Origin: Gammaproteobacteria bacterium | GTDB lineage: Bacteria > Pseudomonadota > Gammaproteobacteria > Poriferisulfidales > GCA-002705445 | DNA: 64,000 bases | Assembly (NCBI GenBank): GCA_045561235.1 | Contig: JBJKYB010000002.1 | Span: 874,942 to 938,941 of the forward strand | Direction: 5' to 3' | Shown: one piece after another, positions 1 through 64,000 of the stretch | How the letters are laid out: the number at the start of each line of letters is the position of its first letter | How positions within the stretch are numbered: position 1 is the stretch's first letter | Program-made: the position numbers and the translations under genes | Notes under the pieces: generated by a model | What the model was told of the DNA's origin: nothing | Database searches by the model: none | Seen by the model: the letters and a program-made list of their open reading frames with translations, nothing else

Positions 1-232
1 AAATGAAGCTCTTGTAGAGGCGTTGAAAACTGAAGATAAAGACTCTATTGAGAAATGTATAAAAGATCTTTCCGAGGCTTCGGCAAAAATGGCTGAGATG
101 ATGTATGCTGAGCAAGCTGCAAAAGCTCAAGAAAATACTGAATCTTCTGCAGACGGATCAAATGCAAACTCTGAAAATGACGCAGAAGTTGTTGATGCAG
201 AATACAAGGAAGTTAATAACGACAAGAAATAA
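1..232 (+). CDS. dnaK: Chaperone DnaK (Hsp70), C-terminal fragment; gene starts upstream of window
   Basis: Frame 2 reads ...EALVEALKTEDKDSIEK...AEVVDAEYKEVNNDKK*, the characteristic acidic/Ala-rich DnaK C-terminal tail; followed directly by dnaJ. Confidence 0.85.
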   Translation, partial: NEALVEALKTEDKDSIEKCIKDLSEASAKMAEMMYAEQAAKAQENTESSADGSNANSENDAEVVDAEYKEVNNDKK

Positions 233-253
233 TTAACGAGCGTAACTAGCGAT

Positions 254-1189
254 ATGGATTACTATGAGATTCTAGGTCTTAGTAAAGGTGCATCTGATGA
301 TGAAATTAAAAAAGCTTTTAAAAAAAAAGCTATGAAATTTCATCCTGACAGAACTGGCAACGATAAATCTGCTGAAACAAAATTTAAGGAAGCCAAAGAA
401 GCCTATGATGTTCTTTCGGATCCCCAAAAGAAATCTATGTATGACCAGTATGGAACTACAGATTTCGGTGGTGGTTTCGGTGGTGGTTTTGGTGGCCGCT
501 CTCAAGGAGGTTTTAATGCTTCCGGATTTGAAGATGTATTCGAGGATCTCTTTGGAGATATTTTTGGTGGTGGTCGAGCCAGAAACCCAAATCGAGCATA
601 TAAAGGTGCTGATTTAGAGTACCATCTTCAGTTAACTCTTGAAGAAGCAGCCTTTGGAATTGAAAAAGTTGTAAAATTCAGAACAAAAAATGAAGATAAA
701 GAAATATCAGTTTCAGTACCCGCTGGTGTTGACAACGGTGATCGCGTCCGTCTTTCTGGCAAAGGTGAGCCTGGTATTAATCAAGGGCCGCCGGGAGATC
801 TTTTTATAAGAGTCGTTTTGGAAAAACATTCGATATTTGAAAGAGATGGTAATAATTTATATTGCAATGTACCAATTTCTTTTGCAGAAGCTACTCTAGG
901 CGCTGAAATTGAAATCCCAACTCTTAGTAATAATAAAGTTTCAATTGATATTCCTCCAGGCACTCAAACTGGAAAATATTTTAGATTGAGAGGAAAAGGA
1001 ATAAAATCAGTTAGAGGAGGCAATATTGGAGATCTTATGTGTTCTGTTCAAATTGAAACACCCGTTAACTTATCTAATGAACAAAAAAATATACTATTAC
1101 AGTTTGAAGAGCAGCTGAAAAATAGTAATAAAAAACATAGCCCAAAATCAGAATCCTGGATTGACGGGTTAAAAAACTTCTTTAAATAG
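254..1189 (+). CDS. dnaJ: Co-chaperone DnaJ, unusual 311-aa form lacking the Cys-rich zinc-finger domain
   Basis: J-domain with HPD (KFHPDRT), G/F-rich region ([11 protein letters not shown]), C-terminal domains near-collinear with E. coli DnaJ ([33 protein letters not shown]...[16 protein letters not shown]); no CxxCxGxG repeats; position immediately 3' of dnaK. Confidence 0.9.
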
Positions 1190-1259
1190 AAATTTTCTTT
1201 TAGTGCTAACCAAACTCTATGTTAATATAATGTAATTTTAACATCTTAAAAAACTTACA

Positions 1260-1994
1260 ATGCCAATAAGCGTCTGCGTACCTGGAATTACAGGAAAAAT
1301 GGGAATGGAGATAGCAAATCTCGTATTATTAGATAATACTAATATAACATTATCATCTGGAACAGTCAGAGATAAAACAAATTTCAATAAGACATCATTA
1401 AGTTTTGACGAAAAAATTGTTACTTCAGATCTTGAATTTGCAATTAAAAGTTGTGATGTTTGTGTTGATTTTACGAGACCCGAATACACTATGAAAATTC
1501 TTGAAGAATGTGTAAAACAAAATAAGAAATTAGTTATAGGAACAACAGGATTATCAGATGCTCAAGTAAAAGAAATAGAGTCAGCAAGTAAAAAAATATC
1601 TATTTTAAAAGCTTCTAACATGAGTATCGGGATAAACTTGTGTTTAAAACTTGTTGAAAAAATAACTTCTTCAATAGGAGATCATTCTGATATAGATATA
1701 ATTGAGCATCATCATAAACATAAAGTTGATATGCCATCTGGAACCTCACTGGCATTTGAAAAGGTAATAAAAAATAATTTATCAGGTAAAAAAGATATTA
1801 ATCATCATTGTTTAAGAGTTGGTAATGTAGTAGGTGATCATATGATTAAATATACTTTAGAGAATGAGTCAATAGAAATTAATCATAAAAGTTTTGATAG
1901 AAAAATTTTTGCTGAGGGCGCAATTTTAGCTGTCAAATGGATTTCAAGTAAAAAAGACGGTTTGTATGATATGGGCGATGCACTTTCTTTATAA
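1260..1994 (+). CDS. dapB: 4-hydroxy-tetrahydrodipicolinate reductase
   Basis: DFTRPE, VIGTTG, IIEHHHKHKVDMPSGT motifs collinear with E. coli DapB; dapB-carAB synteny. Confidence 0.9.
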   Translation: MPISVCVPGITGKMGMEIANLVLLDNTNITLSSGTVRDKTNFNKTSLSFDEKIVTSDLEFAIKSCDVCVDFTRPEYTMKILEECVKQNKKLVIGTTGLSDAQVKEIESASKKISILKASNMSIGINLCLKLVEKITSSIGDHSDIDIIEHHHKHKVDMPSGTSLAFEKVIKNNLSGKKDINHHCLRVGNVVGDHMIKYTLENESIEINHKSFDRKIFAEGAILAVKWISSKKDGLYDMGDALSL

Positions 1995-2034
1995 AAGTTA
2001 AGTGTATTAATAAAATGATAAATAGGAAAAACTT

Positions 2035-3168
2035 TTGCAACAGGCAATTTTAATCTTAGAAAACGAAAAAATATTTTATGGTAAATCTGTAGGATACAAA
2101 AAAGACTCTTTTGGCGAAATAGTATTTAATACTGCAATGACTGGATACCAAGAAGTTATTTCTGACCCGTCCTACAAAAATCAAATCATTACATTTACCT
2201 ATCCACATATCGGAAATGTTGGAGTTAATCAAGAAGATCAAGAGTCGAATTCATCTTATGTTAGTGGATTAGTCTTAAGTGAAATTCCAACCGATCCATC
2301 AAACTGGAGATCGACAGAGGATTTTTCAACTTATTTAAAAACTAAGAAAATTGTTTGCATTGCAGAATTAGATACAAGATATATTACATCTTTGATAAGA
2401 AATAAAGGTGCAATGAGTGCTTGTATTATTCATAACAAAAAAGATATCAATAAAGCAAAAAAAGAATTAGCTGGTTACACAGGAGTAAGCGGCACTGAAT
2501 TAGCCTCTAAAGTTTCTATAAAGAAAAAATATGATTTTAAGGAAAATATATTTCAATATACTGAAAAATTACCGAGTAAAGATAAAAAGTTTAAGGTAAT
2601 TGCATATGATTTTGGTGTGAAAAAAAATATACTACGCATTTTAAATTCTATGAATTGTGAAGTAAAAGTCGTTCCTGCAAAAACAAAAGCTAATGAAATT
2701 TTATCTTATAATCCTGATGGGATATTTTTATCAAATGGTCCAGGAGATCCTGAACCATGTGAATTTGCAATTAAGTCCATACAATCTCTTTCTGAAAGTA
2801 AAATTCCAATATTTGGAATTTGCTTAGGTCATCAGTTGATCTCACTAGCAAGTGGTGCAAAAACAAAAAAAATGAAATATGGCCATCATGGAGCCAATCA
2901 TCCTGTTTTAGACTTAAAAACAGGAAAAGTAATGATTACAAGCCAGAATCATGGGTTTGTTGTTGATGAAAAAACTTTGCCAGATAATTACGAAATAACA
3001 CATAGATCTTTATTTGATAATACAATTCAGGGAATAAAACATAAAAAACTTCCTATATTTAGCTTTCAGGGGCATCCTGAAGCATGCCCTGGACCTCAAG
3101 ATGTGAATTATTTATTTAAGGACTTTATAAAATTTATGAAGAAGAATAGAAATGCCAAAAAGAAGTGA
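2035..3168 (+). CDS. carA: Carbamoyl-phosphate synthase small (glutamine amidotransferase) subunit
   Basis: N-terminus [18 protein letters not shown]...TYPHIGNVG and GATase Cys (GICLGHQL) match CarA; TTG start; overlaps carB by 17 nt. Confidence 0.92.
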
Positions 3169-6100
3169 TATAAAAAAAATATTAATTTTAGGAGCAGGAC
3201 CAATAGTTATTGGGCAAGCCTGTGAATTCGATTATTCCGGTGTACAAGCTTGTAAGGCTTTAAAAGAAGAAGGTTATTCAGTAGTTCTTGTAAATTCAAA
3301 TGTAGCTACAATTATGACTGACCCTGAAATGGCTGACGCAACTTATATTGAACCTATTAACTATAAGATTGTTGAAAAAATTATAAAAATTGAAAAGCCT
3401 GATGCAATTTTGCCTACAATGGGAGGGCAGACTGCATTAAATTGCGCTTTAGATTTAGATAGATTAGGTATCTTAAAAAAATATAAAGTAGAGATGATTG
3501 GTGCATCAAAAAAAGCAATTGATTTGGCCGAAGATAGAGCTCAATTTAAACAAGCTATGAAAGAAATAAATTTAGACTCTGCAAAATCTTTTATTGTGCA
3601 CAATATTGATCAAGCAATAGAAAAGCAAAAAGAAATAGGATTTCCAGTAATTATTAGACCATCCTTTACCTTAGGAGGTAGCGGTGGTGGTATAGCTTAT
3701 AATATGGAAGAATTTGTTGAAATTTCAACAAGAGGGCTTGATGTTTCTCCCACCACAGAAATTTTATTAGAAGAATCCTTATTAGGATGGAAAGAGTACG
3801 AAATGGAGGTTGTAAGAGATTCTAAAGACAATTGTATTATTATCTGCTCAATAGAAAATTTTGATCCCATGGGAGTTCATACTGGTGATTCAATAACAGT
3901 TGCTCCTGCACAAACATTAACAGATAAGGAGTACCAGATAATGAGAAATGCATCTATCTTAATCTTGAGAAAGATTGGAGTAGATACTGGAGGTTCAAAT
4001 GTTCAATTTGCAGTGAATCCCAAAAATGGGAAGTTAGTTGTTATAGAAATGAATCCTAGAGTATCTAGATCTTCCGCTTTAGCATCAAAAGCTACCGGAT
4101 TCCCTATAGCAAAAGTAGCAGCAAAACTTGCTGTAGGATACTCACTCGACGAACTTCACAATGAAATAACAGGAGGTGCAACACCAGCATCGTTTGAGCC
4201 TACTATCGATTATGTAGTTACAAAGATTCCAAGATTTGCTTTTGAAAAATTTCCAGATGCAAATAATAGGCTAACAACACAGATGAAATCTGTTGGAGAA
4301 GTTATGTCTATAGGAAGAAACTTCCAGGAATCATTACAGAAGGCACTTTCAAGTTTAGAACTTGATATAAATGGACTTGATGATATTGATGGATTTAAAC
4401 AACTAGATATTTCTAATTTTGAATATGAGTTAAAAGAACCGGGGCCAAGCAGAATCCTTTTTGTTGCTGAAGCATTTCGAAAAGGTTATTCAGTAAATGA
4501 AGTGTATGAAATATCAAGTATAGATCCTTGGTTTCTAAATCAAATTTTAATTTTAGTTGAAATAGAAAAAGAAATAGCCAATAAAAAAATAAATAATATT
4601 TCTTCAAAAGAACTATTATTTTATAAAAAAAAGGGTTTTACAGATTTAAAAATTGCCTCTTTAATGAACACAACACAGCATAAAGTAAGAAAAAAAAGAG
4701 AAAATAGCGGAATAAAGCCGGTCTATAAGAGAGTCGATACATGCGCAGCTGAATTTCCAACAACAACTTCATATTTGTATTCTACATATGAACAGTTTTG
4801 CGAATCACTACCAACAAACAATAAAAAGATTATTGTAATTGGCAGTGGACCAAATAGAATTGGACAGGGAATTGAATTTGATTATTGTTGTGTTCATGCG
4901 TCAAAAGCAGCTCAAGAGTTAGGTTACGAGACCATAATGATAAATTGCAATCCTGAAACTGTATCCACTGATTTTGATACATCCGATAGATTATATTTTG
5001 AACCAATCACATTAGAGAGTGTGTTAAATATAGTTGATATAGAAAAACCTGACGGCGTAATTGTCCAATATGGAGGACAAACACCACTAAAATTAGTTAA
5101 CGACTTAGCTAAGTTTGGAGTTCCTGTGATAGGGACCTCTTCTGAATCAATAGATGCTGCAGAGGATAGAGAGAAATTTAAAAATATTTTAAAAAAAATT
5201 AATGTGCTTCAGCCGGCAAATAGTACAGCAAGAAACAAGAAACAAGCATTAGAAGAAGCAGATAAGATTGGATATCCGATTATTGTTAGGCCATCTTATG
5301 TTTTAGGTGGAAGAGCTATGGAAGTGATATATGACTCTGAAGAACTGAAAAAATATATAAATGAAGCAGTCAAAGTTTCAAATGATGCGCCTGTGTTAAT
5401 AGATAAATTTTTAAATGAAGCTATAGAGATTGATGTTGATGCGGTTAGAGATCTTGAAGGTGAAGTTTTTATAGCAGGAGTAATGCAACATATTGAGGAA
5501 GCTGGAGTACATTCTGGAGATTCTGCATGTTCAATTCCAACATATTCAATTAGTAAATCACAAATAAATATAATAAAAGAAAATACAGTAAAAATGGCAA
5601 ATGAATTAAATGTTAAAGGTTTAATGAATGTTCAGTTTGCAATCAAAAATAATAAAATCTTTGTTATAGAAGTAAATCCGAGGGCATCAAGAACAATACC
5701 GTTTGTTTCAAAATCAATTGGTATATCTGTAGCTAAAATTGCTGCAAAATGTATGCTTGGAGTAAGTATTAAGCAGCAAAAACTTCCAAAAAATATTAAA
5801 TATAATTTTTGTTATGTTAAAGAAGTTGTATTTCCTTTTTTAAAGTTTCCGGGAGTAGATCCAATATTAGGCCCGGAAATGAAATCAACGGGAGAAGTAA
5901 TGGGGATTGGAAAGAATTTTGGCGAAGCTTTTGCAAAATCACAGATAGCAACAAATGTAGTTATTCCAGAAAAGGGGACCGCCTTTATAAGTGTCAAAGA
6001 TGAAGATAAAAAAAATATCATGCAAGTTGTTGAGAAACTTTTAAAGTTAGGGTTTAATTTGGCAGCAACTCATGGGACGCAAAATTTTTTAAAAGCAAAT

Positions 6101-6367
6101 AAAATTAAATGTCAAAGAGTTAATAAAGTAAGAGAAGGAAGAACTCACATAGTAGATATGATTAAAAATAATCAAATTGATTTGATCATAAATACAACGC
6201 AATCAAAACAAGCTATAAAAGATTCATATCTTATTAGACGCGAAGCACTAAATTATAAAGTTTGTTACACGACAACTATCGCTGCAGCAAATGCGCTAGT
6301 TAGCGCCATAGATTATTCTGAAAATTTAGATGTATATAAGTTACAGGATATTTTTAAGCTTGCGTAA
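3152..6367 (+). CDS. carB: Carbamoyl-phosphate synthase large subunit
   Basis: 1071 aa with two ATP-grasp halves ([21 protein letters not shown]... and [21 protein letters not shown]...) and C-terminal MGS-like domain. Confidence 0.95.
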
Positions 6368-6394
6368 AAATCTTATCAACTTCATAATTAACTT

Positions 6395-6868
6395 ATGGAT
6401 AAGTTTCCTATAACCATAAGTGGTGAAAAAAAGCTTAGAGACGAACTTAATAATCTTACAAATACTGAAAGACCAAGAATTATTGATGCCATTTCTGTAG
6501 CAAGAGAGCATGGCGATTTGAAAGAGAACGCCGAATATCATGCTGCGCGTGAACAACAAAGTTTTATTGAAGGAAGAATTAAAGATATCAAATTAAAACT
6601 TTCAAATGCGGAAATTGTTGACCCTAAAAAAATTACTACAAATAAAGTTGTATTTAGTGCAAAAGTAAAACTTTACGATTTTGAAGATGAAAAAGAAATA
6701 ACCTATACAATAGTGGGAGATGATGAGGCCGATATAAAAAGTGATATGGTCTCGATAAATTCTCCTGTAGCTCGCTCATTAATTGGCAAGGAAGTGGGAG
6801 ATATAGCTTCTGTAAAAACCCCAAGTGGTGATAAGGAATTTGAGATATTAAATATATTCTATGGGTAA
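6395..6868 (+). CDS. greA: Transcription elongation factor GreA
   Basis: [29 protein letters not shown] and [13 protein letters not shown] nearly identical to E. coli GreA. Confidence 0.93.
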
Positions 6869-7472
6869 AAAAACAAATAATTGGTATAAAAGTCATATTA
6901 ATGACGAGTTTGTTAAGCTTGCAAATAAAGAAAACTGGCGCTCAAGAGCAGTATATAAATTAAAAGAAATTGATGAAAAATATGATCTGATTTCTTCAAA
7001 TTCAAAAATACTGGATCTTGGTAGTTCTCCAGGAGGTTGGAGTCAGTACGCGTCAAGAAAACATAAAAATATAACTATCACCGCTGTAGATCTATTAAAA
7101 ATGGAAAATATTGAAAATGTTAATTTTGTACAGTCAGATATTGAGGATTTTGGTAAAAATTACCTAAAAAACGGTTGTTTTGATAAAATTGACCTTGTAA
7201 TGTCAGATATTGCCCCTAATATAAGTGGTATAGATAGTGCTGATGTGCCAGCAATATTGAGTTTAGCAGAAATTGTGACAGATATTGCTTTAGGTAGTTT
7301 AAATGAATCAGGAAATTTGCTAATAAAGTTGTTTCAAGGAAAAGGTACTGACGAATATATAAAAGAAACAAAACAATTTTTTAAAAAGGTAAGAATTATT
7401 AAACCAAAAGCTTCAAGATCAAATAGTAGGGAAATATATATGTTGGCTTCAACACTTAGATTAAATGGATAA
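6861..7472 (+). CDS. rlmE: 23S rRNA (U2552-2'-O)-methyltransferase RlmE/FtsJ
   Basis: [12 protein letters not shown]...[14 protein letters not shown] and [13 protein letters not shown] motifs; immediately 5' of ftsH as in E. coli. Confidence 0.92.
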
Positions 7473-7487
7473 CTTAGGATAAAGATT

Positions 7488-9404
7488 ATGAATGATATGT
7501 TAAAAAATATGTTGGTATGGATTGTTATAGCTGTAGTAATAATGTCGGTCTTTAATAACTTTGTACCGCAACAAGAAAGCTCAACTAATCTTTCGTATTC
7601 TGAATTCATAAATCAAGTAAAAAATGATCAAATTGAAAGTGTATTAATTGAAGCTGATGGAAAAACAATATCGGGCACCTATAAAAATGGCACAACATTT
7701 TTAACATATGGTTTAAATGACCCAAAACTTGTAGACGATCTTTTGGTTAATAATATTGAAATTTTAACCGAACCTCCTGCTAAACCATCATTGTTTTTAC
7801 AGATACTAATTCAATGGTTCCCAATGTTGCTCTTAATTGGAGTGTGGTTATTTTTTATGAGACAAATGCAAGGTGGCTCTGGTGGTAAAGGAGCGATGTC
7901 ATTTGGTAAGAGCAAAGCCAAGATGATGACAGAAGATCAAAATAAAGTTACCTTTGCTGACGTAGCTGGAGTCGAAGAAGCAAAAGAAGAAGTAGAAGAA
8001 CTTGTAGATTTTTTAAAGGACCCTTCGAAATTTCAAAAGTTAGGCGGAAAAATTCCTAAGGGTGTTTTAATGGTTGGCTCCCCGGGTACAGGTAAAACAT
8101 TGTTAGCAAGAGCAATTGCTGGTGAAGCAAAAGTTCCATTTTTTACCATCTCGGGATCTGATTTCGTAGAGATGTTTGTCGGAGTTGGTGCATCTCGAGT
8201 TAGAGATATGTTTGCGCAAGCAACAAAACATGCACCATGTATAATATTTATTGATGAGATTGATGCTGTTGGGAGACATAGAGGTGCTGGTCTTGGTGGA
8301 GGTCATGATGAAAGAGAACAAACCTTAAACCAATTATTAGTTGAGATGGATGGTTTTGAAGGTCATGAAGGAACTATAGTTATAGCCGCAACGAACAGGC
8401 CCGATGTTTTGGATCCCGCTCTTCTTCGTCCAGGAAGATTTGATAGACAAGTTGTGGTTCCTCTTCCAGATATTAGAGGAAGAGAGCAAATTTTAAAAGT
8501 TCATATGAGAAAAGTACCTATTGCTGATGATGTCGTTCCATCAATTATTGCAAGAGGAACACCAGGTTTTTCAGGAGCAGATTTAGCTAATCTTGTTAAT
8601 GAAGCAGCACTGTTCTCTGCTAGAGCAAATAATAGCAAAGTAGGAATGAATGAGTTTGAACTTGCTAAAGATAAAATTATGATGGGAGCGGAAAGAAAGT
8701 CAATGGTAATGAGCGAAGAAGAAAAGAAGCTGACAGCCTACCATGAATCAGGTCATGCAATAGTTGGAAGGCTTGTTCCTGAACATGACCCTGTTCATAA
8801 AGTAACAATTATCCCTAGAGGAAGGGCTCTAGGAGTTACAATGTTCCTTCCAGAAGACGATAGATATAGCAATAACAAGCAGCGCTTAGAAAGTCAGATT
8901 TGTACCTTATACGGAGGTAGGATTGCAGAAGAGTTAATTTATGGAAAAGACAAAGTAACAACTGGAGCGTCTAATGATATCGAAAGAGCTACAGAGATTG
9001 CTAAAAATATGGTCACTAAATGGGGTTTGTCTGAAAAAATGGGGCCTATGTCTTATTCGGATGAAGAAGGAGAAGTTTTTCTTGGTAGATCTGTAACACA
9101 AACAAAAACAATGTCAGACGATACTGCAAATGATATTGATTCTGAAGTTAGGCTGTTAGTTGATAAATCATATGCTACAGCAACAAAAATGATTAAAGAT
9201 AATATGGATAAGCTTCACGCTATGTCAGAAGCACTTATGACATATGAAACTATAGATAAAGACCAAATTGATGATATTATGGCTGGAATAAAACCTCGCC
9301 CACCAAAAGGATGGGATGACAAAAACGATGATGATAATAAATCCTCTTCTAACAGCAGTGATATCAAAGAATCAGGTTTTTCTGATCCGGCAAGTAATCA
9401 CTAA
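7488..9404 (+). CDS. ftsH: ATP-dependent zinc metalloprotease FtsH
   Basis: N-terminal TM segments, AAA Walker A (GSPGTGKT), SRH region, HEXGH zinc site ([10 protein letters not shown]). Confidence 0.96.
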
Positions 9405-9412
9405 AAAAAATA

Positions 9413-10765
9413 ATGTCTAAGAAGTATTTTGGTACTGATGGAATTCGTGGGGAATTCGGCAGTGAACCTTTGACTGAAAATTTTTTCTTGCTTCTTGGAG
9501 CAGCAATAGCTAAATCACTTCTCAAATCTAATAACGATTCTAGAAAAAAAATAGTATTTGGCTGTGATACAAGAGAATCATCTAACAAAATAATTGATTT
9601 AATTTCTGTGGGACTAAGCTCTGAAAACTGTATCATTCATAATGCAGGAATAATATCAACTCCAGCAATAGCTTTTTACACTAGGAAAAATAATTATGAT
9701 CTCGGTATTGTGGTAAGCGCTTCACATAACCTATATCAAGACAATGGAATAAAAATATTTAATAAAAATGGATATAAGATTAGCCTTGAAGATGAAAATT
9801 ACATTGAAAATTATATCGAGAAACTAGTTAATGAAAATTATATCTGTAATAACAATTATAATTTAGTTGACATATCTAAAGATATTAAAAAAGAATATAT
9901 TGACTCGTGTTTGAAGACTGTAAGTTTAAATAAAAATACAAATAATAATATAAGATTGACATTAGATTTGGCTAATGGTGCAAACTATGAAGTCGGAAAA
10001 GAAGTTTTTATCAAAGCAGGTTATCAAGTAAATTGTTATAACGACAAACCGAATGGAAAAAATATCAATGAAAAGTGTGGATCAACATATCTGAAAAATT
10101 TACCAGATCAAATTAGTAAGGATCACTCAATGTATGGAATTTCTATGGATGGAGATGGAGATAGGATTATTATTATAGATGAAAATAATAATTTTTTAGA
10201 TGGTGATGATATTTTGTATACGATTATTCGAGGAAAAATCATTAATCAAGAAAAAATTTCTGGAATTGTTGGAACAACCATGACTAATTGTGCATTAGAA
10301 AATTATTTGAAAACAGTGGGTATTAAATTTATAAGGGCTGACGTAGGAGATAAATACGTTCTTAACGAGCTTAAAAAAAATGATTATGAGTTAGGCGGAG
10401 AAACCTCAGGACATATTTTAATGTTAAATCATGCAACTTCTGGAGATTCAATTATAGCAGCATTACAATTTTTATTTTATTCTGATATTCTTATCAAAAA
10501 TAATAAAAATAGTCTATTGGAAAAATATCCACAAAAAATTACAAATATATTTTTCAAGCAAAATCTACCAGAAAATATTATTAATATTGTAATAAAAGAG
10601 GCTTCAGATAAATTTTCTTATAACGAATTAAGATTGATAATTAGAAAGTCTGGGACAGAAAATTGTATAAGAATTATGTTAGAAGCTAAAGATAAAAAAA
10701 TTGTTGAAGAAATGAGTAAAAAAATTAAAGATTATATTGAAGATAAGTTAAAGAATTTATTATGA
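9413..10765 (+). CDS. glmM: Phosphoglucosamine mutase
   Basis: YFGTDGIRGEFG N-terminus, phosphoserine loop SASHNLYQDNGIK, GDGDR metal-binding motif. Confidence 0.92.
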   Translation: MSKKYFGTDGIRGEFGSEPLTENFFLLLGAAIAKSLLKSNNDSRKKIVFGCDTRESSNKIIDLISVGLSSENCIIHNAGIISTPAIAFYTRKNNYDLGIVVSASHNLYQDNGIKIFNKNGYKISLEDENYIENYIEKLVNENYICNNNYNLVDISKDIKKEYIDSCLKTVSLNKNTNNNIRLTLDLANGANYEVGKEVFIKAGYQVNCYNDKPNGKNINEKCGSTYLKNLPDQISKDHSMYGISMDGDGDRIIIIDENNNFLDGDDILYTIIRGKIINQEKISGIVGTTMTNCALENYLKTVGIKFIRADVGDKYVLNELKKNDYELGGETSGHILMLNHATSGDSIIAALQFLFYSDILIKNNKNSLLEKYPQKITNIFFKQNLPENIINIVIKEASDKFSYNELRLIIRKSGTENCIRIMLEAKDKKIVEEMSKKIKDYIEDKLKNLL

Positions 10766-11508
10766 ACAAAATTATCGCTGGGAATTGGAAAAATAATGGG
10801 AATATAGAATTTATAAAAAATTATTTTGATTTTTTTCTTAAGAATAAAAATTCTAATAATCAAATAATTTTATTTCCGCCAGATCTATATATTAGTCAAG
10901 TTCATAGCTATAAAGTTGAGAAAAATTTTTCAGTTGGTGGGCAGAGAATAAATTCTGACGGGGGTAGCACTCATACAAGCGGAACAACCAGTGAAATGTT
11001 TTTGGATAATGGATGTGACTATATTTTAATTGGGCATTCAGAAATTAGAAATTTGTCAGATCAATATACATATAGTGCAGCAAACGATTTGTATAACTCT
11101 AATGGATTGCAAGCTATTTTTTGTGTTGGCGAGAACGAAGATTCAAAAAAAAGTGGTAATACTTGTGATGTCCTAAAAAAACAACTTGAAGATTTATGTT
11201 GTAAAGATAATTATCCTGTAATTAGCTCAAAAAAAGCTATCATTGCCTATGAACCCGTATGGGCAATAGGGACTGGTAATACTCCAACAATAGATAACAT
11301 TTCTCACATACATAGATTTATCAAAACTTATGTTTCAGAAAATCACCCTTTTGCAAAAGAAAAAGATATAATGGTTCTTTACGGAGGTAGTGTAAATTCA
11401 AAAAATGCGAACGATATACTTTCTGCTCCGAATGTTGATGGAGTTTTGATTGGGGGTGCTTCGTTAGATGTTAAAGAGTTTACCACAATATGTAATTTAA
11501 AAATTTAA
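10762..11508 (+). CDS. tpiA: Triosephosphate isomerase
   Basis: AGNWKNNG start, IGHSEIR, AYEPVWAIGTG, YGGSVN motifs; glmM-tpiA-secG order as in Pseudomonas. Confidence 0.92.
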   Translation: MNKIIAGNWKNNGNIEFIKNYFDFFLKNKNSNNQIILFPPDLYISQVHSYKVEKNFSVGGQRINSDGGSTHTSGTTSEMFLDNGCDYILIGHSEIRNLSDQYTYSAANDLYNSNGLQAIFCVGENEDSKKSGNTCDVLKKQLEDLCCKDNYPVISSKKAIIAYEPVWAIGTGNTPTIDNISHIHRFIKTYVSENHPFAKEKDIMVLYGGSVNSKNANDILSAPNVDGVLIGGASLDVKEFTTICNLKI

Positions 11509-11517
11509 GGAAAATAT

Positions 11518-11874
11518 ATGATTTATACAATTTTATTAGTAGTTGCAGTAATCTTATCAATATTGATAATATTTTTTATATTAATGCAACAAGGCAAGGG
11601 GGATGCTAGCGGAATGTTTGGTGGTGGATCTTCTGGTGCAGTTTTTGGAGCATCCGGAGCTGGAAATTTCATTACAAAACTAACTACTTTTTTAGTTGTT
11701 CTATTTTTTTTAAACTGTTTAGCATTAGCATATTTAGCTAAAAGTAAAGTTTCAGAGAGTGATAGTGTTATTATTCAAAATAACTCTTCCGATGTTGAAG
11801 ATGAAGTTTTAGATGATAATAATAAATCTAACTCAACAGACAGCTCGCAAGATGATTTAGTTATTCCTGACTAA
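11518..11874 (+). CDS. secG: Preprotein translocase subunit SecG
   Basis: TM1 followed by QQGKGDASGMFGGGSSG glycine-rich loop typical of SecG; followed by tRNA-Leu as in E. coli secG-leuU. Confidence 0.9.
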   Translation: MIYTILLVVAVILSILIIFFILMQQGKGDASGMFGGGSSGAVFGASGAGNFITKLTTFLVVLFFLNCLALAYLAKSKVSESDSVIIQNNSSDVEDEVLDDNNKSNSTDSSQDDLVIPD

Positions 11875-11887
11875 TTAATTTGAACAT

Positions 11888-11972
11888 GCCGATGTGGTGG
11901 AATTGGTAGACACGCTGTCTTGAGGGGGCAGTGGCGAAAGCTGTGCCGGTTCGACTCCGGCCATCGGCACCA
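11888..11972 (+). tRNA. tRNA-Leu (anticodon GAG), type II with long variable arm, CCA encoded
   Basis: GCCGATGTGGTGGAATTGGTAGACAC...CTTGAGG... folds into cloverleaf; near-identical to E. coli leuU; anticodon loop CTTGAGG. Confidence 0.9.
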
Positions 11973-12170
11973 GAAAAGCTTCTTTATAGGCTTTGTATAT
12001 ACTCCCATAAAATATTTTTCACTTTAAACTATTGTAATATTTAAATAATATGTTGTAATTTTACTTAGAACTAAATGGAAATATATTATGTTAAATTAAG
12101 TAAAATTATTTTATATTTTTTTATTTCTCAGATATCATTGTTTTTTGTGACACAAGGGCGTATTAATATT

Positions 12171-12527
12171 ATGTTAAATAACTATTTTCCAATTTTATTA
12201 TTCATTATTGTCAGTATTATCATAGGTGCATTACCTATAATCGCTTCAAGAATAATAAATAAAGGTGAAAAAAATAAAGCCAAGAGCTCAGCTTATGAAT
12301 GTGGCTTTGAAAACTTTAGTGATGCTCGTATGAAATTTGATATTAGGTTTTATCTAGTAGCAATTCTATTTATTATTTTTGATTTAGAAATTGCATTCTT
12401 ATTTCCGTGGGCAGTTGCTTTAGATAGTCTAGGATTTAACGGTTTAATAGCAATGAGTATTTTTTTGATAGTTTTAGTTATAGGTTTTATATATGAGTGG
12501 AAAAAAGGAGCCCTAAACTGGGATTAA
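12171..12527 (+). CDS. nuoA: NADH-quinone oxidoreductase subunit A (start chosen at internal ATG; ORF track extends to 12075)
   Basis: 3-TM protein with conserved [25 protein letters not shown] motif; 119 aa from ATG 12171 matches typical NuoA length. Confidence 0.85.
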
Positions 12528-12530
12528 GTT

Positions 12531-13016
12531 ATGGATATTATAGAGTCTTTAAATAGCAATAATAATGGATACGTTACCGCGTCATCAAAAGATTTAATTA
12601 ATTGGGCAAATACCGGATCAATGTGGCCAATGACATTTGGATTAGCATGTTGCGCTATTGAAATGATGCATGCTGGAGCATCAAGGTATGACCTAGATAG
12701 ATATGGCATGATGTTTAGACCAAGTCCTAGACAGTCAGATGTAATAATTATTGCGGGTACCTTAGTAAATAAAATGGCTCCGGCCTTGAGAAAAGTCTAT
12801 GATCAAATGGCAGATCCAAAATGGGTAATATCAATGGGTTCATGTGCAAATGGTGGAGGGTATTACCACTACTCATACTCTGTTGTTAGAGGTTGCGATA
12901 GAATAATTCCTGTTGATATTTATGTGCCAGGCTGTCCTCCAACAGCGGAAGCATTGCTTTATGGAATTATGCAGCTAAAAAATAAAATTCATAATAAAAA
13001 ATCTATCAAAAGATAA
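12531..13016 (+). CDS. nuoB: NADH-quinone oxidoreductase subunit B
   Basis: N2 cluster ligand motifs CCAIEMM...GSCANGGG...VPGCPP. Confidence 0.95.
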
Positions 13017-13042
13017 CTCTCATTTAATAATAGGCATTCACT

Positions 13043-13771
13043 ATGAATAATCAAGATAAGTCAAATAGTCAATTATTTTTAAATCAAAATGATATTTTGA
13101 AAGAACTTTTTGATCGTAACTTACATGAATACGAATTTTTATTTGAAAACAAGGATACTGTATCTTTTAATACCAATGATTTATTAAAAGTGATGAATAT
13201 TTTTCAAAGTAATAGCACCATTAAGTTTGAAACACTTATAGATATAACCGCTGTTGATTACTCTGATTATGGTGTCAGTGAATGGAACGCAAAAAATGCT
13301 AATAACAAGGGCTACAGTAGAGGTATAAAAAAAGATAGTAGTGGAAGATACACTTACGAGTCTACAAAAACTAATTATAACCAGCCAATTAAAAGGTTTG
13401 CTGCGATATATAATTTATTATCTACAAGTTCAAATGCCAGACTAAAAATTAAATTTTATTGCGATGATGACGAAAGCCCATCTTTGCCATCCGTTACATC
13501 AATCTGGTCTTCAGCAAATTGGTACGAAAGAGAAGCTTATGATTTATTTGGCATTGTATTCTCTGATCATCCAGATTTAAGAAGAATTTTAACTGACTAT
13601 GGTTTTATTGGGCATCCGCTTAGAAAGGATTTTCCGCTAATTGGCAACGTTGAAGTAAATTATGACCTCGAAAAAGAAAGAGTTGTTTATCAGCCTGTAA
13701 CAATTAAACCAAGAGTTTTAATTCCAAAAGTTATTAGAGAAATATCAAATAAGGAAGATAAAAATGCCTGA
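13043..13771 (+). CDS. nuoC: NADH-quinone oxidoreductase subunit C (separate gene, not fused to nuoD)
   Basis: [40 protein letters not shown] motif; about 30-aa Asn/Lys-rich insert in the middle. Confidence 0.9.
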
Positions 13772-15017
13772 AATAAAAAGTTATACAATGAATTTTGGCC
13801 CCCAACATCCATCAGCACATGGTGTATTAAGATTAATATTAGAGCTAGAAGGCGAGGTAATTGTTAGAGCTGATCCTCATATTGGTTTATTACACAGAGG
13901 AACTGAGAAACTTGCTGAGAGTAAACCATACAATCAAAGTATAGGCTATATGGATAGATTGGACTATGTTTCTATGATGAGTAATGAACATGCTTATGTT
14001 TTATCAATAGAAAAACTTTTAGATTTAGATATTCCAATAAGAGCAAAGTATATTCGAGTAATGTTTGATGAAATTACAAGGGTGCTAAATCATCTTATGT
14101 GGTTAGGTGCTCATGCGTTAGATATTGGAGCAATGTCGGTATTTTTATATGCGTTCAGGGAAAGAGAAGACTTAATGGATTGTTATGAGGCGGTTTCAGG
14201 AACAAGAATGCATGCAACTTATTATAGACCAGGCGGAGTTGCTAGAGATCTACCTCTAGAAATGCCAAAATATACAGAGACAAAATGGAAATCAAAAAAA
14301 GAAATAAATAAATTAAATGAGTCTAGAGAGGGAACTTTATTAGATTTTATTGATGATTTTACGAGTAGATTTCCGAAATGTATCGACGAATATGAGACTC
14401 TTCTTACTGATAATAGAATTTGGAAACAAAGAACTGTAGATATTGGTATCGTTTCACAAGAAAGAGCTCTGCAACTTGGATTTACCGGGCCTATGCTTAG
14501 AGGATCTGGCATTGCCTGGGACCTTAGAAAAAAACAACCCTATGAGGTATATAAAGATCTGTCATTTGATATTCCTATTGGCACAAATGGAGATTGTTAC
14601 GATAGATATCTAGTTAGAATGGAAGAAATGAGACAGTCAAATAAAATTATTCAGCAATGCGTTGAGTGGTTAAAAAATAATGATGGTGAGTTTTTATCGG
14701 ATAATAACAAAATAACAGCACCTAGCAGAGATGAAATTAATGAAGACATGGAGTCTCTGATTTATCATTTTAAACTTTTTACCGAGGGTTATTGTCTTCC
14801 TGAAGGAGAGGTTTACAGTGCTGTTGAGCATCCAAAGGGTGAATTTGGAGTCACATTGATATCTGATGGTTCGAACAAGCCATATAGGGTTAAAATACGT
14901 GCACCTGGATTTCCTCATCTTGCTGCGCTTAATGAAATGGTAAATGGTCACATGATATCTGATGTTGTTGCTGTAATTGGAACACAAGACATTGTTTTTG
15001 GAGAAATTGATAGGTAG
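13764..15017 (+). CDS. nuoD: NADH-quinone oxidoreductase subunit D
   Basis: [16 protein letters not shown] start and full-length 49-kDa subunit homology. Confidence 0.95.
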
Positions 15018-15024
15018 TTTTTTT

Positions 15025-15522
15025 ATGGAAAACATGAACTCATATAATATACCTGGTGAAATTTGTAACAAAATAAATAAATGGTTACTTAAATTTCCTT
15101 CTAATGAAAAAAAACCTGCGATAATTTATGGTCTTCATCAAATTCAGAAAGAAAGTAAATATATTCAGAGCGCACATGTTGATGCTTTAGCAGAATTTCT
15201 TAATGTAGAAAAAATTGATGTTTATGAAATAGCAGCTTTTTACTCAATGTTCGAATTAGATAAAGTAGGGAAGCACACGATCTCGGTATGTACAAATGTT
15301 TCTTGCATGCTAAATGGATCTGATGAAATATTATCTTATCTTGAAAAAAAACTTAAAATTAAAGTTGGATGTTCTTCTGACAAATTCTTTTTAAAAGATG
15401 AAAGAGAGTGCCTAGCTGCCTGTGCGGGAGCTCCAATGATGCAAGTTAATCATAAATATTATGAAAATTTAACAAAGCAGAAAATTGACGAAATAATAAG
15501 AGACTTAGATGATGGAAGATAA
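15025..15522 (+). CDS. nuoE: NADH-quinone oxidoreductase subunit E (24 kDa, 2Fe-2S); ORF track alternative start 14977 would overlap nuoD
   Basis: CxxxxC...CxxxC pattern (SVCTNVSC...CLAACAGAPMM) of thioredoxin-like 2Fe-2S subunit. Confidence 0.9.
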   Translation: MENMNSYNIPGEICNKINKWLLKFPSNEKKPAIIYGLHQIQKESKYIQSAHVDALAEFLNVEKIDVYEIAAFYSMFELDKVGKHTISVCTNVSCMLNGSDEILSYLEKKLKIKVGCSSDKFFLKDERECLAACAGAPMMQVNHKYYENLTKQKIDEIIRDLDDGR

Positions 15523-16840
15523 GATAAGAATTAATGAACTATGTTACTCAACTTTGTCAAGTGACAAACCTAACACATTTGAAACATATGTCGATCAAGG
15601 CGGTTACTCTACATGGAAAAAAATTGTTTCTTCTTCAATGAGTAAAAAAGAAATTATTGAATTAGTTTTAAAGTCTGGACTTAGAGGTAGAGGTGGCGCT
15701 GGTTTTCCAACGGGTAGAAAATGGAGTTTTATAAATCAAGATTCAGAAGATATCAAGTATTTAGTTTGTAATGCTGATGAATCTGAGCCTGGCACATGTA
15801 AAGATAGAGATATCTTAAGATATAATCCTCACGCACTTATTGAAGGTATGTTAATTGCTAGTTATGCAATAGGCGCTGAAGTTGCATATTGTTATTTAAG
15901 AGGTGAATTTATTGATGATGTATATTCAACTTTTAAAACCGCATTGTATGATGCTTATGATAATAAGCTTATAGGGAAGAATATATTAAACAGCAATATT
16001 AATATTGAGCTTCATGACTTAATAGGCGCTGGTGCTTATATTGTTGGCGAGGAAACTGCCATGCTTGAATCAATAGAAGGAAAGAAAGGTTTCCCAAGAT
16101 TCAAACCTCCTTTTCCTGCTGTAAAAGGATTATTTGGTCGCCCAACAATTATTAATAATGTAGAAACGTTAGCTTCGATCCCTAAAATTATTGAAAATGG
16201 TCCCGAATGGTTTAATTCTGTAGGAACAAAAGATAGTCCAGGATTTAAATGTTTTTCTGTATCGGGACATGTTAATAAACCTGGTAATTATGAAATTCCA
16301 TTAGGCACTCCATTTAAAAAATTATTAGATTTAGCAGGTGGGATGAAAAATGGAAAGAAAATTAAAGCCGTAATTCCTGGCGGTTCTTCTGTACCAGTTG
16401 TTCCAGGAGAAATTATGCTGGAAACAAATATGGATTATGAATCAATAACAAAGGCTGGCTCGCTACTTGGCTCAGGAGCAGTAATTATTATGGATGAGGA
16501 TACAAATATGGTTGAAGTAATTCATAGAATTGCAAGATTTTATTATTCAGAATCATGTGGTCAGTGTACACCATGTCGAGAAGGTACAGGATGGATGTAT
16601 AAAATTATAGACAAAATACTTAAAGGTAATGGCACTCTGGAAGATCTAAAAACTCTTGAGTCTATTCCAAATATGATTTCTGGAAGTACAATTTGCGCCT
16701 TGGGTGATGCCGCTGCCATGCCAGTAGAAAGTTTTATAAAAAATTATAAAGAAGAATTTTTAAAGTATATTAAAACCCAAGAAGAAGTTGTAGATAATAA
16801 CTATACTAATAATAAAGAATTTGTAATGCAGCAAAAATGA
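15509..16840 (+). CDS. nuoF: NADH-quinone oxidoreductase subunit F (51 kDa, FMN/NADH site)
   Basis: GRGGAGFPTG FMN motif, ESCGQCTPCREG 4Fe-4S motif. Confidence 0.95.
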   Translation: MMEDKIRINELCYSTLSSDKPNTFETYVDQGGYSTWKKIVSSSMSKKEIIELVLKSGLRGRGGAGFPTGRKWSFINQDSEDIKYLVCNADESEPGTCKDRDILRYNPHALIEGMLIASYAIGAEVAYCYLRGEFIDDVYSTFKTALYDAYDNKLIGKNILNSNINIELHDLIGAGAYIVGEETAMLESIEGKKGFPRFKPPFPAVKGLFGRPTIINNVETLASIPKIIENGPEWFNSVGTKDSPGFKCFSVSGHVNKPGNYEIPLGTPFKKLLDLAGGMKNGKKIKAVIPGGSSVPVVPGEIMLETNMDYESITKAGSLLGSGAVIIMDEDTNMVEVIHRIARFYYSESCGQCTPCREGTGWMYKIIDKILKGNGTLEDLKTLESIPNMISGSTICALGDAAAMPVESFIKNYKEEFLKYIKTQEEVVDNNYTNNKEFVMQQK

Positions 16841-19203
16841 AAATAAAAATAAATAATAAGGAATGTAGTTTTAATAAAGGTGAAACTATAATTCAAATTG
16901 CAGATAGAAATGGCATCCATATTCCAAGGTTTTGTTACCATGATAAATTATCAATTGCTGCAAACTGTAGAATGTGTTTAGTTGAACAGGTTGGAATTAA
17001 CAAACCTCAACCAGCATGTTCAACTCCAGCTATGGAGGATCAAGAATATTTTACTAAATCTGAATTAGCCTCTAATTCTCAAAAAAATACAATGGAATTT
17101 TTGCTGATAAATCACCCTCTTGATTGTCCTGTATGTGACCAAGGCGGAATGTGTGAACTACAAGATCAAGCTTTAATGCATGGAAGAGTTAAATCAAGGT
17201 ATGAGCAAGAGAAAAGAATTGTAATGGACTATAAAATAGGACCGTTGATAACTACCAATATGACAAGATGTATTCACTGCACAAGATGTGTAAGATTCGG
17301 AGAGGAAATAGCAGGTATCAAAGAATTTGGCGCTTTTGGAAGAGGTGAAGGTATGGAGATTAGAACATACTTAAAATCAGCAATTGATTCCCCAATGTCA
17401 GGCAATATGATAGATATTTGCCCAGTAGGAGCTTTGAATGCAGCACCTTCACATATGAAAGGAAGAACTTGGGAATTAGAAGAGGTTAAACATATATCTT
17501 CTCATGATTGCGTTGGCTCCAATATGGATTTACATGTTTTAGATAATAGTGTTTTTCGAGTAGTTCCTCATGAGAATAAAAAAATTAATGAAGTTTGGAT
17601 TTCGGATAGAGACAGATTTTCTTACGAAGCTATGGAGCATACTGATAGAGTAAAAAAACCAATCGCTAAAATAAACGGTCGTCATGTTGAGGTTGAATGG
17701 GAGCAGGCGTTTGAGATTATTTATGAAAAAATAAATAAAGTGAAATTTAATAAATCTGCAGGATTTGTAAGCGCAAATTCAACAGTAGAAGAACAATATC
17801 TATTTCAGAAATGGCTTAGAGAAATTAATATAAATAATATAGACCATAGAGTTTCTCAAAATAAATTTGAATATGAGGATGAATTGATTTTTCCAAAGAT
17901 AGATATAAATATTGAGGAAATTGAAAATATAGAATCTGTATTACTTATTGATAGTAATATTACATATGAACAACCAATACTATCTCATAAAATAAGAAAA
18001 GCGTATTTAAAAAATGCAAAAATCAATTCTATACATTCATACAGTTATAATTATAATTTTGATATTAATAACTCATTTTTAGTAAATCCAAATCAACTAG
18101 CTGAAACTCTTATTGATATAGTTGAGTATTTAACAATTATTACTATAAATGATAAATCTTTGAAAAAATTTACTATTCCTGATGGTATAAAGAAAAAATT
18201 TAAAGGACTTTCCAATAAAAAAATTATTGAAATTAGTAATGATATTTTAACTAAGAATTCTCTAATAATCCTTGGCTCTAACTTAAAGAATCATCCTGAT
18301 TATGCTTTTTTTAAAATTCTTATAGATATAATTTCTACATTAACAAAATCAAATAAAGCTTATCTTGGCAATAATAGCAATGAAGCTGGGGCATATTTAA
18401 CTGGATGTTTACCAAATAAAACAGAGGCTTTAAGAGGAATTAAGAATAACGGACTTAACGTTTATGATTCAATTATTGGAAATATGGAGTGCTATATAAT
18501 TTATAATTTAGAATTAATTGATTTCTATTATTACTCAGAACTAAAAAATTCACTTGAACAGGCTAAGTTTGTTTTAGGCTTTCAGAATTTTATAACAGAA
18601 GAAGAAAAAAGTTATTACGATGTAATTCTGCCTTTAGCAACAATTTTTGAAAGTCCTGGTACTTTCATTAACATTGAGGGACAGTGGCAGTCTTTTGTTC
18701 AAGCATGCCAACCTCATCATGATTCTAAAGAAGGTTGGAAAATATTAACAAAATTAAGATCAATCTTTGGTGCTAATGTAGAAAATTCTTTAGATTACAT
18801 TGATATTTTAAATGAGGTTGACTCATCAATACGCGATTATAAACCTTTTGAAAACCTAGAATATAAAAACATTGATATTAAAAATAATTCACACAACGGT
18901 TCACTTATTAGATCGGGTGGAAGTAGTAATTATTATATTGATAATATAGTTAGAAGAGCCACCTCACTAAATAATGTGAGTTTAAGTAAGAATTCTATAA
19001 GCGTTAATAGAAGGACTTTAGAACAAAATAATATAGATATGTCAAAAAATAAAGTACTTGTAAAACAAGGCGAAAACTCTTTATTGGCTGAGTTAATTAT
19101 TGATGAGAATGTATCAGATGATTGTATTTATATTATAAATTCAAACAAGGAACACTATGATCTTGGAAAGCAATACGAACCTATAATTATTGAAAATGTT
19201 TGA
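16837..19203 (+). CDS. nuoG: NADH-quinone oxidoreductase subunit G (75 kDa); C-terminal half strongly diverged and AT-rich
   Basis: N-terminal 2Fe-2S ([15 protein letters not shown]), [17 protein letters not shown] and [10 protein letters not shown] clusters; 788 aa vs ~900 in E. coli. Confidence 0.9.
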
Positions 19204-20293
19204 TTATATAAATAACTTTTTGGATACAATATTCACTGCTTATAGAGAATTAAGTATATTGCCACATACATTAATATTAATCGGGATGATTATGATTCCT
19301 CTTTTAATAATTGTTGCATATTACACCTATGCGGAAAGAAAAATTATCGCTTCAATGCAGGTTAGATTAGGACCTAATGTTGTTGGCCCAAAGGGGTTAA
19401 TGCAACCCTTGGCTGATGGAGTAAAATTATTTTTTAAAGAAATTGTAATTCCAACAGACTCGAATAAATTTTTATTTCTTTTAGCACCAGTCATTACTTT
19501 TACTGTAGCTTTTGCTGCATGGGCTGTAATACCATTCGATAGTGTAATGGTTTTATCAGATATAAATGCTGGATTACTTTATGTTTTGGCAATGACTTCA
19601 TTAGGAATATACGGGATTATTATTGCTGGTTGGGCGTCAAACTCAAAGTATGCTTTGCTCGGCGCGATGAGGTCAGCTTCTCTAATCATTGCGTATGAAA
19701 TTGCTATGGGGTTTGCACTTGTAGGTGTAATTATGGTTTCAGGGAGTTTAAATCTTGGAGATATTATTAATGGTCAAAAGGGTTCTATTTTTAATTGGTA
19801 TTGGGTTCCTTTATTTCCATTATTTGTGATTTATTTTATTTCAGGTGTTGCCGAAACAAATAGAGCTCCATTTGATGTAGCAGAAGGAGAATCAGAACTC
19901 GTTGCTGGTTTCCATGTCGAATATTCAGGTATGGGTTTTGCTATATTTTTTATAGCAGAATATGCAAACATGATCTTAATTTCAGCATTAACAGCAATAT
20001 TATTTTTTGGTGGTTGGCTATCTCCATTTTCTGTTAGCAGTCTTGGTATTTTTGAGATCAATAACTTTACAAATAATATTTTATTATTCCTGATCAATGA
20101 TGGGATACATTGGTTTATTATAAAAACCTTCTTTTTTATGTTTTGTTTTATATGGTTCAGAGCAACTTTCCCAAGGTATCGCTATGATCAAATAATGCGG
20201 CTTGGATGGAAAATATTAATTCCAATTACAATAATTTGGATCTTCGTAGAAATGATATTTATATATTTAAAGTTAGGGCCTTGGTTTATTTAG
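19190..20293 (+). CDS. nuoH: NADH-quinone oxidoreductase subunit H
   Basis: Polytopic membrane protein with ND1 motifs ([12 protein letters not shown]...[24 protein letters not shown]). Confidence 0.95.
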
Positions 20294-20303
20294 AGAAAAT
20301 ATT

Positions 20304-20774
20304 ATGAAAAATTATTTTAAAAGCTTTTTTCTTTATGAATTATTACTTGGAATGAAAGTAACATTTCTTAATATGTTTAAAAAGAAAATCACATTACGCT
20401 ATCCTGAAGAGAAAGCACCTCAGTCGCCAAGGTTTAGAGGTCTTCATGCCTTAAGGAGATATCCAAATGGGGAAGAAAGATGTATAGGATGCAAACTTTG
20501 TGAAGCAGTTTGCCCAGCATTGGCAATTTCTATAGATACAGAAGAAAGAAATGATGGTACTAGAAGAACAACTAAATATGATATTGATTTATTTAAATGT
20601 ATATTTTGTGGTTTCTGTGAGGAAGCTTGTCCAGTTGATGCAATTGTAGAAACTAGAATTTATGAATACCACTTTGAAGAGCGTGGTGAAAATATTATGA
20701 AAAAAAGCGATCTTTTAAAGATCGGTGAAAAATATGAAAAAGAGATAGCTGCTGATCTGACTTCAAAAATTTAA
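20304..20774 (+). CDS. nuoI: NADH-quinone oxidoreductase subunit I (2x 4Fe-4S)
   Basis: Two CxxCxxCxxxCP motifs ([24 protein letters not shown]). Confidence 0.95.
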
Positions 20775-20786
20775 AGAAGGAAATTT

Positions 20787-21371
20787 ATGGATATTTTATC
20801 AATATTATTCTACTTGGTTACTTCTGTAATTATAATTTCTTCAATGAGTTTAGTTATTGTTAGTAATACTGTTCATGCAGCACTTCTTTTGGTTCTTATA
20901 TTCTTTAATAGTGCAATTTTATGGTTAACATTAAAAGCTGAGTTTTTAGCTATTGTTTTAGTTTTAGTATATGTCGGCGCAGTTTTAGTTTTATTTCTTT
21001 TTGTGATAATGCTTCTCGACATACCGGTGAAAAAGAAATCTAGTAATAAATTATATTTATTATTTTCTGTTATTACCTCTTTTATCATGTTTGCAGAGCT
21101 TTACATGATAATCTTTTACCATGACTTTAGTAACGAAGTTACGACAAATGTCGCATCAAATCTAAATAATACTTATGAAATAGGATACAAGTTATTTACA
21201 CAATATATATTTTCCTTTGAGATTACAGCTTTTATCTTACTAGTCGCAATAATAGCCGCAATAGCTATTAATTTAACTCAAAGAGAGCGATCGCTCCGTC
21301 AGGATCCGGGTAAACAAATTTTAGAAAATAAAGATTCAAGATTAAAAGTTATAAAGGGTGATGAGTTATGA
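20787..21371 (+). CDS. nuoJ: NADH-quinone oxidoreductase subunit J
   Basis: Hydrophobic 5-TM protein in conserved operon position between nuoI and nuoK. Confidence 0.85.
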
Positions 21372-21673
21372 TAACAATGACCCATTATTTAGTTTTTAGC
21401 GCTCTCTTATTTTGTATTAGTATTGCAGGAATATTCATTAATAGAAAAAATATTCTACTTTTACTTATGTCTATAGAGTTAATGCTTCTTTCAGTAAATA
21501 CTAATTTTATAGTTTTTTCACATTATAGCTCTGATATTACTGGTCAAGTATTTGTTTTTTTTATTTTAGCAGTTGCAGCAGCAGAATCTGCTATCGGACT
21601 AGCGATCATAGTATCCTTATTTAGGATAAGAAATTCCCTAGAAATAAATTTGATAAATAAACTTAAAGGCTAA
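21368..21673 (+). CDS. nuoK: NADH-quinone oxidoreductase subunit K
   Basis: 101-aa 3-TM protein with conserved ESAIGLAI glutamate motif; 4-nt overlap with nuoJ. Confidence 0.9.
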
Positions 21674-21678
21674 TAAGC

Positions 21679-23586
21679 ATGGAATCATTAATAATTTACA
21701 TACCTATTCTTTTGATTATAAGTACCTTAATTATTGGCCTAAGTACTGATAAACTAAATAATTTTTATTCAGGGTTAATAAGCACATCCTTAGTTTTTGT
21801 TTCTTTAATAATCTCATTATTTATATTATTTGATATTTTTTCAAATGAAAAAATTATTTATTATGATAATTTTTATGACTGGATATCTATTGGCGGCTTG
21901 AATATTGGTATTGGATATTTAATAGATAAATTTTCTGCAATAATGCTTGTGGTAGTTTTATCTATATCCTCGGTAGTCCATTTATATAGTATCGACTATA
22001 TGAAAGATGAGAAAGATTTTAAAAGATTTTTTTCTTATATAGCTTTATTTACTTTTTCAATGGTATTACTTGTAATATCAAATAATTTAATTCAGCTATT
22101 CATCGGCTGGGAAGGAGTAGGTCTTGTTTCTTATTTATTAATCGGTTTTTTCTATAAAAAGCAATCAGCTATTAAAGCAAATTTAAAAGCTTTTCTTATA
22201 AATAGAATAGGAGACATGTTTTTTATTTTAGGAATCGCTATGGTATATGCTGCTTTTGATTCCTTTGACTACAGAACTATATTTGCAAGTATAAATATAA
22301 CGAATGTCTCAGCTTTAGATTCCTATTTTGGTTTAGATTACATTGACTTTGCTTGTTTATTTTTATTTTTTGGTGCAATGGCAAAATCTGCACAAATTCC
22401 CCTACATGTTTGGCTCCCAGACTCAATGGAAGGCCCAACTCCCATATCAGCATTAATACACGCAGCTACAATGGTAACAGCGGGAATATTTATGGTTGCT
22501 AGATTATCTCCATTATACGAACTTGCTTTATTTACCAATGATTTTATCTTGTTAATAGGTGCTTCCACAGCATTATTTATTGGAGTTATAGCAATATTTG
22601 AAAATGATATTAAGAAAGTTATAGCTTTTTCAACAATATCACAGTTAGGCTATATGGTCGCCGCTTTGGGGATTAATGCTTACAGCACATCTTTTTTTCA
22701 TTTGTATACCCATGCCTTTTTTAAGGCTTTATTATTTTTATGTGCTGGATCTGTAATTATGTCTCTTCATCATAATCAAGACATAAGAAAAATGGGTGGT
22801 TTAAAATCAAAGCTACCAATAACTTATATCAGTTTCTTAATAGGCACTTTATGTATTATAGGATTTCCATTTACATCAGGATTTTTCTCTAAAGATTTAA
22901 TATTAGAAGTAATGCTTTATAAAGATAATACGATCTCATTTATTGCTTATCTAATGTTATTATTTGGCGCTTTGGTAACTACTATTTACTCATTAAGACT
23001 TTTATTTTTTGTTTTTTATAATGAATATAGAGGAAATGATTTGCATAATATCAAGGAACAATCAAAGATTATTACTTTTCCATTAATAGTACTTTCTATT
23101 CTATCTATTTTATCTGGCTATTCAATTAAGATATTTGTAGAGCTGCCAATATTTATGTATCAAGCAGAAGTTAATTATTACGACGATATGATATCTTTTA
23201 TAAAGCATGGAATATTTTCTCCCGCCTCTGTAGCATTAATTTTAGGATTTATTATTGCAAAAAAATTATATAAAGATAATATTAAAATCAAATTTTTAGA
23301 TAATAAATTTATTAATAATATAACAATAGTAATAAAGTCAAAATATAAATTTGATGAATTTTTTATTTATATTTCAAAACTATTAAAAAATTCTTCAACA
23401 TATCTTTCTCAAAAATTAGATTTAGGATTTATAGATATTTCCATAGTAAACGGTTTGCCAAAAAAAATTAATAGTGTTTCTGGTCTTTTAAAAAATATGA
23501 GTAGTGGATATTTATATCATTATGCATTTTCTATTGTGTTTTCTTTAGTTATTATTTTTGGAATTATATTAATGAGGGTTTTATAG
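21679..23586 (+). CDS. nuoL: NADH-quinone oxidoreductase subunit L
   Basis: 635-aa antiporter-like subunit (WLPDSMEGPTPISALIHAATMVTAG motif). Confidence 0.95.
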   Translation: MESLIIYIPILLIISTLIIGLSTDKLNNFYSGLISTSLVFVSLIISLFILFDIFSNEKIIYYDNFYDWISIGGLNIGIGYLIDKFSAIMLVVVLSISSVVHLYSIDYMKDEKDFKRFFSYIALFTFSMVLLVISNNLIQLFIGWEGVGLVSYLLIGFFYKKQSAIKANLKAFLINRIGDMFFILGIAMVYAAFDSFDYRTIFASINITNVSALDSYFGLDYIDFACLFLFFGAMAKSAQIPLHVWLPDSMEGPTPISALIHAATMVTAGIFMVARLSPLYELALFTNDFILLIGASTALFIGVIAIFENDIKKVIAFSTISQLGYMVAALGINAYSTSFFHLYTHAFFKALLFLCAGSVIMSLHHNQDIRKMGGLKSKLPITYISFLIGTLCIIGFPFTSGFFSKDLILEVMLYKDNTISFIAYLMLLFGALVTTIYSLRLLFFVFYNEYRGNDLHNIKEQSKIITFPLIVLSILSILSGYSIKIFVELPIFMYQAEVNYYDDMISFIKHGIFSPASVALILGFIIAKKLYKDNIKIKFLDNKFINNITIVIKSKYKFDEFFIYISKLLKNSSTYLSQKLDLGFIDISIVNGLPKKINSVSGLLKNMSSGYLYHYAFSIVFSLVIIFGIILMRVL

Positions 23587-25082
23587 TGGAATATATATTA
23601 TCCTTACTAATTTGGTCGCCAATATTATCTGGTATTTTTATACTTTTTTATAAGAAAGATAATTTTCTTTTAGACCTATATAATATTTTAATTAATTTTG
23701 TAATTTTTTTATTTTCGTTGTTTCTTTTATTTAATTATAATAATAATATTCCTGATTTTCAGTTTATAGAAAAAGTACGTTGGATTCCTTCATTCAATAT
23801 CAACTATTTTTTAGGCGTTGATTCTATATCTATTTTATTAATTTTATTAAATACGATAATTTTTTTGATAGTTGCCTTATATAATTCGACTTTATTAATA
23901 AAAAAACGAAATCAATATTATGCAAGTTTCTTAATTGCTAATGGTTTAACTATTGGAGTTTTTTCTGCTTTAGACGCTATATTATTTTATATTTTTTTTG
24001 AAGCATTATTGATTCCTATGTTTTTAATTATTGGCATTTGGGGAGGGTTGAATAGAATTTATGCATCCATTAAATTTTTTATATATACATTTTTAGGGTC
24101 TATTCTTCTTTTAATATCATTTTTGTATATAAATTCTTCTATCTCTTCCTTTAGTGTAGATTTATTTTATAAATCAAGTTTCTCTTTAGAAGAACAGGAG
24201 TGGCTTTTTTTAGCAATGGCCATTGCTTTTGCAATTAAAATTCCTATGTTTCCTTTTCATACATGGTTGCCTGACGCACATGTTGAAGCCCCAACTTCAG
24301 GCTCTGTAGTTCTTGCAGCCATACTTTTAAAAGTTGGTGCTTATGGATTTATAAGATATGTCATACCCGTAGTACCTTTAGGAGCGCAGTCCTTGGATTT
24401 GTATTTTATATTTTTATCATTAGTAGCAATTGTCTATGTGGGAATAGTTGCTATATCACAAAATGATATGAAGAAATTAATAGCTTATTCTTCTATATCT
24501 CATATGGGATTTGTAACTCTTGGTTTTTTTATAATTTTTCAATTATTCGATAATACTGAAAGTAGTAAAGATTTAGTTATTAGTTTATCAGGAAGTATGT
24601 ATCAAATAATTTCACATGGTTTTGTATCAGCAGCATTATTCATATGCGTTGGCTCTATTTATGATAGGTTCAAAACAAAAAAAATATCCGACTTAAGTGG
24701 TTTATTAAATAAAATGCCTATTTATAGTTGGTTTTTTGTATTCTTTGCGTTGGCAAACTGCGGTTTGCCAGGAACCTCTAGTTTTGTAGGCGAACTTCTT
24801 ATTATAATTTCAGCATTTAAAGCAAATTACATTTATGCTTTTTTAGCTTCCACAACTCTAATAATATCTGCTGTATATTCTTTATGGCTTGTAAAAAGAG
24901 TAATTTTTGGTGAAATTAAAGTAGAAATGAAAGAATGTATAGATGCAAGCTTTTTAGAGAAAATACTTCTTTTTACCATGGCAATAATTGTGCTTATTCT
25001 TGGTTTTTATCCTGATTTCATCGTAAGCTTTATGAATGAATCATTAAAAGTAATGTCTAACAATATAATTTTAAAAATATGA
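23586..25082 (+). CDS. nuoM: NADH-quinone oxidoreductase subunit M
   Basis: GTG start overlapping nuoL stop by 1 nt (TAGTG); TWLPDAHVEAPTSGSVVLAAILLK motif. Confidence 0.93.
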   Translation: MEYILSLLIWSPILSGIFILFYKKDNFLLDLYNILINFVIFLFSLFLLFNYNNNIPDFQFIEKVRWIPSFNINYFLGVDSISILLILLNTIIFLIVALYNSTLLIKKRNQYYASFLIANGLTIGVFSALDAILFYIFFEALLIPMFLIIGIWGGLNRIYASIKFFIYTFLGSILLLISFLYINSSISSFSVDLFYKSSFSLEEQEWLFLAMAIAFAIKIPMFPFHTWLPDAHVEAPTSGSVVLAAILLKVGAYGFIRYVIPVVPLGAQSLDLYFIFLSLVAIVYVGIVAISQNDMKKLIAYSSISHMGFVTLGFFIIFQLFDNTESSKDLVISLSGSMYQIISHGFVSAALFICVGSIYDRFKTKKISDLSGLLNKMPIYSWFFVFFALANCGLPGTSSFVGELLIIISAFKANYIYAFLASTTLIISAVYSLWLVKRVIFGEIKVEMKECIDASFLEKILLFTMAIIVLILGFYPDFIVSFMNESLKVMSNNIILKI

Positions 25083-26512
25083 TTGCAGAAATCACAATTA
25101 ATAGTTTAGTAAATTTTTCTCCTGAAATTTTATTATTTTTAATGGCAATGATTATTTTGATGGCCGGTATATATAGGTTTTCTGAAAAGTATGTATTTCA
25201 TTTAGCAGTGTTCTCAATAATTTTTGCTTTTTTTTTAGGATTTCAAAATTATTCAAGTGAATCAATTTTAATTTTTAATGAATCAATAATAAAAAGTGAA
25301 GTTACCGATCTTTTTAAGTTTTTATGTTATTTTCTTTTCTTAATTCAAATATTAGTATCAAGAAATTATCTCAAAAATAAAAATCTTATTTCTGGTGAAT
25401 TTTATTCACTACTTACTTTTGCATTAATTGGATGCTTGATAATAATATCTTCAAATAATTTAATAGTTCTTTTTCTTGGAATAGAGCTATCATCACTTAG
25501 CTTATATTCTTTAATTGCTTTAAACAGATCAAGTTTTTTATCAAGTGAAGCTGCTGTGAAGTACTTCGTTTTAAGTACAATTGCTTCAGGTATAATATTG
25601 TTTGGATTCTCATATCTATATGGAATCACAGGTACATTATTTATTGATGATATCGCGAAATTTTCATTATCTAATGAAACCTCAAATTTATACTTGTTTT
25701 CATATGTTTTGATTTTCATTGGTGTAGCTTTTAAATTTGCTGTTGCACCCTTTCATATGTGGTTACCTGATGTATATGAGGGAGCGCCATTACCCGTTAC
25801 AAATTTTATAGCGTCAATACCTAAAATTGCTTTCTTCGTTTTAGCATATAGATTTTTATATAGTAATCCAATAATAAGTGATGAAAATTTCTCAAGTTTA
25901 CTTTTGTTGCTGGGAGTTTTTTCTATTCTTATTGGAAATTTATATGCATTAGCACAAAAGAAAATAATGAGAATGTTAGCTTATTCGGGAGTTGCGAATG
26001 CAGGCTTTATTTTTTTAGCGATATTTTCAGCATTCGCAAATAATTTTTCTATCGCTGCGTTTTATATAATCACTTATTCTTTAGCAACTGTGTCTGCAAT
26101 ATCATTGATAACTTTTATTTCATCAAGAAAATTTGATTTAATCTATATAAAAGATTTTAAGGGACTTTCAGTTAAATCAGGTTATATTTCAGTTTTGTTT
26201 ATGATCACATTACTCTCAACTGCTGGAATACCATTAACTGTTGGTTTTTATGCTAAATATATTATTCTAGATGCATTAGTCAATAGGGATTTTATAATTA
26301 CTGCTGTCATAGTGGTTCTTTTTACGGTAATTGGTTTATATTATTATCTAAGAATAATTTGGTTTATGTTTTTTGAAGAAGATTCTAATAGTCTTCTTAA
26401 TATTAAAGGAAAGCTTTCACTTTTGATTTTAACAATTATTCCTGCAGCAATTCTTCTAATGTTTTTATTTCCAGATATATTACTTGATCATATTTTTCGG
26501 ATACTTACTTGA
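25079..26512 (+). CDS. nuoN: NADH-quinone oxidoreductase subunit N
   Basis: 477-aa antiporter-like subunit (MWLPDVYEGAPLPVT motif); last gene of nuo operon. Confidence 0.93.
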   Translation: MIAEITINSLVNFSPEILLFLMAMIILMAGIYRFSEKYVFHLAVFSIIFAFFLGFQNYSSESILIFNESIIKSEVTDLFKFLCYFLFLIQILVSRNYLKNKNLISGEFYSLLTFALIGCLIIISSNNLIVLFLGIELSSLSLYSLIALNRSSFLSSEAAVKYFVLSTIASGIILFGFSYLYGITGTLFIDDIAKFSLSNETSNLYLFSYVLIFIGVAFKFAVAPFHMWLPDVYEGAPLPVTNFIASIPKIAFFVLAYRFLYSNPIISDENFSSLLLLLGVFSILIGNLYALAQKKIMRMLAYSGVANAGFIFLAIFSAFANNFSIAAFYIITYSLATVSAISLITFISSRKFDLIYIKDFKGLSVKSGYISVLFMITLLSTAGIPLTVGFYAKYIILDALVNRDFIITAVIVVLFTVIGLYYYLRIIWFMFFEEDSNSLLNIKGKLSLLILTIIPAAILLMFLFPDILLDHIFRILT

Positions 26513-26549
26513 TAAATTTGATTTCTGTAAGTACACTCCTTACATACGG

Positions 26550-26626
<77 letters not shown>

Positions 26627-26659
26627 GTTAAATTTCTTTTATTATTTTAATAGGTGCTT

Positions 26660-28486
26660 ATGTCTGCGGATATGCGAAACATCGCTATAATTGCCCATGT
26701 CGATCATGGAAAAACTACATTAATTGATTCCATATTAAAACAGAGTGGAACCTTTAGGGAAAATCAACAAATAGAAGAAAGATTGATGGATTCCGGTGAT
26801 CTTGAGAAAGAAAGAGGAATTACAATTTTAGCCAAACCAACTTCTATCTCGTGGAAAAATAACCGAATTAATATAATAGACACGCCTGGACATGCAGATT
26901 TTGGCGGCGAAGTTGAAAGAGTATTAGGAATGGCTGACGGTGTTATTCTTTTGACTGATGCAGCTGAAGGTCCAATGCCTCAAACTAAATTTGTATTAGG
27001 TAAAGCTTTAGCTCAGGGACTTAAACCAATGGTGATAATTAACAAAGTAGATAGATCGGATAGCAGACCTGATGAAGTCATTGATGAAGTTTTTGATTTA
27101 TTTGTATCTCTTAATGCAAGCGATGAACAATTAGATTTTCCTATTATGTATGCTTCAGGTAGAGACGGCTGGTGCAATAAAGAACTTAGTGATGAGAGAG
27201 TAAATTTACATGCTTTATTAGATCTAATATTAGAGTATGTTTCACCACCAAAAGTAGAAATTGATAAACCTTTTGCAATGCTTTCAACACTCTTGGATTC
27301 TGATCCCTACCTGGGCAGATGTTTAATAGGAAGAGTAGAGCAAGGTTCTGCAAAAGTTAATGACAGTGTTAAGTCAATAAATTTAGACGGAGAAATTATA
27401 GAGAGAGGACGACTAACAAAACTTTTAAGATTCAATGGGGCCGAAAGAATTCCGGTTAGTGAGGTACATGCAGGAGATATAATATGCATAGCAGGCCTAA
27501 CAAAAACATCAGTTGCTGATACTATATGCAATTCTGAGGTATCAATTCCAATCAAATCGACCCCAATTGATCCTCCTACCATGTCAATAACAATATTAGT
27601 GAATGATTCTCCCTTGGCTGGTTCAGAAGGAAAAAAAGTTACATCAACTGCCATCCGGGAAAGATTAATGGCAGAAGATGAAGTAAATGTAGCCATAACT
27701 TTTTCTGAAAATGAAAATAAAGATGCTTTTGAAATTGGCGGCAGAGGAGAATTACAGCTTGGTGTCCTTGTTGAGCAGATGAGAAGAGAAGGTTTTGAAT
27801 TAACTGTTTCCAGACCAAATGTACTTCTTAAGACAGACTCTGAAAATAATAAACTTGAGCCTTTTGAAGAGGTAACTATAGATGTTGATAAAGAATTTTC
27901 GAGCACAGTTATTGATAGTATGAACCAGAGAAGATCAGAATTGATTGACATGAATTCAACTGAAGGGGAGAAAGTTAGATTAATCTTTTTAGCACCTTCA
28001 AGAGGTCTAATTGGATATCAAAGTAAATTCTTAACTGATACTAGAGGAACTGGTGTAATTAATAGAGTTTTTCATTCATACGGGGCGTATAAAGGGGAAA
28101 TGGGATCAAGGAGAAATGGAGCCTTAATCTCAACTGAGACTGGAACCGCCGTCGCATATGCAATTTTCAATCTTCAGTCAAGCGGAATAATGTTTATTGA
28201 CCCTCAAACCAGGGTTTATCAAGGTATGATAGTAGGAGAGCATAGTAAAGAAAATGATTTAGCTATTAATGTTTTAAAAGGAAAACAGCTAACAAATGTA
28301 AGAGCATCTGGAACTGATAAGGCAGTAACTTTAGTTCCGCCCAGAAAAATGTCTCTAGAACAAATGATGTCTTATATCAATGATGATGAGCTTTTAGAGG
28401 TTACTCCAAAAAATCTTCGGCTGAGAAAGCGACATTTAGACCCAATAATAAGGAAAAGAAATAGCAAAGATAATGATAAAAATTAG
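26660..28486 (+). CDS. typA: Translational GTPase TypA/BipA (ORF track offers GTG 26654; ATG 26660 preferred)
   Basis: RNIAIIAHVDHGKTTL G1 motif, DTPGHADFGGEVER, NKVDR; EF-G-like domain layout. Confidence 0.93.
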   Translation: MSADMRNIAIIAHVDHGKTTLIDSILKQSGTFRENQQIEERLMDSGDLEKERGITILAKPTSISWKNNRINIIDTPGHADFGGEVERVLGMADGVILLTDAAEGPMPQTKFVLGKALAQGLKPMVIINKVDRSDSRPDEVIDEVFDLFVSLNASDEQLDFPIMYASGRDGWCNKELSDERVNLHALLDLILEYVSPPKVEIDKPFAMLSTLLDSDPYLGRCLIGRVEQGSAKVNDSVKSINLDGEIIERGRLTKLLRFNGAERIPVSEVHAGDIICIAGLTKTSVADTICNSEVSIPIKSTPIDPPTMSITILVNDSPLAGSEGKKVTSTAIRERLMAEDEVNVAITFSENENKDAFEIGGRGELQLGVLVEQMRREGFELTVSRPNVLLKTDSENNKLEPFEEVTIDVDKEFSSTVIDSMNQRRSELIDMNSTEGEKVRLIFLAPSRGLIGYQSKFLTDTRGTGVINRVFHSYGAYKGEMGSRRNGALISTETGTAVAYAIFNLQSSGIMFIDPQTRVYQGMIVGEHSKENDLAINVLKGKQLTNVRASGTDKAVTLVPPRKMSLEQMMSYINDDELLEVTPKNLRLRKRHLDPIIRKRNSKDNDKN

Positions 28487-28572
28487 CTTTTCTAAATAAT
28501 GCACTAAACATTAAATATGTTTAATAGATTTCTTGCGTAAATAGATGAAAATATGTGTATTTTTAAAATATG

Positions 28573-28601
28573 TTGATGTTTTACGCTTTCCAAAATATAC
28601 T
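28573..28601 (+). promoter_or_regulatory. Putative sigma70 promoter (TTGATG-17 nt-TATACT) in typA/rimP intergenic region
   Basis: Hexamers read directly from sequence with 17-nt spacer; lies ~110 nt upstream of rimP start and immediately upstream of two hairpins. Confidence 0.4.
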
Positions 28602-28623
28602 ATAAATATTGATTTAAACTAGT

Positions 28624-28647
28624 AATCCTTTAAAAAAGGATTTTTTT
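28624..28647 (+). terminator. AT-rich hairpin (AATCCTTT-aaa-AAAGGATT) followed by T5 run; intrinsic terminator/attenuator-like
   Basis: Perfect 8-bp inverted repeat with 3-nt loop then TTTTT, seen directly. Confidence 0.4.
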
Positions 28648-28650
28648 AGA

Positions 28651-28671
28651 GCCCCTTTATGGGGTTTTTTT
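28651..28671 (+). terminator. GC hairpin (GCCCC-tttat-GGGG) followed by T7 run; intrinsic terminator/attenuator-like
   Basis: 4-6 bp G/C stem, 5-nt loop, then TTTTTTT, seen directly; second of two tandem hairpins upstream of rimP. Confidence 0.4.
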
Positions 28672-28711
28672 CGTCTAAGGATGAATTTATTTAGATTAGA
28701 GGTATTTTTAA

Positions 28712-29152
28712 TTGAAAAAAGAAATTGCAAAAGCTTTAGAACCGGTGGTTTTAGCCATGGGGTATGAAATGTGGGGATTGAGTGTTACACAACAAGGTAA
28801 TTCAATTAAGCTTACCTTATATATTGATAGCGAGAACGGTATAAAAATTGAAGATTGTGAAAGAGTAAGTCATCAAGTCACACATCTTTTAGATACTGAA
28901 AAATTATGTGATCCAAATTATGTATTAGAAGTATCTTCTCCAGGTTTTGATAGAGTTTTGATGACAAGTGAGCATTTTAATAAATATTTAAATGAAGAAG
29001 TGAAAGTAAAGTTGAAATGGTTAGTTAAAAATAGAAAAAATATTAAAGGTCTAATAGCTGGTGTAACAGAAGATCACGTGGTTATTAATGAAAACAACGA
29101 ATCATATGAAATTAAATATGATTCCATAGAAAACGCAAGATTAAAGGTATAG
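28712..29152 (+). CDS. rimP: Ribosome maturation factor RimP
   Basis: TTG start; LEVSSPGFDRVL motif; collinear with E. coli RimP; precedes nusA. Confidence 0.9.
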   Translation: MKKEIAKALEPVVLAMGYEMWGLSVTQQGNSIKLTLYIDSENGIKIEDCERVSHQVTHLLDTEKLCDPNYVLEVSSPGFDRVLMTSEHFNKYLNEEVKVKLKWLVKNRKNIKGLIAGVTEDHVVINENNESYEIKYDSIENARLKV

Positions 29153-29167
29153 TCTGGAGAAATTAAA

Positions 29168-30664
29168 ATGAGTAAAGAAATTTTAAATGTAGTAGATGCA
29201 GTTTCAAATGAAAAAGGGGTTGATAAAGAGATCATTTTTAATGCTATAGAAATTGCATTAGCAACTGCTACTAGAAAAAAATATTCAAAAGAAGTAGATG
29301 TCAGAGTATCAATTGATAGATCATCTGGAGATTATACTACTTACAGAAGATGGGTTGTCTTATCGGATGATGATCCAGAATTTTCATCACCAGATGCCCA
29401 AATTCTTCATTCTTACGCTACAAAGCAATATGAAGAAATTGAAATTGGTGACTCAATAGAAGAAGAAATAGAGTCAGTACCCTTTGGAAGAATCGCTGCT
29501 CATACAGCAAAACAAGTTATAGTTCAAAAAGTTAGAGAAGCAGAGAGATTAAGAATTGTTGAGTCATTCGAAGGAAAAGTCGGCGAGTTAATCATGGGTA
29601 TCGTTAAGCGCGTTGAACACAATGGTGTTTTAATTGATTTAGGAAATAATACTGAAGGTTTTATAGAAAAAGATGATCTTATCCCAAGAGAAGCCATAAG
29701 AAATGGTGATAGGGTTAGAGCATTTTTAAAAGAGGTAAGAGCAGAAGCAAAAGGGCCACAATTATTTTTATCTCGAACACATCCAGATTTTTTAATTAAT
29801 CTTTTTAGTCTAGAAGTGCCTGAAGTTGGGCAAGACTTGATTGAAATTTTAAGTGCTGCAAGAGACCCTGGGGTAAGAGCTAAGATAGCAGTAAAATCAA
29901 ACGACCCAAGGCTCGATCCAGTTGGGGCATGTGTTGGGATGAGAGGATCAAGAGTCCAATCTGTATCAAATGAGATAGCAGGTGAAAGAATTGATATAAT
30001 TTTATGGGATGAAAATCCAGCACAATTCGTAATCAACGCAATGTCACCTGCAACCGTATTATCTATAGTCATGGATGAGGATACAAAAAGTATGGATATA
30101 GCTGTTGAAGAAGAAAAGTTATCGCAGGCCATAGGCAGAGGTGGACAAAATGTCAAACTTGCAAGTCAACTTACTGGCTGGGACTTAAATGTTATGACTG
30201 AAGGCCAGGCTGACGAAAAAAGTGAAGCTGAGACAATAGAAATAAGTGAAAATTTTTCGAAGTATTTAGATATTAAATCTGATATTGCATTAGTCTTAGC
30301 GCAAGAAGGTTTCTCAAGTATTGACGAAATAGCTTATGCTCCGCCAAAAGATATGACTGAAATTAAAGCATTAGATGAAAATATTGTTGAAGAGATTAGA
30401 AGTAAAGCCAGAGATTATTTATTAAAACAAGCGATAAATCCAGAATCATTAAATATGGATGCAGAGCCATCAAAAGCTCTTTTAGAGATGGAAGGAATGT
30501 CAAATGATTTAGCATTTGAGTTAGCATGTAGGGGAATAATAACTATAGACGATTTGGCTGATCAATCCATTGATGAATTAATGCCGATAAAAGATATGAC
30601 TGAAGAATTAGCAGGAAAACTAATAATGACAGCAAGAGCTCCAATGTTGGAGGGAGTCAAATAA
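29168..30664 (+). CDS. nusA: Transcription termination/antitermination factor NusA
   Basis: N-terminal domain, S1 and two KH domains ([22 protein letters not shown]), C-terminal acidic repeats. Confidence 0.95.
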
Positions 30665-30666
30665 TA

Positions 30667-33132
30667 ATGACAGATATAACGGTTAAAAAATTTTCAAAAA
30701 CAGTAGGGCTTCCTGTGAGTCGTTTAATAGATCAGTTAGAGCTTGCTGGTGTAACTAAAAAAAATGAGGATGACTTAATAAGTGATGAAGAAAAGATGCA
30801 ACTATTAAATTACGTTAGAAATAGTCAAAATACAAAACAAACATCAAATATTACAAAAACAGAAAATAATAATGACGATAATAATAAAGTTAACGATGCC
30901 ATTGAAAAGCAAAAAAATACAACTACTATAAGAAGAAAAAAAGTTTTTTCAAAAAAAAATAATCAAATTACAGAAAAGCTGGATTTAAAAAAAGAAGATA
31001 ACTTTACTGATGCGAATGCAAAACTTGCATCTGATGAAGATAATATTAATAACAAAGAAGATGCAGATTTCAAAGACAGTCAAAATGGACTTTCTCAAAA
31101 TCAAGAGTACTATAACGAAAATATTAATACTTCTGATGACGCAGCAAATAATACAGACTCTGATAAGAATATTAAAAAAAGAAAAAAGAAATCAAAGACA
31201 AAATTTGTTAATAACGAAGAAAAAAATAATGTTGTTATAAAGTCAAAAAAAAGAAGAAAAAAAATACATATTTCTGACGAAAATAGAATTGTAAGAAAAA
31301 ATCCTTCTAAGAAATCAAAATCTGAAAATACTGAAGATAAGCATCAATTTGAAAAACCTACTGAGCCTGTGATTTATACTGTAAAATTAGGTGAATATAT
31401 TACTGTAGCTGAAATTGCTACAGCGATTTCTGTTAAGTCAGCTGAGGTTATAAAAGTTTTGATGAAAATGGGAGTTATGGCTACTATAAATGAATCTCTT
31501 GATCAAGATACAGCAACATTATTAATTGAAGAAATGGGTCATAAAGTAACTGCTATTGATTATGAGAATATTGAAAAAAATCTTTTAACTATTGAGCCTG
31601 AAGATAAATATGAATTAGAGTCCAGGCCTCCTACTGTAACCATAATGGGTCATGTTGATCATGGAAAAACCTCATTACTAGATTTTATTAGAGCAAGCAG
31701 GGTTGCTTCAGGAGAAGCCGGAGGAATAACTCAGCACATAGGTGCTTATCAGGTAAGAACAAATCAAGGATTATTGACTTTCTTAGATACACCCGGACAT
31801 GCTGCATTTACTTCAATGAGGGCCCGTGGAGCAAATTGCACAGACATTGTCATATTAGTTGTAGCCGCAGACGATGGGGTAAAGCCACAAACTATTGAAG
31901 CTATTGAGCATTCTAAAGCAGCTGAAGTACCAATAATAGTTGCAATAAATAAGATTGATAAAGAAGGCGCAAATGTAGAGAATGTAAAAACAGAATTAAC
32001 TAAGTATGAAATTATTCCAGAAGAGTGGGGTGGTGAAAATATTTTTGTAGAAGTTTCTGCCAAAGAAGGCACTGGAATTGATAATTTATTAGATTCAATT
32101 TCTTTATTATCAGAGGTTCTTGAACTAAAAGCTATTTCTAAAGGCTCAGCAACTGGTATTGTTTTAGAGTCTTCTTTAGATAAAGGTAAAGGCGCGACTG
32201 CAACTGTATTGGTTCAAAAAGGTTGTATGAATACTGGAGATAATATTATATGCGGACAAGAATTTGGAAGAATTAGGGCAATGATAGATCAGGATGGAAA
32301 GAGAGTAAATTATGCAACGCCATCAACACCTGTAGTTATTCTTGGGCTGTCTGGCGCTCCCGACGTTGGTGATGAGGTTTTATCTGCGGTCAATGATAAA
32401 AAAATAAGAGATATTGCAGAGTTTAGAAAGACAAAAATCAGGGATAATAAATTTGCATCGCAACACCAGGCTCCCACACTCGACAACATCTTTAGTAATC
32501 TTAAACAGGGTGAAATTCCATCATTAAATATCTTATTAAAAACTGATGTTCAAGGAAGTTCACAAGCAATTTGTGAATCTATTTCGAAACTTAATACTGA
32601 TGAAGTAACAGTTAAAATAATTAGTTCTTCAGCTGGTGCAATTAACGAATCAGATATTGCTCTTGCAGAAGCATCCAATGCGATAATTTTAGGTTTTAAT
32701 GTTAGGGCGGATAGCCAAGCACGAAGAACTGTTGAAGAAAAGAATATCGATTTAAGATATTACAGTATTATTTACGATTTAATTGATGATGTTAAAGCCG
32801 GAATGAGCGGGCTCTTATCTCCTGAAACTAGAGAGGAGATATTAGGATTAGCTGAGGTTAAAGATGTTTTTAAATCATCAGCTATGGGCGCTGTCGCTGG
32901 ATGTCAAGTTGTAGAGGGAATTGTAAAAAAAGGAAACCCAATAAGAGTTTTACGAGATAATATAGTTATCTATGAAGGGGAACTTGAATCTTTAAGAAGG
33001 CATAAAGATGATGTAAATGAAGTAAAACTTGGAACTGAATGTGGAATAGCCGTAAAGAACTACAATGATGTAAAAGCTGGTGATAATATTGAGGTTTATC
33101 AAAGAATAGAGATTGCAAGAAAAATTGAATAA
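30667..33132 (+). CDS. infB: Translation initiation factor IF-2, with long Asn/Lys/Asp-rich low-complexity N-terminal linker
   Basis: G-domain [25 protein letters not shown]; C-terminal domains; nusA-infB-rbfA order. Confidence 0.95.
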
Positions 33133-33497
33133 TGAAATATGATTCAGATAATCAAAGAGTACACAGGATAAACTCTGTTTTGATGAAAGAGATTGCAAAA
33201 ATTATTCAAAGTGAAATAAATGATCCAAGAATAAAGAATGTTGTAATTACAGAAGTTCAGGTGTCAAAAGATTTAAAAAATGCAAAAATATTTTTTATAA
33301 TTTTTAACCAAAAAAATAAAAGCACAGAAGAAATTTCTTTGTTATCAAAAGCTATAAACTCTTCAAAATTATTTTTCAAAAAAAAATTGTCAGAGAATTC
33401 AAATTTAAGATCAGTTCCAAACTTAAGATTTATATATGATAATACTGAATCAAAGGCCTTTGAGCTCGAAGAATTAATAAATAAAAGTTTGAAATGA
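33132..33497 (+). CDS. rbfA: Ribosome-binding factor A
   Basis: RINSVLMKEIAKIIQSEINDPRIK N-terminus typical of RbfA; start overlaps infB stop. Confidence 0.88.
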   Translation: MKYDSDNQRVHRINSVLMKEIAKIIQSEINDPRIKNVVITEVQVSKDLKNAKIFFIIFNQKNKSTEEISLLSKAINSSKLFFKKKLSENSNLRSVPNLRFIYDNTESKAFELEELINKSLK

Positions 33498-34381
33498 TGC
33501 TAGATTTTAAACAAAGTTGCATAATACTTGATAAACCTTCTGGAATTTCATCAAATCATGCATTAAGCAAAGTAAAAAAAAAATTGAGTCAGAGAAAAGC
33601 AGGTTTCTCTGGCACTCTCGATCCACTTGCCAGCGGCCTATTAATTATATTTTTAAATAAAGCTACAAAACTTTGCTCGTCATTTCTAAATGCAGATAAA
33701 TCGTATAAGGCAACAATAAAACTTGGTATCACATCAACAACTGGTGACATTACTGGAGAAATAATATCTTCATCAAAAATCCCTGATATAAGGAGCATTG
33801 ATCTAAAAAAAATAGAAGAGAAATTTATGGGTTCTATTGAGCAAACTCCGCCAATGTATTCTGCATTAAAATATAAAGGTATTCGTTTGTATGAATATGC
33901 AAGAAAAGGTATTTATGTTCATAGAGATTCAAGAAATGTAGTCATACACAATATTAATTTAAGACATCTAAATGAAGGAAATTTACTTCTAGAAGTAAAT
34001 TGTTCGAAAGGAACTTACATTAGAACATTAGCTGAAAAGATTGGTGAAGAAATTGGATGCGGTGCTTTAATTTCTAGTTTAAAAAGAACAAAAATAGCAG
34101 ATATTGATCTTTCGAAATCGATTAATCTAGATATTTTACTGTCAAGCACTACTGAAGAAATATTCGATAAATATATAATAAATGTAGATTTATTATTAAG
34201 TGATGCTACTTCGCATGAACTTTTGGATAACGAAGTAGTCAAAATTCTGAATGGAAGTAAAATTAAAACTAATAAAAGACCATCAAAAACTGTTAAGATT
34301 TATGATTATCATGGAAGATTTATAGGTGTCGGCGAAATTAATGAAAATTCTGAGCTTTTACCTAAGAAAATATTATTATAA
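33494..34381 (+). CDS. truB: tRNA pseudouridine(55) synthase TruB
   Basis: GTLDPLASGLL catalytic Asp motif, PUA-like C-terminus; conserved position. Confidence 0.92.
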   Translation: MMLDFKQSCIILDKPSGISSNHALSKVKKKLSQRKAGFSGTLDPLASGLLIIFLNKATKLCSSFLNADKSYKATIKLGITSTTGDITGEIISSSKIPDIRSIDLKKIEEKFMGSIEQTPPMYSALKYKGIRLYEYARKGIYVHRDSRNVVIHNINLRHLNEGNLLLEVNCSKGTYIRTLAEKIGEEIGCGALISSLKRTKIADIDLSKSINLDILLSSTTEEIFDKYIINVDLLLSDATSHELLDNEVVKILNGSKIKTNKRPSKTVKIYDYHGRFIGVGEINENSELLPKKILL

Positions 34382-34391
34382 AACTTAGTGT

Positions 34392-34419
34392 TTGTATCAT
34401 GAATATAACGTGCTAGAAT
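34392..34419 (+). promoter_or_regulatory. Putative rpsO promoter (TTGTAT-16 nt-TAGAAT)
   Basis: Hexamers read from sequence about 30 nt upstream of rpsO ATG; E. coli rpsO also has its own promoter after truB. Confidence 0.4.
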
Positions 34420-34450
34420 GCGGCCTTAAATTAAAGAATTAGTGAAAAAT

Positions 34451-34720
34451 ATGGCATTATCAACAGAAGAAAAAATAAAAGTTATTGAGCAATATCAAAA
34501 TGGAGATAAGGATACAGGATCTCCAGAAATACAAATAGCATTATTATCCAAGAGAATTGATTTTCTTACTGAACATTTTAGTGTACATAAAAAAGACCAC
34601 CATTCGCGCCATGGACTATTAAAAATGGTGAATACTAGAAGAAAGCTACTTGATTACCTGAAGAGAAAGAATATTGAAAGATACCAAACAATAGTCTCGT
34701 CATTAGGTTTAAGAAGATAA
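34451..34720 (+). CDS. rpsO: 30S ribosomal protein S15 (ATG 34451 chosen; ORF track GTG 34442 gives a 3-aa extension)
   Basis: [43 protein letters not shown]... 89 aa, classic S15. Confidence 0.93.
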
Positions 34721-34735
34721 CCAAAAGAGAGATCT

Positions 34736-36811
34736 ATGAAACCAATAACAAAAAAGTTCCATTATGGAAATCACGAAGTAATTCTTGAGACAGGCAAAAT
34801 AGCAAGACAAGCTGATAGTGCTGTTTTAGCTAATATTGGTGGTACAGTTGTACTAACCACTGTTGTAGCAAAAGATGATGGGCAAGCAAGAGACTTTTTT
34901 CCATTAACAGTTAATTACCAAGAAAAAACTTATGCGGCTGGAAAAATTCCTGGTGGTTTTTTCAAGAGAGAAGGTAGACCAGCAGAAAAAGAAACTTTAA
35001 TTTCACGATTAATAGATAGACCAATAAGGCCATTATTCCCAAAAGAATTTACTCATGAAGTACAAGTCATATGTACTGTTATGAGTTTAAATCCAGAGAT
35101 AGATGCTGATGTAGTATCTTTAATTGGTGCATCTGCAGCACTTAAAATATCCGGAGTTCCATTTCAAGGACCACTTGGAGCTGCTAAAGTAGGTTACAAA
35201 GACGGCTCTTATTTATTAAACCCTAGTAAAACTGAATTATCTTCTTCAGATTTAGATCTTATGGTTGCAGGTACAAAAGATGGAGTACTTATGGTTGAAT
35301 CTGAAGCAAAAATGCTTAATGAAGATGTGATGCTTGGCGCAGTATCTTTTGGTCACAATGAGATGCAGGTTTTAATAGATGAGATTAATAATTTTGCAAA
35401 TGAATTTGGAGTCAAAGATTACACTTGGAATAAGCCGGTTAATGAAAATGAAAATCTAGAAAAAGAAGTTTATAGCGCATTTAAAGAAAGTATAACTGAA
35501 GCTTATTTAATATCGGATAAAGCGGAAAGAAATTTAAAAATATCTTCAATAAGACAAGATGCTGTTGAAAAATATAATACTGAAGAAGAATGTAAAAAAG
35601 ATTGTATAGAGAATTCAATTCATGATTTACAAAAAGATGTTGTTAGGAAAAATATCCTAGCAGGAAAGCCTAGAATAGATGGTAGAGATAATAAAACGGT
35701 AAGAAATATTTCAATCGAAGTAGATTTGTTACCAAAAACACATGGAAGTGCATTGTTCACAAGGGGAGAGACTCAAGCAATTGTTGTTGCAACTCTAGGT
35801 ACTGATAGAGACGGTCAGATAATTGATGCTATAGATGGAAAATACGAGGATAAATTCATGCTACATTATAATTTCCCTCCATTTTCGGTGGGAGAAACAG
35901 GTTTTGTTGGTTCTCCAAAGAGAAGAGAAATAGGGCATGGAAAATTAGCAAAAAGAGCAATAGTGCCAGTTTTACCATCACCTGATGATTTTCCATATGT
36001 TATAAGAGTAGTTTCCGAAATTACTGAATCAAATGGATCTAGTTCAATGGCAAGTGTTTGTGGGACCAGTTTATCTTTAATGGATGCAGGAGTTCCAATA
36101 ATATCTCCAGTAGCAGGCATTGCAATGGGTTTAATAAAAGAAAATGAAGATTTTGTTGTTCTTTCAGATATTCTTGGAGATGAGGATCATTTGGGTGATA
36201 TGGATTTTAAAGTAGCTGGAACTAAAGATGGAGTAACAGCCCTTCAGATGGATATTAAGATAAATGGAATAACCGAGGAGATAATGAAAATAGCTTTGGC
36301 TCAAGCAAAAGATGGTAGAGTGCATATCTTAGGAGAAATGAATAAAGTTATTAATTCCTCTCGAGAAGAAGTTTCTGAGAATGCCCCAAGGTTTGTAACC
36401 ATACAAGTTAAATCAGATAAAGTAAGAGATGTTATAGGTAAAGGTGGTGCGACAATAAGATCATTAACAGAAGAAACTGGAGCAGTTATAGATATAGATG
36501 ATACTGGAATGATCAAAATATCAGCAGTCGACAAAGATGCTGTAGAACTAGCAAAAACTAAAATTGAACAACTAACTGCTGATGTTGAAGTTGATAAAAT
36601 TTATGAAGGTAAAGTTGCAAAAATTATGGATTTTGGTGCATTTGTTACTGTTCTTCCAGGAAAGGATGGATTGGTTCATATTTCTCAAATATGCGAAGAG
36701 AGAGTTGAAAATGTTACTGATAAGGTTAAAGAAGGCGAAATTGTTAAAGTAAAAGTTCTTGAAATAGATAAACAAGGAAGAATTAAATTAACAATGAAAG
36801 GTTTAGATTAA
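34736..36811 (+). CDS. pnp: Polyribonucleotide nucleotidyltransferase (PNPase)
   Basis: Two RNase PH domains, KH and S1 domains ([13 protein letters not shown]); only 15 nt after rpsO. Confidence 0.96.
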
Positions 36812-36830
36812 ATATTTTTTTTAAGTTTTA

Positions 36831-37205
36831 ATGAAAAAAGATTGGAAAGAAATTTTAACAAAGGAAGAATTTTTTGTTTGTAGACAAAAAGGTACTGAAC
36901 CAGCTTTTTCAGGTAGTTATGACAAGTTTTTTGAAGACGGTCAGTATTTTTGTAAATGCTGTGGCAGTTATCTTTTTAATTCTAAAGACAAATTTAATTC
37001 CGGCTCAGGATGGCCAAGTTTTACCTCGCAGGCAAAAGAGGGAAACATACTTTTTTTAGAAGATAATAGCCACGGTATGCGAAGAATTGAAGTTCAATGT
37101 TCAAAATGTCGAAGTCATTTAGGGCATGTTTTTGACGATGGACCAAGCCCGTCATATAGAAGATTTTGCATAAACTCTTTAAGTCTTAAATTTAAAAAAT
37201 CTTAA
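36831..37205 (+). CDS. msrB: Peptide-methionine (R)-S-oxide reductase MsrB
   Basis: Two CxxC zinc motifs (CKCCGSY, CSKCRSHLGHVFDDGP) and GWPSF motif. Confidence 0.9.
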   Translation: MKKDWKEILTKEEFFVCRQKGTEPAFSGSYDKFFEDGQYFCKCCGSYLFNSKDKFNSGSGWPSFTSQAKEGNILFLEDNSHGMRRIEVQCSKCRSHLGHVFDDGPSPSYRRFCINSLSLKFKKS

Positions 37206-37211
37206 TATATC

Positions 37212-37230
37212 GCCTTATATATAAGGCTTT
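37212..37230 (+). terminator. Perfect palindrome GCCTTATATATAAGGC plus short T-run after msrB; candidate intrinsic terminator of the rpsO-pnp-msrB unit
   Basis: 16-nt perfect inverted repeat read directly; only 3 Ts follow, so termination efficiency uncertain. Confidence 0.35.
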
Positions 37231-37292
37231 GCAGACTATAGTTTTTTCGGTAAAATAAGGATCGAAGTTTAAAAAAATGTGAGGAGAACGAT

Positions 37293-37469
37293 ATGAAAGT
37301 ATCATGGGACGAAAGTGTTTGCATTCATGCTGGAAAATGTGTGCAAGGAGCACCAGAGGTATTTAAAGTCGAAGATGGTAAATTTGTTATCGATACATCT
37401 GCTAGTTCAGAGGAGAAAATAGCTGACGTTGTAGCAGAGTGTCCATCAGGTGCTTTAAAGATAGAATAA
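37293..37469 (+). CDS. Small (58 aa) single-cluster ferredoxin, CxxAxxC...CP type (probable 3Fe-4S); not in ORF track (<60 aa)
   Basis: GAGGAG SD 7 nt upstream of ATG; motif CIHAGKC(x)nCPSGAL with Ala in place of the second Cys, as in P450-partner 3Fe-4S ferredoxins; PEVF motif. Confidence 0.6.
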   Translation: MKVSWDESVCIHAGKCVQGAPEVFKVEDGKFVIDTSASSEEKIADVVAECPSGALKIE

Positions 37470-37502
37470 TAATTTATAACAGTATTCTCTTAGGAGGGAA
37501 AT

Positions 37503-38177
37503 ATGATCGGTGATAAGTTGGCATCGGCGATGCAATTATATGGCAATCCGAGTTGTATAAACACAGCTAAGGCATTGCAAACAGCCGCTGAAAAAGGCGT
37601 AGATATAGAAACTCATAAAATTGACAGTGGTGAGGAAGCTGCAGATATTTCTCCACTTCACAGTGCCCCAGTACTAAAAGACTTGGATAATATTGTTTAT
37701 GGTCCAAATGCTATAATCTCTTATTTAGATGACAAGGGTTTTGGTCCGTCACTAGTTCCTAGAAATGGTGTAATTAGAGCGATCATGTATCAATATGCTC
37801 ATATAGCGACAGATTACGTTCAAATGGAAGCTTACGGAATGTTAACTGGTTCTGGAGGTAATATGGATGTAGTTAACAAATCATTTGATATATTAGAAAA
37901 CATCTTAGCAAACCCGCCAGATCCAAAATTGAAAAAAGGCGTATACATTTGTGGTGAATTTTCATTAGCTGATATTCATTGGATGGCATGTGTAAATGCT
38001 TTAGAAATCTCAGGTAATGACGTAATATCGTCAAGGGCGAAAGTTAGCGAATGGTGTGCTGCTGTTAAAAGCCATCCATCAACAAGTAAAGAAGATATTA
38101 TTCCATATACGTGTCTTCCAACAAAAGAAGACGTTGATTCAGGCACATTAAGAAACGTTGGGATTAATGTAGTATAG
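37503..38177 (+). CDS. Glutathione S-transferase-fold protein (thioredoxin-like N-domain + helical C-domain)
   Basis: N-terminal LYGNPSC...APVL (cis-Pro) ...GPNAIISYL, C-terminal FSLADIHWMACVNAL N-capping-box motif; GC visibly higher than flanks. Confidence 0.6.
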   Translation: MIGDKLASAMQLYGNPSCINTAKALQTAAEKGVDIETHKIDSGEEAADISPLHSAPVLKDLDNIVYGPNAIISYLDDKGFGPSLVPRNGVIRAIMYQYAHIATDYVQMEAYGMLTGSGGNMDVVNKSFDILENILANPPDPKLKKGVYICGEFSLADIHWMACVNALEISGNDVISSRAKVSEWCAAVKSHPSTSKEDIIPYTCLPTKEDVDSGTLRNVGINVV

Positions 38178-38250
38178 GTTTTGGGTACTTGAAAATACGA
38201 CATTTTTTAACTAAATTAATTTTTTAAATACAAGGAATTAGTATATTTTT

Positions 38251-39318
38251 ATGTTTGGATTAGGTAAAAAGAAGGGCCCTCAGGAAGTCAGCTTAAATTC
38301 TGATCAATATAAATTCGAAGTTGACCCTGACCAAAATATTTTAGATGCTGCTTTAAAAGCTGGAGTCGCATTCCCGCATGATTGTAGAGTTGGTAGCTGT
38401 GGGTCATGCGCGTGCAAATTAACAGATGGTAAAATTACCGCTACAGCTGATTTTAGCTATGTATTAGATGGCGATCAGTTAAAGGATGGAATGATATTAG
38501 CTTGCCAGTCTCGAGCTAAAACTCCTTTAAGTATCGCTGTTGAAATTGATGGGGAAGCTAAAACTAGCCCAACAAAATCATACCAAGGAGTTGTAAATAA
38601 GATTACACCATTAACACACGATATAATGGAATTAACCGTAGGAGTTGAAGGTTTAGAACATAACGGATATGCGGGACAATACTCTGAACTTATGGTGAAG
38701 CAAGTAGGATCTTCAAGATCTTATTCATTTGCCAAAGCCCCTCAAAATGAAAATCCTAACGAATTATCATTTTTTATAAGAAATGTTCCAAAAGGAAGAT
38801 TTAGTAAATGGCTTTTTGGTAAAGATCCTACTGGGCAAAAACTAGAAGTTAATACTCCGTTTGGATCGTTTTATTATCGTGATGGCAAAGGTCCAATGGT
38901 TTGCATTGCGGGTGGTAGTGGCATGAGTGCTGTAAAAGCTATCTTAGAACAAGCCGCAATAGATCAAGTTGAAAGGGATGCTATATATTTGTTTGGAGCA
39001 AGAACACAAGAGGACATATATAGTAGATCCGATTTAGAAGATATTCAGAAAAAATGGAACCCTAATTATAAATTTGAGTTTGTTTATGTTTTAAATATGG
39101 AGCCAGAAGATTCTGACTGGACTGGTGCTAGAGGTATGGTAACTGACTTTTTAAAATCAGATTATATAGAAAAAGGTAAATTGAATATGAAAGAGTGTCA
39201 AGGTTATTTATGTGGCCCACCACCTATGATAGACGCCGCCATAAAAGAATTTACAGCTGAAGGCATGTCAAATGAAGAGATATTCTTTGATAAATTCTTA
39301 GATTCAGGGTCAAAATAA
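38251..39318 (+). CDS. NAD(P)H-dependent oxidoreductase: N-terminal plant-type 2Fe-2S ferredoxin fused to FNR-like FAD/NAD-binding domain (oxygenase-reductase / AscD type)
   Basis: CRVGSCGSCACKL...LACQ 2Fe-2S motif; RSYSFA FAD motif; IAGGSGMS NAD motif; C-terminal CGPPPM; no TM segment so not NqrF. Confidence 0.75.
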   Translation: MFGLGKKKGPQEVSLNSDQYKFEVDPDQNILDAALKAGVAFPHDCRVGSCGSCACKLTDGKITATADFSYVLDGDQLKDGMILACQSRAKTPLSIAVEIDGEAKTSPTKSYQGVVNKITPLTHDIMELTVGVEGLEHNGYAGQYSELMVKQVGSSRSYSFAKAPQNENPNELSFFIRNVPKGRFSKWLFGKDPTGQKLEVNTPFGSFYYRDGKGPMVCIAGGSGMSAVKAILEQAAIDQVERDAIYLFGARTQEDIYSRSDLEDIQKKWNPNYKFEFVYVLNMEPEDSDWTGARGMVTDFLKSDYIEKGKLNMKECQGYLCGPPPMIDAAIKEFTAEGMSNEEIFFDKFLDSGSK

Positions 39319-39386
39319 AAAAAATTGGAAAATTTTGCTATTATTTGTAATATAATGACAAAATATTTCTAAAGAGGAGAGCTTAA

Positions 39387-39614
39387 GTGAGAGAATATAT
39401 AGCAGCAATAGTTATGATAGTTTTTACATCCTTGTGTTTTTGGGGAATGAACGTATTTGGATTTCAAAATAATCCGCACGACATTCTTTGGTCTATAGGT
39501 GCCGGACTAGCCCTTTTAATTATACTTCTAATTAATGTTTATATTTATTTTGTAATTTGTAAAGAAACACCTTGGACATGGAAAAATGAAGAGTCTAGTG
39601 GTCAAGACGAGTAA
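39387..39614 (+). CDS. Small hypothetical 2-TM membrane protein (75 aa), GTG start
   Basis: Strong SD AGAGGAGA 6 nt upstream; two hydrophobic helices; 3' end overlaps xseA 3' end convergently by 20 nt. Confidence 0.45.
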   Translation: MREYIAAIVMIVFTSLCFWGMNVFGFQNNPHDILWSIGAGLALLIILLINVYIYFVICKETPWTWKNEESSGQDE

Positions 39615-40947
39615 TCTTCTTAACACTAGATGTAACTTCACCATCTTTAATTCTAATTTTAATATCACTTTTAATTTTAAAGTTTGAAATCTTATTAGCA
39701 ATTTTTCCATTTGAATATATTAATGAGTAACCTTTATCTAATATATTTAATGGACTTATATCTTTAATAGTATTTTTTTTTAAATTTAAAGAATTTTTAT
39801 TACTATTTATAATATTTAAAAAAAGGTTTTTAATAAATTCTTTATTATTATTTAGTTTAGATTGTAGCTCAAAAATTTTTGTCTGTGGATTTTCATTTTT
39901 TAATTGAATCATAAAATTATTTATTTCATTTTTTTCATGAATCAGATTTGAAAGTAATTTTGATCTAAGTGCTTCTTGAAATAATTCAATTTTTTGATAA
40001 TAGTTATCTATTTTTGTTAATGGATTATTATTATCTATGACATTTATTTTTTCTCTCAACTGGTATTTTAAATTATTTACATGTGTTTTTATTATATTTA
40101 TAAGATTATTTTTATACTCGTCTAAAGAATTTTGCAAATCATTCGAAGTTATACTTGTTGCGATTTCAGCAGCCTCAGATGGTGTCGCTGACCTCATATC
40201 TGATACTAAATCAGCGATTGTTGTATCAGTCTCATGACCTATTGCTGTAATAATTGGTATTTTTGAATTATATATTTGCCTTGCTAGGTATTCGTTATTA
40301 TATTCTATTAGATCTTCAAGCGAACCTCCTCCTCTAGCAATTATAATTATGTCAGATGTATTTTTTTTATTAATAGTTACAAGCTGCTTTATAATACTTG
40401 TTGCGCAATTTTTACCTTGGACATTACAAGCAAATACTTCAACGTTAATTCCGGAAACCCTTCGGTTTAGTATTTTTAATATATCTTGTAATACAGAACC
40501 TGTTAAAGAGGTAATTATAGATATATTTTTAGGGTATATGGGTAACTCTTTTTTGAATTTTGTTTCAAATAAACCTTCATTTTTTAACTTGAGTTTTAGT
40601 TTCTCAAATAGTTCATGAAATTCTCCAGCACCTGTAGAAGACATTCCAATAATATCTAGTTGATATGAGCCAGTCTTTTCATAAAAAGAGACTTTGGATT
40701 TAATTATTACCTTTAGTCCTATTTCTGGTTCTAAATCTAAGTTATTAACTCTTGAGTTCCATAACGTGCACCTTACAGAGCATTTTTCGTCTTTTAGAGT
40801 AATATAAATATGGCCTAGCTGGCTTTTTTGGAGTTGAGATATTTCTCCTTCAACCATTATATAACTAACAAATGATGTTTCTAAAACTTCTTTTATATAT
40901 CTATTAACATCACTTACACTATATATCTCACTATCACTATTTTTCAT
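39595..40947 (-). CDS. xseA: Exodeoxyribonuclease VII large subunit
   Basis: N-terminal OB fold (VEGEISQ...YITLKDE) and catalytic core (IIARGGGSLEDL); divergent from guaB exactly as in E. coli. Confidence 0.92.
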   Translation of the reverse strand: MKNSDSEIYSVSDVNRYIKEVLETSFVSYIMVEGEISQLQKSQLGHIYITLKDEKCSVRCTLWNSRVNNLDLEPEIGLKVIIKSKVSFYEKTGSYQLDIIGMSSTGAGEFHELFEKLKLKLKNEGLFETKFKKELPIYPKNISIITSLTGSVLQDILKILNRRVSGINVEVFACNVQGKNCATSIIKQLVTINKKNTSDIIIIARGGGSLEDLIEYNNEYLARQIYNSKIPIITAIGHETDTTIADLVSDMRSATPSEAAEIATSITSNDLQNSLDEYKNNLINIIKTHVNNLKYQLREKINVIDNNNPLTKIDNYYQKIELFQEALRSKLLSNLIHEKNEINNFMIQLKNENPQTKIFELQSKLNNNKEFIKNLFLNIINSNKNSLNLKKNTIKDISPLNILDKGYSLIYSNGKIANKISNFKIKSDIKIRIKDGEVTSSVKKITRLDH

Positions 40948-40968
40948 AATCTTCTAAATATACAATAA

Positions 40969-42497
<1,529 letters not shown>

Positions 42498-42498
<1 letters not shown>

Positions 42499-44033
42499 TG
42501 TATGAAGAAAAAATATTAGTTATTGATTATGGATCACAATACACACAATTGATCGCAAGAAGAATAAGAGAGAATAAGACATATTGCGAAGTATTAAAAC
42601 CAGAATTACTGAATAATGTAAAAACAGATAAAAGTATAATTGGTGTAATTCTCTCTGGCGGACCAAATTCTGTTTCAAAAGACAATCAATATGATCTCCC
42701 AGATATCCTATTTGAAAACGATATTCCTATACTAGGAATTTGTTTTGGTATGCAATTAATTTGTAAAAAATTTAATGGAAAAGTAAAGGAATCTACATCC
42801 AGAGAATACGGAAAAAGCAAATTAGACATAATACAAAATAATAAAATTTTCGAAGGTCTTGAGAACTCAATAGAGGTTTGGATGTCACACGGGGATAGTG
42901 TAATTAAGTGTCCCACAAATTTTTCTATTTTAGCTACAACAAATAAAGAGGGTCTTTCCGCAATAAAAGCAAACGACAAAGACATTTATGGAATTCAATT
43001 TCATCCAGAAGTTACTCATACACTTGATAATGGAAAAATAATTTTTAATTTTGTAAATAATATTTGTAAATCAAAAGCAGAATGGACAACAAAAAATATT
43101 ATTGCACGTCAAATAAATAGTATTAAAGAAAAAGTCAAGACTGATCATGTAATCTTAGGTTTATCAGGTGGGGTAGATTCATCTGTAGCTGCCGCAATCA
43201 TTCATAAAGCAATACAAGATCAATTAACATGTATTTTTATTGATAATGGACTTTTAAGACTAAATGAAAAAATAAAAGTACAAAATAGTTTTAAAGGTTT
43301 TAATATGAATATCAAATATGTTGACGCATCAGCTATATTTTTAGAGAGATTGAAAGGGATAACTGATCCTGAAGAAAAAAGAAAAATTATAGGAAAAACA
43401 TTCATTGATGTGTTTCAGACTGAAGCAAAAAAAATTAAAAATGTTAAGTGGTTAGCACAAGGAACAATATACCCCGATGTTATTGAATCTGCAGCTTCGT
43501 CAGATAATGCGCACTTAATAAAGTCTCACCATAATGTTGGTGGCTTGCCTAAAGACATGGATTTAAAATTATTAGAACCTCTTAGAGAGTTATTTAAAGA
43601 CGAAGTTAGGAAGTTAGGAATTGATATTGGAGTAGAACCAAAATTAATAAACAGACATCCCTTTCCAGGCCCAGGTTTGGCAGTAAGAATAATGGGTGAA
43701 GTTAAAGTTGAGTATGCAAATATTCTTAGAAAAGCAGATGACATATTTATTGAGATGCTTAATGAAAAAAAACTTTATAATAATGTCTCACAAGCTTTTA
43801 CAGTTTTTATGCCCGTAAAGACTGTTGGCGTTACAGGAGACGGGCGTTCATATGGAAATGTAGTTTCATTAAGAGCTGTAAAAACAATTGACTTTATGAC
43901 AGCAAAACCCTTTGAGTTCCCATTTAATTTTTTAGAAGAAGTTTCCACAAGAATAATTAATGAGGTTCCTGAGATATCTCGTGTCTGCTTAGATATTTCT
44001 TCTAAACCTCCAGCAACTATTGAGTGGGAATAA
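42498..44033 (+). CDS. guaA: GMP synthase (glutamine-hydrolysing)
   Basis: GATase Cys (GICFGMQL), ATP-PPase SGGVDSSV, C-terminal ...PPATIEWE. Confidence 0.96.
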
Positions 44034-44034
44034 A

Positions 44035-45498
44035 ATGATTAGCAGAGAAAAAGTTTCTCTGTTTGGAATGGTTTTGGGTATATTAATACTAATAATTTTT
44101 TTATTTACAAATCCCCCGAACGATTTAAGTAAGACAGCTTGGTTAACTGCAGGCATTGCTTTATTAATGACAGTATGGTGGGTCACAGAGGCAATACCAA
44201 TATATTTTACAGGCGTCATTCCTTTAATATTATTTCCAATTTTTAATATCTTTGACTTGAATTTAATTGTAAGTGCATACGCCCATCCTTTAGTTTTACT
44301 TTTCCTTGGAGGATTTATAATTGCCTCTGCAATGGAATCATGTGGTTTGCATAAACGCATAGCTTTAAATATTTTATCTTTTTCAGGAACAAGCCCAAGC
44401 AAAATAATTGCTGGGTTTATGATTACTACAGCTTTAATTAGTATGTGGGTAAGTAATACGGCTTCGACAATAATGATGTTACCTATAGCATTATCTGTAG
44501 TAACAATTTTTTCAAAAGAAACAAATGCTAAAGATGTAGACTTGGCGATTCCACTTTTACTTGCCATAGCATATTCTGCATCAATTGGAGGCGCTTCAAC
44601 TTTAATTGGCACTCCAACCAACATAATGTTGGCTAGTATTCTAAGTGATAGTTACAACTATGAAATAAGTTTTACTGATTGGTTAATGATAGGCTTGCCT
44701 ATTTTATTTTTTTTATTACCAGTCGTTTGGTTTTTTTTAACAAATATAAGTTTCAAGGTTTCTAAAGTAACTTCAAATGCTTTAGCAAATACAATTTTAA
44801 ATATGAAAAAAGAAAGTGGAAAATTATCATTTACAGAAAAAGTTGTGGCTACTGTATTTGTTTTAACAGCTGTATTATGGATAGTTAGAAGAAATCTAAA
44901 TGAGGCCTTCAGTCTAAACTTGAATGACACTTCTATTGGTTTATTTGGAGCTTTACTTTTGTTTTTGATTCCAACAGGAAAAAATACCAGGGCTTGTAAT
45001 TGGCAAACTGCGAATAAAATACCTTGGGGCGTTTTGCTTTTAGTGGGGGGCGGTATTGCATTATCTAGGGCATTTAATGCTTCTGGTCTAGCTTCTTGGA
45101 TAGGCAGTTTTTCTTATTACTTCTCAAACTATGAACTTTTTATATTAATAATCTTTGCAGTTGGAGTCATAATCTTTTTAACGGAGTTAAATTCTAATAC
45201 AGCAACAATTGCTACATTTGCTCCAATTTTGATCATTTTTGCTATTGGAGTGAATCAAAATCCTTTATTTTTAGTTATCCCCGCAACTATTGCAGCAAGT
45301 TGTGCTTTTATGTTGCCGATTGCTACACCGCCAAATGCTGTAATTTTTGGAAGTGGCAAAATTAAAATAAGTGATATGGTACGGGCAGGATTCTTACTAA
45401 ATATTATTTCTATACTGATAATATCTTTTGTAAGCTTTATACTTATTCAACTTGTTTTTGATATTAAGATTTATACCTTGCCAGAATGGGTAAAGTAG
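44035..45498 (+). CDS. DASS/SLC13-family (ArsB/NhaD superfamily) anion:Na+ symporter-like permease (ATG 44035; ORF track TTG 44020 overlaps guaA)
   Basis: ~12 TM segments, repeated SNTAS/TPPN-type hairpin motifs (WVSNTASTIMMLPIA, ATPPNAVIFGSG) typical of DASS transporters. Confidence 0.7.
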   Translation: MISREKVSLFGMVLGILILIIFLFTNPPNDLSKTAWLTAGIALLMTVWWVTEAIPIYFTGVIPLILFPIFNIFDLNLIVSAYAHPLVLLFLGGFIIASAMESCGLHKRIALNILSFSGTSPSKIIAGFMITTALISMWVSNTASTIMMLPIALSVVTIFSKETNAKDVDLAIPLLLAIAYSASIGGASTLIGTPTNIMLASILSDSYNYEISFTDWLMIGLPILFFLLPVVWFFLTNISFKVSKVTSNALANTILNMKKESGKLSFTEKVVATVFVLTAVLWIVRRNLNEAFSLNLNDTSIGLFGALLLFLIPTGKNTRACNWQTANKIPWGVLLLVGGGIALSRAFNASGLASWIGSFSYYFSNYELFILIIFAVGVIIFLTELNSNTATIATFAPILIIFAIGVNQNPLFLVIPATIAASCAFMLPIATPPNAVIFGSGKIKISDMVRAGFLLNIISILIISFVSFILIQLVFDIKIYTLPEWVK

Positions 45499-45598
45499 TT
45501 ATATATAAAACAAATAATTAATATAAGTATTTTAAATACTATTTATACCAAACATGCATAGTTGATATGTTATATAATTACTGTATCGTAAAATTACG

Positions 45599-46525
45599 AT
45601 GCTTAATAATAATAATTATAATAATTTTAAAAAAATTTTATTCTTTACTTTTACCTTTTGTCTTTTTACAAATGCTTTTTCTGGCGCTGATGATGAAATT
45701 ATAATTGCTGCGGAGAAGAAAGCGCTAAATGCTACAAACGGGATATTAAGTACACTAACTTCAGATTTAACCGAAAGCTTAAAAAAATTCGAGAGTGTTA
45801 AGTATTTAGACATTAAAATTGACGTTCAAGAGCATTATAACCCTGCATTCAGTATTACAAATTTAAACAGCTTGTTTGAAAGAGATACCTCTGCATTTTT
45901 TAATCAAAATACCTTAACCCATAATAAAGATGAACAAACTATAAATTTTGGATTAGGATATAGAAAACTTTTGAATGATGATAAATTACTTTTAGGTGCT
46001 AACATTTTCTATGACTATGCTTTTGATGATAACCATAGAAGGTTGGGTTTAGGTGTTGAAGCAATATCAAGTGTATTTGATCTTAGAGGTAATTTATACG
46101 AAGCTGAAAGTGATGTAGTCACTTTAACAGATGGCTCGACGGAAGAAGCTTTAGATGGTTGGGATGCAAGACTTGATTATCATATACCAGTAGGCTTTGA
46201 TTTAAGAGTATTTGGCACATATTTTGATTGGGAAAATAGTGCGAAAACTTATGAAAATAAAGGTGAACAATACGGTTTAGCAGGACAATATGGTTTGATT
46301 AAGTTTGAAGTCGGTTATAGAGACGAAGATAATAGAAAAAAAGATGCTTTTGCAAATTTGAGCTTAGTAATTCCTCTAGGTTCTGTAGCAACATCAAATG
46401 TTGTTCCAAGGGGCATGATGGAATTGGTAAGTGTTAGAGATCAATTATATGAGCCCGTTGAGAGAGAAAATAGAATAAGAGTTGTAAAAGTTTCTGCTGG
46501 TAGTGTGATCGTAAGTGGATTTTAA
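45599..46525 (+). CDS. Outer-membrane beta-barrel protein resembling the inverse-autotransporter (intimin/invasin) beta-domain, but stand-alone (308 aa)
   Basis: Sec signal peptide; motif block LGANIFYDYAFDDNHRRLGLGVEAI...LRGNLYEAES...DGWDARLDYHIPVGF...FGTYFDWENS recalls the IAT beta-domain consensus; C-terminal aromatic (SGF). Confidence 0.5.
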   Translation: MLNNNNYNNFKKILFFTFTFCLFTNAFSGADDEIIIAAEKKALNATNGILSTLTSDLTESLKKFESVKYLDIKIDVQEHYNPAFSITNLNSLFERDTSAFFNQNTLTHNKDEQTINFGLGYRKLLNDDKLLLGANIFYDYAFDDNHRRLGLGVEAISSVFDLRGNLYEAESDVVTLTDGSTEEALDGWDARLDYHIPVGFDLRVFGTYFDWENSAKTYENKGEQYGLAGQYGLIKFEVGYRDEDNRKKDAFANLSLVIPLGSVATSNVVPRGMMELVSVRDQLYEPVERENRIRVVKVSAGSVIVSGF

Positions 46526-47640
46526 TGGGAGATACTATGTGCAAATCTGTAAAATTATTTTTATCATTATTGACTTTATTATTTTTTGTAAGCAACTCTG
46601 TTTATGCAGACACTCTTGGTGACGCGATAGATGCCGAAGGATGTGGAGATAGCGATACCGCATCTTGCTCAGGCGAATGTACCCAAACAAATAATGTTAT
46701 TACGATTGCAACTTCTGGTAATGATGATGGTGGGGTAACAGATGCAGATAGTGGTAATGTGAAAAACTTTTGTAATGAAAAGCCTGATGAATATCGTATT
46801 ACTTTTTATAAAGCGGGGTTATGTAAAATTGACCCTTTTGATTCAACTGCTACATCTAATCCAACTTCGGCTTCAAACTGTTACAATTTTTTTGTAGATG
46901 AAAGTGGCAAAGCGATAACTCTTGCTTATGATGATGATACTAGCTTAATTAGTCAAACTGGTAGCCTAATCTCAGGAAATCTTAACTTTGAATTAGGCAC
47001 GTATAATTTTGCTTACGTAATTGTTGACAATCACCTTGAAATTAAGCATCAACAAACTTTTAGTGAAGCTATGAAAGGGTATCATGTTAATGGGTCTGAT
47101 TATAGCTCAGGCGTCACATGCTGGACAAATGGTATTGTAACAACTTACACAAATGCAACAGGTGCTCAACGTGGCTATAACGCAGCTACCGTAAAATCTT
47201 ATGGTAACGATAGTAGCAGCACCTCCTCATTAGCAATGACATGCGGTGAAACTTCAGATGCTGCTCCAGTTTTTAATACAGAAATAATTGAAAATTTAGC
47301 TGCTGATCCAACGTTTCCCGATGGGAATGAAAACTCAACATTTTCAGCAATATTTGCATCAACCTATCAAACAATCACTGGAACATCAGATAAAGGTGTT
47401 GGAAAATTGTTGCAAGATGACGATTTAACTACAGCAACTAGTCATACAAATGCAGCGAGAATTTTTTATCCTGTTCAACTTGCGAACCCTCTTATTGTTA
47501 CTCCGGATATTAAAACATTTGAAATGTCTTTCGGTATATCTGGCTCTGTAAGTATTGATTTTACAACAGATGGATCTAATAATCTTATAAATTTAAAAGC
47601 TGGCGCTGATCCTTTTACAATGAAATTTAGCGCTGAATAA
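46525..47640 (+). CDS. Secreted acidic Cys/Thr/Ser-rich protein (possible surface/adhesin-like partner); ATG overlaps upstream stop (TAATG); alternative start ATG 46537
   Basis: Own Sec signal (MCKSVKLFLSLLTLLFFVSNSVYA|DT), 9 Cys, T/S/G/D-rich; GC much higher than surroundings. Confidence 0.6.
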   Translation: MGDTMCKSVKLFLSLLTLLFFVSNSVYADTLGDAIDAEGCGDSDTASCSGECTQTNNVITIATSGNDDGGVTDADSGNVKNFCNEKPDEYRITFYKAGLCKIDPFDSTATSNPTSASNCYNFFVDESGKAITLAYDDDTSLISQTGSLISGNLNFELGTYNFAYVIVDNHLEIKHQQTFSEAMKGYHVNGSDYSSGVTCWTNGIVTTYTNATGAQRGYNAATVKSYGNDSSSTSSLAMTCGETSDAAPVFNTEIIENLAADPTFPDGNENSTFSAIFASTYQTITGTSDKGVGKLLQDDDLTTATSHTNAARIFYPVQLANPLIVTPDIKTFEMSFGISGSVSIDFTTDGSNNLINLKAGADPFTMKFSAE

Positions 47641-47682
47641 ATTACCATAGTTTTTTTCTATATATCAAAGTAAAATTAGAAG

Positions 47683-48393
47683 ATGAAATATTCTAACTTG
47701 ACAATTTTTAATAATAATTTTTTAAAAAGATTCTCACATAATAAAAGATTTGATATAGCAATAAATATATTAAAAAATAATTATTTAAAGAATGATTTAA
47801 ATATCTTAGATTACGGAACAGGAAGTGGTGATTTTTTAAAAAAACTTGAACACGATATTCCAAATTTGAAGAATATTTCGGGGTATGAGCCTTTGATAGA
47901 AAGATATAGTGAGGTTTTTGAAAATGTATCAAATTATGAAAATATATTTGTTTATAAGTCTATTAATGAAATTAGACAAAAATTTGACGTAATATTTTGT
48001 ATGGAAGTTTTTGAGCATTTAAATAAAAAATTTTTATTAGAAGCTCTTGATAATATTTCTAATTTACTTTCAAAAAAAGGTGTTTGTATAGTTTCGGTTC
48101 CAATTGAGACTGGTTTTGGTGGTTTTTTAAAAAATATTGTTAGAATTCTAATAGGTGAAACTCATGAGAATGGAACCTTAAAAAACCTTTTTAAGATTTT
48201 GCTTGGAATTAAAATTGAAAGAGATGAAGACGGTGATTACATTTCTTCACACGTGGGTTTTTCTCATTATGAATTAGAGGAATTAATAAAAATAGAAAAA
48301 TTCAGAATAAAAAAGAAATATTATTCTCCTTTCTCATATTTTGGACCCCAATTAAACTCCCAAGTTTTTTTTATAATTGATAAAAAAAATTAA
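47683..48393 (+). CDS. Class I SAM-dependent methyltransferase
   Basis: Motif I LDYGTGSGDF, motif II FDVIFCMEVFEHL; very AT-rich. Confidence 0.75.
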   Translation: MKYSNLTIFNNNFLKRFSHNKRFDIAINILKNNYLKNDLNILDYGTGSGDFLKKLEHDIPNLKNISGYEPLIERYSEVFENVSNYENIFVYKSINEIRQKFDVIFCMEVFEHLNKKFLLEALDNISNLLSKKGVCIVSVPIETGFGGFLKNIVRILIGETHENGTLKNLFKILLGIKIERDEDGDYISSHVGFSHYELEELIKIEKFRIKKKYYSPFSYFGPQLNSQVFFIIDKKN

Positions 48394-48396
48394 TTC

Positions 48397-48945
48397 TTAT
48401 ATTTTGCCATCCAATCCCATTTGATAATATTTATGAACTATACTTTCTTGATTTTCTAGCAACCAATCAATACTAGGTTCATTTTTCATTGCTTTTTGAA
48501 TTGCTTGTGCAGTAGCTTTTCTGTGAATATCAAACAAAATTTTATGATCAAGATTATCGTCGTCGATTACTGATGGATTTAACCATACTGAAACTATAAT
48601 ACCTAAATCATTTGCTTTTTCTTTTGGAATATCCCCATTTCTAACAGCATCAAGAACACCGTTCGCAATAGCTCCTTGAACTGTTCCCATTAATATATTG
48701 GTATATTTTGTATCTTTGACGGTAACCTTGCTCACCATCAAAGTTGCAGGCTTAACCATAATATCTGTATTCATAATTGCTAAAACTCTTGAATGACCTT
48801 TAACTTGATCACCAAGAAGTGTCGCAAATGCTGTTCCAACAGGGCCGTCAAGCTCTCCAATCACTACTTCAGGCTCTGCTGCTGTTCCTGGAGGTCCGCC
48901 AGCAACCAAAGATTCAGCAACCCTCATTACAATTCTATCACTCAT
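48397..48945 (-). CDS. Formaldehyde-activating enzyme (Fae) family protein
   Basis: 182 aa collinear with H4MPT-dependent Fae (VAESLVAGG..., VVIGELDGPVGTAF, KPATLMVSKVTV, GAIANGVLDAVRNGDIP, EPS...); GC clearly above local background. Confidence 0.65.
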   Translation of the reverse strand: MSDRIVMRVAESLVAGGPPGTAAEPEVVIGELDGPVGTAFATLLGDQVKGHSRVLAIMNTDIMVKPATLMVSKVTVKDTKYTNILMGTVQGAIANGVLDAVRNGDIPKEKANDLGIIVSVWLNPSVIDDDNLDHKILFDIHRKATAQAIQKAMKNEPSIDWLLENQESIVHKYYQMGLDGKI

Positions 48946-49042
48946 TTATATACTCCTTGAATATTAATAGATTTAATTTAATACTTATTTAATTTAAGAA
49001 TGCATAATAACAATATAACTTTACTAGTGCCACGAGATATTT

Positions 49043-49495
49043 ATGAATCATGAATTTTATATAAAAGAATGTATTGCGCTTGCAAAAATATCTGAAGAAT
49101 ATGGAGAAATACCAGTTGGAGCTATATTATTGCAAAAAAATAAAATTATCTCTAAGGCTCATAACACCTCAATAAGTCTAAGCGACCCTACGGGCCATGC
49201 AGAAATTAATGCAATAAGAGACGCTTGTAAAAAAATAAAAAATTATAGAATTAAAAATGCTGCTTTATATGTAACTCTTGAACCATGCTTAATGTGTATT
49301 TCTGCAATATGTGAAGCAAGAATAGATCTTGTGGTTTTTGGGGCATATACAAACGACGAAAAAAATTTTTATAAAAAATTTGATTTTATTACAAAAGAAT
49401 TTAGATTTAATCACAAGCCAAAGTTTATTGGGGGTATTTTAGAAAATGAATGCTCAATTCTTATGAAAGATTTCTTTAAAGCTAAGAGAGGCTAG
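49043..49495 (+). CDS. tadA: tRNA-specific adenosine deaminase TadA
   Basis: CMP/dCMP deaminase zinc motifs HAEINA and PCLMCISA; adjacent to a lytic transglycosylase as in E. coli (tadA-mltF). Confidence 0.88.
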   Translation: MNHEFYIKECIALAKISEEYGEIPVGAILLQKNKIISKAHNTSISLSDPTGHAEINAIRDACKKIKNYRIKNAALYVTLEPCLMCISAICEARIDLVVFGAYTNDEKNFYKKFDFITKEFRFNHKPKFIGGILENECSILMKDFFKAKRG

Positions 49496-50323
49496 ATAGG
49501 TTTTTTTATCTTCATGGATAATATTTAGATAAGCTTGAATTCTCTTGACATAATTCACAGGTTCCTTTCCTCTGGCATAGCCATATTTTGTATTTTTATA
49601 AAATTTTTTCAGTCTTAACAGCGGCAGATGTTTTTTAACGTCGGACCAATAATTTGGATTATGCCCAAATCTCTCTGTAATTATTCTTGCATCTTCCAGA
49701 TGACCTAAACCAACATTATAAGCTGCCAAAGTCATCCATATTCGGTCTGAGCCAACAACAGACTTGGGAAGTCTTTTAAAAATATTTTCTAAATATTTTA
49801 CTCCTCCAAATACACTTTGATTTGGATCTAATCTATCCTTTATCCCTATATAACTTGCAGTATCTTTAGTTAACATCATAAGACCTTTAACTTTTGTTTT
49901 TGAAACTGCTTTATGATTCCAATGAGATTCTTGATAAGAAATTGCAGCTATTAGTTCCCATGAAAAAATTGAATTTCTAGTATGTTTTTTAAAATACCCA
50001 ATATACTTAGGTAATCTTTTATCTATTTTTTTAATAAATATTTTCTTTTCAACTTGGTTTAAATTATTATCTTCATTGATAGAAAGATATATGTCTTTTT
50101 TAATTAAACATCTTTGTTCGCTAGTTGACAAAGGAGCTTCAATATTTTTAAAAGTATGGTTGCCAGTAAAACCAAAGGTACAAATTATTGGTAGAATATA
50201 AAGATTTATATATTTGTTTGAAATACTCTGTTTTTTGAATTTCCAAGTATTGATATATTTCACCCTTTTCCCTAGTACTTGGAACAATATTTTAACACTA
50301 CATATTGTGTTTTTCAAATGCAT
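49454..50323 (-). CDS. Lytic murein transglycosylase, SLT domain only (MltF-like C-terminal module with N-terminal signal anchor)
   Basis: ISYQESHWNHKAVSKTKVKGLMMLT (ES...GLMQ-type SLT motif), AAYNVG; no periplasmic binding-protein domain; 3' end overlaps tadA 3' end by ~40 nt. Confidence 0.75.
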   Translation of the reverse strand: MHLKNTICSVKILFQVLGKRVKYINTWKFKKQSISNKYINLYILPIICTFGFTGNHTFKNIEAPLSTSEQRCLIKKDIYLSINEDNNLNQVEKKIFIKKIDKRLPKYIGYFKKHTRNSIFSWELIAAISYQESHWNHKAVSKTKVKGLMMLTKDTASYIGIKDRLDPNQSVFGGVKYLENIFKRLPKSVVGSDRIWMTLAAYNVGLGHLEDARIITERFGHNPNYWSDVKKHLPLLRLKKFYKNTKYGYARGKEPVNYVKRIQAYLNIIHEDKKTYLASLSFKEIFHKN

Positions 50324-50518
50324 AACTAAACAATTATATTCTTATATATATTTAATATGTATTGATTTTTAGCATTAATTCCTTGTAAGAAAGGCAGCAT
50401 TGGTGTACTTTACAGATCTTGATTGTTTTTAAATTTCATAGAATTTAAAATAATAATAAAAACGAATAAATCGTTATCAATCAAAAACTTAAGAATATTT
50501 GGAGAAAATAAAGTATAA

Positions 50519-52330
50519 ATGGCTACTATTCCAGGTTTAGTGCTTTCGCATAATCAAAAGCATCCCGATGGCATTGCCCTAAGATACAAACAATTAGGCA
50601 TATGGAATTCATATAATTGGGCTGATTATTATCGCGAAGTGAACTTAATAGCAAATGCTTTAAAGTCTCTTTCTATTAAAAAAGGCAGTATAATTGCGGT
50701 TTATGGAAACAATGTTCCCAAACTTATTTTTTCTATCGCTGCAATTCAATCTTTAGGCGCTATTGTGGTTCCTATTCATCCGGAATCAACAGGGGAAGAA
50801 TTAGAAAAAATCCTAGCAGGTTCAAAAGCAGAAATTTTAATAGCTGAAGACCAACAACAGGTTGATACATTTTTAGATATAAAGTCTGATTGCGAAATTA
50901 AAAGTCTTATTTATTTAGATGGAAGAGGAATGTCTAAATACTCAAATGACATATTGTTTTCATATGATAATCTTATAGAAAAATCAAATGAATCAAGTAT
51001 AGAAAATGATATAAACTCTATTAGTGAAAATGATATTGCTTTTTATCTTTATGATGAATATGAAGATTCAATTTATAAAGTTTCTCACGCGGCAATAATT
51101 AATAATAGCTCGAAAATCATCACTTTAAATAATTTGACAGAAAAAGACTCTATTGTTTCCTTTCTGCCGTTGTCAATACCAACAAATTTACTATTTACAT
51201 TTGTTACTTCCTTGACAAGCGGAATGTCGTTAAATTTACCTGAAAGTAACCAAACTATAGAAAAAGATTTGCAAGAAATAGGCCCAACAATATTATATGC
51301 ACCTTCTTTTGTATATAAACATATTATTACATCAATAAGTTACAGAATAGAATCTGCAACACAATCTAACTATGATAGATATATGAAACATTATGAAATA
51401 TTAATGGATACTTATAATAAAGAAGTAAGTGGGGAAAATTCAACACTGGATAAAATAAAAAAAATGTGGGTTATGCTTACAACGTTTGCTCCAGCCAAGA
51501 ACGTATTTGGCTTAACAAATATAAAGCATGCCTTTGTAAGTGATGGGGTTCTATCAAAAGTAAACTTCGACTTCTTTCATGCGATAGGTGTTGAGATACA
51601 ACATTCTTTTGGACAAGCTTCATCCTGTGGATGTATTTCCGTCCAACCAGATCATTCTGTTTCTTCAGAAAATGTTGGTTCGGCGATGGCAGGTAATGAA
51701 ATTATGATCAATGACAATTCAGAAGTTTGTTTTAAATCAGACTGCTTAGCAGAACTGTTAAATGGTGAAGCAAGTTCCCAAGATGGGTGGGTGAACTCTG
51801 GTTTCATTGGTAGCCTTGACGATTCAAAAAATATTGTAATTAGTGGAAGAACCGAAGATGTAATTTCCTTAAAATCTGGTAAACAATTTTCACCTGAAAG
51901 TATAGAAAATTTAATTTCTTGTTCACCATTTGTGAAATCTGCAGTAGTTGTCGGAAACAATCAAGAATCGAACTCTGCAATCGTTGTAATAGATCCAAAT
52001 TCAGTAAACTCATGGGCTGATAGAAAAAATATTAGATATACCGGTTATACTGAATTAGCTGGTAAAGACGAAGTTAGAGAGCTAATAAAAGAACATATTT
52101 GTTGTGTAAATGAAACTCTCGACTCAGAGCTTAAAGTAAAAAAGTTTGTTATATTACATAGAACATTTGTAATGTCGCAAGGAGAAGTTTCAAAAACTAT
52201 GGAAGTTATGAGGAAAAATATAGAGGTAAATTTAAAGGATGTTTACCAAGCAATTGATTCTAAAAAAGATAGCTTCGAAGTAAATGATATTGATCAGTTA
52301 TCTTATGAACTTAGTTTTAATAAAATATAA
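50519..52330 (+). CDS. Adenylate-forming (AMP-binding/acyl-CoA synthetase-like) superfamily protein with degenerate core motifs
   Basis: Overall ANL-fold collinearity and length (603 aa), but P-loop TSGTTGxPKG position reads YDEYEDSIYK, YGxTE reads SFGQAS, TGD reads SGF; first gene of Liv-type ABC cluster. Confidence 0.6.
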   Translation: MATIPGLVLSHNQKHPDGIALRYKQLGIWNSYNWADYYREVNLIANALKSLSIKKGSIIAVYGNNVPKLIFSIAAIQSLGAIVVPIHPESTGEELEKILAGSKAEILIAEDQQQVDTFLDIKSDCEIKSLIYLDGRGMSKYSNDILFSYDNLIEKSNESSIENDINSISENDIAFYLYDEYEDSIYKVSHAAIINNSSKIITLNNLTEKDSIVSFLPLSIPTNLLFTFVTSLTSGMSLNLPESNQTIEKDLQEIGPTILYAPSFVYKHIITSISYRIESATQSNYDRYMKHYEILMDTYNKEVSGENSTLDKIKKMWVMLTTFAPAKNVFGLTNIKHAFVSDGVLSKVNFDFFHAIGVEIQHSFGQASSCGCISVQPDHSVSSENVGSAMAGNEIMINDNSEVCFKSDCLAELLNGEASSQDGWVNSGFIGSLDDSKNIVISGRTEDVISLKSGKQFSPESIENLISCSPFVKSAVVVGNNQESNSAIVVIDPNSVNSWADRKNIRYTGYTELAGKDEVRELIKEHICCVNETLDSELKVKKFVILHRTFVMSQGEVSKTMEVMRKNIEVNLKDVYQAIDSKKDSFEVNDIDQLSYELSFNKI

Positions 52331-52354
52331 ATTTTAATTTAAAAAGAGAATAGA

Positions 52355-53122
52355 ATGTCAGATATCTTAAAAGTAGAAAACGTAACACTTCAATTTGGTG
52401 GTGTAAAAGCAATTACTGATATTAGTTTTAATGTTAAGGAAGGTGAGATTTGTGCTGTAATTGGCCCTAATGGAGCCGGAAAAAGCTCAATGTTAAATGT
52501 TATTAATGGTGTATATCTTCCACAAATAGGAACAGTTACTTATGACGGTGTTGAGAGAAGATCTATTAATCCAAGAGATGCTGCAATTGCAGGCATGGCA
52601 AGAACATTCCAAAACATTGCGTTATTCCAAGGTATGACTGTTTTAGAAAATATTATGACAGGTAGGAATTTATTTATGAAATCGTCTTGGTTAGAACAAG
52701 GTTTAAATATCGGTAGAGCTAGACAAGAAGAAAAAGTAAATAGACTTGCAGTTGAAAAGGTAATAAAATTTTTACAAATTGAGTCTATTAGAAAAACTCC
52801 AGTAGCAAAATTACCATACGGTCTTCAAAAAAGAGTTGAGTTAGGAAGAGCATTAGTTGCAGAACCTAAGATTTTATTGCTCGATGAGCCTATGGCGGGA
52901 ATGAACTTAGAAGAAAAAGCGGATATGTCTTGTTTTATTTTGGAGATAAATAAAGAACAAGGAATTACAACTGTTATGATTGAGCATGATATGGGAGTGG
53001 TAATGGATATTTCTGATCATGTGGTAGTATTGGATTATGGAAAAAAAATAGGTGATGGTTCACCAAAAGAAGTTATGGCGAACCAAGATGTTATTGATGC
53101 ATATCTTGGAGTCAGTCACTAA
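52355..53122 (+). CDS. ABC transporter ATP-binding protein, LivG-like
   Basis: Walker A GPNGAGKSS, signature/Walker B LLLDEPMAGMN, H-loop; LivG-like C-terminal extension. Confidence 0.88.
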   Translation: MSDILKVENVTLQFGGVKAITDISFNVKEGEICAVIGPNGAGKSSMLNVINGVYLPQIGTVTYDGVERRSINPRDAAIAGMARTFQNIALFQGMTVLENIMTGRNLFMKSSWLEQGLNIGRARQEEKVNRLAVEKVIKFLQIESIRKTPVAKLPYGLQKRVELGRALVAEPKILLLDEPMAGMNLEEKADMSCFILEINKEQGITTVMIEHDMGVVMDISDHVVVLDYGKKIGDGSPKEVMANQDVIDAYLGVSH

Positions 53123-53137
53123 ATAGGGGTAATAAAA

Positions 53138-54067
53138 ATGGATTGGGTTTATTTGATAGAAGTGTTAGTAGGCGGATTAATGTCAGGAGTAATGTACTCT
53201 CTTGTAGCCATTGGTTTTGTGTTAATTTATAAATCATCAGGCATATTTAATTTCGCCCAAGGAACTATGCTTTTATTCGCCTCTTTAACTTTTGTTAAAA
53301 TGACGGAGAATGGAATAGATTTTTGGACTGCATTATTTATAGCAGCAGGCATAATGGTTATATTTGGTGTTGCAACCGAACGGTATGTAATAAGACCATT
53401 AGCAAACCAGGATCTTCTTGCTTTATTCATGGCAACAGTTGGTTTGGCTACTTTCCAAGAGGGCTTTTCTCAATTCATTTGGGATTCAGACGTTCACGGA
53501 CTGCAAATGAGCAAATTCCTTGATATAGGTTTACTTGACCCAGCGCCAATATTTATGTCAGATCATATTCCCTGGCTGGACATTTTAATTCCAAAATTTG
53601 ATATCTTTGCATCATTAGTTGCTGGATCACTTATTGTAGTTTTAGCATTCTTCTTTCAAAAAACTAAGACAGGGCTATCTTTAAGAGCGGTGTCAGACGA
53701 TCATATGGCTGCAATGGCAGTCGGTATTCCTTTACAAACAGTTTGGGCTGTGGTCTGGGCTGTTACAGGTGTTATTGCATTAGTTGCTGGTTTATTATGG
53801 GCTGAAAGAGTGAGTGTTTCATTTACGTTAATTGAAGCGGTAATGAAAGCATTGCCAGTTATTTTAATTGGCGGATTGACTTCTATTCCTGGTGCTATTA
53901 TTGGTGGATTAGTAATTGGTGTTGGTGAAAAATTAGGTGAAATCTATTTAGCTGATGTATTTGGGGGACAAGGAATAGAATTATGGTTTGCCTACTTTAT
54001 GGCATTAATATTCCTTGTATTTAGACCTCAGGGTATGTTTGGCGAAAAATTAATTGAAAGGGTATAA
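53138..54067 (+). CDS. ABC transporter permease, LivH-like
   Basis: Branched-chain amino acid permease family topology and motifs (NFAQGTMLLF, IPGAIIGG). Confidence 0.85.
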   Translation: MDWVYLIEVLVGGLMSGVMYSLVAIGFVLIYKSSGIFNFAQGTMLLFASLTFVKMTENGIDFWTALFIAAGIMVIFGVATERYVIRPLANQDLLALFMATVGLATFQEGFSQFIWDSDVHGLQMSKFLDIGLLDPAPIFMSDHIPWLDILIPKFDIFASLVAGSLIVVLAFFFQKTKTGLSLRAVSDDHMAAMAVGIPLQTVWAVVWAVTGVIALVAGLLWAERVSVSFTLIEAVMKALPVILIGGLTSIPGAIIGGLVIGVGEKLGEIYLADVFGGQGIELWFAYFMALIFLVFRPQGMFGEKLIERV

Positions 54068-54071
54068 ATAA

Positions 54072-55166
54072 ATGATATATAGAGAAACTGGAAATTTTGT
54101 AACTAACTACTTTAAAGATAGAGAAATTTTTCCAATGAAATTTGATAAAGTTGTAGTAGTGTTAGGATTACTATTTCTTTTTTTATATGTACCAACAACA
54201 TCAGAATATGTTCTAAGTGCCCATGTTATTCCAATTTTGGCTGTAGGGTTAGCAACAGTTGGTCTTAATATATTAACAGGACTAACAGGACAACTTTCAC
54301 TGGGAACTGCTGGATTTATGTGCGTAGGAGCATTTGGTACTTATAATCTTATGTTGAGAATGCCTGAAGAATTAATGTCTTTACCTTTTGCTTTGCTTCT
54401 TTCTGGTATATTTGCAGGATTGGTAGGTATTATTTTTGGTTTACCGGCTATTAGAATTAAAGGTTTTTACTTATTAGTATCTACGTTGGCAGCTCAATAT
54501 TTTGTATGGTGGTTTTTTAATTCGTACGCGTGGTTTTTAAATTACGAATCCTCAGGAGTAGTAGCTATTGCGCCAAAATTTTATGACTATTGGGGTTTAG
54601 GCGATCTGCTAGGTGTAGACATGCAAGGTTACCCAGCAAGGTATCTATTAGCTTTAACTATTTGTATAGGATTGACTTATTTTGCGAAGAACTTATTGAG
54701 AAGTAATACGGGCAGAAACTTTATGTCTGTTCGTGATAGAGATATTGCTGCCAGTGTTATGGGGATTAGCGTTCCAAGAACAAAGCTATTGGCATTCTTT
54801 GTTAGTTGTTTTTACTGTGGTGTTGCTGGCGGTATTTATTCGTTTTTATATATTGGTAATGTTGATTTAATGATTTACGAAATTGATCGTTCTTTCACAA
54901 TACTATTTATGTTAATTATTGGGGGATTGGGGTCTATCTCGGGTTCGTGGTTAGGAGCAATTTTTGTATATGAATTCCCAATTGTATTTACTTGGATAGG
55001 TGATTTTATTTTCCAAGGTGCCTTTAACACAGCTGTTGTAGAAAATGTATCAAATATGGTTTATGGTATATTTATAATTGCATTATTAATTAGGGAACCA
55101 GGTGGATTTGCGGCTTTATGGGGAACTACAAAACAAAAATTAAGAATGTGGCCATACCCACATTAA
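54072..55166 (+). CDS. ABC transporter permease, LivM-like
   Basis: LTGLTGQLSLGTAGFMCVGAFGTY motif typical of LivM permeases. Confidence 0.85.
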   Translation: MIYRETGNFVTNYFKDREIFPMKFDKVVVVLGLLFLFLYVPTTSEYVLSAHVIPILAVGLATVGLNILTGLTGQLSLGTAGFMCVGAFGTYNLMLRMPEELMSLPFALLLSGIFAGLVGIIFGLPAIRIKGFYLLVSTLAAQYFVWWFFNSYAWFLNYESSGVVAIAPKFYDYWGLGDLLGVDMQGYPARYLLALTICIGLTYFAKNLLRSNTGRNFMSVRDRDIAASVMGISVPRTKLLAFFVSCFYCGVAGGIYSFLYIGNVDLMIYEIDRSFTILFMLIIGGLGSISGSWLGAIFVYEFPIVFTWIGDFIFQGAFNTAVVENVSNMVYGIFIIALLIREPGGFAALWGTTKQKLRMWPYPH

Positions 55167-55982
55167 TTGAAAGAGGAAAAAATGTCTGAATCTTTGCTAA
55201 AAGTAAATAACATAGAAGTTGTATATAATCATGTAATTTTAGCATTACGTGGAGTTACACTTGATGTTGAAGAAGGAAAAGTGGTTTCTTTATTAGGTGC
55301 TAACGGCTCTGGAAAAACAACAACATTAAAAGCTTGTTCAAATCTGTTGCACGCCGAGCGGGGAGCAATAACAAAAGGTTCAATAGAGTATCAAGGAAAT
55401 GACATCGCAACATCCGACGCTTATAACCTTGTGAAAGACGGAGTAGTGCAGGTTCTTGAAGGTAGACATTGTTTTGCACACCTGACAGTTGAAGAAAATA
55501 TAATGACTGGCTCTTTCATCAGAGAAAATTCAAAAGAAGCAAAGCAAGATCTTGAGAGAGTTTATGATCATTTTGAAAGAATTAGGATAAGAAAAAAGAG
55601 TTTAGCTGGATTTACTTCTGGTGGTGAGCAGCAAATGATTGCGATGGGTAGAGCTCTAATGTCTAGACCAAAATTAATTTTATTAGACGAGCCCTCAATG
55701 GGTTTAGCTCCTCAGTTAGTAGAGGAAATATTTGCAATAGTAAAAAACTTAAATAAAGAAGGTGTAAGTTTCTTGATAGCAGAGCAGAATGCTATGGTAG
55801 CTCTTAAATATGCAGACGATGGTTATATAATTGAGAATGGAAGAGTAATTCTTAAAGGAAAAGCCCAAGAATTATTAGAAAGACCTGATGTAAAAGAAAT
55901 GTATTTAGGTGTTGGTGCTGAGGGTCAAACAAGTTTTAGGGATATCAAGTATTACCATAGAAGAAAACCATCATTTAGTTAA
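55167..55982 (+). CDS. ABC transporter ATP-binding protein, LivF-like
   Basis: Walker A GANGSGKTT, LSGGEQQM signature, ILLDEPSMGLAP. Confidence 0.88.
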   Translation: MKEEKMSESLLKVNNIEVVYNHVILALRGVTLDVEEGKVVSLLGANGSGKTTTLKACSNLLHAERGAITKGSIEYQGNDIATSDAYNLVKDGVVQVLEGRHCFAHLTVEENIMTGSFIRENSKEAKQDLERVYDHFERIRIRKKSLAGFTSGGEQQMIAMGRALMSRPKLILLDEPSMGLAPQLVEEIFAIVKNLNKEGVSFLIAEQNAMVALKYADDGYIIENGRVILKGKAQELLERPDVKEMYLGVGAEGQTSFRDIKYYHRRKPSFS

Positions 55983-56471
55983 GTCTAACTCTGTTTTACT
56001 TATAATTATCCCATCTGAGTCGGCATAAATATAATCACCAGGTTTAAATGTTACTCCCATAAACTTTACATCGATATTTTCTTCACCAATTCCTTTTTTA
56101 ACGCTTTTCACAGGTTTTGTACTTAGGGCTAATACTCCTATATCTATATTTGCAATTACATCAGAATCTCTAATACAACCATTAACAATAATTCCTGACC
56201 AATTATTTTTAAAAGCAGCTTCAGCTAATATATCTCCTAACAAGGCACATTCCATTGATGCATTTCCATCAACAACAAGTACTTTGTTTAAGCCATCTGA
56301 ATTTACAGCTTCTCTTACTTTTGAATTATCATTAAGACATTTTATTGTACTAATCTTGCCGAAAAAAGACTCTTTTTTACCATAACTATTAAATTGTTGA
56401 TGCATGATTATAAGATCATCACTATAAAGATCGCACAAATCAGCTGTTTTAAAATTTTTGTTTTTTTCCAT
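55971..56471 (-). CDS. rraA: RraA family protein (regulator of RNase E activity A / oxaloacetate decarboxylase-type); start at internal ATG 56471 (ORF track extends to 56555)
   Basis: ADLCDLY...LVVDGNASMECALLGDILAEAAFKNNWSGIIVNGCIRD...FMGVTFKPGDYIYADSDGIIIS collinear with E. coli RraA. Confidence 0.85.
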   Translation of the reverse strand: MEKNKNFKTADLCDLYSDDLIIMHQQFNSYGKKESFFGKISTIKCLNDNSKVREAVNSDGLNKVLVVDGNASMECALLGDILAEAAFKNNWSGIIVNGCIRDSDVIANIDIGVLALSTKPVKSVKKGIGEENIDVKFMGVTFKPGDYIYADSDGIIISKTELDLTK

Positions 56472-56702
56472 GTAAATTAATAATTTATGATATTTTTTTA
56501 GAAAATAATTTAAATATAGATTGTAAATTTTATCATTATATAAAATTTTTATCAAAGATATTGAAATAGTTGGGGACTAAAGGGAAATAAATTGCTAATA
56601 TACGCACCCTAAATGACTCTATATTTTCAAGAATATTCAGTACAACAACTATAATAAAAGAATTAATTAAATTATTATTTCTAAATACATCAGGAGACTA
56701 AG

Positions 56703-58007
56703 ATGGATAGAAAAAAACAAATCAAGCAGCTAGAAGACGAATGGAAAAATAATCCTCGATGGAAGAACGTTAAAAGAGGTTATACTGCTGAAGATGTTGT
56801 AAGACTCAGAGGTTCATTTGTGCCGGAATGCAGTTTAGCAAAAAAAGGTGCAGATAAGCTGTGGTCGCTAGTTAATGGTAGCGCTAAAAAAGGTTATGTA
56901 AACAGTTTAGGAGCATTAACAGGTGGACAGGCAATGCAACAAGTTAAAGCCGGTATTGAGGCAATTTACTTATCTGGTTGGCAAGTTGCAGCGGATGCAA
57001 ATACATCAGAAACAATGTATCCCGACCAATCACTTTATGCTTATGATTCTGTTCCAACCGTAGTAAGAAGAATTAATAATAATTTTAAAAGAGCTGATGA
57101 AATTCAATGGGCAAAAGATATCAATCCTGGCCATAAAGACTATATAGATTATTTTGCACCAATTGTAGCTGATGCCGAGGCTGGATTTGGTGGCGTGCTA
57201 AATGCATTTGAATTAATGAAAAATATGATAATTAACGGAGCCGCAGGTGTACATTTTGAAGATCAATTAGCAGCTGCAAAGAAATGTGGTCATATGGGTG
57301 GTAAAGTTTTAGTACCATCGCAAGAAGCTGTTCAAAAATTAATTGCGGCAAGATTAGCTTCAGACGTAATGGGCGTCCCAACGTTATTATTAGCAAGAAC
57401 AGATGCCGAAGCTGCAAACCTAATAACTTCTGATGCTGACGAGTACGACAAGCCATTCTTAACTGGAGAAAGAACTGCTGAGGGTTTCTATAGAACGAAA
57501 AATGGAATAGATCAAGCTATATCAAGGGGTTTAGCTTATGCTCCATATGCAGATTTAATTTGGTGTGAAACAGGAACTCCTGATTTGGAATTTGCAAAAA
57601 CTTTTGCTGAGGCTATACGAGCTGAACATCCAGATCAATTATTAGCTTATAATTGTTCACCTTCATTTAATTGGAAGAAAAATTTAGACGATGCTACTAT
57701 TGCAAAATTCCAAGACGAATTGAGTGCAATGGGCTATAAATACCAATTTATAACTTTAGCAGGTGTTCATAATATGTGGTATAACATGTTCGATCTTGCT
57801 CATTCATATGCAGCTGGCGACGGGATGAAACATTATGTTGAAAAGGTCCAAGAGCCAGAGTTTGCTGCTGCTGACAAAGGATACTCATTTGTTAGCCATC
57901 AACAGGAGGTTGGTGCAGGTTATTTTGATGACGTTACGACTGTAATTCAGGGTGGAGAATCATCTGTTACAGCTTTAACGGGTTCAACTGAAGAAGAACA
58001 GTTTTAA
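56703..58007 (+). CDS. aceA: Isocitrate lyase
   Basis: Signature [13 protein letters not shown] plus full-length collinearity. Confidence 0.95.
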
Positions 58008-58042
58008 AATAACAATTTTACATAACTAGGAAGAGTTATATT

Positions 58043-59368
58043 ATGTTTAAACATATAGAAATTCCAAACAATGGAAGCAAAATTTCTTTTGATGAAAAGA
58101 ATAATCTTGTTGTTCCCAATAATCCAATAATTCCTTTTATTCAAGGAGATGGTATTGGTTTGGATATAACCCCAGTTATGCAAAATGTTGTTGATAGCGC
58201 AGTTGAAAAAGCTTATGGCGGTGAAAAAAAAATTTATTGGATGGAAGTTTATGCTGGTGATAAAGCTGTTGAAAAATATGGGTCGCATAATTATTTACCA
58301 AAAGAAACATTTGATGCCATTGAGGAATTTGTTGTTGCAATTAAAGGCCCTTTGACTACTCCTGTCGGTGAAGGTTTGAGGTCTTTAAACGTTGCAATAA
58401 GACAAGAGATGGATTTATTCGCCTGTGTTAGACCTATAAAATATTTTCCTGGCACCAGAACGCCATTAAAAAGTTCAAGTACTACCGATATGGTAATTTT
58501 TAGGGAAAATACAGAGGATATATATGCTGGAATTGAGTGGGCTGCTCAAACAGACGATGTTAAGAAAGTCTTAAACTTCTTAATAACAGAAATGAAAGTC
58601 AGTGGAATTAGATTTCCTGACAGTTCTGGTATAGGTATAAAACCGGTTTCAGAAGAAGGCTCAATTAGATTAATAAGAAAAGCAATTGAGTATGCAATAG
58701 ATAATGATAGAAAATCAGTATCATTAGTCCATAAAGGAAATATCATGAAGTTTACTGAAGGGGCTTTTAGAAATTGGGGTTATGAGCTTGCAGTTAATGA
58801 GTTCAATGGCGAGATAATTGATGACGGACCGTGGTGTAAAATTATAAATCCGAATAATGGAAATGAGATTATTATAAAAGATGTTATAGCTGATAACTTT
58901 CTACAACAAATACTTTTACGTCCCGAGGATTATGATGTAATTGCAACCTTAAATTTGAATGGAGATTATATTTCTGATGCTTTGGCTGCACAAGTTGGAG
59001 GTATTGGAATAGCCCCCGGCGCAAATATATCTAATAAAGTTGCCGTTTTTGAAGCTACTCATGGTTCTGCTCCAAAGTATGCTGGAAAAAATAGGGTAAA
59101 TCCCGGTTCAATAATCTTATCAGCCGAAATGATGCTTCGTTATATAGGATGGACCGAGGCGGCAGACAAAGTCATGAATGGTGTCGCTCAAGCAATAGCA
59201 AATAAAACTGTAACTTACGACTTAGCAAGAGTGAGAGCAGGTATGCAGACACTTGTGAAAAAACATGAGCACGGTCAGGAGATACGAAAAGATCTTGAAG
59301 AATTAATGCCAGGTGCTACATTAGTTACATGTAGTGGATTTGGAGATGCTATTATTGATTGCATGTAA
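58043..59368 (+). CDS. icd: NADP-dependent isocitrate dehydrogenase (homodimeric Icd type)
   Basis: Near-collinear with E. coli Icd ([61 protein letters not shown]-terminal GDAIIDCM). Confidence 0.96.
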
Positions 59369-59380
59369 TTTTATTAATAT

Positions 59381-59716
59381 ATGAGCCAAACTTTTAAAAT
59401 AACTTTTTTTAACAATAATTCTGTTTATGAGATATATTCAAAGGAAGTGTATCAATCTGATATGTATGGATTTATTGTAATAGAAAATATTGTATTTGGA
59501 GAAAATACAAGTGTCGTTGTCGATCCAACAGAGGAAAAATTAAAAACAGAATTTAAGAATGTAAAAAGATTTTTCATACCAGTTCATAACATTATTCGTA
59601 TAGACGAAGTTGAAAAAGAAGGTGCTGCAAAGATAACCTCAACTGACACAAATATAAAAAATTTTCCCGCTGGAAATTTTACAATTCCTCCAAATACTAA
59701 TAATACTGAAAGCTAA
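59381..59716 (+). CDS. Conserved hypothetical protein, resembles DUF1820 family
   Basis: YEIYSKEVYQSDMYGFIVIENIVFGENTSVVVDPTEEKLKTEFKNVKRFFIPVHNIIRIDEVEKEGAAKI matches recalled DUF1820 pattern; 12 nt after icd. Confidence 0.5.
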   Translation: MSQTFKITFFNNNSVYEIYSKEVYQSDMYGFIVIENIVFGENTSVVVDPTEEKLKTEFKNVKRFFIPVHNIIRIDEVEKEGAAKITSTDTNIKNFPAGNFTIPPNTNNTES

Positions 59717-59762
59717 TAATTTCCAATACATTCTTCAATGTATGATAATATCAAATGTCTTT

Positions 59763-59849
59763 GGTGAGTTGGCAGAGTGGTCGAATGCACTACCTTGGAA
59801 AGGTAGCAAACGAGTAATCGTTTCATAGGTTCGAATCCTATACTCACCG
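59763..59849 (+). tRNA. tRNA-Ser (anticodon GGA), type II; CCA not encoded
   Basis: GGTGAGTTGGCAGAGTGG...CCTTGGAAAGG...GGTTCGAATCC...ACTCACCG; acceptor stem GGTGAGT/ACTCACC; similar to E. coli serW. Confidence 0.88.
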
Positions 59850-59877
59850 AGCTATTTAATTTTCTTAATATTAGTAT

Positions 59878-60339
59878 ATGGACGATAAACAAATAAAATT
59901 ACAAGAATCAAATAGGAGTGAGCTTGCAAAACAAGGCTCAGACTTTTTAGTTCCTTTTATAAGTTCTATAATTAATTTATTAACATCTCATGAAATAACT
60001 ACATTAGAAATTAAAAAGCAACTTAAGAAACTAAAAATAAATAATATTAAAACTGAGAATAATCAAATAGAATCACAAGTTAGAGTCTTAGATTTTAATG
60101 TTTATATTTTATATGTTGGTGTTAAGAATTATATTTTAAAAGTTGAAGGCTTAGATCATTATAATGGTTTTTCATTCATGCAAACGAATAAAGGAATCAT
60201 TGTTCATGATAACGTGGCGGATAATCCGCAATTACTAGCAAAAGATTTAAAAAATTTATTTTTAAAAAATTATAAAAGCCCATACCCGATTTCAGATGTG
60301 TTTCTAGATTTTATTAATTCGAAGACTTATCGAAAATAA
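59878..60339 (+). CDS. Hypothetical protein (153 aa), no recognisable motif
   Basis: Uninterrupted ORF in conserved + orientation, 29 nt after tRNA-Ser; AT-rich; no family recognised. Confidence 0.4.
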   Translation: MDDKQIKLQESNRSELAKQGSDFLVPFISSIINLLTSHEITTLEIKKQLKKLKINNIKTENNQIESQVRVLDFNVYILYVGVKNYILKVEGLDHYNGFSFMQTNKGIIVHDNVADNPQLLAKDLKNLFLKNYKSPYPISDVFLDFINSKTYRK

Positions 60340-60351
60340 ATAAATTTACAA

Positions 60352-61272
60352 ATGGATATTTTATTCTTAATATTTATTAAAATTATACCTTTATATATTT
60401 TTGTGATAATTGGGTTTATAGCCGGCAGATACCTAAATATTAATGCGAAAGGAATTGGAAAGTTAATAATTTATATCATAGCCCCATTTGTTATATTTGA
60501 AGCAATAACACACTCAAATTTATCTTTAAGCACATTTAGTCTTCCAATTATAATTTTCTTAATGTGCTCTCTAATTTCTTATTTTTTCTATAAATATGGA
60601 AAATATTTATATGGTGATGCGAGAGCAAACGTTCTTTCTGTTGTTGCATCTGAGGGTAATACTGGTTATTTTGGAATTCCAATAGCACTTTTGCTTTTTA
60701 ATCAAAATGTATTTGGAATTTATATTTTAGGTACTCTTGGAGTTACAATATTTGAAAATACAGTTGTTTACTACCTAACAGCTAGAGGAAGATATACTGT
60801 AAAAGAATCATTTAATAGATTAAAAAAACTTCCAGCGATATACGCATTTTTATTCGCAATCATCTTTTTATATTTTGAATTAAAACTACCTGTATTTATG
60901 GACAACTTTGTTATTAGTATGCAAGGAGCTTATGTAACTTTGGGTATGATGCTCATAGGCTTCGGAATTTCGTCAATTAAAAATTTATCTTTTGATTATA
61001 AATTTATAAGTCTTTCTTTTCTTGGAAAATTTGTAGTCTGGCCGTTACTAATGTTAATTTTGGTCCTAATTGATCATTACTTATTTCAATTTTATACAAT
61101 TGAAATTTATCGTGCATTTATGTTGTTATCTATTGTGCCTATTGCTGCTAACACCGTTATCTTTGCAACAGCACTTGATGTCTTTCCTGAAAAAGTTTCT
61201 TCAGCTGTATTATTCTCGACAATTTTCGCTCTCTTATATGTTCCAATTATAATTGTCATTTTATTTAAATAA
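60352..61272 (+). CDS. AEC (auxin efflux carrier)-family membrane transport protein
   Basis: ~10 TM segments in two repeats, 306 aa, composition typical of PF03547-like permeases; assignment by topology only. Confidence 0.5.
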   Translation: MDILFLIFIKIIPLYIFVIIGFIAGRYLNINAKGIGKLIIYIIAPFVIFEAITHSNLSLSTFSLPIIIFLMCSLISYFFYKYGKYLYGDARANVLSVVASEGNTGYFGIPIALLLFNQNVFGIYILGTLGVTIFENTVVYYLTARGRYTVKESFNRLKKLPAIYAFLFAIIFLYFELKLPVFMDNFVISMQGAYVTLGMMLIGFGISSIKNLSFDYKFISLSFLGKFVVWPLLMLILVLIDHYLFQFYTIEIYRAFMLLSIVPIAANTVIFATALDVFPEKVSSAVLFSTIFALLYVPIIIVILFK

Positions 61273-61312
61273 TATGCTAATGAAATCATATTTGTGATAG
61301 CATAAATATGAT

Positions 61313-62896
61313 ATGAGTAATACCGTACTAGCAACAAAATGGCGTCCAAAATTATTTTCTGACCTTATAGGACAAGACCCTGTCGTTACCGCTCTAGTAA
61401 ATAGTCTTGACAATCAAAGACTTCATCATACTTACTTATTTACTGGCACAAGAGGAGTTGGCAAGACCACCTTAGCCAGAATTTTAGCTAAATGTTTGAA
61501 TTGTGAAACTAATGGGGTTAGTTCAGAACCATGTGGTAAATGTGCAAGTTGTTTGGCAATAGATGCTGGTCAATTTGTGGATCTTTATGAAGTTGATGCT
61601 GCTTCAAGGACAAAAGTTGAAGATACAAGAGAGCTTTTAGATAATGTTCAATATTTGCCTACACAAGGGAGATATAAAATATATCTTATAGATGAGGTAC
61701 ACATGCTATCTACACATAGCTTTAATGCTTTATTGAAAACTTTAGAAGAGCCACCAGAGCATGTAAAATTCATATTAGCAACAACTGATCCGCAAAAAAT
61801 ACCAAGCACCATATTGTCTAGATGCTTACATTTTAATTTAAATAGGATATCGCAAGATATCATACAAAATCAGATAAAAAAGATATTAGACAACGAAAAT
61901 ATTAATTTTGATGACTTGGCAATAAAAAATATATCAAAAATTGCTGATGGAAGTATGAGGGATGCTCTAAGTATAGCTGAGCAATGTATATCTCATGGTG
62001 ATAATAAAATTACGTATGAAAATATATGTAAAATTTTATGTTTGATACCATCAGAAAAAATAAACGAGATTATTGAAAAAATTATTTTTAATAAAACCGA
62101 TGAACTAATGAGTTTAATTGATCAAATGTATTATGAGTCAGTAGATTTCAAATATATTTTAGAAGAGCTTATCTCAATTTTTCATCAAACAGCACTTTAT
62201 AAAGTTACAAATTTATTAAGTAATAATATATATGATAAAAGTATAAGAGATTTATCAGAAAAGTTTAATGAAGAGGAAATACAAATATTATATCAAGTAG
62301 GTGTTACAAGTTTAAAAGATCTTGAATATGCTCCAGACTACAAAAGTGGTTTTGAAATGGCACTTATAAGAATGCTAATGTTTACGCCATTCAATTTATC
62401 AAACCTAAGTGAAATTAAAGATAAATCAACCCAAGAAGATATAAAAAAAGACCAAAATTTATCTAAAAAAAGAATTGATAAAACAGTTAAAATAAAAGAG
62501 AGTGAATTATTATCTATAGAAAACAATTGGGCAATAATTATTAAAAGGCTTGAAATCGACTCTATATCAAAAAATTTAGCAAATAATATAAGTTTTGATT
62601 TTAAAAATGAAAATTGCTTAAATTTTCTTATTAGTAAAGATTTAGAAGGAATTGTTACTACCAATTCAAAAGAAAAACTTGAAGAGGCCTTATCAAATTA
62701 TTTTAAAAAAAATATAGATATTAAGATATGCGTTTCTGATAAAAATTTATCAACTATTCAAAAAAATGATGAAAAAGATTACAACGATAAAATATCTAGT
62801 GCAAATAAAAAAATTGAAGATGATGATTTTATTAAAGCAATTAAAGAAAAGTTTAATGCAAAGAGTATTGAAAATTCTGTGCAAATTGATGATTAA
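61313..62896 (+). CDS. dnaX: DNA polymerase III subunit tau (gamma/tau)
   Basis: KWRPKLFSDLIGQ..., Walker A GTRGVGKTT, zinc module CGKCASC, IDEVHMLS; divergent AT-rich C-terminal half. Confidence 0.93.
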   Translation: MSNTVLATKWRPKLFSDLIGQDPVVTALVNSLDNQRLHHTYLFTGTRGVGKTTLARILAKCLNCETNGVSSEPCGKCASCLAIDAGQFVDLYEVDAASRTKVEDTRELLDNVQYLPTQGRYKIYLIDEVHMLSTHSFNALLKTLEEPPEHVKFILATTDPQKIPSTILSRCLHFNLNRISQDIIQNQIKKILDNENINFDDLAIKNISKIADGSMRDALSIAEQCISHGDNKITYENICKILCLIPSEKINEIIEKIIFNKTDELMSLIDQMYYESVDFKYILEELISIFHQTALYKVTNLLSNNIYDKSIRDLSEKFNEEEIQILYQVGVTSLKDLEYAPDYKSGFEMALIRMLMFTPFNLSNLSEIKDKSTQEDIKKDQNLSKKRIDKTVKIKESELLSIENNWAIIIKRLEIDSISKNLANNISFDFKNENCLNFLISKDLEGIVTTNSKEKLEEALSNYFKKNIDIKICVSDKNLSTIQKNDEKDYNDKISSANKKIEDDDFIKAIKEKFNAKSIENSVQIDD

Positions 62897-62913
62897 ATAA
62901 AAGGAGATTAATT

Positions 62914-63246
62914 ATGCTAAAAGGGCTAGGCGGTATGGGTGATATGATGGGCTTAATGAAACAAGCTCAAAAAATGAAGAAAGATATGAAAAAAATAAAA
63001 AAAGAGATTTCAAAAACTAATGTTACAACTTCAGATAAAGATAATAATATTACGATTATAATGAATGGCGATCATATTATTCAAAAAATAACTTTATCAG
63101 ACGAAATTAAAAATTCTGATACAAAAAAACTCGAGTTATTATTAAAAGAAGTAGTCAATCAGGCCTCTCGAGATATTGATAAAATGTCTTCTGAGAAAAT
63201 GTCTGTACTTTCAAAGCAAGGTTTGCCAACCGATCTACCGTTCTAA
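62914..63246 (+). CDS. ybaB: Nucleoid-associated protein YbaB/EbfC
   Basis: MLKGLGGMGDMMGLMKQAQKM... canonical start; dnaX-ybaB-recR order. Confidence 0.9.
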   Translation: MLKGLGGMGDMMGLMKQAQKMKKDMKKIKKEISKTNVTTSDKDNNITIIMNGDHIIQKITLSDEIKNSDTKKLELLLKEVVNQASRDIDKMSSEKMSVLSKQGLPTDLPF

Positions 63247-63250
63247 TACA

Positions 63251-63850
63251 GTGGAAAAAAAGAAAACATTAATTGATGACTTAATAGGTGCCTTAACTTG
63301 TTTACCTGGTGTGGGCAAAAAGACTGCGCAAAGAATGACTTACCATTTGCTTCAACGTGGAAAAGAAGATGCATTAAATTTATCTGACATTCTTAAGGAA
63401 ACTGTTTTAAAAACTCGAAACTGCAAATCTTGTCGTACATTATGCCAAGGTGAATATTGTGAGATATGTTCAGATCCCTCAAGAAATGATGATGTGTTGT
63501 GTATTGTTGAAAGCCCTGCAGATATTATGAATATTGAAAATAGTACAAATTATCATGGAAAATATTTCGTCCTTAATGGAAAATTATCTCCACTTGATGG
63601 TATTGGCCCAAATGAAATCGGCCTAGATATGTTAGACGAAAAGCTTTCATCTGGCAAAGTTAAAGAATTAATACTAGCTGTAAACTACACTGTTGAAAGT
63701 GACGTAACCGCACACGTTATAAGTAATATTGCTTTAAAAAATTCTATAAAAGTAACAAGACTAGCTCAAGGTGTTCCGGTAGGAGGTGAGCTCGAATATC
63801 TTGATCAAAGAACATTATCTAAGGCGTTTGAGAAAAGGACTTTATATTAA
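63251..63850 (+). CDS. recR: Recombination protein RecR (GTG 63251 preferred; ORF track start 63176 overlaps ybaB)
   Basis: HhH LTCLPGVGKKTAQRM, C4 zinc finger (CKSCRTLCQGEYCEICS), Toprim VVESPADIMNIE, C-terminal GVPVGGELEYLD. Confidence 0.9.
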   Translation: MEKKKTLIDDLIGALTCLPGVGKKTAQRMTYHLLQRGKEDALNLSDILKETVLKTRNCKSCRTLCQGEYCEICSDPSRNDDVLCIVESPADIMNIENSTNYHGKYFVLNGKLSPLDGIGPNEIGLDMLDEKLSSGKVKELILAVNYTVESDVTAHVISNIALKNSIKVTRLAQGVPVGGELEYLDQRTLSKAFEKRTLY

Positions 63851-63892
63851 TGTATTTCGGTAATATTAATAGTGATATGATATGTTTAAATT

Positions 63893-64000
63893 ATGAAGAA
63901 AAATTCTAAAAATTTAATATGGATTGATTTGGAGATGACAGGTCTTGATACTTCAAACGATAGAATAATTGAAATAGCGACAATAATTTCAGATAAAGAA
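63893..64000 (+). CDS. orn: Oligoribonuclease, N-terminal fragment (continues past window end)
   Basis: [26 protein letters not shown] matches Orn N-terminus (DEDDh exonuclease motif I). Confidence 0.8.

Follow-up and report, generated by a model that had tools for sequence, protein, structure and literature searches.

A DnaJ without a zinc-finger domain encoded in the dnaK operon of a small-genome marine gammaproteobacterium

Class A DnaJ, which is more widespread than any other J-domain protein, is recognised by its zinc finger, the role of which is debated, with client locking, holdase function, thiol-reductase activity and rigidity under discussion. For CbpA of E. coli, the modulator gene cbpM is co-transcribed downstream. 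Under reducing conditions the E. coli construct DnaJ delta144-195 acted as a genuine co-chaperone of DnaK, although about 2.5-fold more protein was needed; its thiol-reductase activity was lost and mildly oxidised clients were poorly handled (Mattoo et al., 2014; PMC4428491). The DnaJ of Thermus thermophilus, which is devoid of a zinc finger, replaced E. coli DnaJ in vitro in refolding assays (PMC3727329). Class B proteins are argued to have arisen repeatedly from duplicated class A genes by zinc-finger loss, such conversions including Actinobacterial DnaJ2B, the eukaryotic cytosolic Sis1/DNAJB1 and the class B proteins of the ER (Domanski et al., 2026; PMC12799103). The operon DnaJ described here is likely to have been converted in place from class A to a class-B-like protein by a single precise deletion, with the co-chaperone retained, the deletion existing as an allele class subject to recombination, and SAR86 having followed the same route independently. 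The novelty would lie in seeing this known conversion in the positional ortholog itself.

The window, a 64-kb stretch of DNA, comes from a small (~1.06-Mb), AT-rich genome (GC about 32 %). The dnaJ ORF occupies 254..1189 on the forward strand, runs from ATG to TAA, encodes 311 aa and starts 21 nt after the dnaK stop codon. The features of the locus were as follows.

2..232, + strand: dnaK 3′ end, C-terminal lid/tail, ...DAEVVDAEYKEVNNDKK, stop codon at 230–232; gene truncated by the window start
254..1189, + strand: dnaJ without zinc-finger domain, 311 aa plus stop; ortholog of the grpE-dnaK-dnaJ operon gene
257..445, + strand: J domain, residues 2–64; Pfam PF00226, E 9e-26; HPD at residues 30–32 (nt 341–349)
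455..601, + strand: Gly/Phe-rich (G/F) linker, about residues 68–116; contains the FGDIF (DIF) motif, read from the sequence
614..1063, + strand: C-terminal domains (CTD) I and II, substrate-binding, residues 121–270; Pfam DnaJ_C over its full length (1–152/152), E 1e-50
686..691, + strand: deletion junction K145/N146 from the codon alignment; sister alleles hold 65 extra codons with four CxxCxGxG motifs
1064..1186, + strand: dimerisation helix and DnaJ-type C-terminal tail, residues 271–311; helices 275–290 and 298–310 (AF2)
1260..1994, + strand: dapB, conserved neighbour 3′ of dnaJ; synteny and phylogeny anchor
2035–3168, + strand: carA, after dapB; synteny and phylogeny anchor
3152–6367, + strand: carB, after carA; synteny and phylogeny anchor

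The C-terminal DnaK translation showed a 67–92 % match to DnaK C-termini at related loci, and in L001–L012 a full-length dnaK was present immediately 5′ of dnaJ, with grpE before dnaK. The gene order grpE-dnaK-dnaJ-dapB-carA-carB-...-ftsH was the same in finger-less (L001–L005) and finger-bearing (L006–L010 and L012) genomes. No rRNA was found within the 64-kb window, and a promoter and terminator scan around dnaJ revealed no signal above background.

Pfam gave no match to the DnaJ_CXXCXGXG domain (PF00684) in the 311-aa protein, which contains only two Cys residues and no CxxCxGxG motif. The NCBIfam DnaJ profile PRK10767 matched in two pieces (protein residues 2–146 to profile positions 1–144, and residues 145–311 to positions 206–370), with about 61 positions, corresponding to the zinc finger, skipped between them; the best PDB sequence match, S. 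pneumoniae DnaJ (6jzb), was also split, skipping chain residues 152–224. Codon alignment against six finger-bearing relatives at the same locus showed that exactly 65 codons (195 bp) are missing. An earlier, sequence-only reading of this DNA had put the junction between KF and RTK; the loss that it described was real, but the position was three residues too early, the actual junction being K145/N146. That reading had also considered whether the motifs might lie in an alternative frame as the result of an assembly frameshift. When the 64 kb were scanned in all six frames, no CxxCxGxG motif came up, and near the junction (500–900 inspected) the remaining frames were full of stops, so no frameshift conceals the zinc finger. 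The loss of the zinc finger from the operon dnaJ was confirmed as genuine, precise and in-frame, given the exact gap, its presence in many independent assemblies and the purifying selection described below. Microhomology-mediated deletion was considered and dropped, since direct repeats beside the junction in sister alleles were not convincing.

The rest of the protein is as the same reading had proposed: Pfam, the sequence and an AF2 model all indicated that the J domain, the G/F region and both CTDs have been kept. The AF2 model had a pLDDT of 78 overall and above 85 (about 85–93) in the CTDs, and in it the J domain adopted the four-helix J fold, while the G/F linker was predicted to be disordered (pLDDT below 50) with a short helix only at 92–100. 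H30, P31 and D32 were unchanged across a 91-sequence alignment, and HPD, the DIF motif and the CTD core residues were all invariant. Linker size was 44–50 residues in finger-less alleles, compared with 40–46 in finger-bearing alleles. In eukaryotic class B proteins an autoinhibitory G/F helix docks on the J domain and is freed by the EEVD tail of Hsp70; the DnaK tail at the window locus ends in EYKEVNNDKK, not EEVD. Strands 136–144 and 147–155 formed a tight hairpin in the model, closed by K145–N146, and the finger, which had been described as a module between the G/F region and the CTD, is structurally an insertion inside CTD I. The C-terminal tail reached DnaJ profile position 370 of 374 and aligned with the DnaJ tails of Photobacterium and Legionella, in keeping with its earlier description as DnaJ-type. 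The top Foldseek match was T. thermophilus DnaJ 4j80 (E 1e-27), and the best matches were class B proteins (4j80, DNAJB13, 3lz8, DNAJB1 and Sis1), whose CTDs matched at TM 0.74–0.83. The G/F, CTD I, CTD II and dimerisation region of the class A/type I layout are retained and its zinc finger is missing, leaving the canonical class B/type II architecture of J domain, G/F, CTD I/II and dimerisation region without a zinc finger. The type II-like architecture originally suggested is therefore borne out by the domain scan and by the Foldseek top matches.

Finger-less DnaJ proteins of this type formed about 40 protein clusters (304–314 aa, 74–100 % identity) on well over 100 contigs, drawn from Tara, JGI, ENA, Logan and NCBI and including MAGs, SAGs, metagenomic data and contigs of ~1.06–1.11 Mb. 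Public annotation of these proteins was inconsistent, alternating between ‘DnaJ C-terminal domain-containing protein’ and ‘molecular chaperone DnaJ’. The identical 65-codon gap and junction were present in six species-level genomes, among them single-cell genomes and long-read MAGs. All four motifs were found in the outgroup L051 and in deeper branches, from which it follows that the zinc finger is ancestral. The finger-less alleles formed a single clade in the dnaJ tree; as they share about 14 signature residues together with synonymous-site patterns, the idea that the family had undergone several independent deletions ending at identical positions was rejected. Whether the deletion was lineage-wide had been raised as a question by the sequence-only reading, and it was not: the deletion is one allele class rather than a clade-wide trait, and the species of the family that carry it are interleaved with sister species that do not.

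Genome L004 (AG-447-N20) grouped with the finger-bearing L012 (AH-287-I11) over the 20-kb flanks (203:109:89, 279:85:80 and 224:93:63) and also in single genes (dapB, 69:19:11; carB, 173:63:63), whereas the central segment of its dnaJ grouped with the finger-less alleles (36:4:4; synonymous-only codons, 14:3:1). The 5′ and 3′ ends of the L004 dnaJ grouped with L012 as well, so that only a segment of ~0.3 kb around the deletion was of the finger-less type. Because the flanks and this segment group differently, the mosaic indicates that the finger-less allele reached at least one divergent species (L004) by homologous recombination of a short tract. Nor is the mosaic a single-genome chimera, as the L004-type allele P0042 represents a cluster of 108 sequences. 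In these comparisons the 20 kb around the locus, and not the whole genome, served as a proxy for the species tree. It provided a workable tree for L004 and L012 and failed for the core species (the window genome, L001–L003, L005, L007, L009 and L010), whose flanks were reticulate, with sister pairs inconsistent between segments; L002, for example, was sister to L010 for dapB-carAB only. Outside L004, the finger state does not track the flanks.

Vertical inheritance, in which the deletion would be the trait of one clade and the interleaving would stem from flanking genes that have recombined or are poorly resolved while the dnaJ allele itself had not moved, is improbable. The core-species flank phylogeny does vary from segment to segment, and 20 kb is a short proxy, but every L004 flank segment on both sides grouped with L012, the synonymous sites agreed, and the size of the P0042 cluster also speaks against it. 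The pS of finger-less dnaJ was 0.51–0.58 (five alleles), compared with about 0.59–0.73 in carB, ftsH and dapB of the same genomes; for the dating of a sweep by synonymous diversity this slightly lower value is a weak hint, the sites being near saturation (pS about 0.5–0.7). No DnaK column separated the genomes by dnaJ allele class, and co-adaptation of DnaK was rejected since no residue co-varied with the allele class, leaving no sign of adaptation in the partner.

The window protein scored 391.5 bits with PRK10767, over the subfamily cut-off of 338, but only 184.7 bits with the CbpA equivalog NF007618 (cut-off 403), the match with which stopped at residue 298. TIGR02349, the DnaJ_bact equivalog, gave 314.5 bits in two split stretches, under its cut-off of 377.2, and NF010892 PRK14299 (Thermus/Deinococcus-type DnaJ) gave 209.4 bits against a cut-off of 392. 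The nearest homologs beyond the finger-less clade were class A DnaJ proteins, with about 80 % identity in shared columns. A cbpM-like partner was absent 3′ of dnaJ, where dapB occupies that position. Since synteny is the same as in the finger-bearing sisters, which have a class A dnaJ in this slot, and the DnaJ profiles score far higher, the gene is best regarded as a dnaJ ortholog and not as CbpA, as was first proposed, and its assignment as a positional dnaJ ortholog with type II/class B architecture is supported.

It is decidedly unlikely that the gene is instead a paralog with a CbpA-type accessory function, with a full-length class A dnaJ elsewhere doing the main job and nothing essential lost. 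Every earlier-described class B origin involved duplicated class A genes (PMC12799103), and the scan for a second DnaJ covered the 64-kb window of a ~1.06-Mb genome. The gene, however, fills the dnaJ slot of grpE-dnaK-dnaJ, the same position as the finger-bearing dnaJ of the sisters; the profile scores (DnaJ above its cut-off, CbpA far below) and the dapB neighbour in place of a cbpM-like gene point the same way; no further J-domain or DnaJ_C ORF was found in the window (phmmer with J-domain and CTD queries, all ORFs ≥40 aa); and genomes of ~1.1 Mb would be expected seldom to retain paralogs.

The positional ortholog, moreover, is kept under strong purifying selection in its finger-less form. 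Among finger-less alleles, whose proteins differ by up to 19 %, dN/dS was 0.03–0.09, and the finger-bearing sister alleles likewise gave 0.03–0.09; ORFs were intact in all lineages. The zinc finger itself had a dN/dS of 0.04–0.10 in the sister species, and this equal constraint means that the locus is not generally relaxed. Decay, with relaxed constraint on DnaJ in a streamlined genome and the deletion as a first step to loss of the gene, is therefore very improbable: the genome is small and AT-rich and reductive evolution often removes domains, but the intact ORFs, dN/dS values equal to those of the sisters and the invariant HPD, DIF and CTD core residues all argue against it. An artefact, in which a collapsed repeat, frameshift or chimeric join deleted the Cys-rich region from a normal dnaJ, can practically be dismissed, for although the window derives from a metagenome-assembled genome and the related single-contig variants L081 (SRR12042685) and L082 (ERZ508538), both rearranged, look suspicious, the same gap and junction occur in six genomes and, across five data sources, in about 40 protein clusters, no Cys motifs exist in any frame, and such protein divergence at so low a dN/dS would be impossible for an artefact.

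A finger-less operon DnaJ was also found in SAR86 (the P0189/P0417 family, 302–307 aa), where the finger is missing across the whole family, on hundreds of contigs, and the locus order is fur-grpE-dnaK-dnaJ. Like the window DnaJ, that of SAR86 lies in grpE-dnaK-dnaJ of a ~1.1-Mb, ~32 % GC marine gammaproteobacterium and has DnaJ, not CbpA, as its best profile. The two differ in that they have only 45–49 % identity, that the SAR86 C-terminal tail is more divergent, and that the SAR86 loss is fixed family-wide whereas the window family still has finger-bearing species. At the former finger site the SAR86 hairpin is 2 residues shorter than that of the window family, so the deletion end-points differ. 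SAR86 DnaK was 64.5 % identical to window-family DnaK, the values for other Gammaproteobacteria being 67–70 %. In SAR86 the domain was lost independently of the window family.

According to the mechanism proposed here, one ancient, precise, in-frame deletion of 65 codons would have cut the zinc-finger hairpin from CTD I, leaving a tight β-turn. The event would have taken place once, in a marine gammaproteobacterial family that has genomes of ~1.1 Mb and descends from a finger-bearing ancestor. The J domain (HPD) would dock on DnaK-ATP and trigger hydrolysis, CTD I/II dimers would bind unfolded clients and pass them to DnaK, and GrpE would reset the DnaK cycle. What would be lost are the functions attributed to the two zinc centres: the thiol-disulfide reductase activity, some of the affinity for clients and the share of zinc centre II in DnaK locking. 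Most probably the protein serves DnaK as a class-B-like co-chaperone that has no thiol-reductase or zinc-centre functions, and it is predicted to behave like E. coli DnaJ delta144-195, CbpA and Thermus DnaJ: competent as long as the cytoplasm is reducing, with the predicted deficits of binding clients somewhat less tightly and of coping less well with those that are oxidised. The altered chaperone cycle suggested at the outset is something that we infer from the literature.

It is possible, though doubtful, that finger loss is adaptive in streamlined surface-ocean bacterioplankton, repeated across lineages, with the finger-less allele spreading between species by gene-specific recombination. 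The benefit could lie in the greater flexibility of class-B-like dimers or in a saving of zinc or reduced sulfur, each monomer of this abundant protein otherwise taking up 2 Zn and 8 Cys; the losses would be a fixed one in SAR86, a single one in the window family and perhaps a third in L081. General zinc sparing was unsupported by the single case checked, MsrB, the sole other zinc-site protein checked in the window, which retains both CxxC pairs. If true, the adaptive reading would imply that the only housekeeping DnaJ has long existed in two functionally different forms, with finger-bearing alleles persisting elsewhere. Both lineages concerned are abundant in the ocean and have genomes of ~1.1 Mb, and if they contain no other class A DnaJ, free-living cells in that habitat would be able to do without the finger. 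With about 80 % identity and the presence of the domain as their main difference, the sister alleles are a natural pair for swap experiments, and the recombinational transfer offers a concrete case for asking whether a domain-loss allele can sweep across species.

Among known systems, the closest functional analogue, and the basis of the proposed mechanism, is E. coli DnaJ delta144-195 (Mattoo et al., 2014; PMC4428491), with which earlier zinc-finger deletions can be grouped. It too derives from a class A DnaJ by precise removal of the Cys-rich domain, and it keeps its DnaK-targeting activity; it is, however, a laboratory construct with 51 residues deleted, whereas the window DnaJ is natural, is short of 65 residues including all four motifs, and has since been kept and has diversified under selection. 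T. thermophilus DnaJ (DnaJ2; 4j80, 6psi, 9dvi) is likewise a type II DnaJ without a zinc finger and is encoded together with dnaK; it consists of J domain, G/F, CTD I/II and dimerisation region, works with DnaK, and gave the best structural match as well as a single-stretch sequence match (E 8e-52), at about 37–39 % identity. It differs in being regarded as a CbpA-type lineage (PMC4428491) and in requiring the assembly factor DafA, whereas the window DnaJ is, outside the finger, close to sister class A DnaJ (about 80 % identity) and has a gammaproteobacterial DnaJ tail. CbpA has the same domain architecture and a similar CTD fold (3lz8, TM 0.76–0.78) but is not orthologous, the window gene being in the dnaK operon, without cbpM, and having a tail covered by DnaJ profiles. 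The cases of Domanski et al. (PMC12799103) resemble the window and SAR86 genes in the convergent origin of class B from class A via finger loss. Those losses, however, were ancient and took place in duplicated copies, whereas the window loss affects the positional ortholog, with no duplicate within 64 kb, is recent enough that sister species retain the finger, and segregates as an allele class that recombination exchanges.

The dnaJ gene of the window starts 21 nt after the stop of the upstream gene, which is dnaK as judged by the visible C-terminus of its product (...DAEVVDAEYKEVNNDKK), and is followed by dapB, carA and carB. Its features are as follows.

254–1189, + strand: dnaJ ORF, 311 aa
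Residues 2–64, + strand: J domain (Pfam)
Residues 121–270, + strand: DnaJ_C domain, full length (Pfam)
nt 686–691, + strand: deletion junction between K145 and N146, from the codon alignment with six finger-bearing relatives

No Pfam match to the DnaJ_CXXCXGXG domain was found in the protein, which has only two cysteines. The NCBIfam DnaJ subfamily profile aligned to it in two pieces, skipping about 61 profile positions, and the best sequence match in the PDB, S. pneumoniae DnaJ (6jzb), was likewise split, with chain residues 152–224 skipped. The CxxCxGxG motif was absent from all six frames of the whole 64 kb window, and the alternative frames near the junction are closed by stops. In a codon alignment with six finger-bearing relatives at the same locus, exactly 65 codons are missing from the window gene. 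The domain scan, the split matches, the lack of hidden motifs and the exact gap therefore confirm the in-frame loss of the zinc finger proposed in a sequence-only reading, which was also right about the clean junction but placed it three residues away.

A 91-sequence alignment was used to build an AlphaFold2 model (mean pLDDT 78; 85–93 in the C-terminal domains), in which a helical J domain is joined through a disordered G/F linker to CTD I, CTD II and two C-terminal helices. Modelled strands 136–144 and 147–155 pair as a hairpin that K145-N146 closes, at the very position of the finger in the relatives. The top Foldseek match in the PDB was the zinc-finger-less T. thermophilus DnaJ (4j80, E 1e-27), and the CTDs superposed on those of the class B proteins Klebsiella 3lz8, Brucella 9zm4, DNAJB1 and Sis1 with TM 0.74–0.83.

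A search of 5.8 billion proteins recovered about 40 clusters of finger-less proteins (304–314 aa, 74–100 % identity). Their contigs, well over 100 in number and some of them 1.06–1.11 Mb long, come from Tara, JGI, ENA, Logan and NCBI; the window proteins were identical to those of an NCBI MAG (from MFL2549669.1 onward), encoded on a contig of 1,064,527 bp. The finger-less gene was present in five further genomes (L001–L005, GTDB species representatives), including single-cell genomes and one long-read MAG, and a version of 368–374 aa with all four motifs in six related genomes (L006–L010 and L012). The order grpE-dnaK-dnaJ-dapB-carA-carB-...-ftsH was common to both groups. Values of dN/dS were 0.03–0.09 among finger-less alleles and the same among finger-bearing alleles; the finger itself, where present, was equally constrained (0.04–0.10). 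Compared with the window, carA of the long-read MAG L001 (about 11780–12907) and dnaK and carB of L008 (about 8000–14000) seem to be split or cut short; these are probably assembly frameshift errors rather than biology. The public label ‘uncultured Thiothrix sp.’ on single-cell genomes and some MAGs of the family (L004, L006, L012) is almost certainly wrong, given genomes of ~1.1 Mb, 30–32 % GC and heterotroph gene content.

A CbpA paralogue at this locus was rejected on synteny, profile scores and the DnaJ-type tail: the protein occupies the same slot as its finger-bearing relatives, reached 391.5 bits against the DnaJ subfamily model, above the cut-off of 338, but only 184.7 bits against the CbpA equivalog (cut-off 403), and its C-terminal tail, which the sequence-only reading had matched to DnaJ, aligned to gammaproteobacterial DnaJ tails. 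No further ORF with a J domain or DnaJ_C was found within the 64 kb window. A pseudogene was rejected on the low dN/dS among finger-less alleles, and an artefact on the clusters from many sources, the lack of hidden Cys motifs and the same low dN/dS. The window DnaJ is a class A orthologue by descent and class B by architecture.

Alignment of the related genomes, suggested earlier as a check for a lineage-wide deletion, revealed none; the finger was kept in L006–L010, L012 and the outgroup L051, so that, judged by these genomes, the deletion is no simple clade marker in the family. Its presence in the outgroup and in the deeper branches L006, L008 and L012 means that the finger is ancestral. 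In a dnaJ tree computed without the finger columns, the finger-less alleles grouped in one clade; some 14 signature residues and the junction position are common to them, which together indicate a single origin. Flanking genes did not separate finger-less from finger-bearing genomes, and in the core species, outside the L004/L012 case, the flanks were reticulate, with no consistent sister pairs. For the core species we claim only that, in these comparisons, finger state does not match flanking phylogeny. Synonymous sites were near saturation; that pS is slightly lower among the finger-less dnaJ alleles hints only weakly at a younger coalescence.

The finger-less L004 (SAG AG-447-N20) was compared with the finger-bearing L012 (AH-287-I11) in a quartet with L003 (finger-less) and L010 (finger-bearing).

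Informative sites in the quartet, as L004+L012 : L004+L003 : L004+L010
Upstream 1–4000: 203 : 109 : 89
Upstream 4001–8000: 279 : 85 : 80
dnaJ segment around the deletion, ~0.3 kb: 4 : 36 : 4
Same segment, only codons with identical amino acids: 3 : 14 : 1
dapB: 69 : 19 : 11
carB: 173 : 63 : 63
Downstream 16401–20400: 224 : 93 : 63

Over 8 kb on the upstream side and 10 kb on the downstream side, the flanks of L004 grouped with L012, and the ends of its dnaJ (J domain and tail) were L012-like too, whereas only the ~0.3 kb segment at the deletion grouped with finger-less alleles, synonymous sites included; a sliding-window comparison showed the same switch of affinity. The mosaic allele corresponds to a cluster of 108 sequences (P0042) and is therefore no single-genome chimera. 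This pattern of sites leads us to conclude that homologous recombination brought a short deletion-bearing tract into the L004 lineage.

Among the best 150 matches of a profile-free search through 1.84 billion representatives, about two dozen were finger-less. P0189 (49 % identity to the window DnaJ) represents a very large family of 302–307 aa on hundreds of marine contigs, including contigs of 1.09 and 1.12 Mb, in which every member down to 73 % identity lacked the finger; UniRef names SAR86 cluster bacterium as the source of one member. On the SAR86-cluster contigs (L084–L087; dnaJ at L087 6001–6921) the context was fur-grpE-dnaK-dnaJ-rpsB-tsf-pyrH-frr, with dnaK-dnaJ-dapB in another member, and the best profile was DnaJ, not CbpA. 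The SAR86 junction (..ITLP/NxxKKVSV) has different deletion end-points and a hairpin two residues shorter than that of the window, and SAR86 DnaK was only 64.5 % identical to DnaK of the window family, a similarity no higher than that of Vibrio or Alteromonas DnaK. By junction and DnaK distance, the SAR86 loss is therefore independent, and it is fixed in SAR86. A literature search found no paper linking SAR86 with a finger-less DnaJ; the SAR86 genome paper makes no mention of chaperones or zinc and reports sulfate reduction to be absent (PMC3358033).

Other variants were less clear. A single 1.5 kb Logan contig (L081, SRR12042685_220159), with flanks 91.6 % identical to the finger-bearing L006, carries at 826–861 an in-frame 36-bp inverted copy of the 3′ part of the finger (L006 10571–10606) in place of the 216-bp finger region; this one contig may record a third loss, independent of the others, or may be an artefact of amplification or assembly. 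L082 1–4430 (ENA ERZ508538 NODE_6076, coverage ~2x) is a three-way mosaic, with a dnaK end 89 % identical to the finger-bearing L009, a central dnaJ 88 % identical to the finger-less L001/L002 and, after nt 1080, unrelated sequence (~52 %) that leads into dapB-rpsB-tsf; the contig may have been misjoined in assembly or may be another recombinant. P0178 is a finger-less DnaJ-like protein of 317 aa (L083 660–1613, Logan SRR32124391, GC 25 %) with an Asn-rich stub at the finger position, a DnaJ-type tail and a score above the DnaJ subfamily cut-off, encoded next to nusB without dnaK linkage. A close relative, P0063 (265 aa), aligned at 78 % identity to 71 % of the query and had, between its J domain and DnaJ_C, a precomputed Pfam match to the CBS domain (PF00571).

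Nearly all long ORFs in the window (1–64000) lie on the + strand and GC skew was positive throughout (0.08–0.27), reaching about zero only around 48–52 kb, consistent with the leading strand of one replichore; GC fell to 27–28 % at 20–24 kb and 60–64 kb. A formaldehyde-activating enzyme (Fae) homologue (48397–48945, − strand) and isocitrate lyase (56703–58007, + strand), in a heterotroph genome of ~1.06 Mb, hint at C1/C2 metabolism; genes for an acyl-CoA ligase and a Liv-type ABC transporter are close by (50519–55982). Two ORFs occupy 45599–47640 (+ strand): the first encodes a 308-aa protein with a weak match, well short of the cut-off (E 1e-16), to an inverse autotransporter beta-barrel region, and the second, of 371 aa, matched nothing in NCBIfam.

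In the window DnaJ the J domain is intact and carries HPD, and the G/F region has a DIF motif; the CTDs and dimerisation region are conserved, the gene is linked in an operon to grpE and dnaK, and purifying selection on it is strong. By analogy with published work, it would stimulate the DnaK ATPase and deliver clients in class B fashion. E. coli DnaJ delta144–195 supports DnaK-dependent refolding under reducing conditions, with about 2.5-fold more of it needed; it has no thiol-reductase activity and performs poorly with mildly oxidised clients (PMC4428491). The finger-less T. thermophilus DnaJ substitutes for E. coli DnaJ in vitro (PMC3727329). The oxidoreductase activity of DnaJ, described in Salmonella as acting on oxidised DksA (PMC8262869), would be missing. 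No DnaK residues co-varied with dnaJ allele class. Finger loss could conceivably be adaptive through zinc economy, reduced-sulfur economy or flexibility, for which there was no direct support here. MsrB (36831–37205, + strand), the sole other zinc-site protein checked, keeps both CxxC pairs (CKCC, CSKC) at its structural zinc site; there is thus no across-the-board loss of zinc sites in the genome.

A working finger-less DnaJ will not astonish a chaperone specialist; a natural allele pair, recombinational spread and recurrence in abundant streamlined plankton nevertheless open to testing the old question of the finger's purpose and of when a cell can do without it. Class B architecture and its repeated origin through finger loss are already well known: CbpA, Thermus DnaJ, Actinobacterial DnaJ2B and eukaryotic Sis1/DNAJB1 arose from class A in this way, as here, and Domanski et al. 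2026 (PMC12799103) traced class B origins to duplicated class A genes. Whereas their cases concern duplicated copies, the loss described here affects the positional orthologue in the dnaK operon. Unlike the known cases, it is also recent enough for sister species to retain, under strong constraint, a finger-bearing gene that is otherwise ~80 % identical; it acts as an allele class, which recombination has carried across a species boundary; and it is paralleled by the independent, fixed loss in SAR86.

Follow-up and report, generated by a model that had tools for sequence, protein, structure and literature searches.

Organization of the four-gene module

We analyzed a 64-kb stretch of a gammaproteobacterial contig (64,000 nucleotides of JBJKYB010000002.1; hereafter the window), in which four consecutive genes on the forward strand lie between msrB and the xseA/guaBA block. 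Their coordinates, strand and flanks agree with those in a first-pass annotation made from the nucleotide sequence and its open reading frames, and Pfam profile searches bore out the domain assignments that it had proposed for the four proteins. The genes, together with msrB as context, are:

36831..37205, + strand: msrB (SelR E = 2.4e-46; TIGR00357 159 bits); context, not counted in the unit
37293..37469, + strand: ferredoxin gene (ORF1), 58 aa; mono-cluster protein of the Fer4_19 family, predicted [3Fe-4S]; proposed oxygenase shuttle
37503..38177, + strand: GST-fold gene (ORF2), 224 aa; atypical; proposed accessory (docking, ligand or thiol)
38251..39318, + strand: reductase gene (ORF3), 355-aa NAD(P)H oxidoreductase with an N-terminal plant-type [2Fe-2S] domain followed by FNR-like FAD and NAD domains
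39387..39614, + strand: micro-protein gene (ORF4), 75-aa two-helix membrane protein

The genes infB-rbfA-truB-rpsO-pnp-msrB lie upstream, with msrB on the same strand as the ferredoxin gene and separated from it by 87 nt. Downstream are xseA, on the reverse strand, guaB and guaA, and the 3' end of ORF4 overlaps that of the convergent xseA by 20 nt. The Shine-Dalgarno sequence noted earlier for ORF4 is present as GAGGAG ahead of a GTG start. A scan of positions 36700-39800 against Rfam at E ≤ 1 gave no match. Promoter-like sites (14, against 12.9 in shuffled sequences) and terminator-like sites (1 against 1.5) are about as frequent as in the shuffles, and operon boundaries therefore cannot be called from them.

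The component proteins

The 58-aa protein belongs to the Fer4_19 family (PF06902; residues 1-57, 60.6 bits with the cutoff at 24, E = 1.5e-16). Fer4_13 (34.3 bits) and Fer4_15 (24.1 bits) also exceed their cutoffs but score far lower, which speaks against its earlier description as a ferredoxin of the P450-partner type. The motif C10-I-H12-AGK-C16-x33-C50-P51 (CIHAGKC...CP, that is CxxAxxC...CP) accounts for the only three cysteines of the protein. The cysteines, the histidine and the CPSGAL segment are invariant in an alignment of 69 distinct orthologs, and in an alignment with the Thermotoga maritima 4Fe ferredoxin (1ROF) the second cysteine is replaced by alanine. The protein shares the CxHx3Cx32-33CP motif of the family (bioRxiv 10.1101/2024.04.03.587993) with two characterized members. 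The C-terminal Fer4_19 domain of the Syntrophomonas wolfei class E flavodiiron protein carries a [3Fe-4S]1+/0 cluster for which the conserved histidine is not a ligand, and its redox potential of +70 mV may not carry over to the window ferredoxin; Escherichia coli YjdI is cited in the same preprint as spectroscopically characterized and similar in its UV-visible spectrum. The contexts of the two, a flavodiiron fusion and a stand-alone E. coli protein, are unlike that of the window ferredoxin, and the preprint reports no link of Fer4_19 proteins to AlkB, GST or an FNR-type reductase. The family motif and the [3Fe-4S] cluster of one member together support the prediction, also made in the first pass, that the window protein holds a [3Fe-4S] cluster.

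The 355-aa reductase contains, in this order and all above cutoff, the Fer2 (67.9 bits), FAD_binding_6 (35.3 bits) and NAD_binding_1 (66.1 bits) domains, and its translation shows the corresponding motifs C45-x4-C50-x2-C53...C85 for the [2Fe-2S] cluster, RSYS for FAD, and GGSGMS and CGPPPM for NAD. It stays below the NCBIfam cutoffs for BenC (207.7 bits; cutoff 430), AntC (186.7; 402) and MmoC (183.2; 500), and no equivalog-level identity to BenC, AntC, MmoC, PaaE or NqrF was found with these models. The Fer2-FNR architecture of its earlier classification as an aromatic-oxygenase or AscD-type reductase is thus upheld, whereas the named identities BenC, AntC and MmoC are not, and the listed NCBIfam matches include no AscD model. 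Among solved structures the nearest relatives, which serve Rieske oxygenases and a P450, are CarAd (7c3a, 4.5e-39), named as the ferredoxin reductase component of a carbazole oxygenase system, GcoB (5ogx) and BenC (1krh).

The second protein passes the cutoffs of GST_N_3 (29.4 bits against 22) and of GST_N (26.5 against 20.9), with GST_C_3 slightly under its cutoff (19.6 against 21.6), and its profile recovers solved GSTs in the PDB at E = 7e-18 over residues 10-194. An invariant Cys18 aligns opposite the catalytic serine of the poplar and maize phi GSTs, which we take to be Ser13, and both the invariant cis-Pro56 and the N-capping box S154-x-x-D157 are present; the Ser/Cys active-site position and SxxD box of the first-pass annotation are hence real features. 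The Glu-Ser dyad that binds the gamma-glutamyl moiety (the 'ES' of LFESRAI in the phi class) is, however, replaced by an invariant Tyr66-Gly67 (VYGxxAI), which makes the suggested thiol-dependent chemistry doubtful; with the G-site dyad missing, we file the protein as GST-fold rather than as a demonstrated glutathione transferase. An AlphaFold2 model (pLDDT 78.9) has the predicted secondary structure βαβαββα followed by helices, and the top Foldseek matches of this model were all GSTs, at TM scores of 0.3-0.4 and an rmsd of about 11 Å; as the inter-domain geometry is unreliable, the model was not used for active-site inference. The subfamily is narrow: of 1.84e9 entries, 7 full-length representatives match at E < 1e-60. 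The only fusions among longer matches to its profile are tandem or extended GSTs, with none to Fe-S, FNR or desaturase domains. A sister GST family (255 aa, P0412) is stand-alone, occurring without the module.

The 75-aa micro-protein matches no Pfam or NCBIfam family. Of the 87 loci, 84 carry a homolog after the reductase gene, and an alignment of 79 distinct sequences shows a conserved K-E-x-P-W-x-W motif after the second helix.

Conservation and genomic position of the module

The order ferredoxin-GST-reductase-micro-protein is kept in essentially all of the 87 related loci with enough sequence, which represent about 80 species-level genomes with GC contents of 31-73% and GST identities down to 50%. 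The median intergenic gaps within the module are 69, 69.5 and 43 nt. This co-occurrence is far beyond chance, and by these comparisons the four genes constitute a conserved operon of uncultured marine Gammaproteobacteria; the concern of the first-pass annotation that they might not travel together in other genomes is thereby answered. In two related genomes (L067 and L056) the ferredoxin gene is missing from its place between the AlkB-like gene and the GST gene, so that it is either dispensable there or encoded elsewhere.

Throughout the low-GC clade the module is found at the pnp/msrB...xseA site, a position shared by 15 related species, and essentially the same site, minus msrB, holds it in the Porisulfidus clade of 55-73% GC. 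Within the clade its proteins match Pnp and GuaB in conservation (GST 87-98%, Pnp 83-91%), a level that fits a functional core system. The module genes have a GC content of 36-39% (33% for the small membrane gene), above the mean of 31.3% for the other 49 genes of the window (sd 3.8) but within the range of the window genes (maximum 38.2%; guaB 36.5%), and the first-pass remark that GC is visibly higher holds only in part. GC3 likewise lies within the range (0.22-0.25, against a mean of 0.20 and a maximum of 0.265). A repeat search of the flanks yielded AT-rich chance matches and neither flanking repeats nor insertion boundaries, and no mobile gene or Rfam element was found at the module. Given its composition, synteny and conservation, recent insertion or horizontal transfer is therefore very unlikely, and the earlier description of the module as inserted does not stand.

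An AlkB-like partner in related genomes

The first-pass annotation had reasoned that a reductase-ferredoxin pair implies an oxygenase or desaturase, had seen none nearby, and had advised looking elsewhere for an orphan enzyme. All three points hold. In the window, tblastn found no AlkB-like sequence over the full 64 kb, and a Pfam scan found no P450 or Rieske protein among the 20 larger ORFs tested. In the relatives, an orphan gene for a PF00487 protein ('fatty-acid desaturase'/AlkB-like) is a conserved partner of the module: in many loci it stands between msrB and the ferredoxin gene, and a protein of 377-390 aa is encoded directly upstream of the latter in 27 module loci. A truncated globin gene lies between the two in 20 loci. 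The same adjacency, with a protein of 427-452 aa, is seen in L094-L096, which form the GST family's most divergent branch. No NCBIfam model matches the AlkB-like protein or the globin.

The AlkB-like protein is related to solved AlkB (8sbb, E = 7.9e-27; 8f6t, E = 5.6e-24) and conserves the histidine boxes GHELaHTKG (HELxH), AHVYNHH (HxxxHH) and NYxEHYG. Its third box reads RQaDHH, in which an invariant glutamine replaces the first histidine (QxxHH versus HxxHH), and it thus misses one defining position of the reference set HELxHK, EHxxGHH, LQRHSDHH and NYxEHYG. This suggests that its chemistry may differ from alkane hydroxylation.

Of the 84 distinct loci, 40 have the module without linkage to the AlkB-like gene, and the module could accordingly serve other acceptors as well. 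In a neighbor-joining tree of GST plus reductase, the linked state occurs in the outgroup, in the deepest clade of the ingroup and in most of the remaining clades, and the unlinked state only in four derived clades; this suggests that linkage was the ancestral arrangement and that it was lost on at least four occasions. Four unlinked genomes carry both the AlkB-like gene and the module on one chromosome-scale contig, the two having been paired by matching record names for the contigs of 2,634,738 bp and 2,108,672 bp and by equal length alone for those of 2,491,028 bp and 2,878,237 bp. The metagenome-assembled genome JAYNQN01 has the AlkB-like gene on contig 1 (L101) and, on contig 2, a module (L009) whose GST is 95% identical to that of the window; the same-genome link for the clade of the window is given by this one binned genome rather than by the source genome. 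The unlinked AlkB-like gene adjoins genes for a MerR regulator and FabA. The 90% cluster of the 32%-GC AlkB-like protein in JAYNQN01 has 571 members, and the largest GST clusters of the window's clade sum to a similar number. Occurrences of P0467 are on metagenome contigs, and a link of the module to the AlkB-like gene in a single-cell genome was not obtained.

Functional implications and alternatives

Taken together, these observations suggest that the module is probably the electron-supply and accessory unit of a divergent membrane di-iron oxygenase of the AlkB family, whose gene is adjacent in many relatives and lies on another contig in a genome related at 95%. NAD(P)H would reduce the FAD of the 355-aa reductase, from which electrons would pass to its own plant-type [2Fe-2S] cluster and on to the predicted [3Fe-4S] cluster of the 58-aa ferredoxin. 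The latter would take the role that the rubredoxin AlkG has for canonical AlkB and reduce the di-iron centre of the oxygenase. The AlkB-like enzyme would then activate O2 and oxidize a hydrophobic substrate, for which alkanes, alkyl chains and, possibly, lipid acyl chains are candidates. Both the GST-fold protein and the micro-protein appear to be obligatory accessories; most likely the former acts in docking or ligand handling and the latter as a membrane tether. Electron flow (its direction and its order), cluster type, substrate and the roles of these two accessories are inferred, and the evidence throughout is comparative genomics.

The large share of unlinked loci, in which the module is still highly conserved, could also be read as the sign of a stand-alone redox or detoxification module working in oxidative stress and independently of AlkB, with electrons delivered to the Cys-GST or to its small-molecule, quinone or disulfide substrate. 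Neighbors of a stress type in various lineages (msrB, the truncated globin, and gloB in the Porisulfidus clade) and an invariant Cys18 at the catalytic position, as in the thiol-transferase and reductase classes of GSTs, agree with this. We nonetheless consider it unlikely: the AlkB-like adjacency appears to be ancestral and recurs over the deepest splits, an AlkB-like gene is present in every unlinked genome in which a match was possible (the four contigs and the one metagenome-assembled genome), the Glu-Ser glutathione site is lacking, and we know of no ferredoxin-driven GST.

Somewhat less likely again is a general-purpose reductase-ferredoxin pair that in this genome would serve some other acceptor, or one more acceptor, such as an Fe-S protein or a second di-iron enzyme, the AlkB-like link being purely historical. 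Reductases of the FNR/Fer2 kind are promiscuous donors, the solved relatives named above serve Rieske oxygenases and a P450, and the neighborhood of the module in the window is of a housekeeping kind. This reading, however, leaves unexplained why a narrow GST subfamily and a micro-protein accompany the pair in every genome, and why the sister GST family that lacks the module also lacks an AlkB-like neighbor. The proximity of msrB, which precedes the unit in 35 loci, could point to a reductant system for MsrB running from NAD(P)H through reductase, ferredoxin and Cys-GST, yet this is very improbable: msrB is not at the locus in the Porisulfidus clade, in Arenicellales-type loci (L001, L067, L075, L085) or in L094-L096, and in many loci the AlkB-like gene intervenes between msrB and the module. 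Least probable of all is a recently acquired genomic islet, to which the GC content of the module genes might point were it not for the gene range of the window, the lack of true flanking repeats and the shared site in both low- and high-GC clades.

Comparison with known oxygenase systems

Several known systems share parts of the proposed arrangement in which the module supplies an AlkB-like oxygenase. Class III Rieske chains, of which CarAd is a solved example, likewise contain an FNR and [2Fe-2S] reductase that hands electrons on to a small ferredoxin, encoded apart from it, and so to the oxygenase; in these chains a ferredoxin of the Rieske or plant type serves a soluble Rieske oxygenase. 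XylA has an N-terminal plant-type [2Fe-2S] domain followed by FNR, in the same order as the window reductase, but feeds the AlkB-like membrane hydroxylase XylM directly, without a separate ferredoxin, GST or micro-protein, and the XylMA system is plasmid-borne, catabolic and directed at aromatic methyl substrates. Isoprene monooxygenase clusters also include a gene for a GST-fold protein, IsoI; these contain a soluble di-iron oxygenase and downstream processing genes, and IsoI is a canonical glutathione-conjugating GST, whereas the window GST lacks the G-site dyad and the module lacks processing genes. We found no precedent for a GST-fold protein with a role in an AlkB-type system.

As in AlkB/AlkG/AlkT of the Pseudomonas putida GPo1 type (PMC8918992), an NAD(P)H flavoprotein together with a small, soluble Fe-S carrier of single electrons would supply a membrane hydroxylase of the class-III di-iron kind, in the proposed system an AlkB homolog. 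The carrier is there a rubredoxin and here a three-cysteine Fer4_19 ferredoxin, and AlkT is an FAD protein of the disulfide-reductase type whereas the window reductase is an FNR and [2Fe-2S] fusion. Further differences are the GST-fold protein, the two-TM micro-protein and often a truncated globin, the QxxHH third box of the hydroxylase, and the unlinked hydroxylase gene in the lineage of the window. Neither Pfam nor NCBIfam detects a rubredoxin (AlkG) or rubredoxin reductase (AlkT) in the module; with their places taken by the ferredoxin and the FNR/Fer2 reductase, the working would be AlkB-like without being the canonical system. A further parallel is the ferr_ferrR_AlkB fusion, in which the AlkB-type hydroxylase receives its electrons from an FNR-type reductase and a ferredoxin instead of rubredoxin; AlkB naturally fused in this manner to ferredoxin reductase and ferredoxin is active (PMC8918992). 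The window module differs in its separate polypeptides, in the predicted [3Fe-4S] ferredoxin in addition to the reductase's own [2Fe-2S] domain, and in the GST and micro-protein.

We found no description of this set of partners in the literature searched on Fer4_19/DUF1271, on AlkB electron donors and GSTs, and on marine alkB. It is conceivable, though we advance this only tentatively, that the QxxHH AlkB-like hydroxylase, the Fer4_19 ferredoxin, the FNR/[2Fe-2S] reductase, the Cys-GST without a glutathione site and the two-TM micro-protein, joined in some lineages by the truncated globin, form an undescribed five- to six-component membrane oxygenase with the GST and micro-protein as obligatory subunits, and that this is the missing electron supply of the rubredoxin-less alkB of marine Gammaproteobacteria. 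The alkB genes of uncultured marine, partly methylotrophic, Gammaproteobacteria are reported to be the most highly expressed in the photic ocean, while rubredoxin, the textbook AlkB donor, was expressed only by Bacteroidota (PMC13488336).

In the sunlit ocean, AlkB-type genes of these uncultured Gammaproteobacteria are taken to constitute the principal potential for alkane oxidation. If the module is a real donor, and if the lineage of the window lies within the orders concerned, it would supply the missing partners for reconstituting these abundant enzymes and for learning whether they oxidize alkanes or membrane lipids. In that event the narrow GST subfamily together with Fer4_19 would also provide a marker set for functional systems in metagenomes, and the class-III di-iron oxygenases would gain a new partner architecture that includes a GST-fold protein and a micro-membrane protein. 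More generally, synteny in relatives alone can assign a partner to an 'orphan' redox operon of a streamlined genome.

Domain composition of the module

Translation bears out the proposal of the first-pass annotation that four consecutive genes lie on the + strand between msrB and xseA:

Genes of the module in the window
37293-37469, + strand: ORF1, ferredoxin, 58 aa; Pfam Fer4_19 (PF06902), E = 1.5e-16
37503-38177, + strand: ORF2, GST-fold protein, 224 aa; GST_N_3 and GST_N above the cutoff, GST_C_3 just below it
38251-39318, + strand: ORF3, reductase, 355 aa; Fer2, FAD_binding_6 and NAD_binding_1 (Pfam)
39387-39614, + strand: ORF4, micro-protein, 75 aa; GTG start, two hydrophobic helices

The ferredoxin also matches the Pfam families Fer4_13 and Fer4_15, more weakly than Fer4_19, and its cysteines occur solely in the pattern C10-x-H12-x3-C16-x33-C50-P51, which is the Fer4_19 motif CxHx3Cx32-33CP; when aligned with the 4Fe ferredoxin 1ROF it shows an alanine at the second cysteine of CxxCxxC. 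In the class E flavodiiron protein of S. wolfei, the C-terminal Fer4_19 domain holds a [3Fe-4S]1+/0 cluster that has a midpoint potential of +70 mV and that the conserved histidine does not ligate; the same work cites E. coli YjdI as characterised by spectroscopy, its UV-visible spectrum being similar (bioRxiv 10.1101/2024.04.03.587993). In the translation of ORF3, the motifs for cofactor binding (Cx4Cx2C...C, RSYS, GGSGMS and CGPPPM) are directly visible, as is the order of the domains. The reductase falls below all NCBIfam equivalog cutoffs (e.g. 208 bits against 430 for BenC), and its nearest solved relatives are CarAd, GcoB and BenC.

Among solved structures, the family profile of ORF2 retrieves phi-class and SspA-type GSTs (best E = 7e-18). 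Cys18 is invariant and aligns opposite the catalytic serine position of the phi GSTs, and the cis-proline (Pro56) and the SxxD cap are retained. We do not name the protein a glutathione transferase because the position of the Glu-Ser dyad is occupied by an invariant Tyr-Gly. The most conserved stretches are D76-A93 (DDKGFGPSLVPRNGVxRA), H191-E197 and the two termini, and these coincide with the low-confidence segments of the AF2 model (1-7, 82-86, 196-203 and 217-224). As a segment that is conserved yet not confidently ordered is typical of partner binding, this coincidence tentatively favors a role in docking or ligand handling. The micro-protein matches no Pfam or NCBIfam family; the alignment of its orthologs shows that both helices are kept, along with a K-E-x-P-W-x-W motif after helix 2, and our guess is that it might tether soluble partners to the membrane. 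Its gene and xseA (- strand) overlap convergently at their 3' ends by 20 nt (39595-39614), with no terminator-like structure between them.

Phyletic distribution and conservation of gene order

GST homologs that are 52-64% identical to the window protein are found in the same four-gene arrangement on chromosome-scale contigs of 1.6, 2.6 and 4.7 Mb. Searching a single genome of each species with the GST alignment as query confirmed 168 loci; the best 80, which were kept, all come from uncultured Gammaproteobacteria, labeled at NCBI as 'Thiothrix sp.', Ca. Porisulfidus, Arenicellales, Ca. Oxydemutatoraceae, Thiotrichales and Chromatiales. Across module-bearing loci, whose GC content ranges from 31% to 73%, phmmer recovers co-occurrence of the ferredoxin, GST, reductase and micro-protein genes in this order in essentially every locus, the absences being mostly at contig ends; successive genes are separated by median gaps of 69, 69.5 and 43 nt. 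The GST subfamily is narrow, with only seven full-length proteins at E < 1e-60 among 1.84 billion 50%-identity representatives, followed past a gap by a sister family of 236-264 aa at ~1e-41, the one examined member of which (P0412, 255 aa) stands alone without the module. In two loci from sister genomes (L067 and L056) the AlkB-like gene described below, GST, reductase and micro-protein are present, and tblastn finds no match for the Fer4_19 gene in either locus, L067 having a 180-nt gap (9821-10001); here the ferredoxin is either dispensable or encoded elsewhere.

An AlkB-like membrane oxygenase as the probable partner

Clustering of the neighboring ORFs of all loci yielded a probable candidate for the terminal oxygenase that had been predicted as missing: in 27 related loci a gene for a 377-390-aa protein of the PF00487 'FA_desaturase' family lies directly 5' of the ferredoxin gene. 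By its matches to solved AlkB (8sbb, E = 7.9e-27; 8f6t, E = 5.6e-24) this protein is clearly an AlkB homolog, and JGI annotates its relatives as alkane 1-monooxygenase. The family has the invariant boxes GHELaHTKG, HFcYAHVYNHH, NyxEHYG and RQaDHH, with an invariant glutamine in place of the first histidine of the canonical third box. In 20 loci within one large clade, a truncated globin (PF01152, Bac_globin, 120 aa; e.g. L060 9303-9665 and L084 573-935) is encoded between the AlkB-like and ferredoxin genes, where its role could be O2 delivery to the oxygenase or NO handling. The combination of an AlkB-like protein (427-452 aa), Fer4_19, GST and Fer2/FNR recurs, in a quite different neighborhood, in the most divergent branch of the GST family. 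This branch is an abundant marine lineage of 37% GC labeled Ectothiorhodospiraceae. In one of its loci (L094, 12027-16109) the module is followed 3' by genes for SBP56 (methanethiol-oxidase family), two MauG-like di-haem peroxidases and a peroxiredoxin; the reductase gene is fragmented in that MAG and intact in L095. In a 4.7-Mb Arenicellales genome (L001, 1-6063), the AlkB-like gene and module are preceded by a lipid-modification cluster, which codes for an amine-oxidase-like FAD enzyme, two cyclopropane-fatty-acid-synthase-like methyltransferases, DUF1365 and DUF2878, and are followed by DUF1326 and PpoB2 copper-chaperone-like genes.

The 84 distinct loci comprise 26 in which the AlkB-like gene is linked to the module, 40 in which it is unlinked and 18 that are undecidable. 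A neighbor-joining tree of GST plus reductase, built from simple distances, lacking support values and rooted on the most divergent branch, places the linked state in the outgroup, in the ingroup clade that splits off deepest and in most of the remaining clades. The unlinked state occurs solely in four derived groups, and one of these unites the window clade and Porisulfidus. This synteny history is most simply read as an ancestral adjacency that was lost at least four times.

Where unlinked, the AlkB-like gene can be found on the same contig as the module (P0189 with L003, 2,634,738 bp; P0225 with L082, 2,108,672 bp); P0443 was matched to L058 (2,491,028 bp) and P0451 to L071 (2,878,237 bp) by identical size in bp only. 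In the window clade the AlkB-like protein P0453, whose 90% cluster holds 571 sequences at 32% GC, is encoded on JAYNQN010000001.1 (L101), and the module on JAYNQN010000002.1 (L009), with a GST 95% identical to that of the window. The two contigs belong to one MAG, and we infer that the source genome of the window likewise carries an AlkB-like gene. The unlinked gene has a second conserved context (L100-L109, ~8760-12210, with L101 at 8243-12210; L088, 6360-9146; L090, 6804-10248), in which a MerR-family regulator (316-330 aa, without a Pfam domain in its C-terminal two-thirds) is divergently transcribed and a TraB/PrgY/GumN-family gene lies downstream; in L088 and the low-GC clade, the regulator has FabA as a neighbor. 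This arrangement suggests regulated chemistry on lipids or hydrophobic compounds.

Proposed electron transfer and alternative functions

The module is thus probably the electron-supply and accessory unit of an AlkB-family membrane oxygenase, unlinked from it in this lineage. We infer a route in which electrons would pass within the reductase from NAD(P)H through FAD to the [2Fe-2S] cluster, from there to the [3Fe-4S] ferredoxin, and then to the di-iron center of the AlkB-like enzyme. In class III Rieske-oxygenase systems a reductase with the same domains feeds a separate ferredoxin, and the best solved match of the window reductase, CarAd, is the ferredoxin reductase component of carbazole oxygenase. 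A near-zero or positive potential of Fer4_19, as in the flavodiiron domain, would resemble that of rubredoxin. XylA/XylM is a precedent for a reductase feeding the membrane hydroxylase. The L067 and L056 loci lack a ferredoxin gene, and the reductase may be able to donate directly in a XylA-like manner. We also count as precedent a natural protein, found to be active, in which ferredoxin reductase and ferredoxin are fused to AlkB (PMC8918992). In the papers searched, we found no description of the full partner set of AlkB-like protein, Fer4_19, GST, FNR reductase and micro-protein.

With 40 unlinked loci on one side, and the linked state in the outgroup and most clades on the other, we regard a stand-alone redox or detoxification module as unlikely. 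A general donor serving other acceptors is somewhat less probable again. A system coupled to MsrB, whose gene closes the upstream flank in the window, is very improbable.

Genomic setting in the window

The module is flanked upstream by infB-rbfA-truB-rpsO-pnp-msrB and downstream by xseA (- strand), guaB and guaA. The first-pass annotation had observed a higher GC content here and taken the module as inserted. The remark on GC is only partly borne out: the three larger genes have 36-39% GC in a window of ~31% GC, in which 49 other genes average 31.3% (sd 3.8, maximum 38.2%). The four-gene observation as a whole is confirmed; its interpretation holds only in part, for the oxygenase and not for the insertion. 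GC3 (0.22-0.25) lies within the range of the other window genes (mean 0.20, maximum 0.265), searches found neither repeats bounding the module nor an Rfam element at it, and its proteins are as conserved in the low-GC clade (GST 87-98%, ferredoxin 87-98%, reductase 82-91% identity) as Pnp (83-91%) and GuaB (83-92%), with XseA at 55-72%. A recent insertion can hence be practically dismissed. Promoter-like and terminator-like sites near the module are no commoner than chance.

Elsewhere in the window (45599-47640), the gene for a 308-aa protein with an inverse-autotransporter beta domain (PF11924) overlaps by 1 nt the gene that follows it, a 371-aa ORF that has no Pfam family and may be its split passenger domain. 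At 50519-55982 an AMP-binding gene (acyl-CoA synthetase-like, 603 aa) directly precedes four ABC transporter genes of the branched-chain type, in the order ATPase, permease, permease and ATPase, with no substrate-binding protein gene between them. At 56703-59368 isocitrate lyase (434 aa) adjoins an isocitrate/isopropylmalate dehydrogenase-family gene (441 aa) on the same strand, placing the branch-point enzymes of the glyoxylate shunt side by side.

C1 metabolism and potential substrates

The window also encodes the formaldehyde-activating enzyme Fae (48397-48945, - strand; PF08714, E = 1.2e-59), which marks C1 metabolism or the handling of formaldehyde in this 31%-GC marine genome; synteny of its gene extends to the related loci L008-L019. 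A 2026 study found that in the photic ocean no alkB is expressed more highly than that of uncultured gammaproteobacterial orders, including GCA-002705445, UBA4575, Ga0077536 and UBA10353, with rubredoxin expressed by Bacteroidota only (PMC13488336). Several of these orders are described as methylotrophs with SBP56 (PMC8371827), the gene for which adjoins the module in L094.

As to the substrate of the AlkB-like oxygenase, an alkane would be favored by the homology to AlkB, the NYxEHYG box and the alkane 1-monooxygenase annotation. The QxxHH third box, typical of front-end desaturases, would favor a lipid or other substrate, as would the high conservation of the protein (70-93% identity between lineages whose GSTs share only 50-60%), its presence in the 1-3-Mb genomes of symbionts and oligotrophs, and FabA and MerR as conserved neighbors of its gene.

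What the first reader, a model, noticed from the sequence alone, without database searches (positions are those of the whole stretch)
45599..47640. Stand-alone intimin/invasin-type beta-barrel gene translationally coupled to a separately exported Cys/Thr-rich protein: a possible split (two-polypeptide) type Ve-like surface system
The 308-aa protein at 45599-46525 has a Sec signal and a motif block that recalls the inverse-autotransporter beta-domain (FYD..F...H.RLGLG.E ... N.Y.AES ... DGWD.RL.Y..P ... Y..W.NS). It ends at the barrel with a C-terminal SGF instead of continuing into a passenger. Its stop overlaps the start of the next gene (TAATG). That gene encodes a 371-aa acidic protein with 9 Cys and long Thr/Ser/Gly/Asp/Asn-rich stretches, and it carries its own cleavable signal peptide. 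It is therefore not simply a frameshifted passenger. Classical inverse autotransporters are single polypeptides, so a barrel-only gene coupled to an independently secreted partner would be an undescribed architecture. It may be a docking or secretion pair, or a surface-display module. The partner gene has markedly higher GC than the flanks, suggesting mosaic origin. An AT-rich SAM methyltransferase follows 43 nt downstream and may or may not be part of the unit.
Basis: partly seen in the sequence, partly recalled or inferred. Interest (0 to 1): 0.75.

Follow-up and report, generated by a model that had tools for sequence, protein, structure and literature searches.

The report
Barrel-only inverse autotransporter plus partner
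A stripped-down outer-membrane barrel of the intimin/invasin type is always encoded directly in front of a separately exported, cysteine-bridged protein of unknown fold, and this two-gene unit is conserved in small-genome marine bacteria including SAR11, which points to an undescribed minimal surface export or display module.

Summary

The pair is not an accident. In 71 of 82 testable cases a barrel lies directly upstream of a partner homologue, and the rest are extra paralogues or cut contigs. No fused ORF was found among 129 partner ORFs, or among the best 150 of 634 partner clusters. The pair occurs in marine Gammaproteobacteria, SAR11 (including isolate HTCC8051) and OM43-like Nitrosomonadales.

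"Undescribed architecture" is too strong, because ZirT/ZirS-type two-partner inverse autotransporters and short-extension IATs are published. A barrel-only translocator with this partner family, in these lineages, is not. The mosaic-origin idea and the methyltransferase link are not supported.

Verdict: a new variant of a known kind. The mechanism (export or display of the partner at the barrel) is inferred.

The parts
45599..46525 (+). Barrel-only inverse-autotransporter gene (308 aa, including the stop codon)
45599..45679 (+). Barrel signal peptide (aa 1-27, MLNNNNYNNFKKILFFTFTFCLFTNAFS)
   Evidence: K/K n-region, hydrophobic core with KD 2.44, A-F-S site. 63 of 65 family barrels are SP-like. 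The cleavage site is inferred.
45692..45784 (+). Predicted periplasmic alpha-helix (aa 32-62) in front of the barrel; no LysM domain
   Evidence: DSSP of the AlphaFold model. Pfam finds nothing here.
45797..46372 (+). Twelve transmembrane beta-strands (aa 67-258)
   Evidence: Strand list. Superposes on the intimin barrel.
46373..46477 (+). Linker (aa 259-293) with the invariant motif SV..(x)..PV.REN; equivalent to the pore-traversing linker of intimin/invasin
   Evidence: The Pfam match runs to the last profile position at residue 291. Invariant S278 V279 P286 V287 R289 E290 N291. Helical turn at 280-282. Lumenal position is inferred from the 217-residue superposition on 5G26.
46478..46522 (+). 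C-terminal beta-hairpin stub (aa 294-308, IRVVKVSAGSVIVSGF) where a passenger would start; always ends in G-F/Y/L
   Evidence: Strands 294-299 and 302-307. Conserved across 65 pairs. G307 invariant and F308 at least 90%.
46526..46536 (+). 11-nt intergenic spacer with Shine-Dalgarno GGAG (46528-46531)
   Evidence: Junction alignment of 16 loci. An 11-nt gap is among the commonest in the family.
46537..47640 (+). Partner gene (367 aa from the conserved start; the longer 371-aa reading starts at 46525)
   Evidence: ORF. Start. 56 close homologues and 634 representative clusters. No Pfam or NCBIfam hit.
46537..46608 (+). Partner signal peptide (MCKSVKLFLSLLTLLFFVSNSVYA | D)
   Evidence: Hydrophobic core with KD 2.73, V-Y-A site. 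65 of 65 family members are SP-like and none has a lipobox. The cleavage site is inferred.
46609..46788 (+). Low-confidence, Cys-rich, acidic N-terminal region of the mature partner (371-numbering aa 29-88; Cys40, 48, 52, 83)
   Evidence: pLDDT below 50 for 20-50 and 61-82. C52 and C83 are invariant. C40 and C48 occur only in the gammaproteobacterial type.
46789..47634 (+). All-beta core of the partner (aa 89-370) with invariant Cys100, 119, 199, 240
47596..47619 (+). Most conserved partner motif, K-x-G-A-D-P-F-T (aa 358-365)
   Evidence: Invariant K358 G360 A361 D362; nearly invariant P363 F364 T365.

Best explanation
This is a two-gene, type Ve-derived outer-membrane module.

Gene 1 makes a minimal inverse-autotransporter barrel: signal peptide, one periplasmic helix, a 12-stranded barrel, the conserved pore linker, and a 15-residue terminal hairpin that should sit at the outer mouth of the barrel. 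It has no passenger of its own.

Gene 2 is translated from the same transcript, 11 nt downstream. It makes the functional equivalent of the passenger as a separate polypeptide. That protein is exported by Sec, probably acquires three (here four) disulfides in the periplasm, and is then delivered to the cell surface, or held there, by its cognate barrel. This is analogous to ZirT exporting ZirS in Salmonella.

Shown here: the family assignment and fold of the barrel, the absence of a passenger, independent signal peptides, family-wide gene coupling, and the absence of fusions.

Inferred: that barrel and partner interact physically, that the partner ends up outside the outer membrane, and that the barrel is the conduit or the dock.
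For: Barrel identity:
- Pfam IAT_beta 125 bits, matched to the last profile position.
- 12 strands, linker and hairpin in the model.

No passenger:
- The protein ends 17 aa after the Pfam domain.
- All 120 listed barrel homologues are 217-341 aa.
- The stub and linker are among the most conserved parts.

Partner exported independently:
- 65 of 65 have signal peptides and none has a lipobox.
- Mature partners carry mostly 6 or 8 Cys, while 59 of 65 barrels have none.

Coupling:
- 71 of 82 partner genes have a barrel within -44 to +15 nt upstream.
- This holds at 25-30% partner identity, in three distant profile-only members in unrelated neighbourhoods, and in ten genome loci from three proteobacterial classes.
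- Barrel and partner divergence are correlated (Spearman 0.77), and the partner diverges faster. That is what would be expected of an exposed cargo.
- Some clusters have one barrel with two to four partner paralogues. This fits a reusable translocator or dock.

Precedent: ZirT-dependent secretion of Sec-exported ZirS (PMC2270342), and the two-partner IAT model (PMC4943183).
Against: - There is no direct evidence of interaction or surface exposure. I could not run a complex prediction, and the structure tool gives no contacts.
- The barrel keeps its own, strongly conserved linker. In intimin and invasin this linker fills the 12-stranded pore, so a folded, disulfide-bonded 35-kDa protein cannot simply pass through. 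Plug displacement or BAM-assisted co-assembly has to be assumed.
- Unlike ZirT, the barrel has no Ig-like domains to bind its substrate, and the partner shows no similarity to IAT passengers.
- In SAR11-type clusters, partners with a basic ...WR tail always co-occur with a second predicted outer-membrane protein (DUF2860-like), a FecR-domain protein and another secreted protein. Other machinery may therefore be involved in at least that branch.
Confidence: 0.45

Rival explanations
1. Periplasmic complex. The partner never crosses the outer membrane. It binds the periplasmic helix or periplasmic turns of the barrel protein and acts as an envelope-structural, tethering or sensing pair, with the plugged barrel serving only as a membrane anchor.
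For: The pore linker is invariant, so the barrel is probably permanently plugged. The partner's conserved even-numbered cysteines point to folding and oxidation in the periplasm. The barrel has a 30-residue periplasmic helix of unknown role. A FecR-domain periplasmic protein accompanies the SAR11-type clusters.
Against: The partner diverges clearly faster than the barrel and forms multi-paralogue arrays. That pattern is more typical of exposed proteins. The conserved free C-terminal hairpin lies on the predicted extracellular side and has no obvious role in this model. The only experimental precedent for an IAT barrel with a downstream Sec-dependent protein is secretion (PMC2270342).
Confidence: 0.2
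2. Surface dock without translocation. The partner reaches the surface by another route, such as type II secretion or the DUF2860/FecR accessory proteins. The barrel's exposed C-terminal hairpin only anchors it by beta-strand augmentation.
For: The terminal hairpin and the G-F end are invariant yet have no domain attached. Tail-bearing partners co-occur strictly with a second predicted outer-membrane protein. A folded, disulfide-rich cargo is hard to pass through a 12-stranded barrel.
Against: The window's genome segment and all tail-less loci carry the pair alone, with no accessory genes next to it. The pair therefore seems to be self-sufficient there. No other secretion genes are linked in any of about 100 loci.
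Confidence: 0.17
3. Functionally independent neighbours. The barrel is a relic or structural outer-membrane protein working on its own, and the partner is an unrelated secreted protein that merely shares an operon.
For: No interaction has been shown. The partner has no recognisable link to type V passengers.
Against: Adjacency with a gap of at most 15 nt is kept across Alpha-, Beta- and Gammaproteobacteria, at 25% partner identity and in unrelated genomic neighbourhoods. Barrel subtypes also pair with matching partner subtypes. This is hard to explain without functional dependence.
Confidence: 0.08
4. Artefact. The locus is a classical inverse autotransporter broken by a frameshift or assembly error.
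For: The two ORFs abut and are in different frames.
Against: The partner has its own signal peptide and ribosome-binding site. No ORF hits both profiles among 129 partner and 82 barrel ORFs. The best 150 of 634 partner clusters are all 416 aa or shorter. The identical proteins occur on several independent contigs and assemblies.
Confidence: 0.01

Closest known systems
ZirT/ZirS(/ZirU) of Salmonella, and the proposed 'two-partner inverse autotransporters' (SinH/SinI, Yfr4/Rat-like; Gal-Mor 2008 PMC2270342; Heinz 2016 PMC4943183)
   Same: An IAT-type outer-membrane barrel gene is followed on the same strand by a gene for a barrel-less protein with its own Sec signal. For ZirS, secretion was shown to depend on ZirT. 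Some operons hold several substrates per barrel, as in some clusters here.
   Different: ZirT, SinH and Yfr4 keep their own Ig-like passenger, and their partners resemble that passenger. Here the barrel has only a 17-residue stub, and the partner is not Ig-like by sequence or fold search. The known hosts are enteric Gammaproteobacteria; here they are free-living marine oligotrophs, including Alphaproteobacteria.
Classical inverse autotransporters (type Ve): intimin, invasin, FdeC
   Different: No passenger in the same polypeptide, no LysM domain, total length 308 aa. The presumed cargo is a separate gene product.
IAT clade with 'very short C-terminal extension' (Heinz 2016, Figs 3-4) and short-passenger IATs such as IatA (Goh 2019, PMC6714894)
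   Same: An IAT barrel with little or nothing attached. [quoted passage not shown]
   Different: Those papers describe no conserved partner gene for this clade. Goh et al. describe the short extensions as Ig-like domains, which a 17-residue hairpin is not. I could not check whether this marine family was in their data set, because the supplementary tables are not held.
Two-partner secretion, type Vb (TpsB/TpsA, e.g. FhaC/FHA)
   Same: The logic of one outer-membrane barrel plus one adjacent, separately Sec-exported cargo.
   Different: TpsB is a 16-stranded Omp85 barrel with POTRA domains, and TpsA carries a TPS domain. Neither is present here.
Slam / type XI secretion (DUF560 barrel plus adjacent surface lipoprotein)
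   Same: A barrel gene sits next to the gene of the protein it places on the surface.
   Different: A different barrel family, and its substrates are lipoproteins. None of 65 partners has a lipobox.

Membership tests
Inverse autotransporter beta-domain family (Pfam PF11924, type Ve) | Sequence match to the IAT_beta profile above the curated threshold | tested here: met
   125.4 bits against a 22.3-bit cutoff, E 4e-36, profile 26-279 of 279. Weaker partial hits to the NCBIfam SinH, Inv and YchO N-terminal models.
Inverse autotransporter beta-domain family (Pfam PF11924, type Ve) | 12-stranded outer-membrane beta-barrel with the intimin/invasin fold | tested here: met
Inverse autotransporter beta-domain family (Pfam PF11924, type Ve) | Linker after the last strand that runs back through the pore | tested here: inconclusive
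   The linker sequence is present and invariant (PV.REN), with a helical turn. 217 aligned residues exceed the 192-residue strand region, so part of the linker superposes on intimin's.
Classical inverse autotransporter (intimin/invasin/FdeC architecture) | C-terminal passenger (Big/Ig-like, lectin-like domains) on the same polypeptide | tested here: not met
   The protein ends 17 residues after the Pfam domain. All listed homologues are 341 aa or shorter.
Two-partner inverse autotransporters (ZirT/ZirS type) | IAT barrel gene followed, same strand, by a gene for a barrel-less protein with a Sec signal | tested here: met
   11-nt spacer. 71 of 82 family-wide. 65 of 65 partners have signal peptides.
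Two-partner inverse autotransporters (ZirT/ZirS type) | Translocator carries its own IgSF domains, and the partner resembles them | tested here: not met
Two-partner inverse autotransporters (ZirT/ZirS type) | Barrel-dependent export of the partner | not testable with these tools
   Needs secretion or surface-exposure assays with and without the barrel.
Type Vb two-partner secretion (TpsB/TpsA) | Omp85/POTRA transporter and a TPS domain on the cargo | tested here: not met
   Pfam reports only IAT_beta for the barrel and nothing for the partner.
Slam / type XI secretion | DUF560 barrel and a lipoprotein substrate | tested here: not met
   The barrel is IAT_beta. None of 65 partners has a lipobox.

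The most novel reading that the evidence does not exclude
A minimal, self-sufficient two-polypeptide branch of type V secretion. A passenger-less 12-stranded inverse-autotransporter barrel exports or displays a separately encoded, disulfide-bonded protein with a previously unseen fold. The module is a conserved, paralogue-expanding cell-surface feature of the most abundant marine bacteria (SAR11, OM43-like lineages and small-genome Gammaproteobacteria). It is therefore a candidate for a major surface antigen or phage or grazer interface, and possibly close to the ancestral state of the intimin/invasin family.
Probability: 0.35. Interest if true: 0.8.

Novelty: new variant of a known kind. Interest (0 to 1): 0.62.

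Why it matters
For type V secretion: how an inverse-autotransporter barrel could handle a separate substrate is unresolved, and ZirT/ZirS is the only experimental case. A natural system reduced to a bare barrel plus one cargo would be the simplest model in which to test plug displacement against BAM-assisted co-export. It also bears on whether barrel-only proteins are the ancestral form of the family.

For marine microbiology: genomes of about 1-1.4 Mb keep this pair, and SAR11 expands it to two barrels and five partner paralogues within 12 kb in isolate HTCC8051. That implies strong selection. The partner evolves faster than the barrel, as surface antigens do. Very little is known about proteinaceous surface structures of SAR11-type cells, so a named, testable candidate is useful. 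It also extends the IAT family, described as almost exclusive to Gammaproteobacteria, into Alpha- and Betaproteobacteria.

Tried and rejected
- Barrel-linker-partner complex prediction: I prepared 37 paired sequences but did not submit them.
- The AlphaFold-database fold library was unavailable.
- Sequence alignment of the barrel to crystallised intimin and invasin covers only the central strands, not the C-terminus.
- Promoter and terminator scans gave counts equal to shuffles, and the partner-methyltransferase spacer does not fold (z 0.78).
- The methyltransferase as part of the unit was rejected. It is present only in the window and L032, and the methyltransferases beside other pairs are unrelated.
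- Mosaic or horizontal origin of the partner was rejected on GC3 and synteny.
- A lipoprotein partner was rejected.
- Literature searches linking SAR11, Pelagibacter or SAR86 with intimin, invasin or inverse autotransporters, and for passenger-less IATs, found nothing. The supplementary tables of Heinz 2016 are not held.
Full report
**1. What is in the sequence**

The first runs 45599-46525 (+), is 308 aa and ends ...SAGSVIVSGF. The second is read from 46525 (371 aa) to 47640. An AT-rich methyltransferase gene follows 42 nt later (47683-48393). A formaldehyde-activating enzyme gene lies on the other strand (48397-48945). Upstream are guaB, guaA and a DASS-family transporter gene.

Exact-sequence look-up shows the window comes from an NCBI MAG labelled only 'Gammaproteobacteria bacterium', on a 1.06-Mb contig. 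There the barrel is already named 'inverse autotransporter beta domain-containing protein', and the partner is a 367-aa hypothetical protein.

**2. The barrel**

- Family: Pfam IAT_beta (PF11924) matches at E 4e-36 and 125 bits against a 22.3-bit cutoff. The match runs from profile position 26 to the very last position, 279, at residue 291. No MipA/OmpV/OmpW or other outer-membrane family appears even at E<=1. NCBIfam gives partial hits to the N-terminal (barrel) parts of SinH, Inv, YchO and others.
- Model: built from 31 sequences, pLDDT 78.7 and pTM 0.71. It has a signal-peptide helix, one periplasmic helix (32-62), twelve strands (67-258), a linker (259-293) with a helical turn, and a terminal beta-hairpin (294-299 and 302-307).
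- Linker position: the strand region is only 192 residues, so the 217-residue superposition must include part of the linker. I could not inspect coordinates, so the position of the linker inside the pore is inferred.
- Conservation: the linker motif (S278 V279 ... P286 V287 x R289 E290 N291) and the terminal G307-F308 are invariant or nearly so. In 65 non-identical family members the protein always stops about 18 residues after REN, ending in G-F, G-Y or G-L.
- Homologues: all 120 listed barrel homologues are 217-341 aa.

This is therefore a bona fide type Ve beta-domain that ends exactly where a passenger would begin.

**3. The partner**

- Families: no Pfam, NCBIfam or PHROGs family matches.
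- Homologues: there are 56 close homologues. A profile search of 1.84 billion representatives finds 634 clusters (243 at E<=1e-10), and every one of the best 150 is 416 aa or shorter. Every source that names a member calls it a hypothetical protein.
- Sequence features: the alignment shows six invariant cysteines (C52, 83, 100, 119, 199, 240), two further cysteines specific to the gammaproteobacterial type (C40, C48), and a highly conserved C-terminal K-x-G-A-D-P-F-T motif.
- Export: all 65 non-redundant partners have a Sec-type signal peptide and none has a lipobox. Mature partners contain mostly 6 or 8 cysteines, whereas 59 of 65 barrels contain none. The mature window protein is acidic (pI 4.1) and rich in Thr, Ser, Ala, Asp and Gly.
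- Model: pLDDT 70.9 and pTM 0.72, with a confident all-beta core (residues 89-370) behind a low-confidence Cys-rich N-terminal segment.

**4. Corrections to the observation**

- Start codon: the TAATG overlap is present but not conserved. In 13 close relatives the partner starts at an ATG 11-12 nt after the barrel stop, behind a conserved GGAG. The window has the same ATG at 46537 with GGAG at 46528-46531, and PGAP chose that start.
- GC content: the partner's GC (0.358) exceeds the window mean (0.314), but its GC3 (0.204) sits within the range of its neighbours (0.156-0.229), and guaB and fae have similar overall GC. The excess reflects a Gly/Ala/Thr/Asp-rich composition, not foreign origin.
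- Synteny: in the window's lineage the locus is stably syntenic as guaA, sometimes the DASS transporter gene, barrel, partner, fae, tadA and an MltF-like gene. The methyltransferase is present only in the window and one other locus. Methyltransferases next to more distant pairs are unrelated to it. The methyltransferase is therefore an insertion, not part of the unit.
- Transcription signals: the promoter and terminator scans were uninformative in this AT-rich DNA.

**5. Is the pairing meaningful?**

Yes, and this is the main result.

- Across the window and 102 fetched loci I found 129 partner ORFs. Of the 82 with at least 950 nt of upstream sequence, 71 have an IAT barrel directly upstream on the same strand, with a gap of -44 to +15 nt. 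The remaining 11 are extra partner paralogues in clusters that contain a barrel, or lie on short contigs.
- No ORF matches both profiles.
- The pairing holds at 25-30% partner identity.
- It also holds for three distant members known only from the profile search, each in an unrelated genomic neighbourhood.
- Among genomes, the pair occurs in gammaproteobacterial MAGs, in Pelagibacteraceae including the isolate genome Ca. Pelagibacter ubique HTCC8051, and in Nitrosomonadales/'Methylobacillus' (OM43-like) genomes.
- Barrel and partner divergence are correlated (Spearman 0.77), and the partner diverges faster. For example, barrels at 57% identity go with partners at 44%.
- Barrel subtypes go with matching partner subtypes.
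- Several clusters have one barrel with two to four partner paralogues.

**6. How it most likely works**

The best-supported reading is a two-polypeptide derivative of type Ve secretion. A minimal barrel is inserted in the outer membrane with its hairpin stub at the outer mouth. A cognate cargo is exported by Sec, oxidised in the periplasm, and delivered to the surface or held there by the barrel.

The experimental precedent is ZirT/ZirS, where a Sec-dependent protein encoded downstream of an IAT-type barrel is secreted in a barrel-dependent way (PMC2270342). Heinz et al. generalised this to 'two-partner inverse autotransporters' and proposed reversible withdrawal of the plug (PMC4943183).

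Shown here are the identities, the architecture and the coupling. The interaction, the topology of the partner and the route across the membrane are inferred.

The main difficulty is that the barrel's own linker is invariant and should fill the pore, while the cargo is a folded, disulfide-bonded 35-kDa protein. I therefore keep three rivals alive: a periplasmic complex (0.2), a surface dock without translocation (0.17) and functional independence (0.08). A frameshift artefact is excluded.

**7. Comparison with what is known**

Membership of the IAT beta-domain family is met by sequence and by fold. Membership of the classical intimin/invasin architecture fails on the passenger.

The ZirT/ZirS-type definition is met for gene arrangement. 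It fails on the translocator's own Ig-like domains and on partner-passenger similarity.

[quoted passage not shown] Goh et al. say short passengers are not uncommon and that IATs are almost exclusively gammaproteobacterial. Neither paper describes a conserved partner for such barrels.

I found no paper connecting SAR11, SAR86 or Pelagibacter with this family, and none on passenger-less IATs. These searches cover open-access full text only.

**8. Verdict**

It is a new variant of a known kind rather than a categorically new architecture. The interest lies in three things: the minimality of the system, the new partner family and fold, and its conservation and expansion in the ocean's dominant streamlined bacteria.

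Noticed in passing
L001 3741-13164; L018 796-11774 (Ca. P. ubique HTCC8051); L004 2762-7814, and about 25 further loci: In SAR11-type loci, partner paralogues ending in a basic tail (...TKT[KR]R.RG.WR) always sit in a larger cluster: [partner] barrel partner [partner], then a 437-441-aa TPR-like + DUF2860-like predicted outer-membrane protein, a 191-aa FecR-domain protein, a 347-351-aa secreted protein, and often one or two further barrel-partner pairs. None of 34 tail-less partners is followed by this trio. The tail may be a sorting or anchoring signal.
   Followed up: partly
window 47683-48393: A class I SAM methyltransferase gene with the lowest GC in the region (0.232) is inserted between the partner and fae. 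It is present only in the window and L032 among about 17 syntenic loci, so it looks like a strain-variable insertion. Its 90% cluster is oddly mixed with proteins that JGI names branched-chain amino acid ABC ATP-binding proteins.
   Followed up: partly
window 48397-48945 (-): A formaldehyde-activating enzyme (Fae, Pfam 201 bits) is conserved next to the pair throughout this small-genome gammaproteobacterial lineage. This suggests tetrahydromethanopterin-linked C1 metabolism in a genome segment of about 1.06 Mb.
   Followed up: no
window 44020-45498: The DASS-family (Na/sulfate or dicarboxylate symporter) gene between guaA and the barrel is present in only some syntenic relatives (for example L013, L026, L029, L030, L032). 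Its TTG start overlaps the end of guaA by 14 nt.
   Followed up: no
L007 2239-2691: A 150-aa ORF downstream of a barrel-partner pair keeps only the N-terminal (C..F.DE.KIRFYKVGIC) and C-terminal (...APFQIIFTSK) conserved segments of the partner family and has no signal peptide. It is either a decayed paralogue or a mini-version lacking the middle of the fold.
   Followed up: no
L009-L012, about 900-1700 nt upstream of the barrel: In one gammaproteobacterial group the pair lies just downstream of a proteorhodopsin gene, with an unrelated 206-aa methyltransferase on the opposite strand in between. The neighbourhood is otherwise conserved: adenylosuccinate lyase, M24 peptidase, SfsA, then NAD kinase and an FGGY kinase.
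   Followed up: no

Follow-up and report, generated by a model that had tools for sequence, protein, structure and literature searches.

Within the window (the whole 64-kb stretch of DNA that was analysed), a gene on the minus strand encodes a protein related to formaldehyde-activating enzyme (Fae). The features of the locus are listed in Table 1. The start codon of the Fae-like open reading frame is backed by the N-terminus MSDRIVMRV, which is kept in the orthologs. The divergent intergenic region between the Fae-like gene and tadA is 97 bp long and contains the candidate promoter-like site of Table 1; a consensus scan returned 9 promoter-like sites, against 5.7 ± 2.1 expected for AT-rich intergenic sequence. 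On its other side the Fae-like gene converges with an island encoding an inverse-autotransporter beta-domain protein, a 371-aa protein without Pfam match and a SAM methyltransferase, the two facing stop codons being only 3 nt apart. We found no intrinsic terminator 3′ of the Fae-like gene. The island lies outside the Fae unit and sets the 3′ boundary of the Fae-like gene. The identical protein is present on 61 contigs, including Tara and GORG records, and is annotated automatically as 'formaldehyde-activating enzyme / 5,6,7,8-tetrahydromethanopterin hydro-lyase'.

Table 1. Features of the Fae-like locus, with positions in the window and the basis for each.
Feature	Position	Strand	Basis
Fae-like coding sequence, 182 aa, single Fae domain, no fusion partner	48397..48945	-	Open reading frame, ATG to TAA
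Shine-Dalgarno sequence AAGGAG, 7 nt 5′ of the ATG	48953..48958	-	Direct sequence reading
Promoter-like site GTGGCA-18-TATTAT (with TG)	49004..49033	-	Consensus scan, weak evidence
tadA (tRNA adenosine deaminase), divergent neighbour kept in the lineage	49043..49495	+	Pfam and synteny
Variable 3-gene island between the Fae-like gene and a Na/sulfate-type symporter	45599..48393	+	Pfam
Codons Glu24-Pro25-Glu26	48868..48876	-	HMMER alignment to 1Y5Y and MAFFT family alignment
Codons Lys65-Pro66-Ala67-Thr68 (KPxT)	48742..48753	-	Family alignment
Codon Gln90, counterpart of M. extorquens Fae Gln88	48676..48678	-	Family alignment

The window is core chromosome. Apart from one GST-like and one reductase-type gene, its annotated open reading frames (all except nuoK-N and about five short ones) are housekeeping or transport genes, among them dnaJ, dapB, carAB, greA, rlmE, ftsH, glmM, tpiA, secG, nuoA-J, typA, the nusA-infB-rbfA-truB-pnp cluster, xseA, guaB/guaA, isocitrate lyase, ICDH, dnaX, recR and a branched-chain-type ABC transporter. 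The initial annotation had called the Fae-like gene an orphan in a marine gammaproteobacterium; the orphan state was borne out locally, and the closest genomes agree with such a host. No gene for the tetrahydromethanopterin (H4MPT) pathway, methanol dehydrogenase or methylamine dehydrogenase was found in the 64 kb (the scan again covering all but nuoK-N and about five short open reading frames), and no H4MPT gene was found within 10 kb on either side of about 80 orthologs, as read from representative sequences of neighbour clusters. The closest genomes are those of marine gammaproteobacteria, both metagenome-assembled (MAGs) and single-amplified (SAGs).

The same annotation had described the gene as compositionally distinct and antisense to all its neighbours, and had suggested horizontal acquisition. 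The overall GC content is indeed raised, at 36.2% versus 31.2 ± 3.9% (8th of 57 open reading frames and 1.3 SD above their mean); GC3, however, is native (0.208 versus 0.201 ± 0.029). Of the codon positions GC1 alone is raised (0.53 versus 0.41 ± 0.06), because the conserved protein is rich in Gly, Ala, Val, Asp and Glu, and not because the DNA is foreign. As to orientation, the gene is antisense to its two immediate neighbours, but three other genes of the window are also on the minus strand: SLT (49454-50323), which is the next gene but one, and those at 39595-40947 and 55971-56555.

Gene order further argues against acquisition. In the ten closest genomes (L001-L010) we observed the same succession of ABC transporter, acyl-CoA ligase-like gene, SLT, tadA, Fae-like gene, symporter and guaA. 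The window and a few relatives depart from this shared order only by the 3′-side island of one to three genes, which is absent from L001, L002, L005 and L007-L010, partial in others of the ten, and variable in extent even among contigs with the identical Fae-like protein. tadA adjoins the Fae-like gene in all ten contigs with the identical protein, and in a neighbour-joining tree the sequences group by lineage and synteny type. Compared with syntenic orthologs, dS is 1.1-1.9, near saturation, and dN/dS is 0.015-0.03; compared with other lineages dS is fully saturated. We found no phage match, and among plasmids a close copy turned up in Methylobacterium only. The view that the gene was recently acquired, and is possibly non-functional in its host, could draw on a GC content 5 points above the window mean, the strand opposite to the immediate neighbours and the adjoining variable island. 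It is effectively refuted by GC3 equal to the host mean, the same place beside tadA in 10/10 related genomes and 10/10 metagenome contigs, near-saturated dS at a dN/dS of about 0.02, the strong ribosome-binding site, and the lack of phage matches together with a close plasmid copy in Methylobacterium only. Horizontal transfer as read from composition was thus rejected on native GC3, conserved synteny and near-saturated dS: this is no methylotrophy gene gained by horizontal transfer. In a low-GC marine gammaproteobacterial lineage the gene is old and has been inherited vertically, and it belongs to the core as a gene standing by itself.

Over 500 species-level genomes encode a close relative of the protein. 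Identity to it is 84-97% for the best 80, whose hosts comprise low-GC marine gammaproteobacterial MAGs and SAGs, other Gammaproteobacteria in which GC reaches 69%, and Methylobacillus, Methylophilus, Methylovorus and Methylotenera; the loci of Beta- and Gammaproteobacteria that carry the clade span 28-69% GC. Among 178 unique 182-aa sequences of the clade the median pairwise identity is 88%, and 78 of the 182 columns are invariant. In a 50%-identity library of 824 Fae-family representatives the query clade forms essentially one cluster, beyond which the next full-length relatives are 43-46% identical. A 74%-identical version resides on a Methylobacterium plasmid, and the 90% cluster of this version includes chromosomal genes of M. 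extorquens AM1, CM4 and relatives, annotated as 'Formaldehyde activating enzyme-like protein'. Named orthologs include ABE50631.1 of Methylobacillus flagellatus KT and ACS41093.1 of M. extorquens AM1, and one marine ortholog is found on at least 1000 contigs, Tara samples included. Within the window's own clade the Fae-like protein is 93-97% identical, as compared with 75-83% for guaA, 83-92% for IMP dehydrogenase and 56-71% for tadA. The high identity across bacterial classes results from extreme purifying selection on an old gene, and places the clade among the slowest-evolving proteins of these genomes.

Membership of the Fae family over the whole length of the protein, as claimed initially, was confirmed. 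In the HMM search that had been named as a check, PF08714 matched residues 10-173 (model positions 2-158 of 159) with E = 1e-59 and 201.3 bits, against a cut-off of 27. All four motif blocks named earlier were found, as VAESLVAGG, GPVGTAF, KPATLMVSKVT and DAVRNGDIP. The fold was predicted with AF2. A shallow, clade-only alignment gave a model with a pLDDT of 37.6, which was discarded; the final model, made from a diverse family alignment, reached a pLDDT of 93.5 and a pTM of 0.89. Foldseek aligned it to 1Y60_D over 172 columns (TM 0.86/0.93, rmsd 1.7 Å, E = 2e-17). The predicted fold is accordingly that of PDB 1Y60, the Fae-methylene-H4MPT complex. Compared with the Fae of M. extorquens AM1 (PDB 1Y5Y/1Y60; EC 4.2.1.147), the protein shares the Pfam family along its full length, the fold and a similar size (182 versus 170 aa).

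Sequence comparisons set the protein apart from canonical Fae. By BLASTP it is 30-31% identical to M. extorquens Fae and 30-39% identical to representatives of the canonical group, whereas the latter are 44-66% identical to the M. extorquens enzyme; with its internal median of 88% the clade is far more conserved than canonical Fae. It passes TIGR03126 only marginally (128.9 bits versus a cut-off of 118.05): the query and its orthologs score 120-130 bits, canonical Fae 190-260 bits, and the clade member on plasmid pLVM1, at 106 bits, falls below the cut-off. The protein is not a bifunctional Fae-Hps either, since it scores 101 bits on NF009833 against a cut-off of 274 and carries no hexulose-6-phosphate synthase fusion.

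The most conspicuous difference from canonical Fae lies in the residues aligned with its proposed catalytic motif. The canonical A-H-[IV]-D is replaced by GTAAEPE, with a 2-residue insertion before the motif, so that in the alignment Glu24 lines up with His22 of M. extorquens Fae and Glu26 with its Asp24. GTAAEPE is invariant in the 178 unique clade sequences, which we refer to as EPE-type, and His stands at the His22 position in 16 of 19 canonical representatives. Acharya et al., in 2005, reportedly proposed His22 of M. extorquens Fae as the acid catalyst, and are said to have seen Gln88 flip upon pterin binding. The clade further differs from the M. extorquens enzyme by WLNPSV in place of the FIHWEA segment and by an extra conserved C-terminal tail, HKYYQMGLDGKI. 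In contrast, the pocket signature common to the family is kept: KPxT, Gln90 (Gln88 in M. extorquens; kept in the clade and nearly invariant family-wide), Asp99 (Asp97 in M. extorquens) and the Gly/Pro turns. Pro66 and Thr68 are the only two invariant columns across the whole Fae family alignment.

The protein therefore has a Fae-family fold but is not a canonical Fae. A function has been defined for the bacterial and the archaeal Fae alone, archaeal Fae being 50-51% identical to the M. extorquens enzyme (PMC11748545). Since the protein lacks the proposed catalytic His and belongs to a side-branch without an assigned role, the label 'formaldehyde-activating enzyme' is probably an over-call, and automatic annotation probably errs in naming it an H4MPT hydro-lyase. 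The caveat in the initial annotation that Fae-like paralogs of unknown function exist proved the correct reading; the true H4MPT-dependent Fae that it also implied was not supported, in view of the 31% identity to the characterised enzyme, the Glu at the His22 position and a TIGR03126 score half that of canonical Fae.

The protein could still be a divergent but functional H4MPT-dependent Fae, its partner genes of the H4MPT pathway lying in other parts of the genome. The passed TIGR03126 cut-off (128.9 versus 118) and the predicted fold, shared with 1Y60, would suit such an enzyme, as would the finding that most named carriers of the clade have H4MPT, and that in one Methylophilaceae ecotype a complete H4MPT pathway goes with fae2 in the absence of true fae (PMC4109929). 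Nonetheless we consider this improbable: His22 is replaced, the scores are half the canonical ones, H4MPT genes were found neither in the 64-kb window nor, as read from neighbour clusters, in the 10 kb around about 80 orthologs, and fae2 and fae3 of M. universalis cannot replace fae1 (PMC5023235). The closest genomes, moreover, include contigs of about 1.06-1.1 Mb with 31-32% GC, and the 20 or more H4MPT/MFR genes would be unlikely in so small a genome.

Gene neighbourhoods give some indication of what the clade might do. We found no operon partner kept across lineages, the best neighbour cluster occurring in 27 of 81 loci, and in most lineages the contexts consist of lineage-specific housekeeping genes. 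Three independent contexts, however, place the clade beside genes for the demethylation of methylated amines. On plasmid pLVM1 the Fae-like gene closes a cluster encoding a DmmA-family subunit, a DmmB-like reductase and a DmmC-like (HODM) subunit, which also contains N-methylglutamate-synthase-like (mgsABC-like) genes and a type III glutamine synthetase gene (gmaS-like); a GcvT-type dmmD was not found in the 18.5-kb pLVM1 stretch. In Methylophilaceae UBA6140 (L086) the Fae-like gene directly follows a PAS/HisKA_3/response-regulator two-component set, and the locus also includes HutD, an N-formylglutamate amidohydrolase (FGase), SoxB/D/A-like genes of the NMG-dehydrogenase type and a DmmC-like gene that shares 62% identity with its pLVM1 counterpart. 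In a Methylobacillus MAG (L077) the stop codon of the Fae-like gene overlaps the start of an FGase gene. The gene sets of these three contexts all release formaldehyde or handle glutamate-bound C1 units. They represent only three of about 14 distinct contexts, and none is the window's lineage; by tblastn we found no NMG, dmm or FGase genes near the window gene or in its clade.

Judging from the sequence comparisons and these contexts, we tentatively propose that the EPE-type protein captures formaldehyde onto a carrier, perhaps tetrahydrofolate (H4F), in a manner independent of the canonical His. We regard this as quite possible. The protein would bind formaldehyde and the C1 carrier at the subunit interface and would speed up or channel their condensation, with Glu24 and Glu26 as the putative acid/base pair. 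Formaldehyde freed by the oxidation of methyl groups of amines and other methylated compounds might in this way be trapped before it causes damage. The carrier would most likely be a reduced pterin, and in lineages without H4MPT it could be tetrahydrofolate, yielding methylene-H4F for FolD-type oxidation.

The two-component set in UBA6140 also invites a different explanation, in which the protein is a non-catalytic sensor of formaldehyde or C1 status, or a regulatory partner protein. Sensing and signalling roles have been proposed for Fae homologs in Methylophilaceae (PMC3728764, PMC4109929), knock-outs of fae2/fae3 lack a growth phenotype, and invariance of 78 out of 182 columns would suit multiple protein-protein contacts. 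Yet beyond its one Fae domain the protein has no part for signalling or DNA binding, in most lineages its gene is surrounded by housekeeping genes unrelated to it, no partner gene is conserved, and the family-wide pocket residues are kept. We therefore think a purely sensory or regulatory role unlikely. Likewise, the FGase overlap in the Methylobacillus MAG and the Fae-HutD-FGase run in UBA6140, taken with the replaced catalytic His, might point to a carrier other than a pterin, for example glutamate or another amine; the protein would make or resolve its adduct with formaldehyde, and this adduct would be converted to N-formylglutamate and split by an FGase-family enzyme. This idea is purely inferential and seems to us rather unlikely, as FGase adjoins the Fae-like gene in two lineages only and is missing from the window and the other loci, and no oxidoreductase for the N-formyl compound is consistently linked.

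In a broader form of the proposed capture of formaldehyde, the EPE-type clade would supply the missing enzyme for loading formaldehyde onto tetrahydrofolate or another non-H4MPT carrier, and would be a core gene in abundant, streamlined, H4MPT-less marine bacterioplankton. H4MPT-less pelagic methylotrophs are thought to rely on the slow spontaneous condensation of formaldehyde with H4F (PMC6794327), and a role with H4F has been suggested for Fae homologs (PMC11748545). We nevertheless hold this broader form doubtful. Most named carriers of the clade (Methylophilaceae, Methylobacteriaceae) have H4MPT, and independence from it would be conjectural. OM43 and 'Ca. Methylopumilus' gave no demonstration of H4MPT-independence either: no cultured strain of either was found by name, and the closest record to locus L039 (TMED100) is a MAG labelled 'Burkholderiaceae bacterium'. 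No mention of fae was found in the OM43 literature examined.

If the carrier is indeed folate, the formaldehyde-to-H4F step, long held to be spontaneous, would be enzyme-catalysed in the ocean and tied to the demethylation of methylated amines. Three facts open a testable route to function: Glu invariably replaces His, the gene repeatedly turns up close to demethylases that release formaldehyde, and the genetically tractable M. extorquens AM1 carries an ortholog. The same three facts are relevant to the question whether an enzyme assists in capturing formaldehyde onto folate. With its extreme conservation, its abundance in the environment and its switch from His to Glu, the clade deserves biochemical study. 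Naming the protein 'formaldehyde-activating enzyme', on the other hand, would wrongly suggest that abundant marine Gammaproteobacteria have a C1 metabolism linked to H4MPT.

Fae2 and Fae3 paralogs were described about 20 years ago, and the EPE-type clade corresponds to one of the Fae2/Fae3-type paralog groups, a kind already recognised. Fae-like paralogs accompany true fae in methylotrophs and have no assigned function (PMC4109929, PMC3728764, PMC5023235, PMC11748545). Like the Fae2/Fae3 paralogs of Methylophilaceae, Methyloversatilis and Methylotuvimicrobium (groups 2-4, PMC11748545), the clade falls outside the canonical bacterial and archaeal Fae groups and, unlike canonical Fae, its gene is found outside an H4MPT gene cluster, as a stand-alone gene with no assigned function. 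Also as with Fae2/Fae3, it forms an extra copy beside true fae, with 84-86%-identical orthologs in Methylobacillus, Methylophilus, Methylovorus and Methylotenera and 74%-identical orthologs in strains of the M. extorquens group; the carrier taxa have a separate canonical fae (PMC4109929). In these comparisons the Fae2/Fae3 labels were matched to the clade by distribution and context, not by sequence, as no M. mobilis or OM43 strain was found by name. Its presence in every Methylophilaceae genus sampled fits Fae2, which is universal in Methylophilaceae (PMC4109929), and its methylamine-gene contexts echo the Fae3 of M. universalis, whose gene is induced about 12-fold on methylamine (PMC5023235). 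The M. aquaticum 'fae2' belongs to a different group (39% identity). Knock-outs of fae2 and fae3 show no growth phenotype (PMC5023235, PMC11748545), the named genes not being tied by sequence to the clade, and the fae3 of M. alcaliphilum, whose orthology to the clade is unproven, does not complement an M. extorquens fae mutant (PMC11748545). Unlike the Fae2/Fae3 of methylotrophs, the gene belongs here to a marine gammaproteobacterium that is streamlined and heterotroph-like, and C1 genes are absent from its surroundings.

Two further systems resemble the proposed activity. DmmD has been proposed to conjugate formaldehyde derived from demethylation with H4F (PMC5520151). DmmD and other GcvT-domain proteins that act on formaldehyde and tetrahydrofolate have no sequence or fold relationship to the Fae-like protein, which matches PF08714 only and has no GCV_T domain; the likeness would be a functional analogy only, suggested by the Fae-like gene that accompanies dmmABC-like genes on pLVM1. 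The glutathione-dependent Gfa also belongs to an unrelated family, and no glutathione-pathway genes are linked to the Fae-like gene. What the EPE-type protein may have in common with Gfa is the concept of speeding up an otherwise spontaneous condensation of formaldehyde with its carrier.

A variable island of three genes separates the Fae-like gene from the gene for the Na/sulfate-type symporter; it is absent from most of the sister genomes compared. In some contigs that encode an identical Fae-like protein, the SAM methyltransferase gene is the sole member of the island. A Pfam search with the 371-aa island protein gave no match. At the other side of the Fae-like gene, tadA and the gene for an SLT-domain lytic transglycosylase are convergent and share 42 nt at their 3′ ends, a layout that recurs in every contig with the identical Fae-like protein.

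Coordinates of the features described (window, or locus as indicated)
Feature	Locus	Position	Remark
DnaJ homolog	window	254-1189	311 aa
GST-N-domain protein gene, then reductase gene	window	37503-39318	
Variable island	window	45599-48393	3 genes
Inverse-autotransporter beta-domain protein	window	45599-46525	variable island
371-aa protein	window	46525-47640	variable island; Ser/Thr/Asn/Asp-rich, signal-like N-terminus
SAM methyltransferase	window	47683-48393	variable island
tadA (+) and SLT gene (-)	window	49043-50323	shared 3′ ends, 49454-49495
AMP-binding gene	window	50519-52330	
ABC transporter	window	52355-55982	
Isocitrate lyase and isocitrate dehydrogenase genes	window	56703-59368	same orientation
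Fae-like and FGase genes	L077 (Methylobacillus MAG)	8700-10078	stop/start codons overlap
Fae-like, HutD and FGase genes	L086 (Methylophilaceae UBA6140)	6001-8009	HutD gene in between
Methylated-amine island	L081 (plasmid pLVM1)	1508-10041	dmmABC-like, mgsABC-like and gmaS-like genes, Fae-like gene, small globin

The proteins of a branched-chain-amino-acid-type ABC transporter are 89-100% identical among the sister genomes, matching the Fae-like protein in degree of conservation, and the product of the adjoining AMP-binding (acyl-CoA-ligase-like) gene is merely 67-81% identical. Further along, both branch-point enzymes of the glyoxylate shunt adjoin, since their genes are adjacent and co-oriented; this pair supports heterotrophy on acetate or fatty acids. 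Reductases with Fer2, FAD_binding_6 and NAD_binding_1 domains, such as the one encoded after the GST-N-domain protein, are of a type that serves oxygenases in electron transfer; no oxygenase partner was seen near this gene pair. The DnaJ homolog is short and matches the DnaJ model twice (residues 2-146 and 145-311); the two matches leave out model positions ~145-205, where the Cys-rich zinc-finger domain lies. It may be a zinc-finger-less DnaJ of a streamlined genome.

Outside the window, the conjugative plasmid pLVM1 of Methylobacterium sp. DM1 carries a Fae-like gene within a compact island of methylated-amine genes that has IS elements on its flanks and in which no GcvT-type dmmD was found. 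Two lineages of Methylophilaceae have the Fae-like gene coupled to one for N-formylglutamate amidohydrolase (FGase), suggesting a tie to glutamate-bound C1 units.

Follow-up and report, generated by a model that had tools for sequence, protein, structure and literature searches.

Five co-oriented, closely packed genes occupy positions 50519-55982 of the window, the whole 64-kb stretch of DNA that was analysed. They encode homologs of ANL-fold proteins, LivG, LivH, LivM and LivF (Table 1). Searches against Pfam and NCBIfam gave AMP-binding and AMP-binding_C_3 domains for the first product, followed by LivG-like, LivH-like, LivM-like and LivF-like proteins. The five-gene Liv cluster with a leading ANL homolog, as reported in a preliminary description of this DNA, was thus confirmed by gene calls and both databases. 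The HAAT family (TC 3.A.1.4) is characterised by two BPD_transp_2 permeases and by LivG and LivF ATPases, and both are present here. Walker A, signature, Walker B and H-loop, read from the translations, are all intact in LivG and present in LivF. The start of LivF is most likely the ATG at 55182 rather than the TTG at 55167; an AGAGGA ribosome-binding site precedes this ATG, and LivF is annotated as 266 aa in relatives. The NCBI proteins of the window genome include MFL2549716/18. The lineage, a marine gammaproteobacterium that is uncultured, has a GC content of about 31% and contigs of up to about 1.06 Mb; its relatives have about 1.1 Mb.

Table 1. Positions of the genes, protein motifs and upstream elements in the window
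Feature	Position (nt)	Strand	Residues	Evidence or reading
Promoter-like block (TTGTAA, 17-nt spacer, TACTTT)	50383-50411	+		conservation
Two short inverted repeats in operon leader	50426-50475	+		conserved in clade
ANL-fold protein, 603 aa	50519-52330	+		Pfam AMP-binding (E 1e-35) and AMP-binding_C_3
A3 region of ANL	51050-51079	+	178-187	YDEYEDSIYK
A5 of ANL	51605-51622	+	363-368	SFGQAS
A7 of ANL	51797-51805	+	427-429	SGF
A10 Lys replaced by Glu in ANL	52202-52204	+	562	family alignments
LivG-type ATPase	52355-53122	+		ABC_tran and BCA_ABC_TP_C; NCBIfam LivG (E 2.6e-67)
LivH-type permease	53138-54067	+		BPD_transp_2 (E 9e-26)
LivM-type permease	54072-55166	+		BPD_transp_2 (E 1.3e-24)
LivF-type ATPase, 266 aa from ATG	55182-55982	+		NCBIfam LivF (E 2.8e-63)

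The promoter-like block upstream of the operon, CTTGTaaGAAAGGCAGCATTGGTGTACTTTACA, is nearly invariant in most members of the clade. Because its score in the promoter scan did not reach the consensus threshold, it can be taken only as a putative promoter. The first inverted repeat of the leader is TTTTTAAAT/ATTTAAAAT at 50426-50451, and the second is AACGA/TCGTT at 50461-50475. In locus L013 the second repeat is changed symmetrically to AGCGA...TCGCT. An Rfam search with the repeats gave no match; they may represent an operator or a hairpin.

The transporter genes are very strongly conserved. Their dN/dS values of 0.007-0.03 equal those of ICL and IDH, with about 0.01-0.02 for LivG and about 0.01 for LivH, whose amino acid identity within the clade is 98-100% despite a dS of 0.4-2.2. 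The preliminary description had also noted a higher GC content than in the core. This difference is weak, as the cluster has a GC of 0.336 against 0.314 for the window (1.3 sd) and a GC3 of 0.20-0.26, equal to that of housekeeping genes. The synteny of the locus is conserved down to 35% ANL identity, and a foreign origin, considered on account of the GC content, was not supported.

Gene order and the binding-protein gene

In a comparison of 80 genome loci, the order ANL-LivG-LivH-LivM-SBP-LivF, in which SBP is the substrate-binding protein, was found in many Gammaproteobacteria and Methylophilaceae, and the same order is present in Pseudomonas protegens (PMC13541209). All of the about 20 loci of the window clade have the order ANL-LivG-LivH-LivM-LivF instead. 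In L007, L024 and other relatives LivM and LivF are separated by a gene for a 448-aa Peripla_BP_6 protein, and the SBP gap in the window falls exactly there, between the end of LivM at 55166 and the start of LivF at 55182. The remaining components are orthologous. The flanking synteny is common to the window and the SBP-containing relative L007 and is conserved at 52% and 36% ANL identity. Since the shorter order results from removal of the SBP gene, with orthologous components and syntenic flanks, the window cluster is, by these comparisons, derived from a six-gene operon that is widespread. That ANL and Liv genes are paired, earlier regarded as unusual, is the derived state of a common and conserved arrangement. 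A 4-nt overlap of the ANL and LivG genes is frequent in relatives; other phyla have the ANL gene between LivG and LivH. No ANL-LivG fusion was present among the few long proteins checked.

A six-frame SBP profile search of the 64-kb window gave a best E value of 3, Pfam scans of the other large ORFs showed no Peripla_BP_6, and in every clade member the 10 kb around the operon lacked an SBP gene. At least three groups contain such SBP-less operons. The SBP was, however, found elsewhere in related genomes. P0280 shares 92% identity with the SBP encoded inside the operon of L030 and is encoded on the 2,045,000-bp chromosome that also bears the SBP-less operon of L028. P0301 (89% identical) is encoded on a 1,831,068-bp chromosome together with the SBP-less operon of L029. 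Both genes lie between proS-DUF4156 and clpB. On low-GC marine contigs an orthologous 450-aa SBP is encoded at this same locus, in the order BamC, DapA, LysR, ProS, SBP, YfiH, RluD, BamD. One of these proS-linked proteins, MDG2171540.1, is 490 accession numbers away from MDG2172030.1, the LivH of MAG JAQWPG01 (L011), whose ANL protein is 80% identical to that of the window. The accession-number block, GC content, genome size and synteny indicate that this SBP most likely belongs to the clade of the window. In a tree of the SBPs, orphan and in-operon copies were interleaved. A comparison of the upstream regions of SBP gene and operon revealed no obvious common motif.

The Peripla_BP_6 protein is thus missing in the window and proS-linked in related genomes and most likely also in a clade MAG, and its gene has most likely moved to another genomic site rather than been lost, as judged from these sequences. 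The earlier statement that there is no SBP holds for the cluster and its flanks but is very probably untrue of the genome. As orthologues are encoded at a separate site in other lineages whose operons lack the SBP gene, and most likely in this clade too, the reading as an SBP-less importer was not supported. The preliminary description had itself named a cognate SBP gene just outside the window, or elsewhere with clear co-regulation, as the finding that would speak against it, and as far as location goes the proS-linked orthologue in relatives is essentially such a gene.

Catalytic motifs, fold and selection of the ANL-fold protein

In an alignment with PDB 7a9i, YDEYEDSIYK stands opposite TSGTTGHPKG, SFGQAS opposite SYGQTE, and SGF opposite TGD. 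The A3 phosphate-binding loop pattern [ST][SG]G[ST][TS]GxPKG is absent, and the loop carries a deletion of 3-4 residues. The Glu of the A5 motif YGxTE, retained in 138 of 145 related representatives, is replaced by Ser368. The Asp of the A7 motif TGD, retained in 142 of the 145, is replaced by Phe in the window and by Tyr, Phe or His across the clade. At A10 the family motif is TPTxKxKR, whose first Lys is aligned with Glu562 in the window, and the A6 Tyr/Thr and the Gly of the GGA motif are missing as well. The A8 hinge GRxxD is present as GRTED (residues 443-447). The degenerate motifs reported earlier were therefore borne out by the 7a9i and family alignments for A3, A5, A7 and A10, while A8, which had also been expected to be lost, is retained. 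Among 145 full-length representatives of 50%-identity clusters, all four catalytic positions were lost only in the query and in P0122, which represents the query's own clade. The canonical members aligned here had intact ANL motifs; the ANL protein of P. protegens stood outside that alignment. The acidic sequence that stands in place of the P-loop, [YF]DE[HY]E[DN]x[IL]YK, is conserved in its own right.

The fold was predicted by AF2 with a pLDDT of 89.4 and a pTM of 0.86, and in a Foldseek search of the PDB, ANL enzymes ranked first (E 3e-31, TM 0.7-0.8). AF2, Foldseek and Pfam agree on the two-domain ANL architecture with a large N-terminal and a small C-terminal domain. Its gene has an evolutionary rate 3-5 times that of the Liv genes, and the dN/dS of 0.06-0.10 indicates purifying selection. 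Genomes of about 1.1 Mb have kept full-length ORFs of 598-604 aa across more than 12 species-level lineages, with identities down to 51%. The loss of the core catalytic residues, the predicted intact fold and the low dN/dS support the earlier view of a non-catalytic ANL homolog, and suggest a protein that is retained rather than decaying.

Possible role of the ANL-fold protein

With moderate confidence we propose a working importer whose SBP gene has been relocated and whose ANL partner is non-catalytic, the locus being a vertically inherited and streamlined derivative of the ancestral operon. Judging from the relatives of Liv-type transporters, an organic acid would originally have been imported and then activated to its CoA thioester. 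The intact and very strongly conserved LivGHMF core suggests a working ATP-driven importer. The SBP, whose gene in relatives now stands alone behind proS and has a long leader of its own, would by orthology most likely still serve LivGHMF. Every residue for adenylation and thioester formation is gone from the ANL protein, and a dead protein that is nevertheless folded and under selection would most likely be a non-catalytic cytoplasmic partner of the transporter. Its most probable role would be to dock on the LivG/LivF ATPases and to modulate transport or hold the imported ligand. This docking would descend from a catalytic ancestor to which the transporter handed the substrate directly.

A wider form of this proposal can be offered only tentatively: ANL may be a docking, gating or regulatory cytoplasmic component of a HAAT importer subfamily in which ligase chemistry is dispensable. 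There would have been at least two independent losses of catalysis, through replacement of the motifs in the marine clade and through truncation to the N-domain in Methylophilaceae, while the gene and the non-catalytic motifs were kept. The Methylophilaceae have an ANL N-domain of about 385 aa without a P-loop as the first gene of the six-gene operon. This truncated, motif-less form arose independently of the window clade, and it has the non-catalytic motifs LGIW, DQQQVD, RGM..Y and PES..T in common with the window protein.

Alternatively, ANL could have acquired a new function with no physical link to the transporter, as a cytoplasmic protein that binds or buffers ligand, as a sensor of the imported compound, or as an enzyme with other chemistry via the acidic loop. 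The conservation of the replaced motifs in the clade (DE[HY]E[DN], SFGQA.SC, NSG[FY] and GEVSKTMEVMRK), the equal conservation of both domains (0.78 and 0.79) and the purifying selection would fit such a function. The gene is, however, strictly conserved as the first of the transporter operon, the geometry of translational coupling between ANL and LivG is frequent in relatives, only the N-domain is left in Methylophilaceae, and the protein has no recognisable new catalytic motif. This alternative was considered rather unlikely.

A truly binding-protein-free system, or one with ANL as the receptor, is highly improbable. The absence of an SBP gene from the window and from 10 kb around the operon in every clade member, and the repeated occurrence of SBP-less operons, would agree with the former, but it is largely refuted by the orthologous SBPs in the same chromosomes or MAG, and permease positions invariant in SBP-containing lineages are not relaxed (89-100% kept in the window lineage). 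The substrate receptor suggested earlier was not supported either, as the ANL protein aligns from residue 1-3 with its relatives, which we take to be cytoplasmic enzymes, and no N-terminal hydrophobic leader was seen when the sequence was read by eye. There is very little to be said for the ANL gene or the whole operon as a decaying remnant heading for loss: the catalytic motifs have disappeared, the ANL gene changes more quickly than those next to it, and LivM is split in 2 of the about 20 clade loci (L002 and L010), which may be assembly errors, but the full-length ORFs, the low dN/dS and the confident fold prediction all speak against decay. An adenylate-forming ligase with a non-canonical active site would retain, as ANL does, the A8 hinge and both domains, but is hardly credible with P-loop, A5 Glu, A7 Asp, A10 Lys, A6 Tyr/Thr and GGA-motif Gly all lost together, a combination seen in none of the other 143 cluster representatives outside the query's clade.

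In the literature we found no experimental characterisation of the ANL-Liv operon, which is common in Proteobacteria. The marine protein is a natural case of a dead ANL homolog, long maintained by abundant ocean bacteria with streamlined genomes, and together with the truncated ANL of the cultivable Methylophilaceae it provides a handle on a role of ANL beyond acyl-CoA synthesis. If ANL is a transporter subunit or regulator, it would be a new kind of accessory protein for ABC importers and also a clear case of a pseudoenzyme in the ANL superfamily. Small genomes should be checked for relocated SBP genes before "SBP-less" ABC operons are called unusual.

Comparison with known systems

Like E. 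coli LIV-I (LivJ/LivK-LivHMGF; HAAT, TC 3.A.1.4), the window system has two BPD_transp_2-type permeases and LivG and LivF ATPases, with a BCA_ABC_TP_C tail on LivG, and its relatives have an SBP of the Peripla_BP_6/COG0683 type. The E. coli SBP gene livJ is also unlinked from its operon. The window operon differs in that it is headed by an ANL-fold gene and scores far below the NCBIfam equivalog cut-offs; its substrate is probably not a branched-chain amino acid. The uncharacterised six-gene cluster of P. protegens (HH203_RS12875-12900) has the same order and orthologous proteins, whereas in the window lineage the SBP gene lies outside the operon and the ANL protein lacks all catalytic motifs. 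The operon SBP of relatives matched PDB 4RU0, an SBP structure from structural genomics, with an E value of 1.9e-115. We know of no experimental ligand for this SBP family.

In Rhodopseudomonas palustris, Liv-type ABC transporters are clustered with CoA ligases (pimA-adjacent RPA3723-3725; couP region), the ligands of the COG0683 SBPs are fatty, dicarboxylic or aromatic acids and not branched-chain amino acids, and CoA activation follows uptake (PMC3223731). The ligase there is active and comes from another ANL subfamily, and its gene does not head the transporter operon.

Vectorial acylation (FadL/FadD, FATP) couples transport to an adenylate-forming enzyme on the cytoplasmic side. The window differs in that the enzyme is dead and the transporter is a primary ABC importer; since ANL is dead, it cannot serve to trap the substrate by CoA esterification. 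EIIA-Glc on MalK and PII on UrtE/NrtC are cytoplasmic regulators that bind the ATPases of ABC importers, and UrtE belongs to the HAAT family. They may serve as an analogy for the way in which a non-catalytic cytoplasmic partner could modulate an importer, although ANL, here a candidate partner, has a different fold and is encoded inside the operon.

Layout and surroundings of the operon

The operon at 50519-55982 comprises five genes on the same strand, separated by intergenic gaps of 24, 15, 4 and 15 nt. It is headed by the gene of an adenylate-forming-enzyme homolog (ANL), followed by the genes of a Liv-type ABC importer. The start of LivF is most likely the ATG at 55182 after an AGAGGA ribosome-binding site, giving a protein of 266 aa as called in relatives. 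Contigs of marine metagenomes and MAGs, up to 1.06 Mb long, encode the identical protein set.

Features of the operon, its flanks and selected loci of relatives
Feature	Coordinates	Description
Gene 1	50519-52330	AMP-binding (ANL) protein, 603 aa, AMP-binding_C_3 C-domain (Pfam/NCBIfam)
Gene 2		LivG-type ATPase (Pfam/NCBIfam)
Gene 3		LivH-type permease (Pfam/NCBIfam)
Gene 4		LivM-type permease (Pfam/NCBIfam)
Gene 5		LivF-type ATPase (Pfam/NCBIfam)
Upstream flank		SLT transglycosylase, tadA
Downstream flank		convergent RraA, then isocitrate lyase (ICL) and isocitrate dehydrogenase (IDH)
Fae gene	48397-48945 (-)	formaldehyde-activating enzyme, adjoins methyltransferase
Gene pair	45599-47640	308-aa inverse-autotransporter beta-domain protein, then 371-aa protein without Pfam match
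Split LivM	L002:7550-8639	two ORFs, window-clade contig
Split LivM	L010:13544-14637	two ORFs, window-clade contig
Short ANL	L074:9989-11143	example from Methylophilaceae
Orphan SBP leader	L115:9812-10003	conserved, ~190 nt

In the preliminary description the cluster seemed richer in GC than the core. The GC content of the cluster was 0.336 versus 0.314 for the window (about 31%), a difference of 1.3 sd, and its GC3 was comparable to that of housekeeping genes, which together with the conserved synteny led to the rejection of a foreign origin or a GC island. Upstream of the ANL gene, a block resembling a promoter and two inverted repeats, both short, were kept across the window clade, i.e. the marine relatives of the window genome. 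Upstream of the operon, an Rfam search gave no match to a riboswitch or other known RNA at E <= 1. The broken LivM genes of two contigs of this clade could be due to assembly or polishing errors, or to true inactivation in some populations. The Fae gene beside a methyltransferase hints at C1/formaldehyde handling in this marine gammaproteobacterial genome of roughly 1.1 Mb, and the inverse-autotransporter pair was kept in two relatives (L005 and L090).

Catalytic motifs and retention of the ANL protein

In a HMMER alignment of the ANL protein with coronafacic acid ligase 7a9i, FYLYDEYEDSIYK was located opposite FYTSGTTGHPKG, SFGQAS opposite SYGQTE, SGF opposite TGD, and GRTED opposite GREKD. 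The protein was also aligned with the ANL genes of 80 genome loci and with 145 full-length sequences that each represent a cluster at 50% identity. Distant family members were wholly canonical (TSGTTGPPKG, YGxTE, TGD, DRKKD and TPTxKVKR). Fourteen positions, conserved in canonical ANLs as well as in related ones from Gammaproteobacteria, were replaced in the window clade, among them T179D and G181H in core motif A3, Y364F and E368S in A5, Y414L and T415S in A6, D429Y/F in A7, and K562E in A10. Loss of all four key positions was confined to the query and its clade's representative, while the A5 Glu was kept in 95% and the A7 Asp in 98% of the 145 representatives. Gammaproteobacterial operon ANLs of the loci L023-L049 and cluster representatives P0123-P0140 were in a state of intermediate decay: in the P-loop the Lys was frequently replaced by Arg or missing (GTSGxPRG, SGVSGNPLA), the A4 His was gone and the A8 Lys lost, and the Glu of A5, Asp of A7 and Lys of A10 were retained. 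This pattern suggests that catalysis was relaxed gradually within the clade.

The AlphaFold model of the ANL protein had a confident ANL fold (pLDDT 89.4, pTM 0.86), with which Foldseek retrieved ANL enzymes at E values of about 1e-31 and TM scores of 0.7-0.8 at an identity of just 13-18%. The dN/dS of the ANL gene (Nei-Gojobori, six relatives) was 0.06-0.10 and reached 0.19 in the most divergent comparison; in the same analysis values of 0.007-0.03 were obtained for LivG, LivH, LivM and LivF and of 0.02-0.03 for ICL and IDH. The sequences replacing the motifs were conserved too, for example the acidic loop [YF]DE[HY]E[DN]x[IL]YK. As judged from its sequence, the ANL protein is a pseudoenzyme rather than a pseudogene.

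In Methylophilaceae the first gene of the full operon encodes, independently of the window clade, just an ANL N-domain of ~385 aa, devoid of a P-loop. The earlier proposal of a non-catalytic ANL homolog found support, and this second, independent case extends it. Homologs of 381-421 aa head the order ANL-LivGHM-SBP-LivF in Methylophilus, Methylobacillus and Methylovorus (L074-L080, L084 and L087-L089); they span window residues 3 to about 361-380, their P-loop is degenerate, e.g. YRLSAQYQLEYRE, and LivG follows directly. The short protein represents a separate, predicted loss of catalysis, in bacteria that can be cultivated. Non-catalytic motifs common to the truncated and the window ANL were R22, K24, LGIW26-29, W34, DQQQVD111-116, Y132, R136-G137, Y141, PES241-243, T246, D250, E253 and GP255-256. 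They point to a conserved non-catalytic role, which most simply would be contact with the transporter ATPases. ANL-LivG fusions as a sign of such contact were not found among the long homologs checked.

Whereabouts of the binding protein gene

Locus L007, from a 1.64-Mb genome with an ANL of 31% identity, has the upstream neighbourhood guaB-guaA-tadA in common with the window and the gene order ANL-LivG-LivH-LivM-SBP-LivF, in which SBP is a periplasmic binding protein (Peripla_BP_6) of 448 aa. The same order was found in many Gammaproteobacteria MAGs and Methylophilaceae, and it occurs in a published gene table of Pseudomonas protegens (PMC13541209). The operon SBP matched the structural-genomics entry 4RU0 with an E value of 1.9e-115. 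The ANL and LivG genes often overlap by 4 nt, and in other phyla the ANL gene lies between LivG and LivH. In all window-clade loci (ANL identity 51-100%) the SBP gene was absent, exactly between LivM and LivF, and the flanking synteny was conserved. Operons lacking the SBP gene occurred in at least two or three further groups of the ANL tree, and its presence or absence did not follow whether the ANL motifs were intact or degenerate. By its gene order, the window operon is a derived form of this common six-gene operon.

A search of the whole window in six frames, the LivM-LivF junction included, detected no SBP homolog or remnant. With the SBP encoded in the L030 operon as query, a search retrieved the cluster representatives P0280 (92% identical) and P0301 (89% identical), whose longest contigs of 2,140,536 bp and 1,831,068 bp matched the chromosomes of L026 and L029, respectively, both with SBP-less operons. 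Both are single genes flanked by proS-DUF4156 on one side and clpB on the other, hundreds of kb or more away from the operon: P0280 lies near position 212 kb of the L028 chromosome (2,045,000 bp), P0301 near position 175 kb of the L029 chromosome (1,831,068 bp). The invariant SBP motif GWGVMNPVA, back-translated for low GC and used to scan metagenomes, yielded marine contigs of 28-34% GC with a 450-aa SBP orthologue immediately after proS, belonging to a cluster of 1,108 members. One member lay on a 1,098,683-bp contig in the order BamC, DapA, redoxin, LysR, ProS, SBP, YfiH, RluD, BamD and NadE, syntenic with the proS locus of the relatives. Its accession, MDG2171540.1, is 490 apart from that of LivH (MDG2172030.1) of MAG JAQWPG01 (L011) in one block; this MAG has the five-gene order ANL-LivG-LivH-LivM-LivF and an ANL 80% identical to that of the window. 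Accession blocks of further MAGs were compared for a link between the SBP and the window genome, and the JAQWPG01 pair was the only match.

Orphan copies were interleaved with in-operon copies in the SBP tree, and the low-GC group was their neighbour, with identities of 78% and 70%. Permease and ATPase positions invariant in SBP-containing lineages were kept to 89-100% in SBP-less ones. Because of the proS-linked orthologues, the tree and the accession pair in relatives, the SBP gene of the window lineage was most likely relocated and not lost, a reading that rests on a close relative. The preliminary description was largely correct, but its SBP-less importer was not supported, since an orthologous SBP is present at the proS locus in relatives, very probably including a MAG of the clade.

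A common regulatory motif in the upstream regions of operon and SBP was not evident. The orphan SBP is preceded by a conserved leader with equivalents in L100, L103-L105, L112 and L113. In an AT-rich genome, it has GC-rich stems with a few compensatory changes, e.g. CTCAGG/CCTGAG to CTCGGG/CCCGAG, and the hairpin immediately 5' of a strong ribosome-binding site is perfectly conserved. An Rfam search of the leader gave no match above noise. It is a candidate cis-regulatory RNA, which may report the ligand.

Proposed working and relation to known systems

In R. palustris, the ligands of Liv-type (COG0683) SBPs are fatty, dicarboxylic and aromatic acids, not branched-chain amino acids, and the transporters of these SBPs adjoin CoA-ligase genes (PMC3223731). 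Because of these ligands and neighbouring genes, the ancestral system would, by analogy, import an organic acid and then activate it. Importer and relocated SBP are intact in the window clade, and the ANL is predicted to be unable to adenylate; because of the motifs in common with Methylophilaceae, the ANL would keep a non-catalytic role, most simply touching the ATPases. In P. protegens (HH203_RS12860-12900) the operon adjoins genes for an SfnB-family sulfur-acquisition oxidoreductase, an acyl-CoA dehydrogenase and an LLM monooxygenase (PMC13541209), neighbours that hint at an organosulfur or long-chain acid as a possible substrate of the transporter family. A literature search on ANL pseudoenzymes with ABC transporters, SBP-independent importers and PDB 4RU0 gave nothing relevant beyond this gene table and the R. 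palustris SBP screen. The window operon is a variant of a known operon type.
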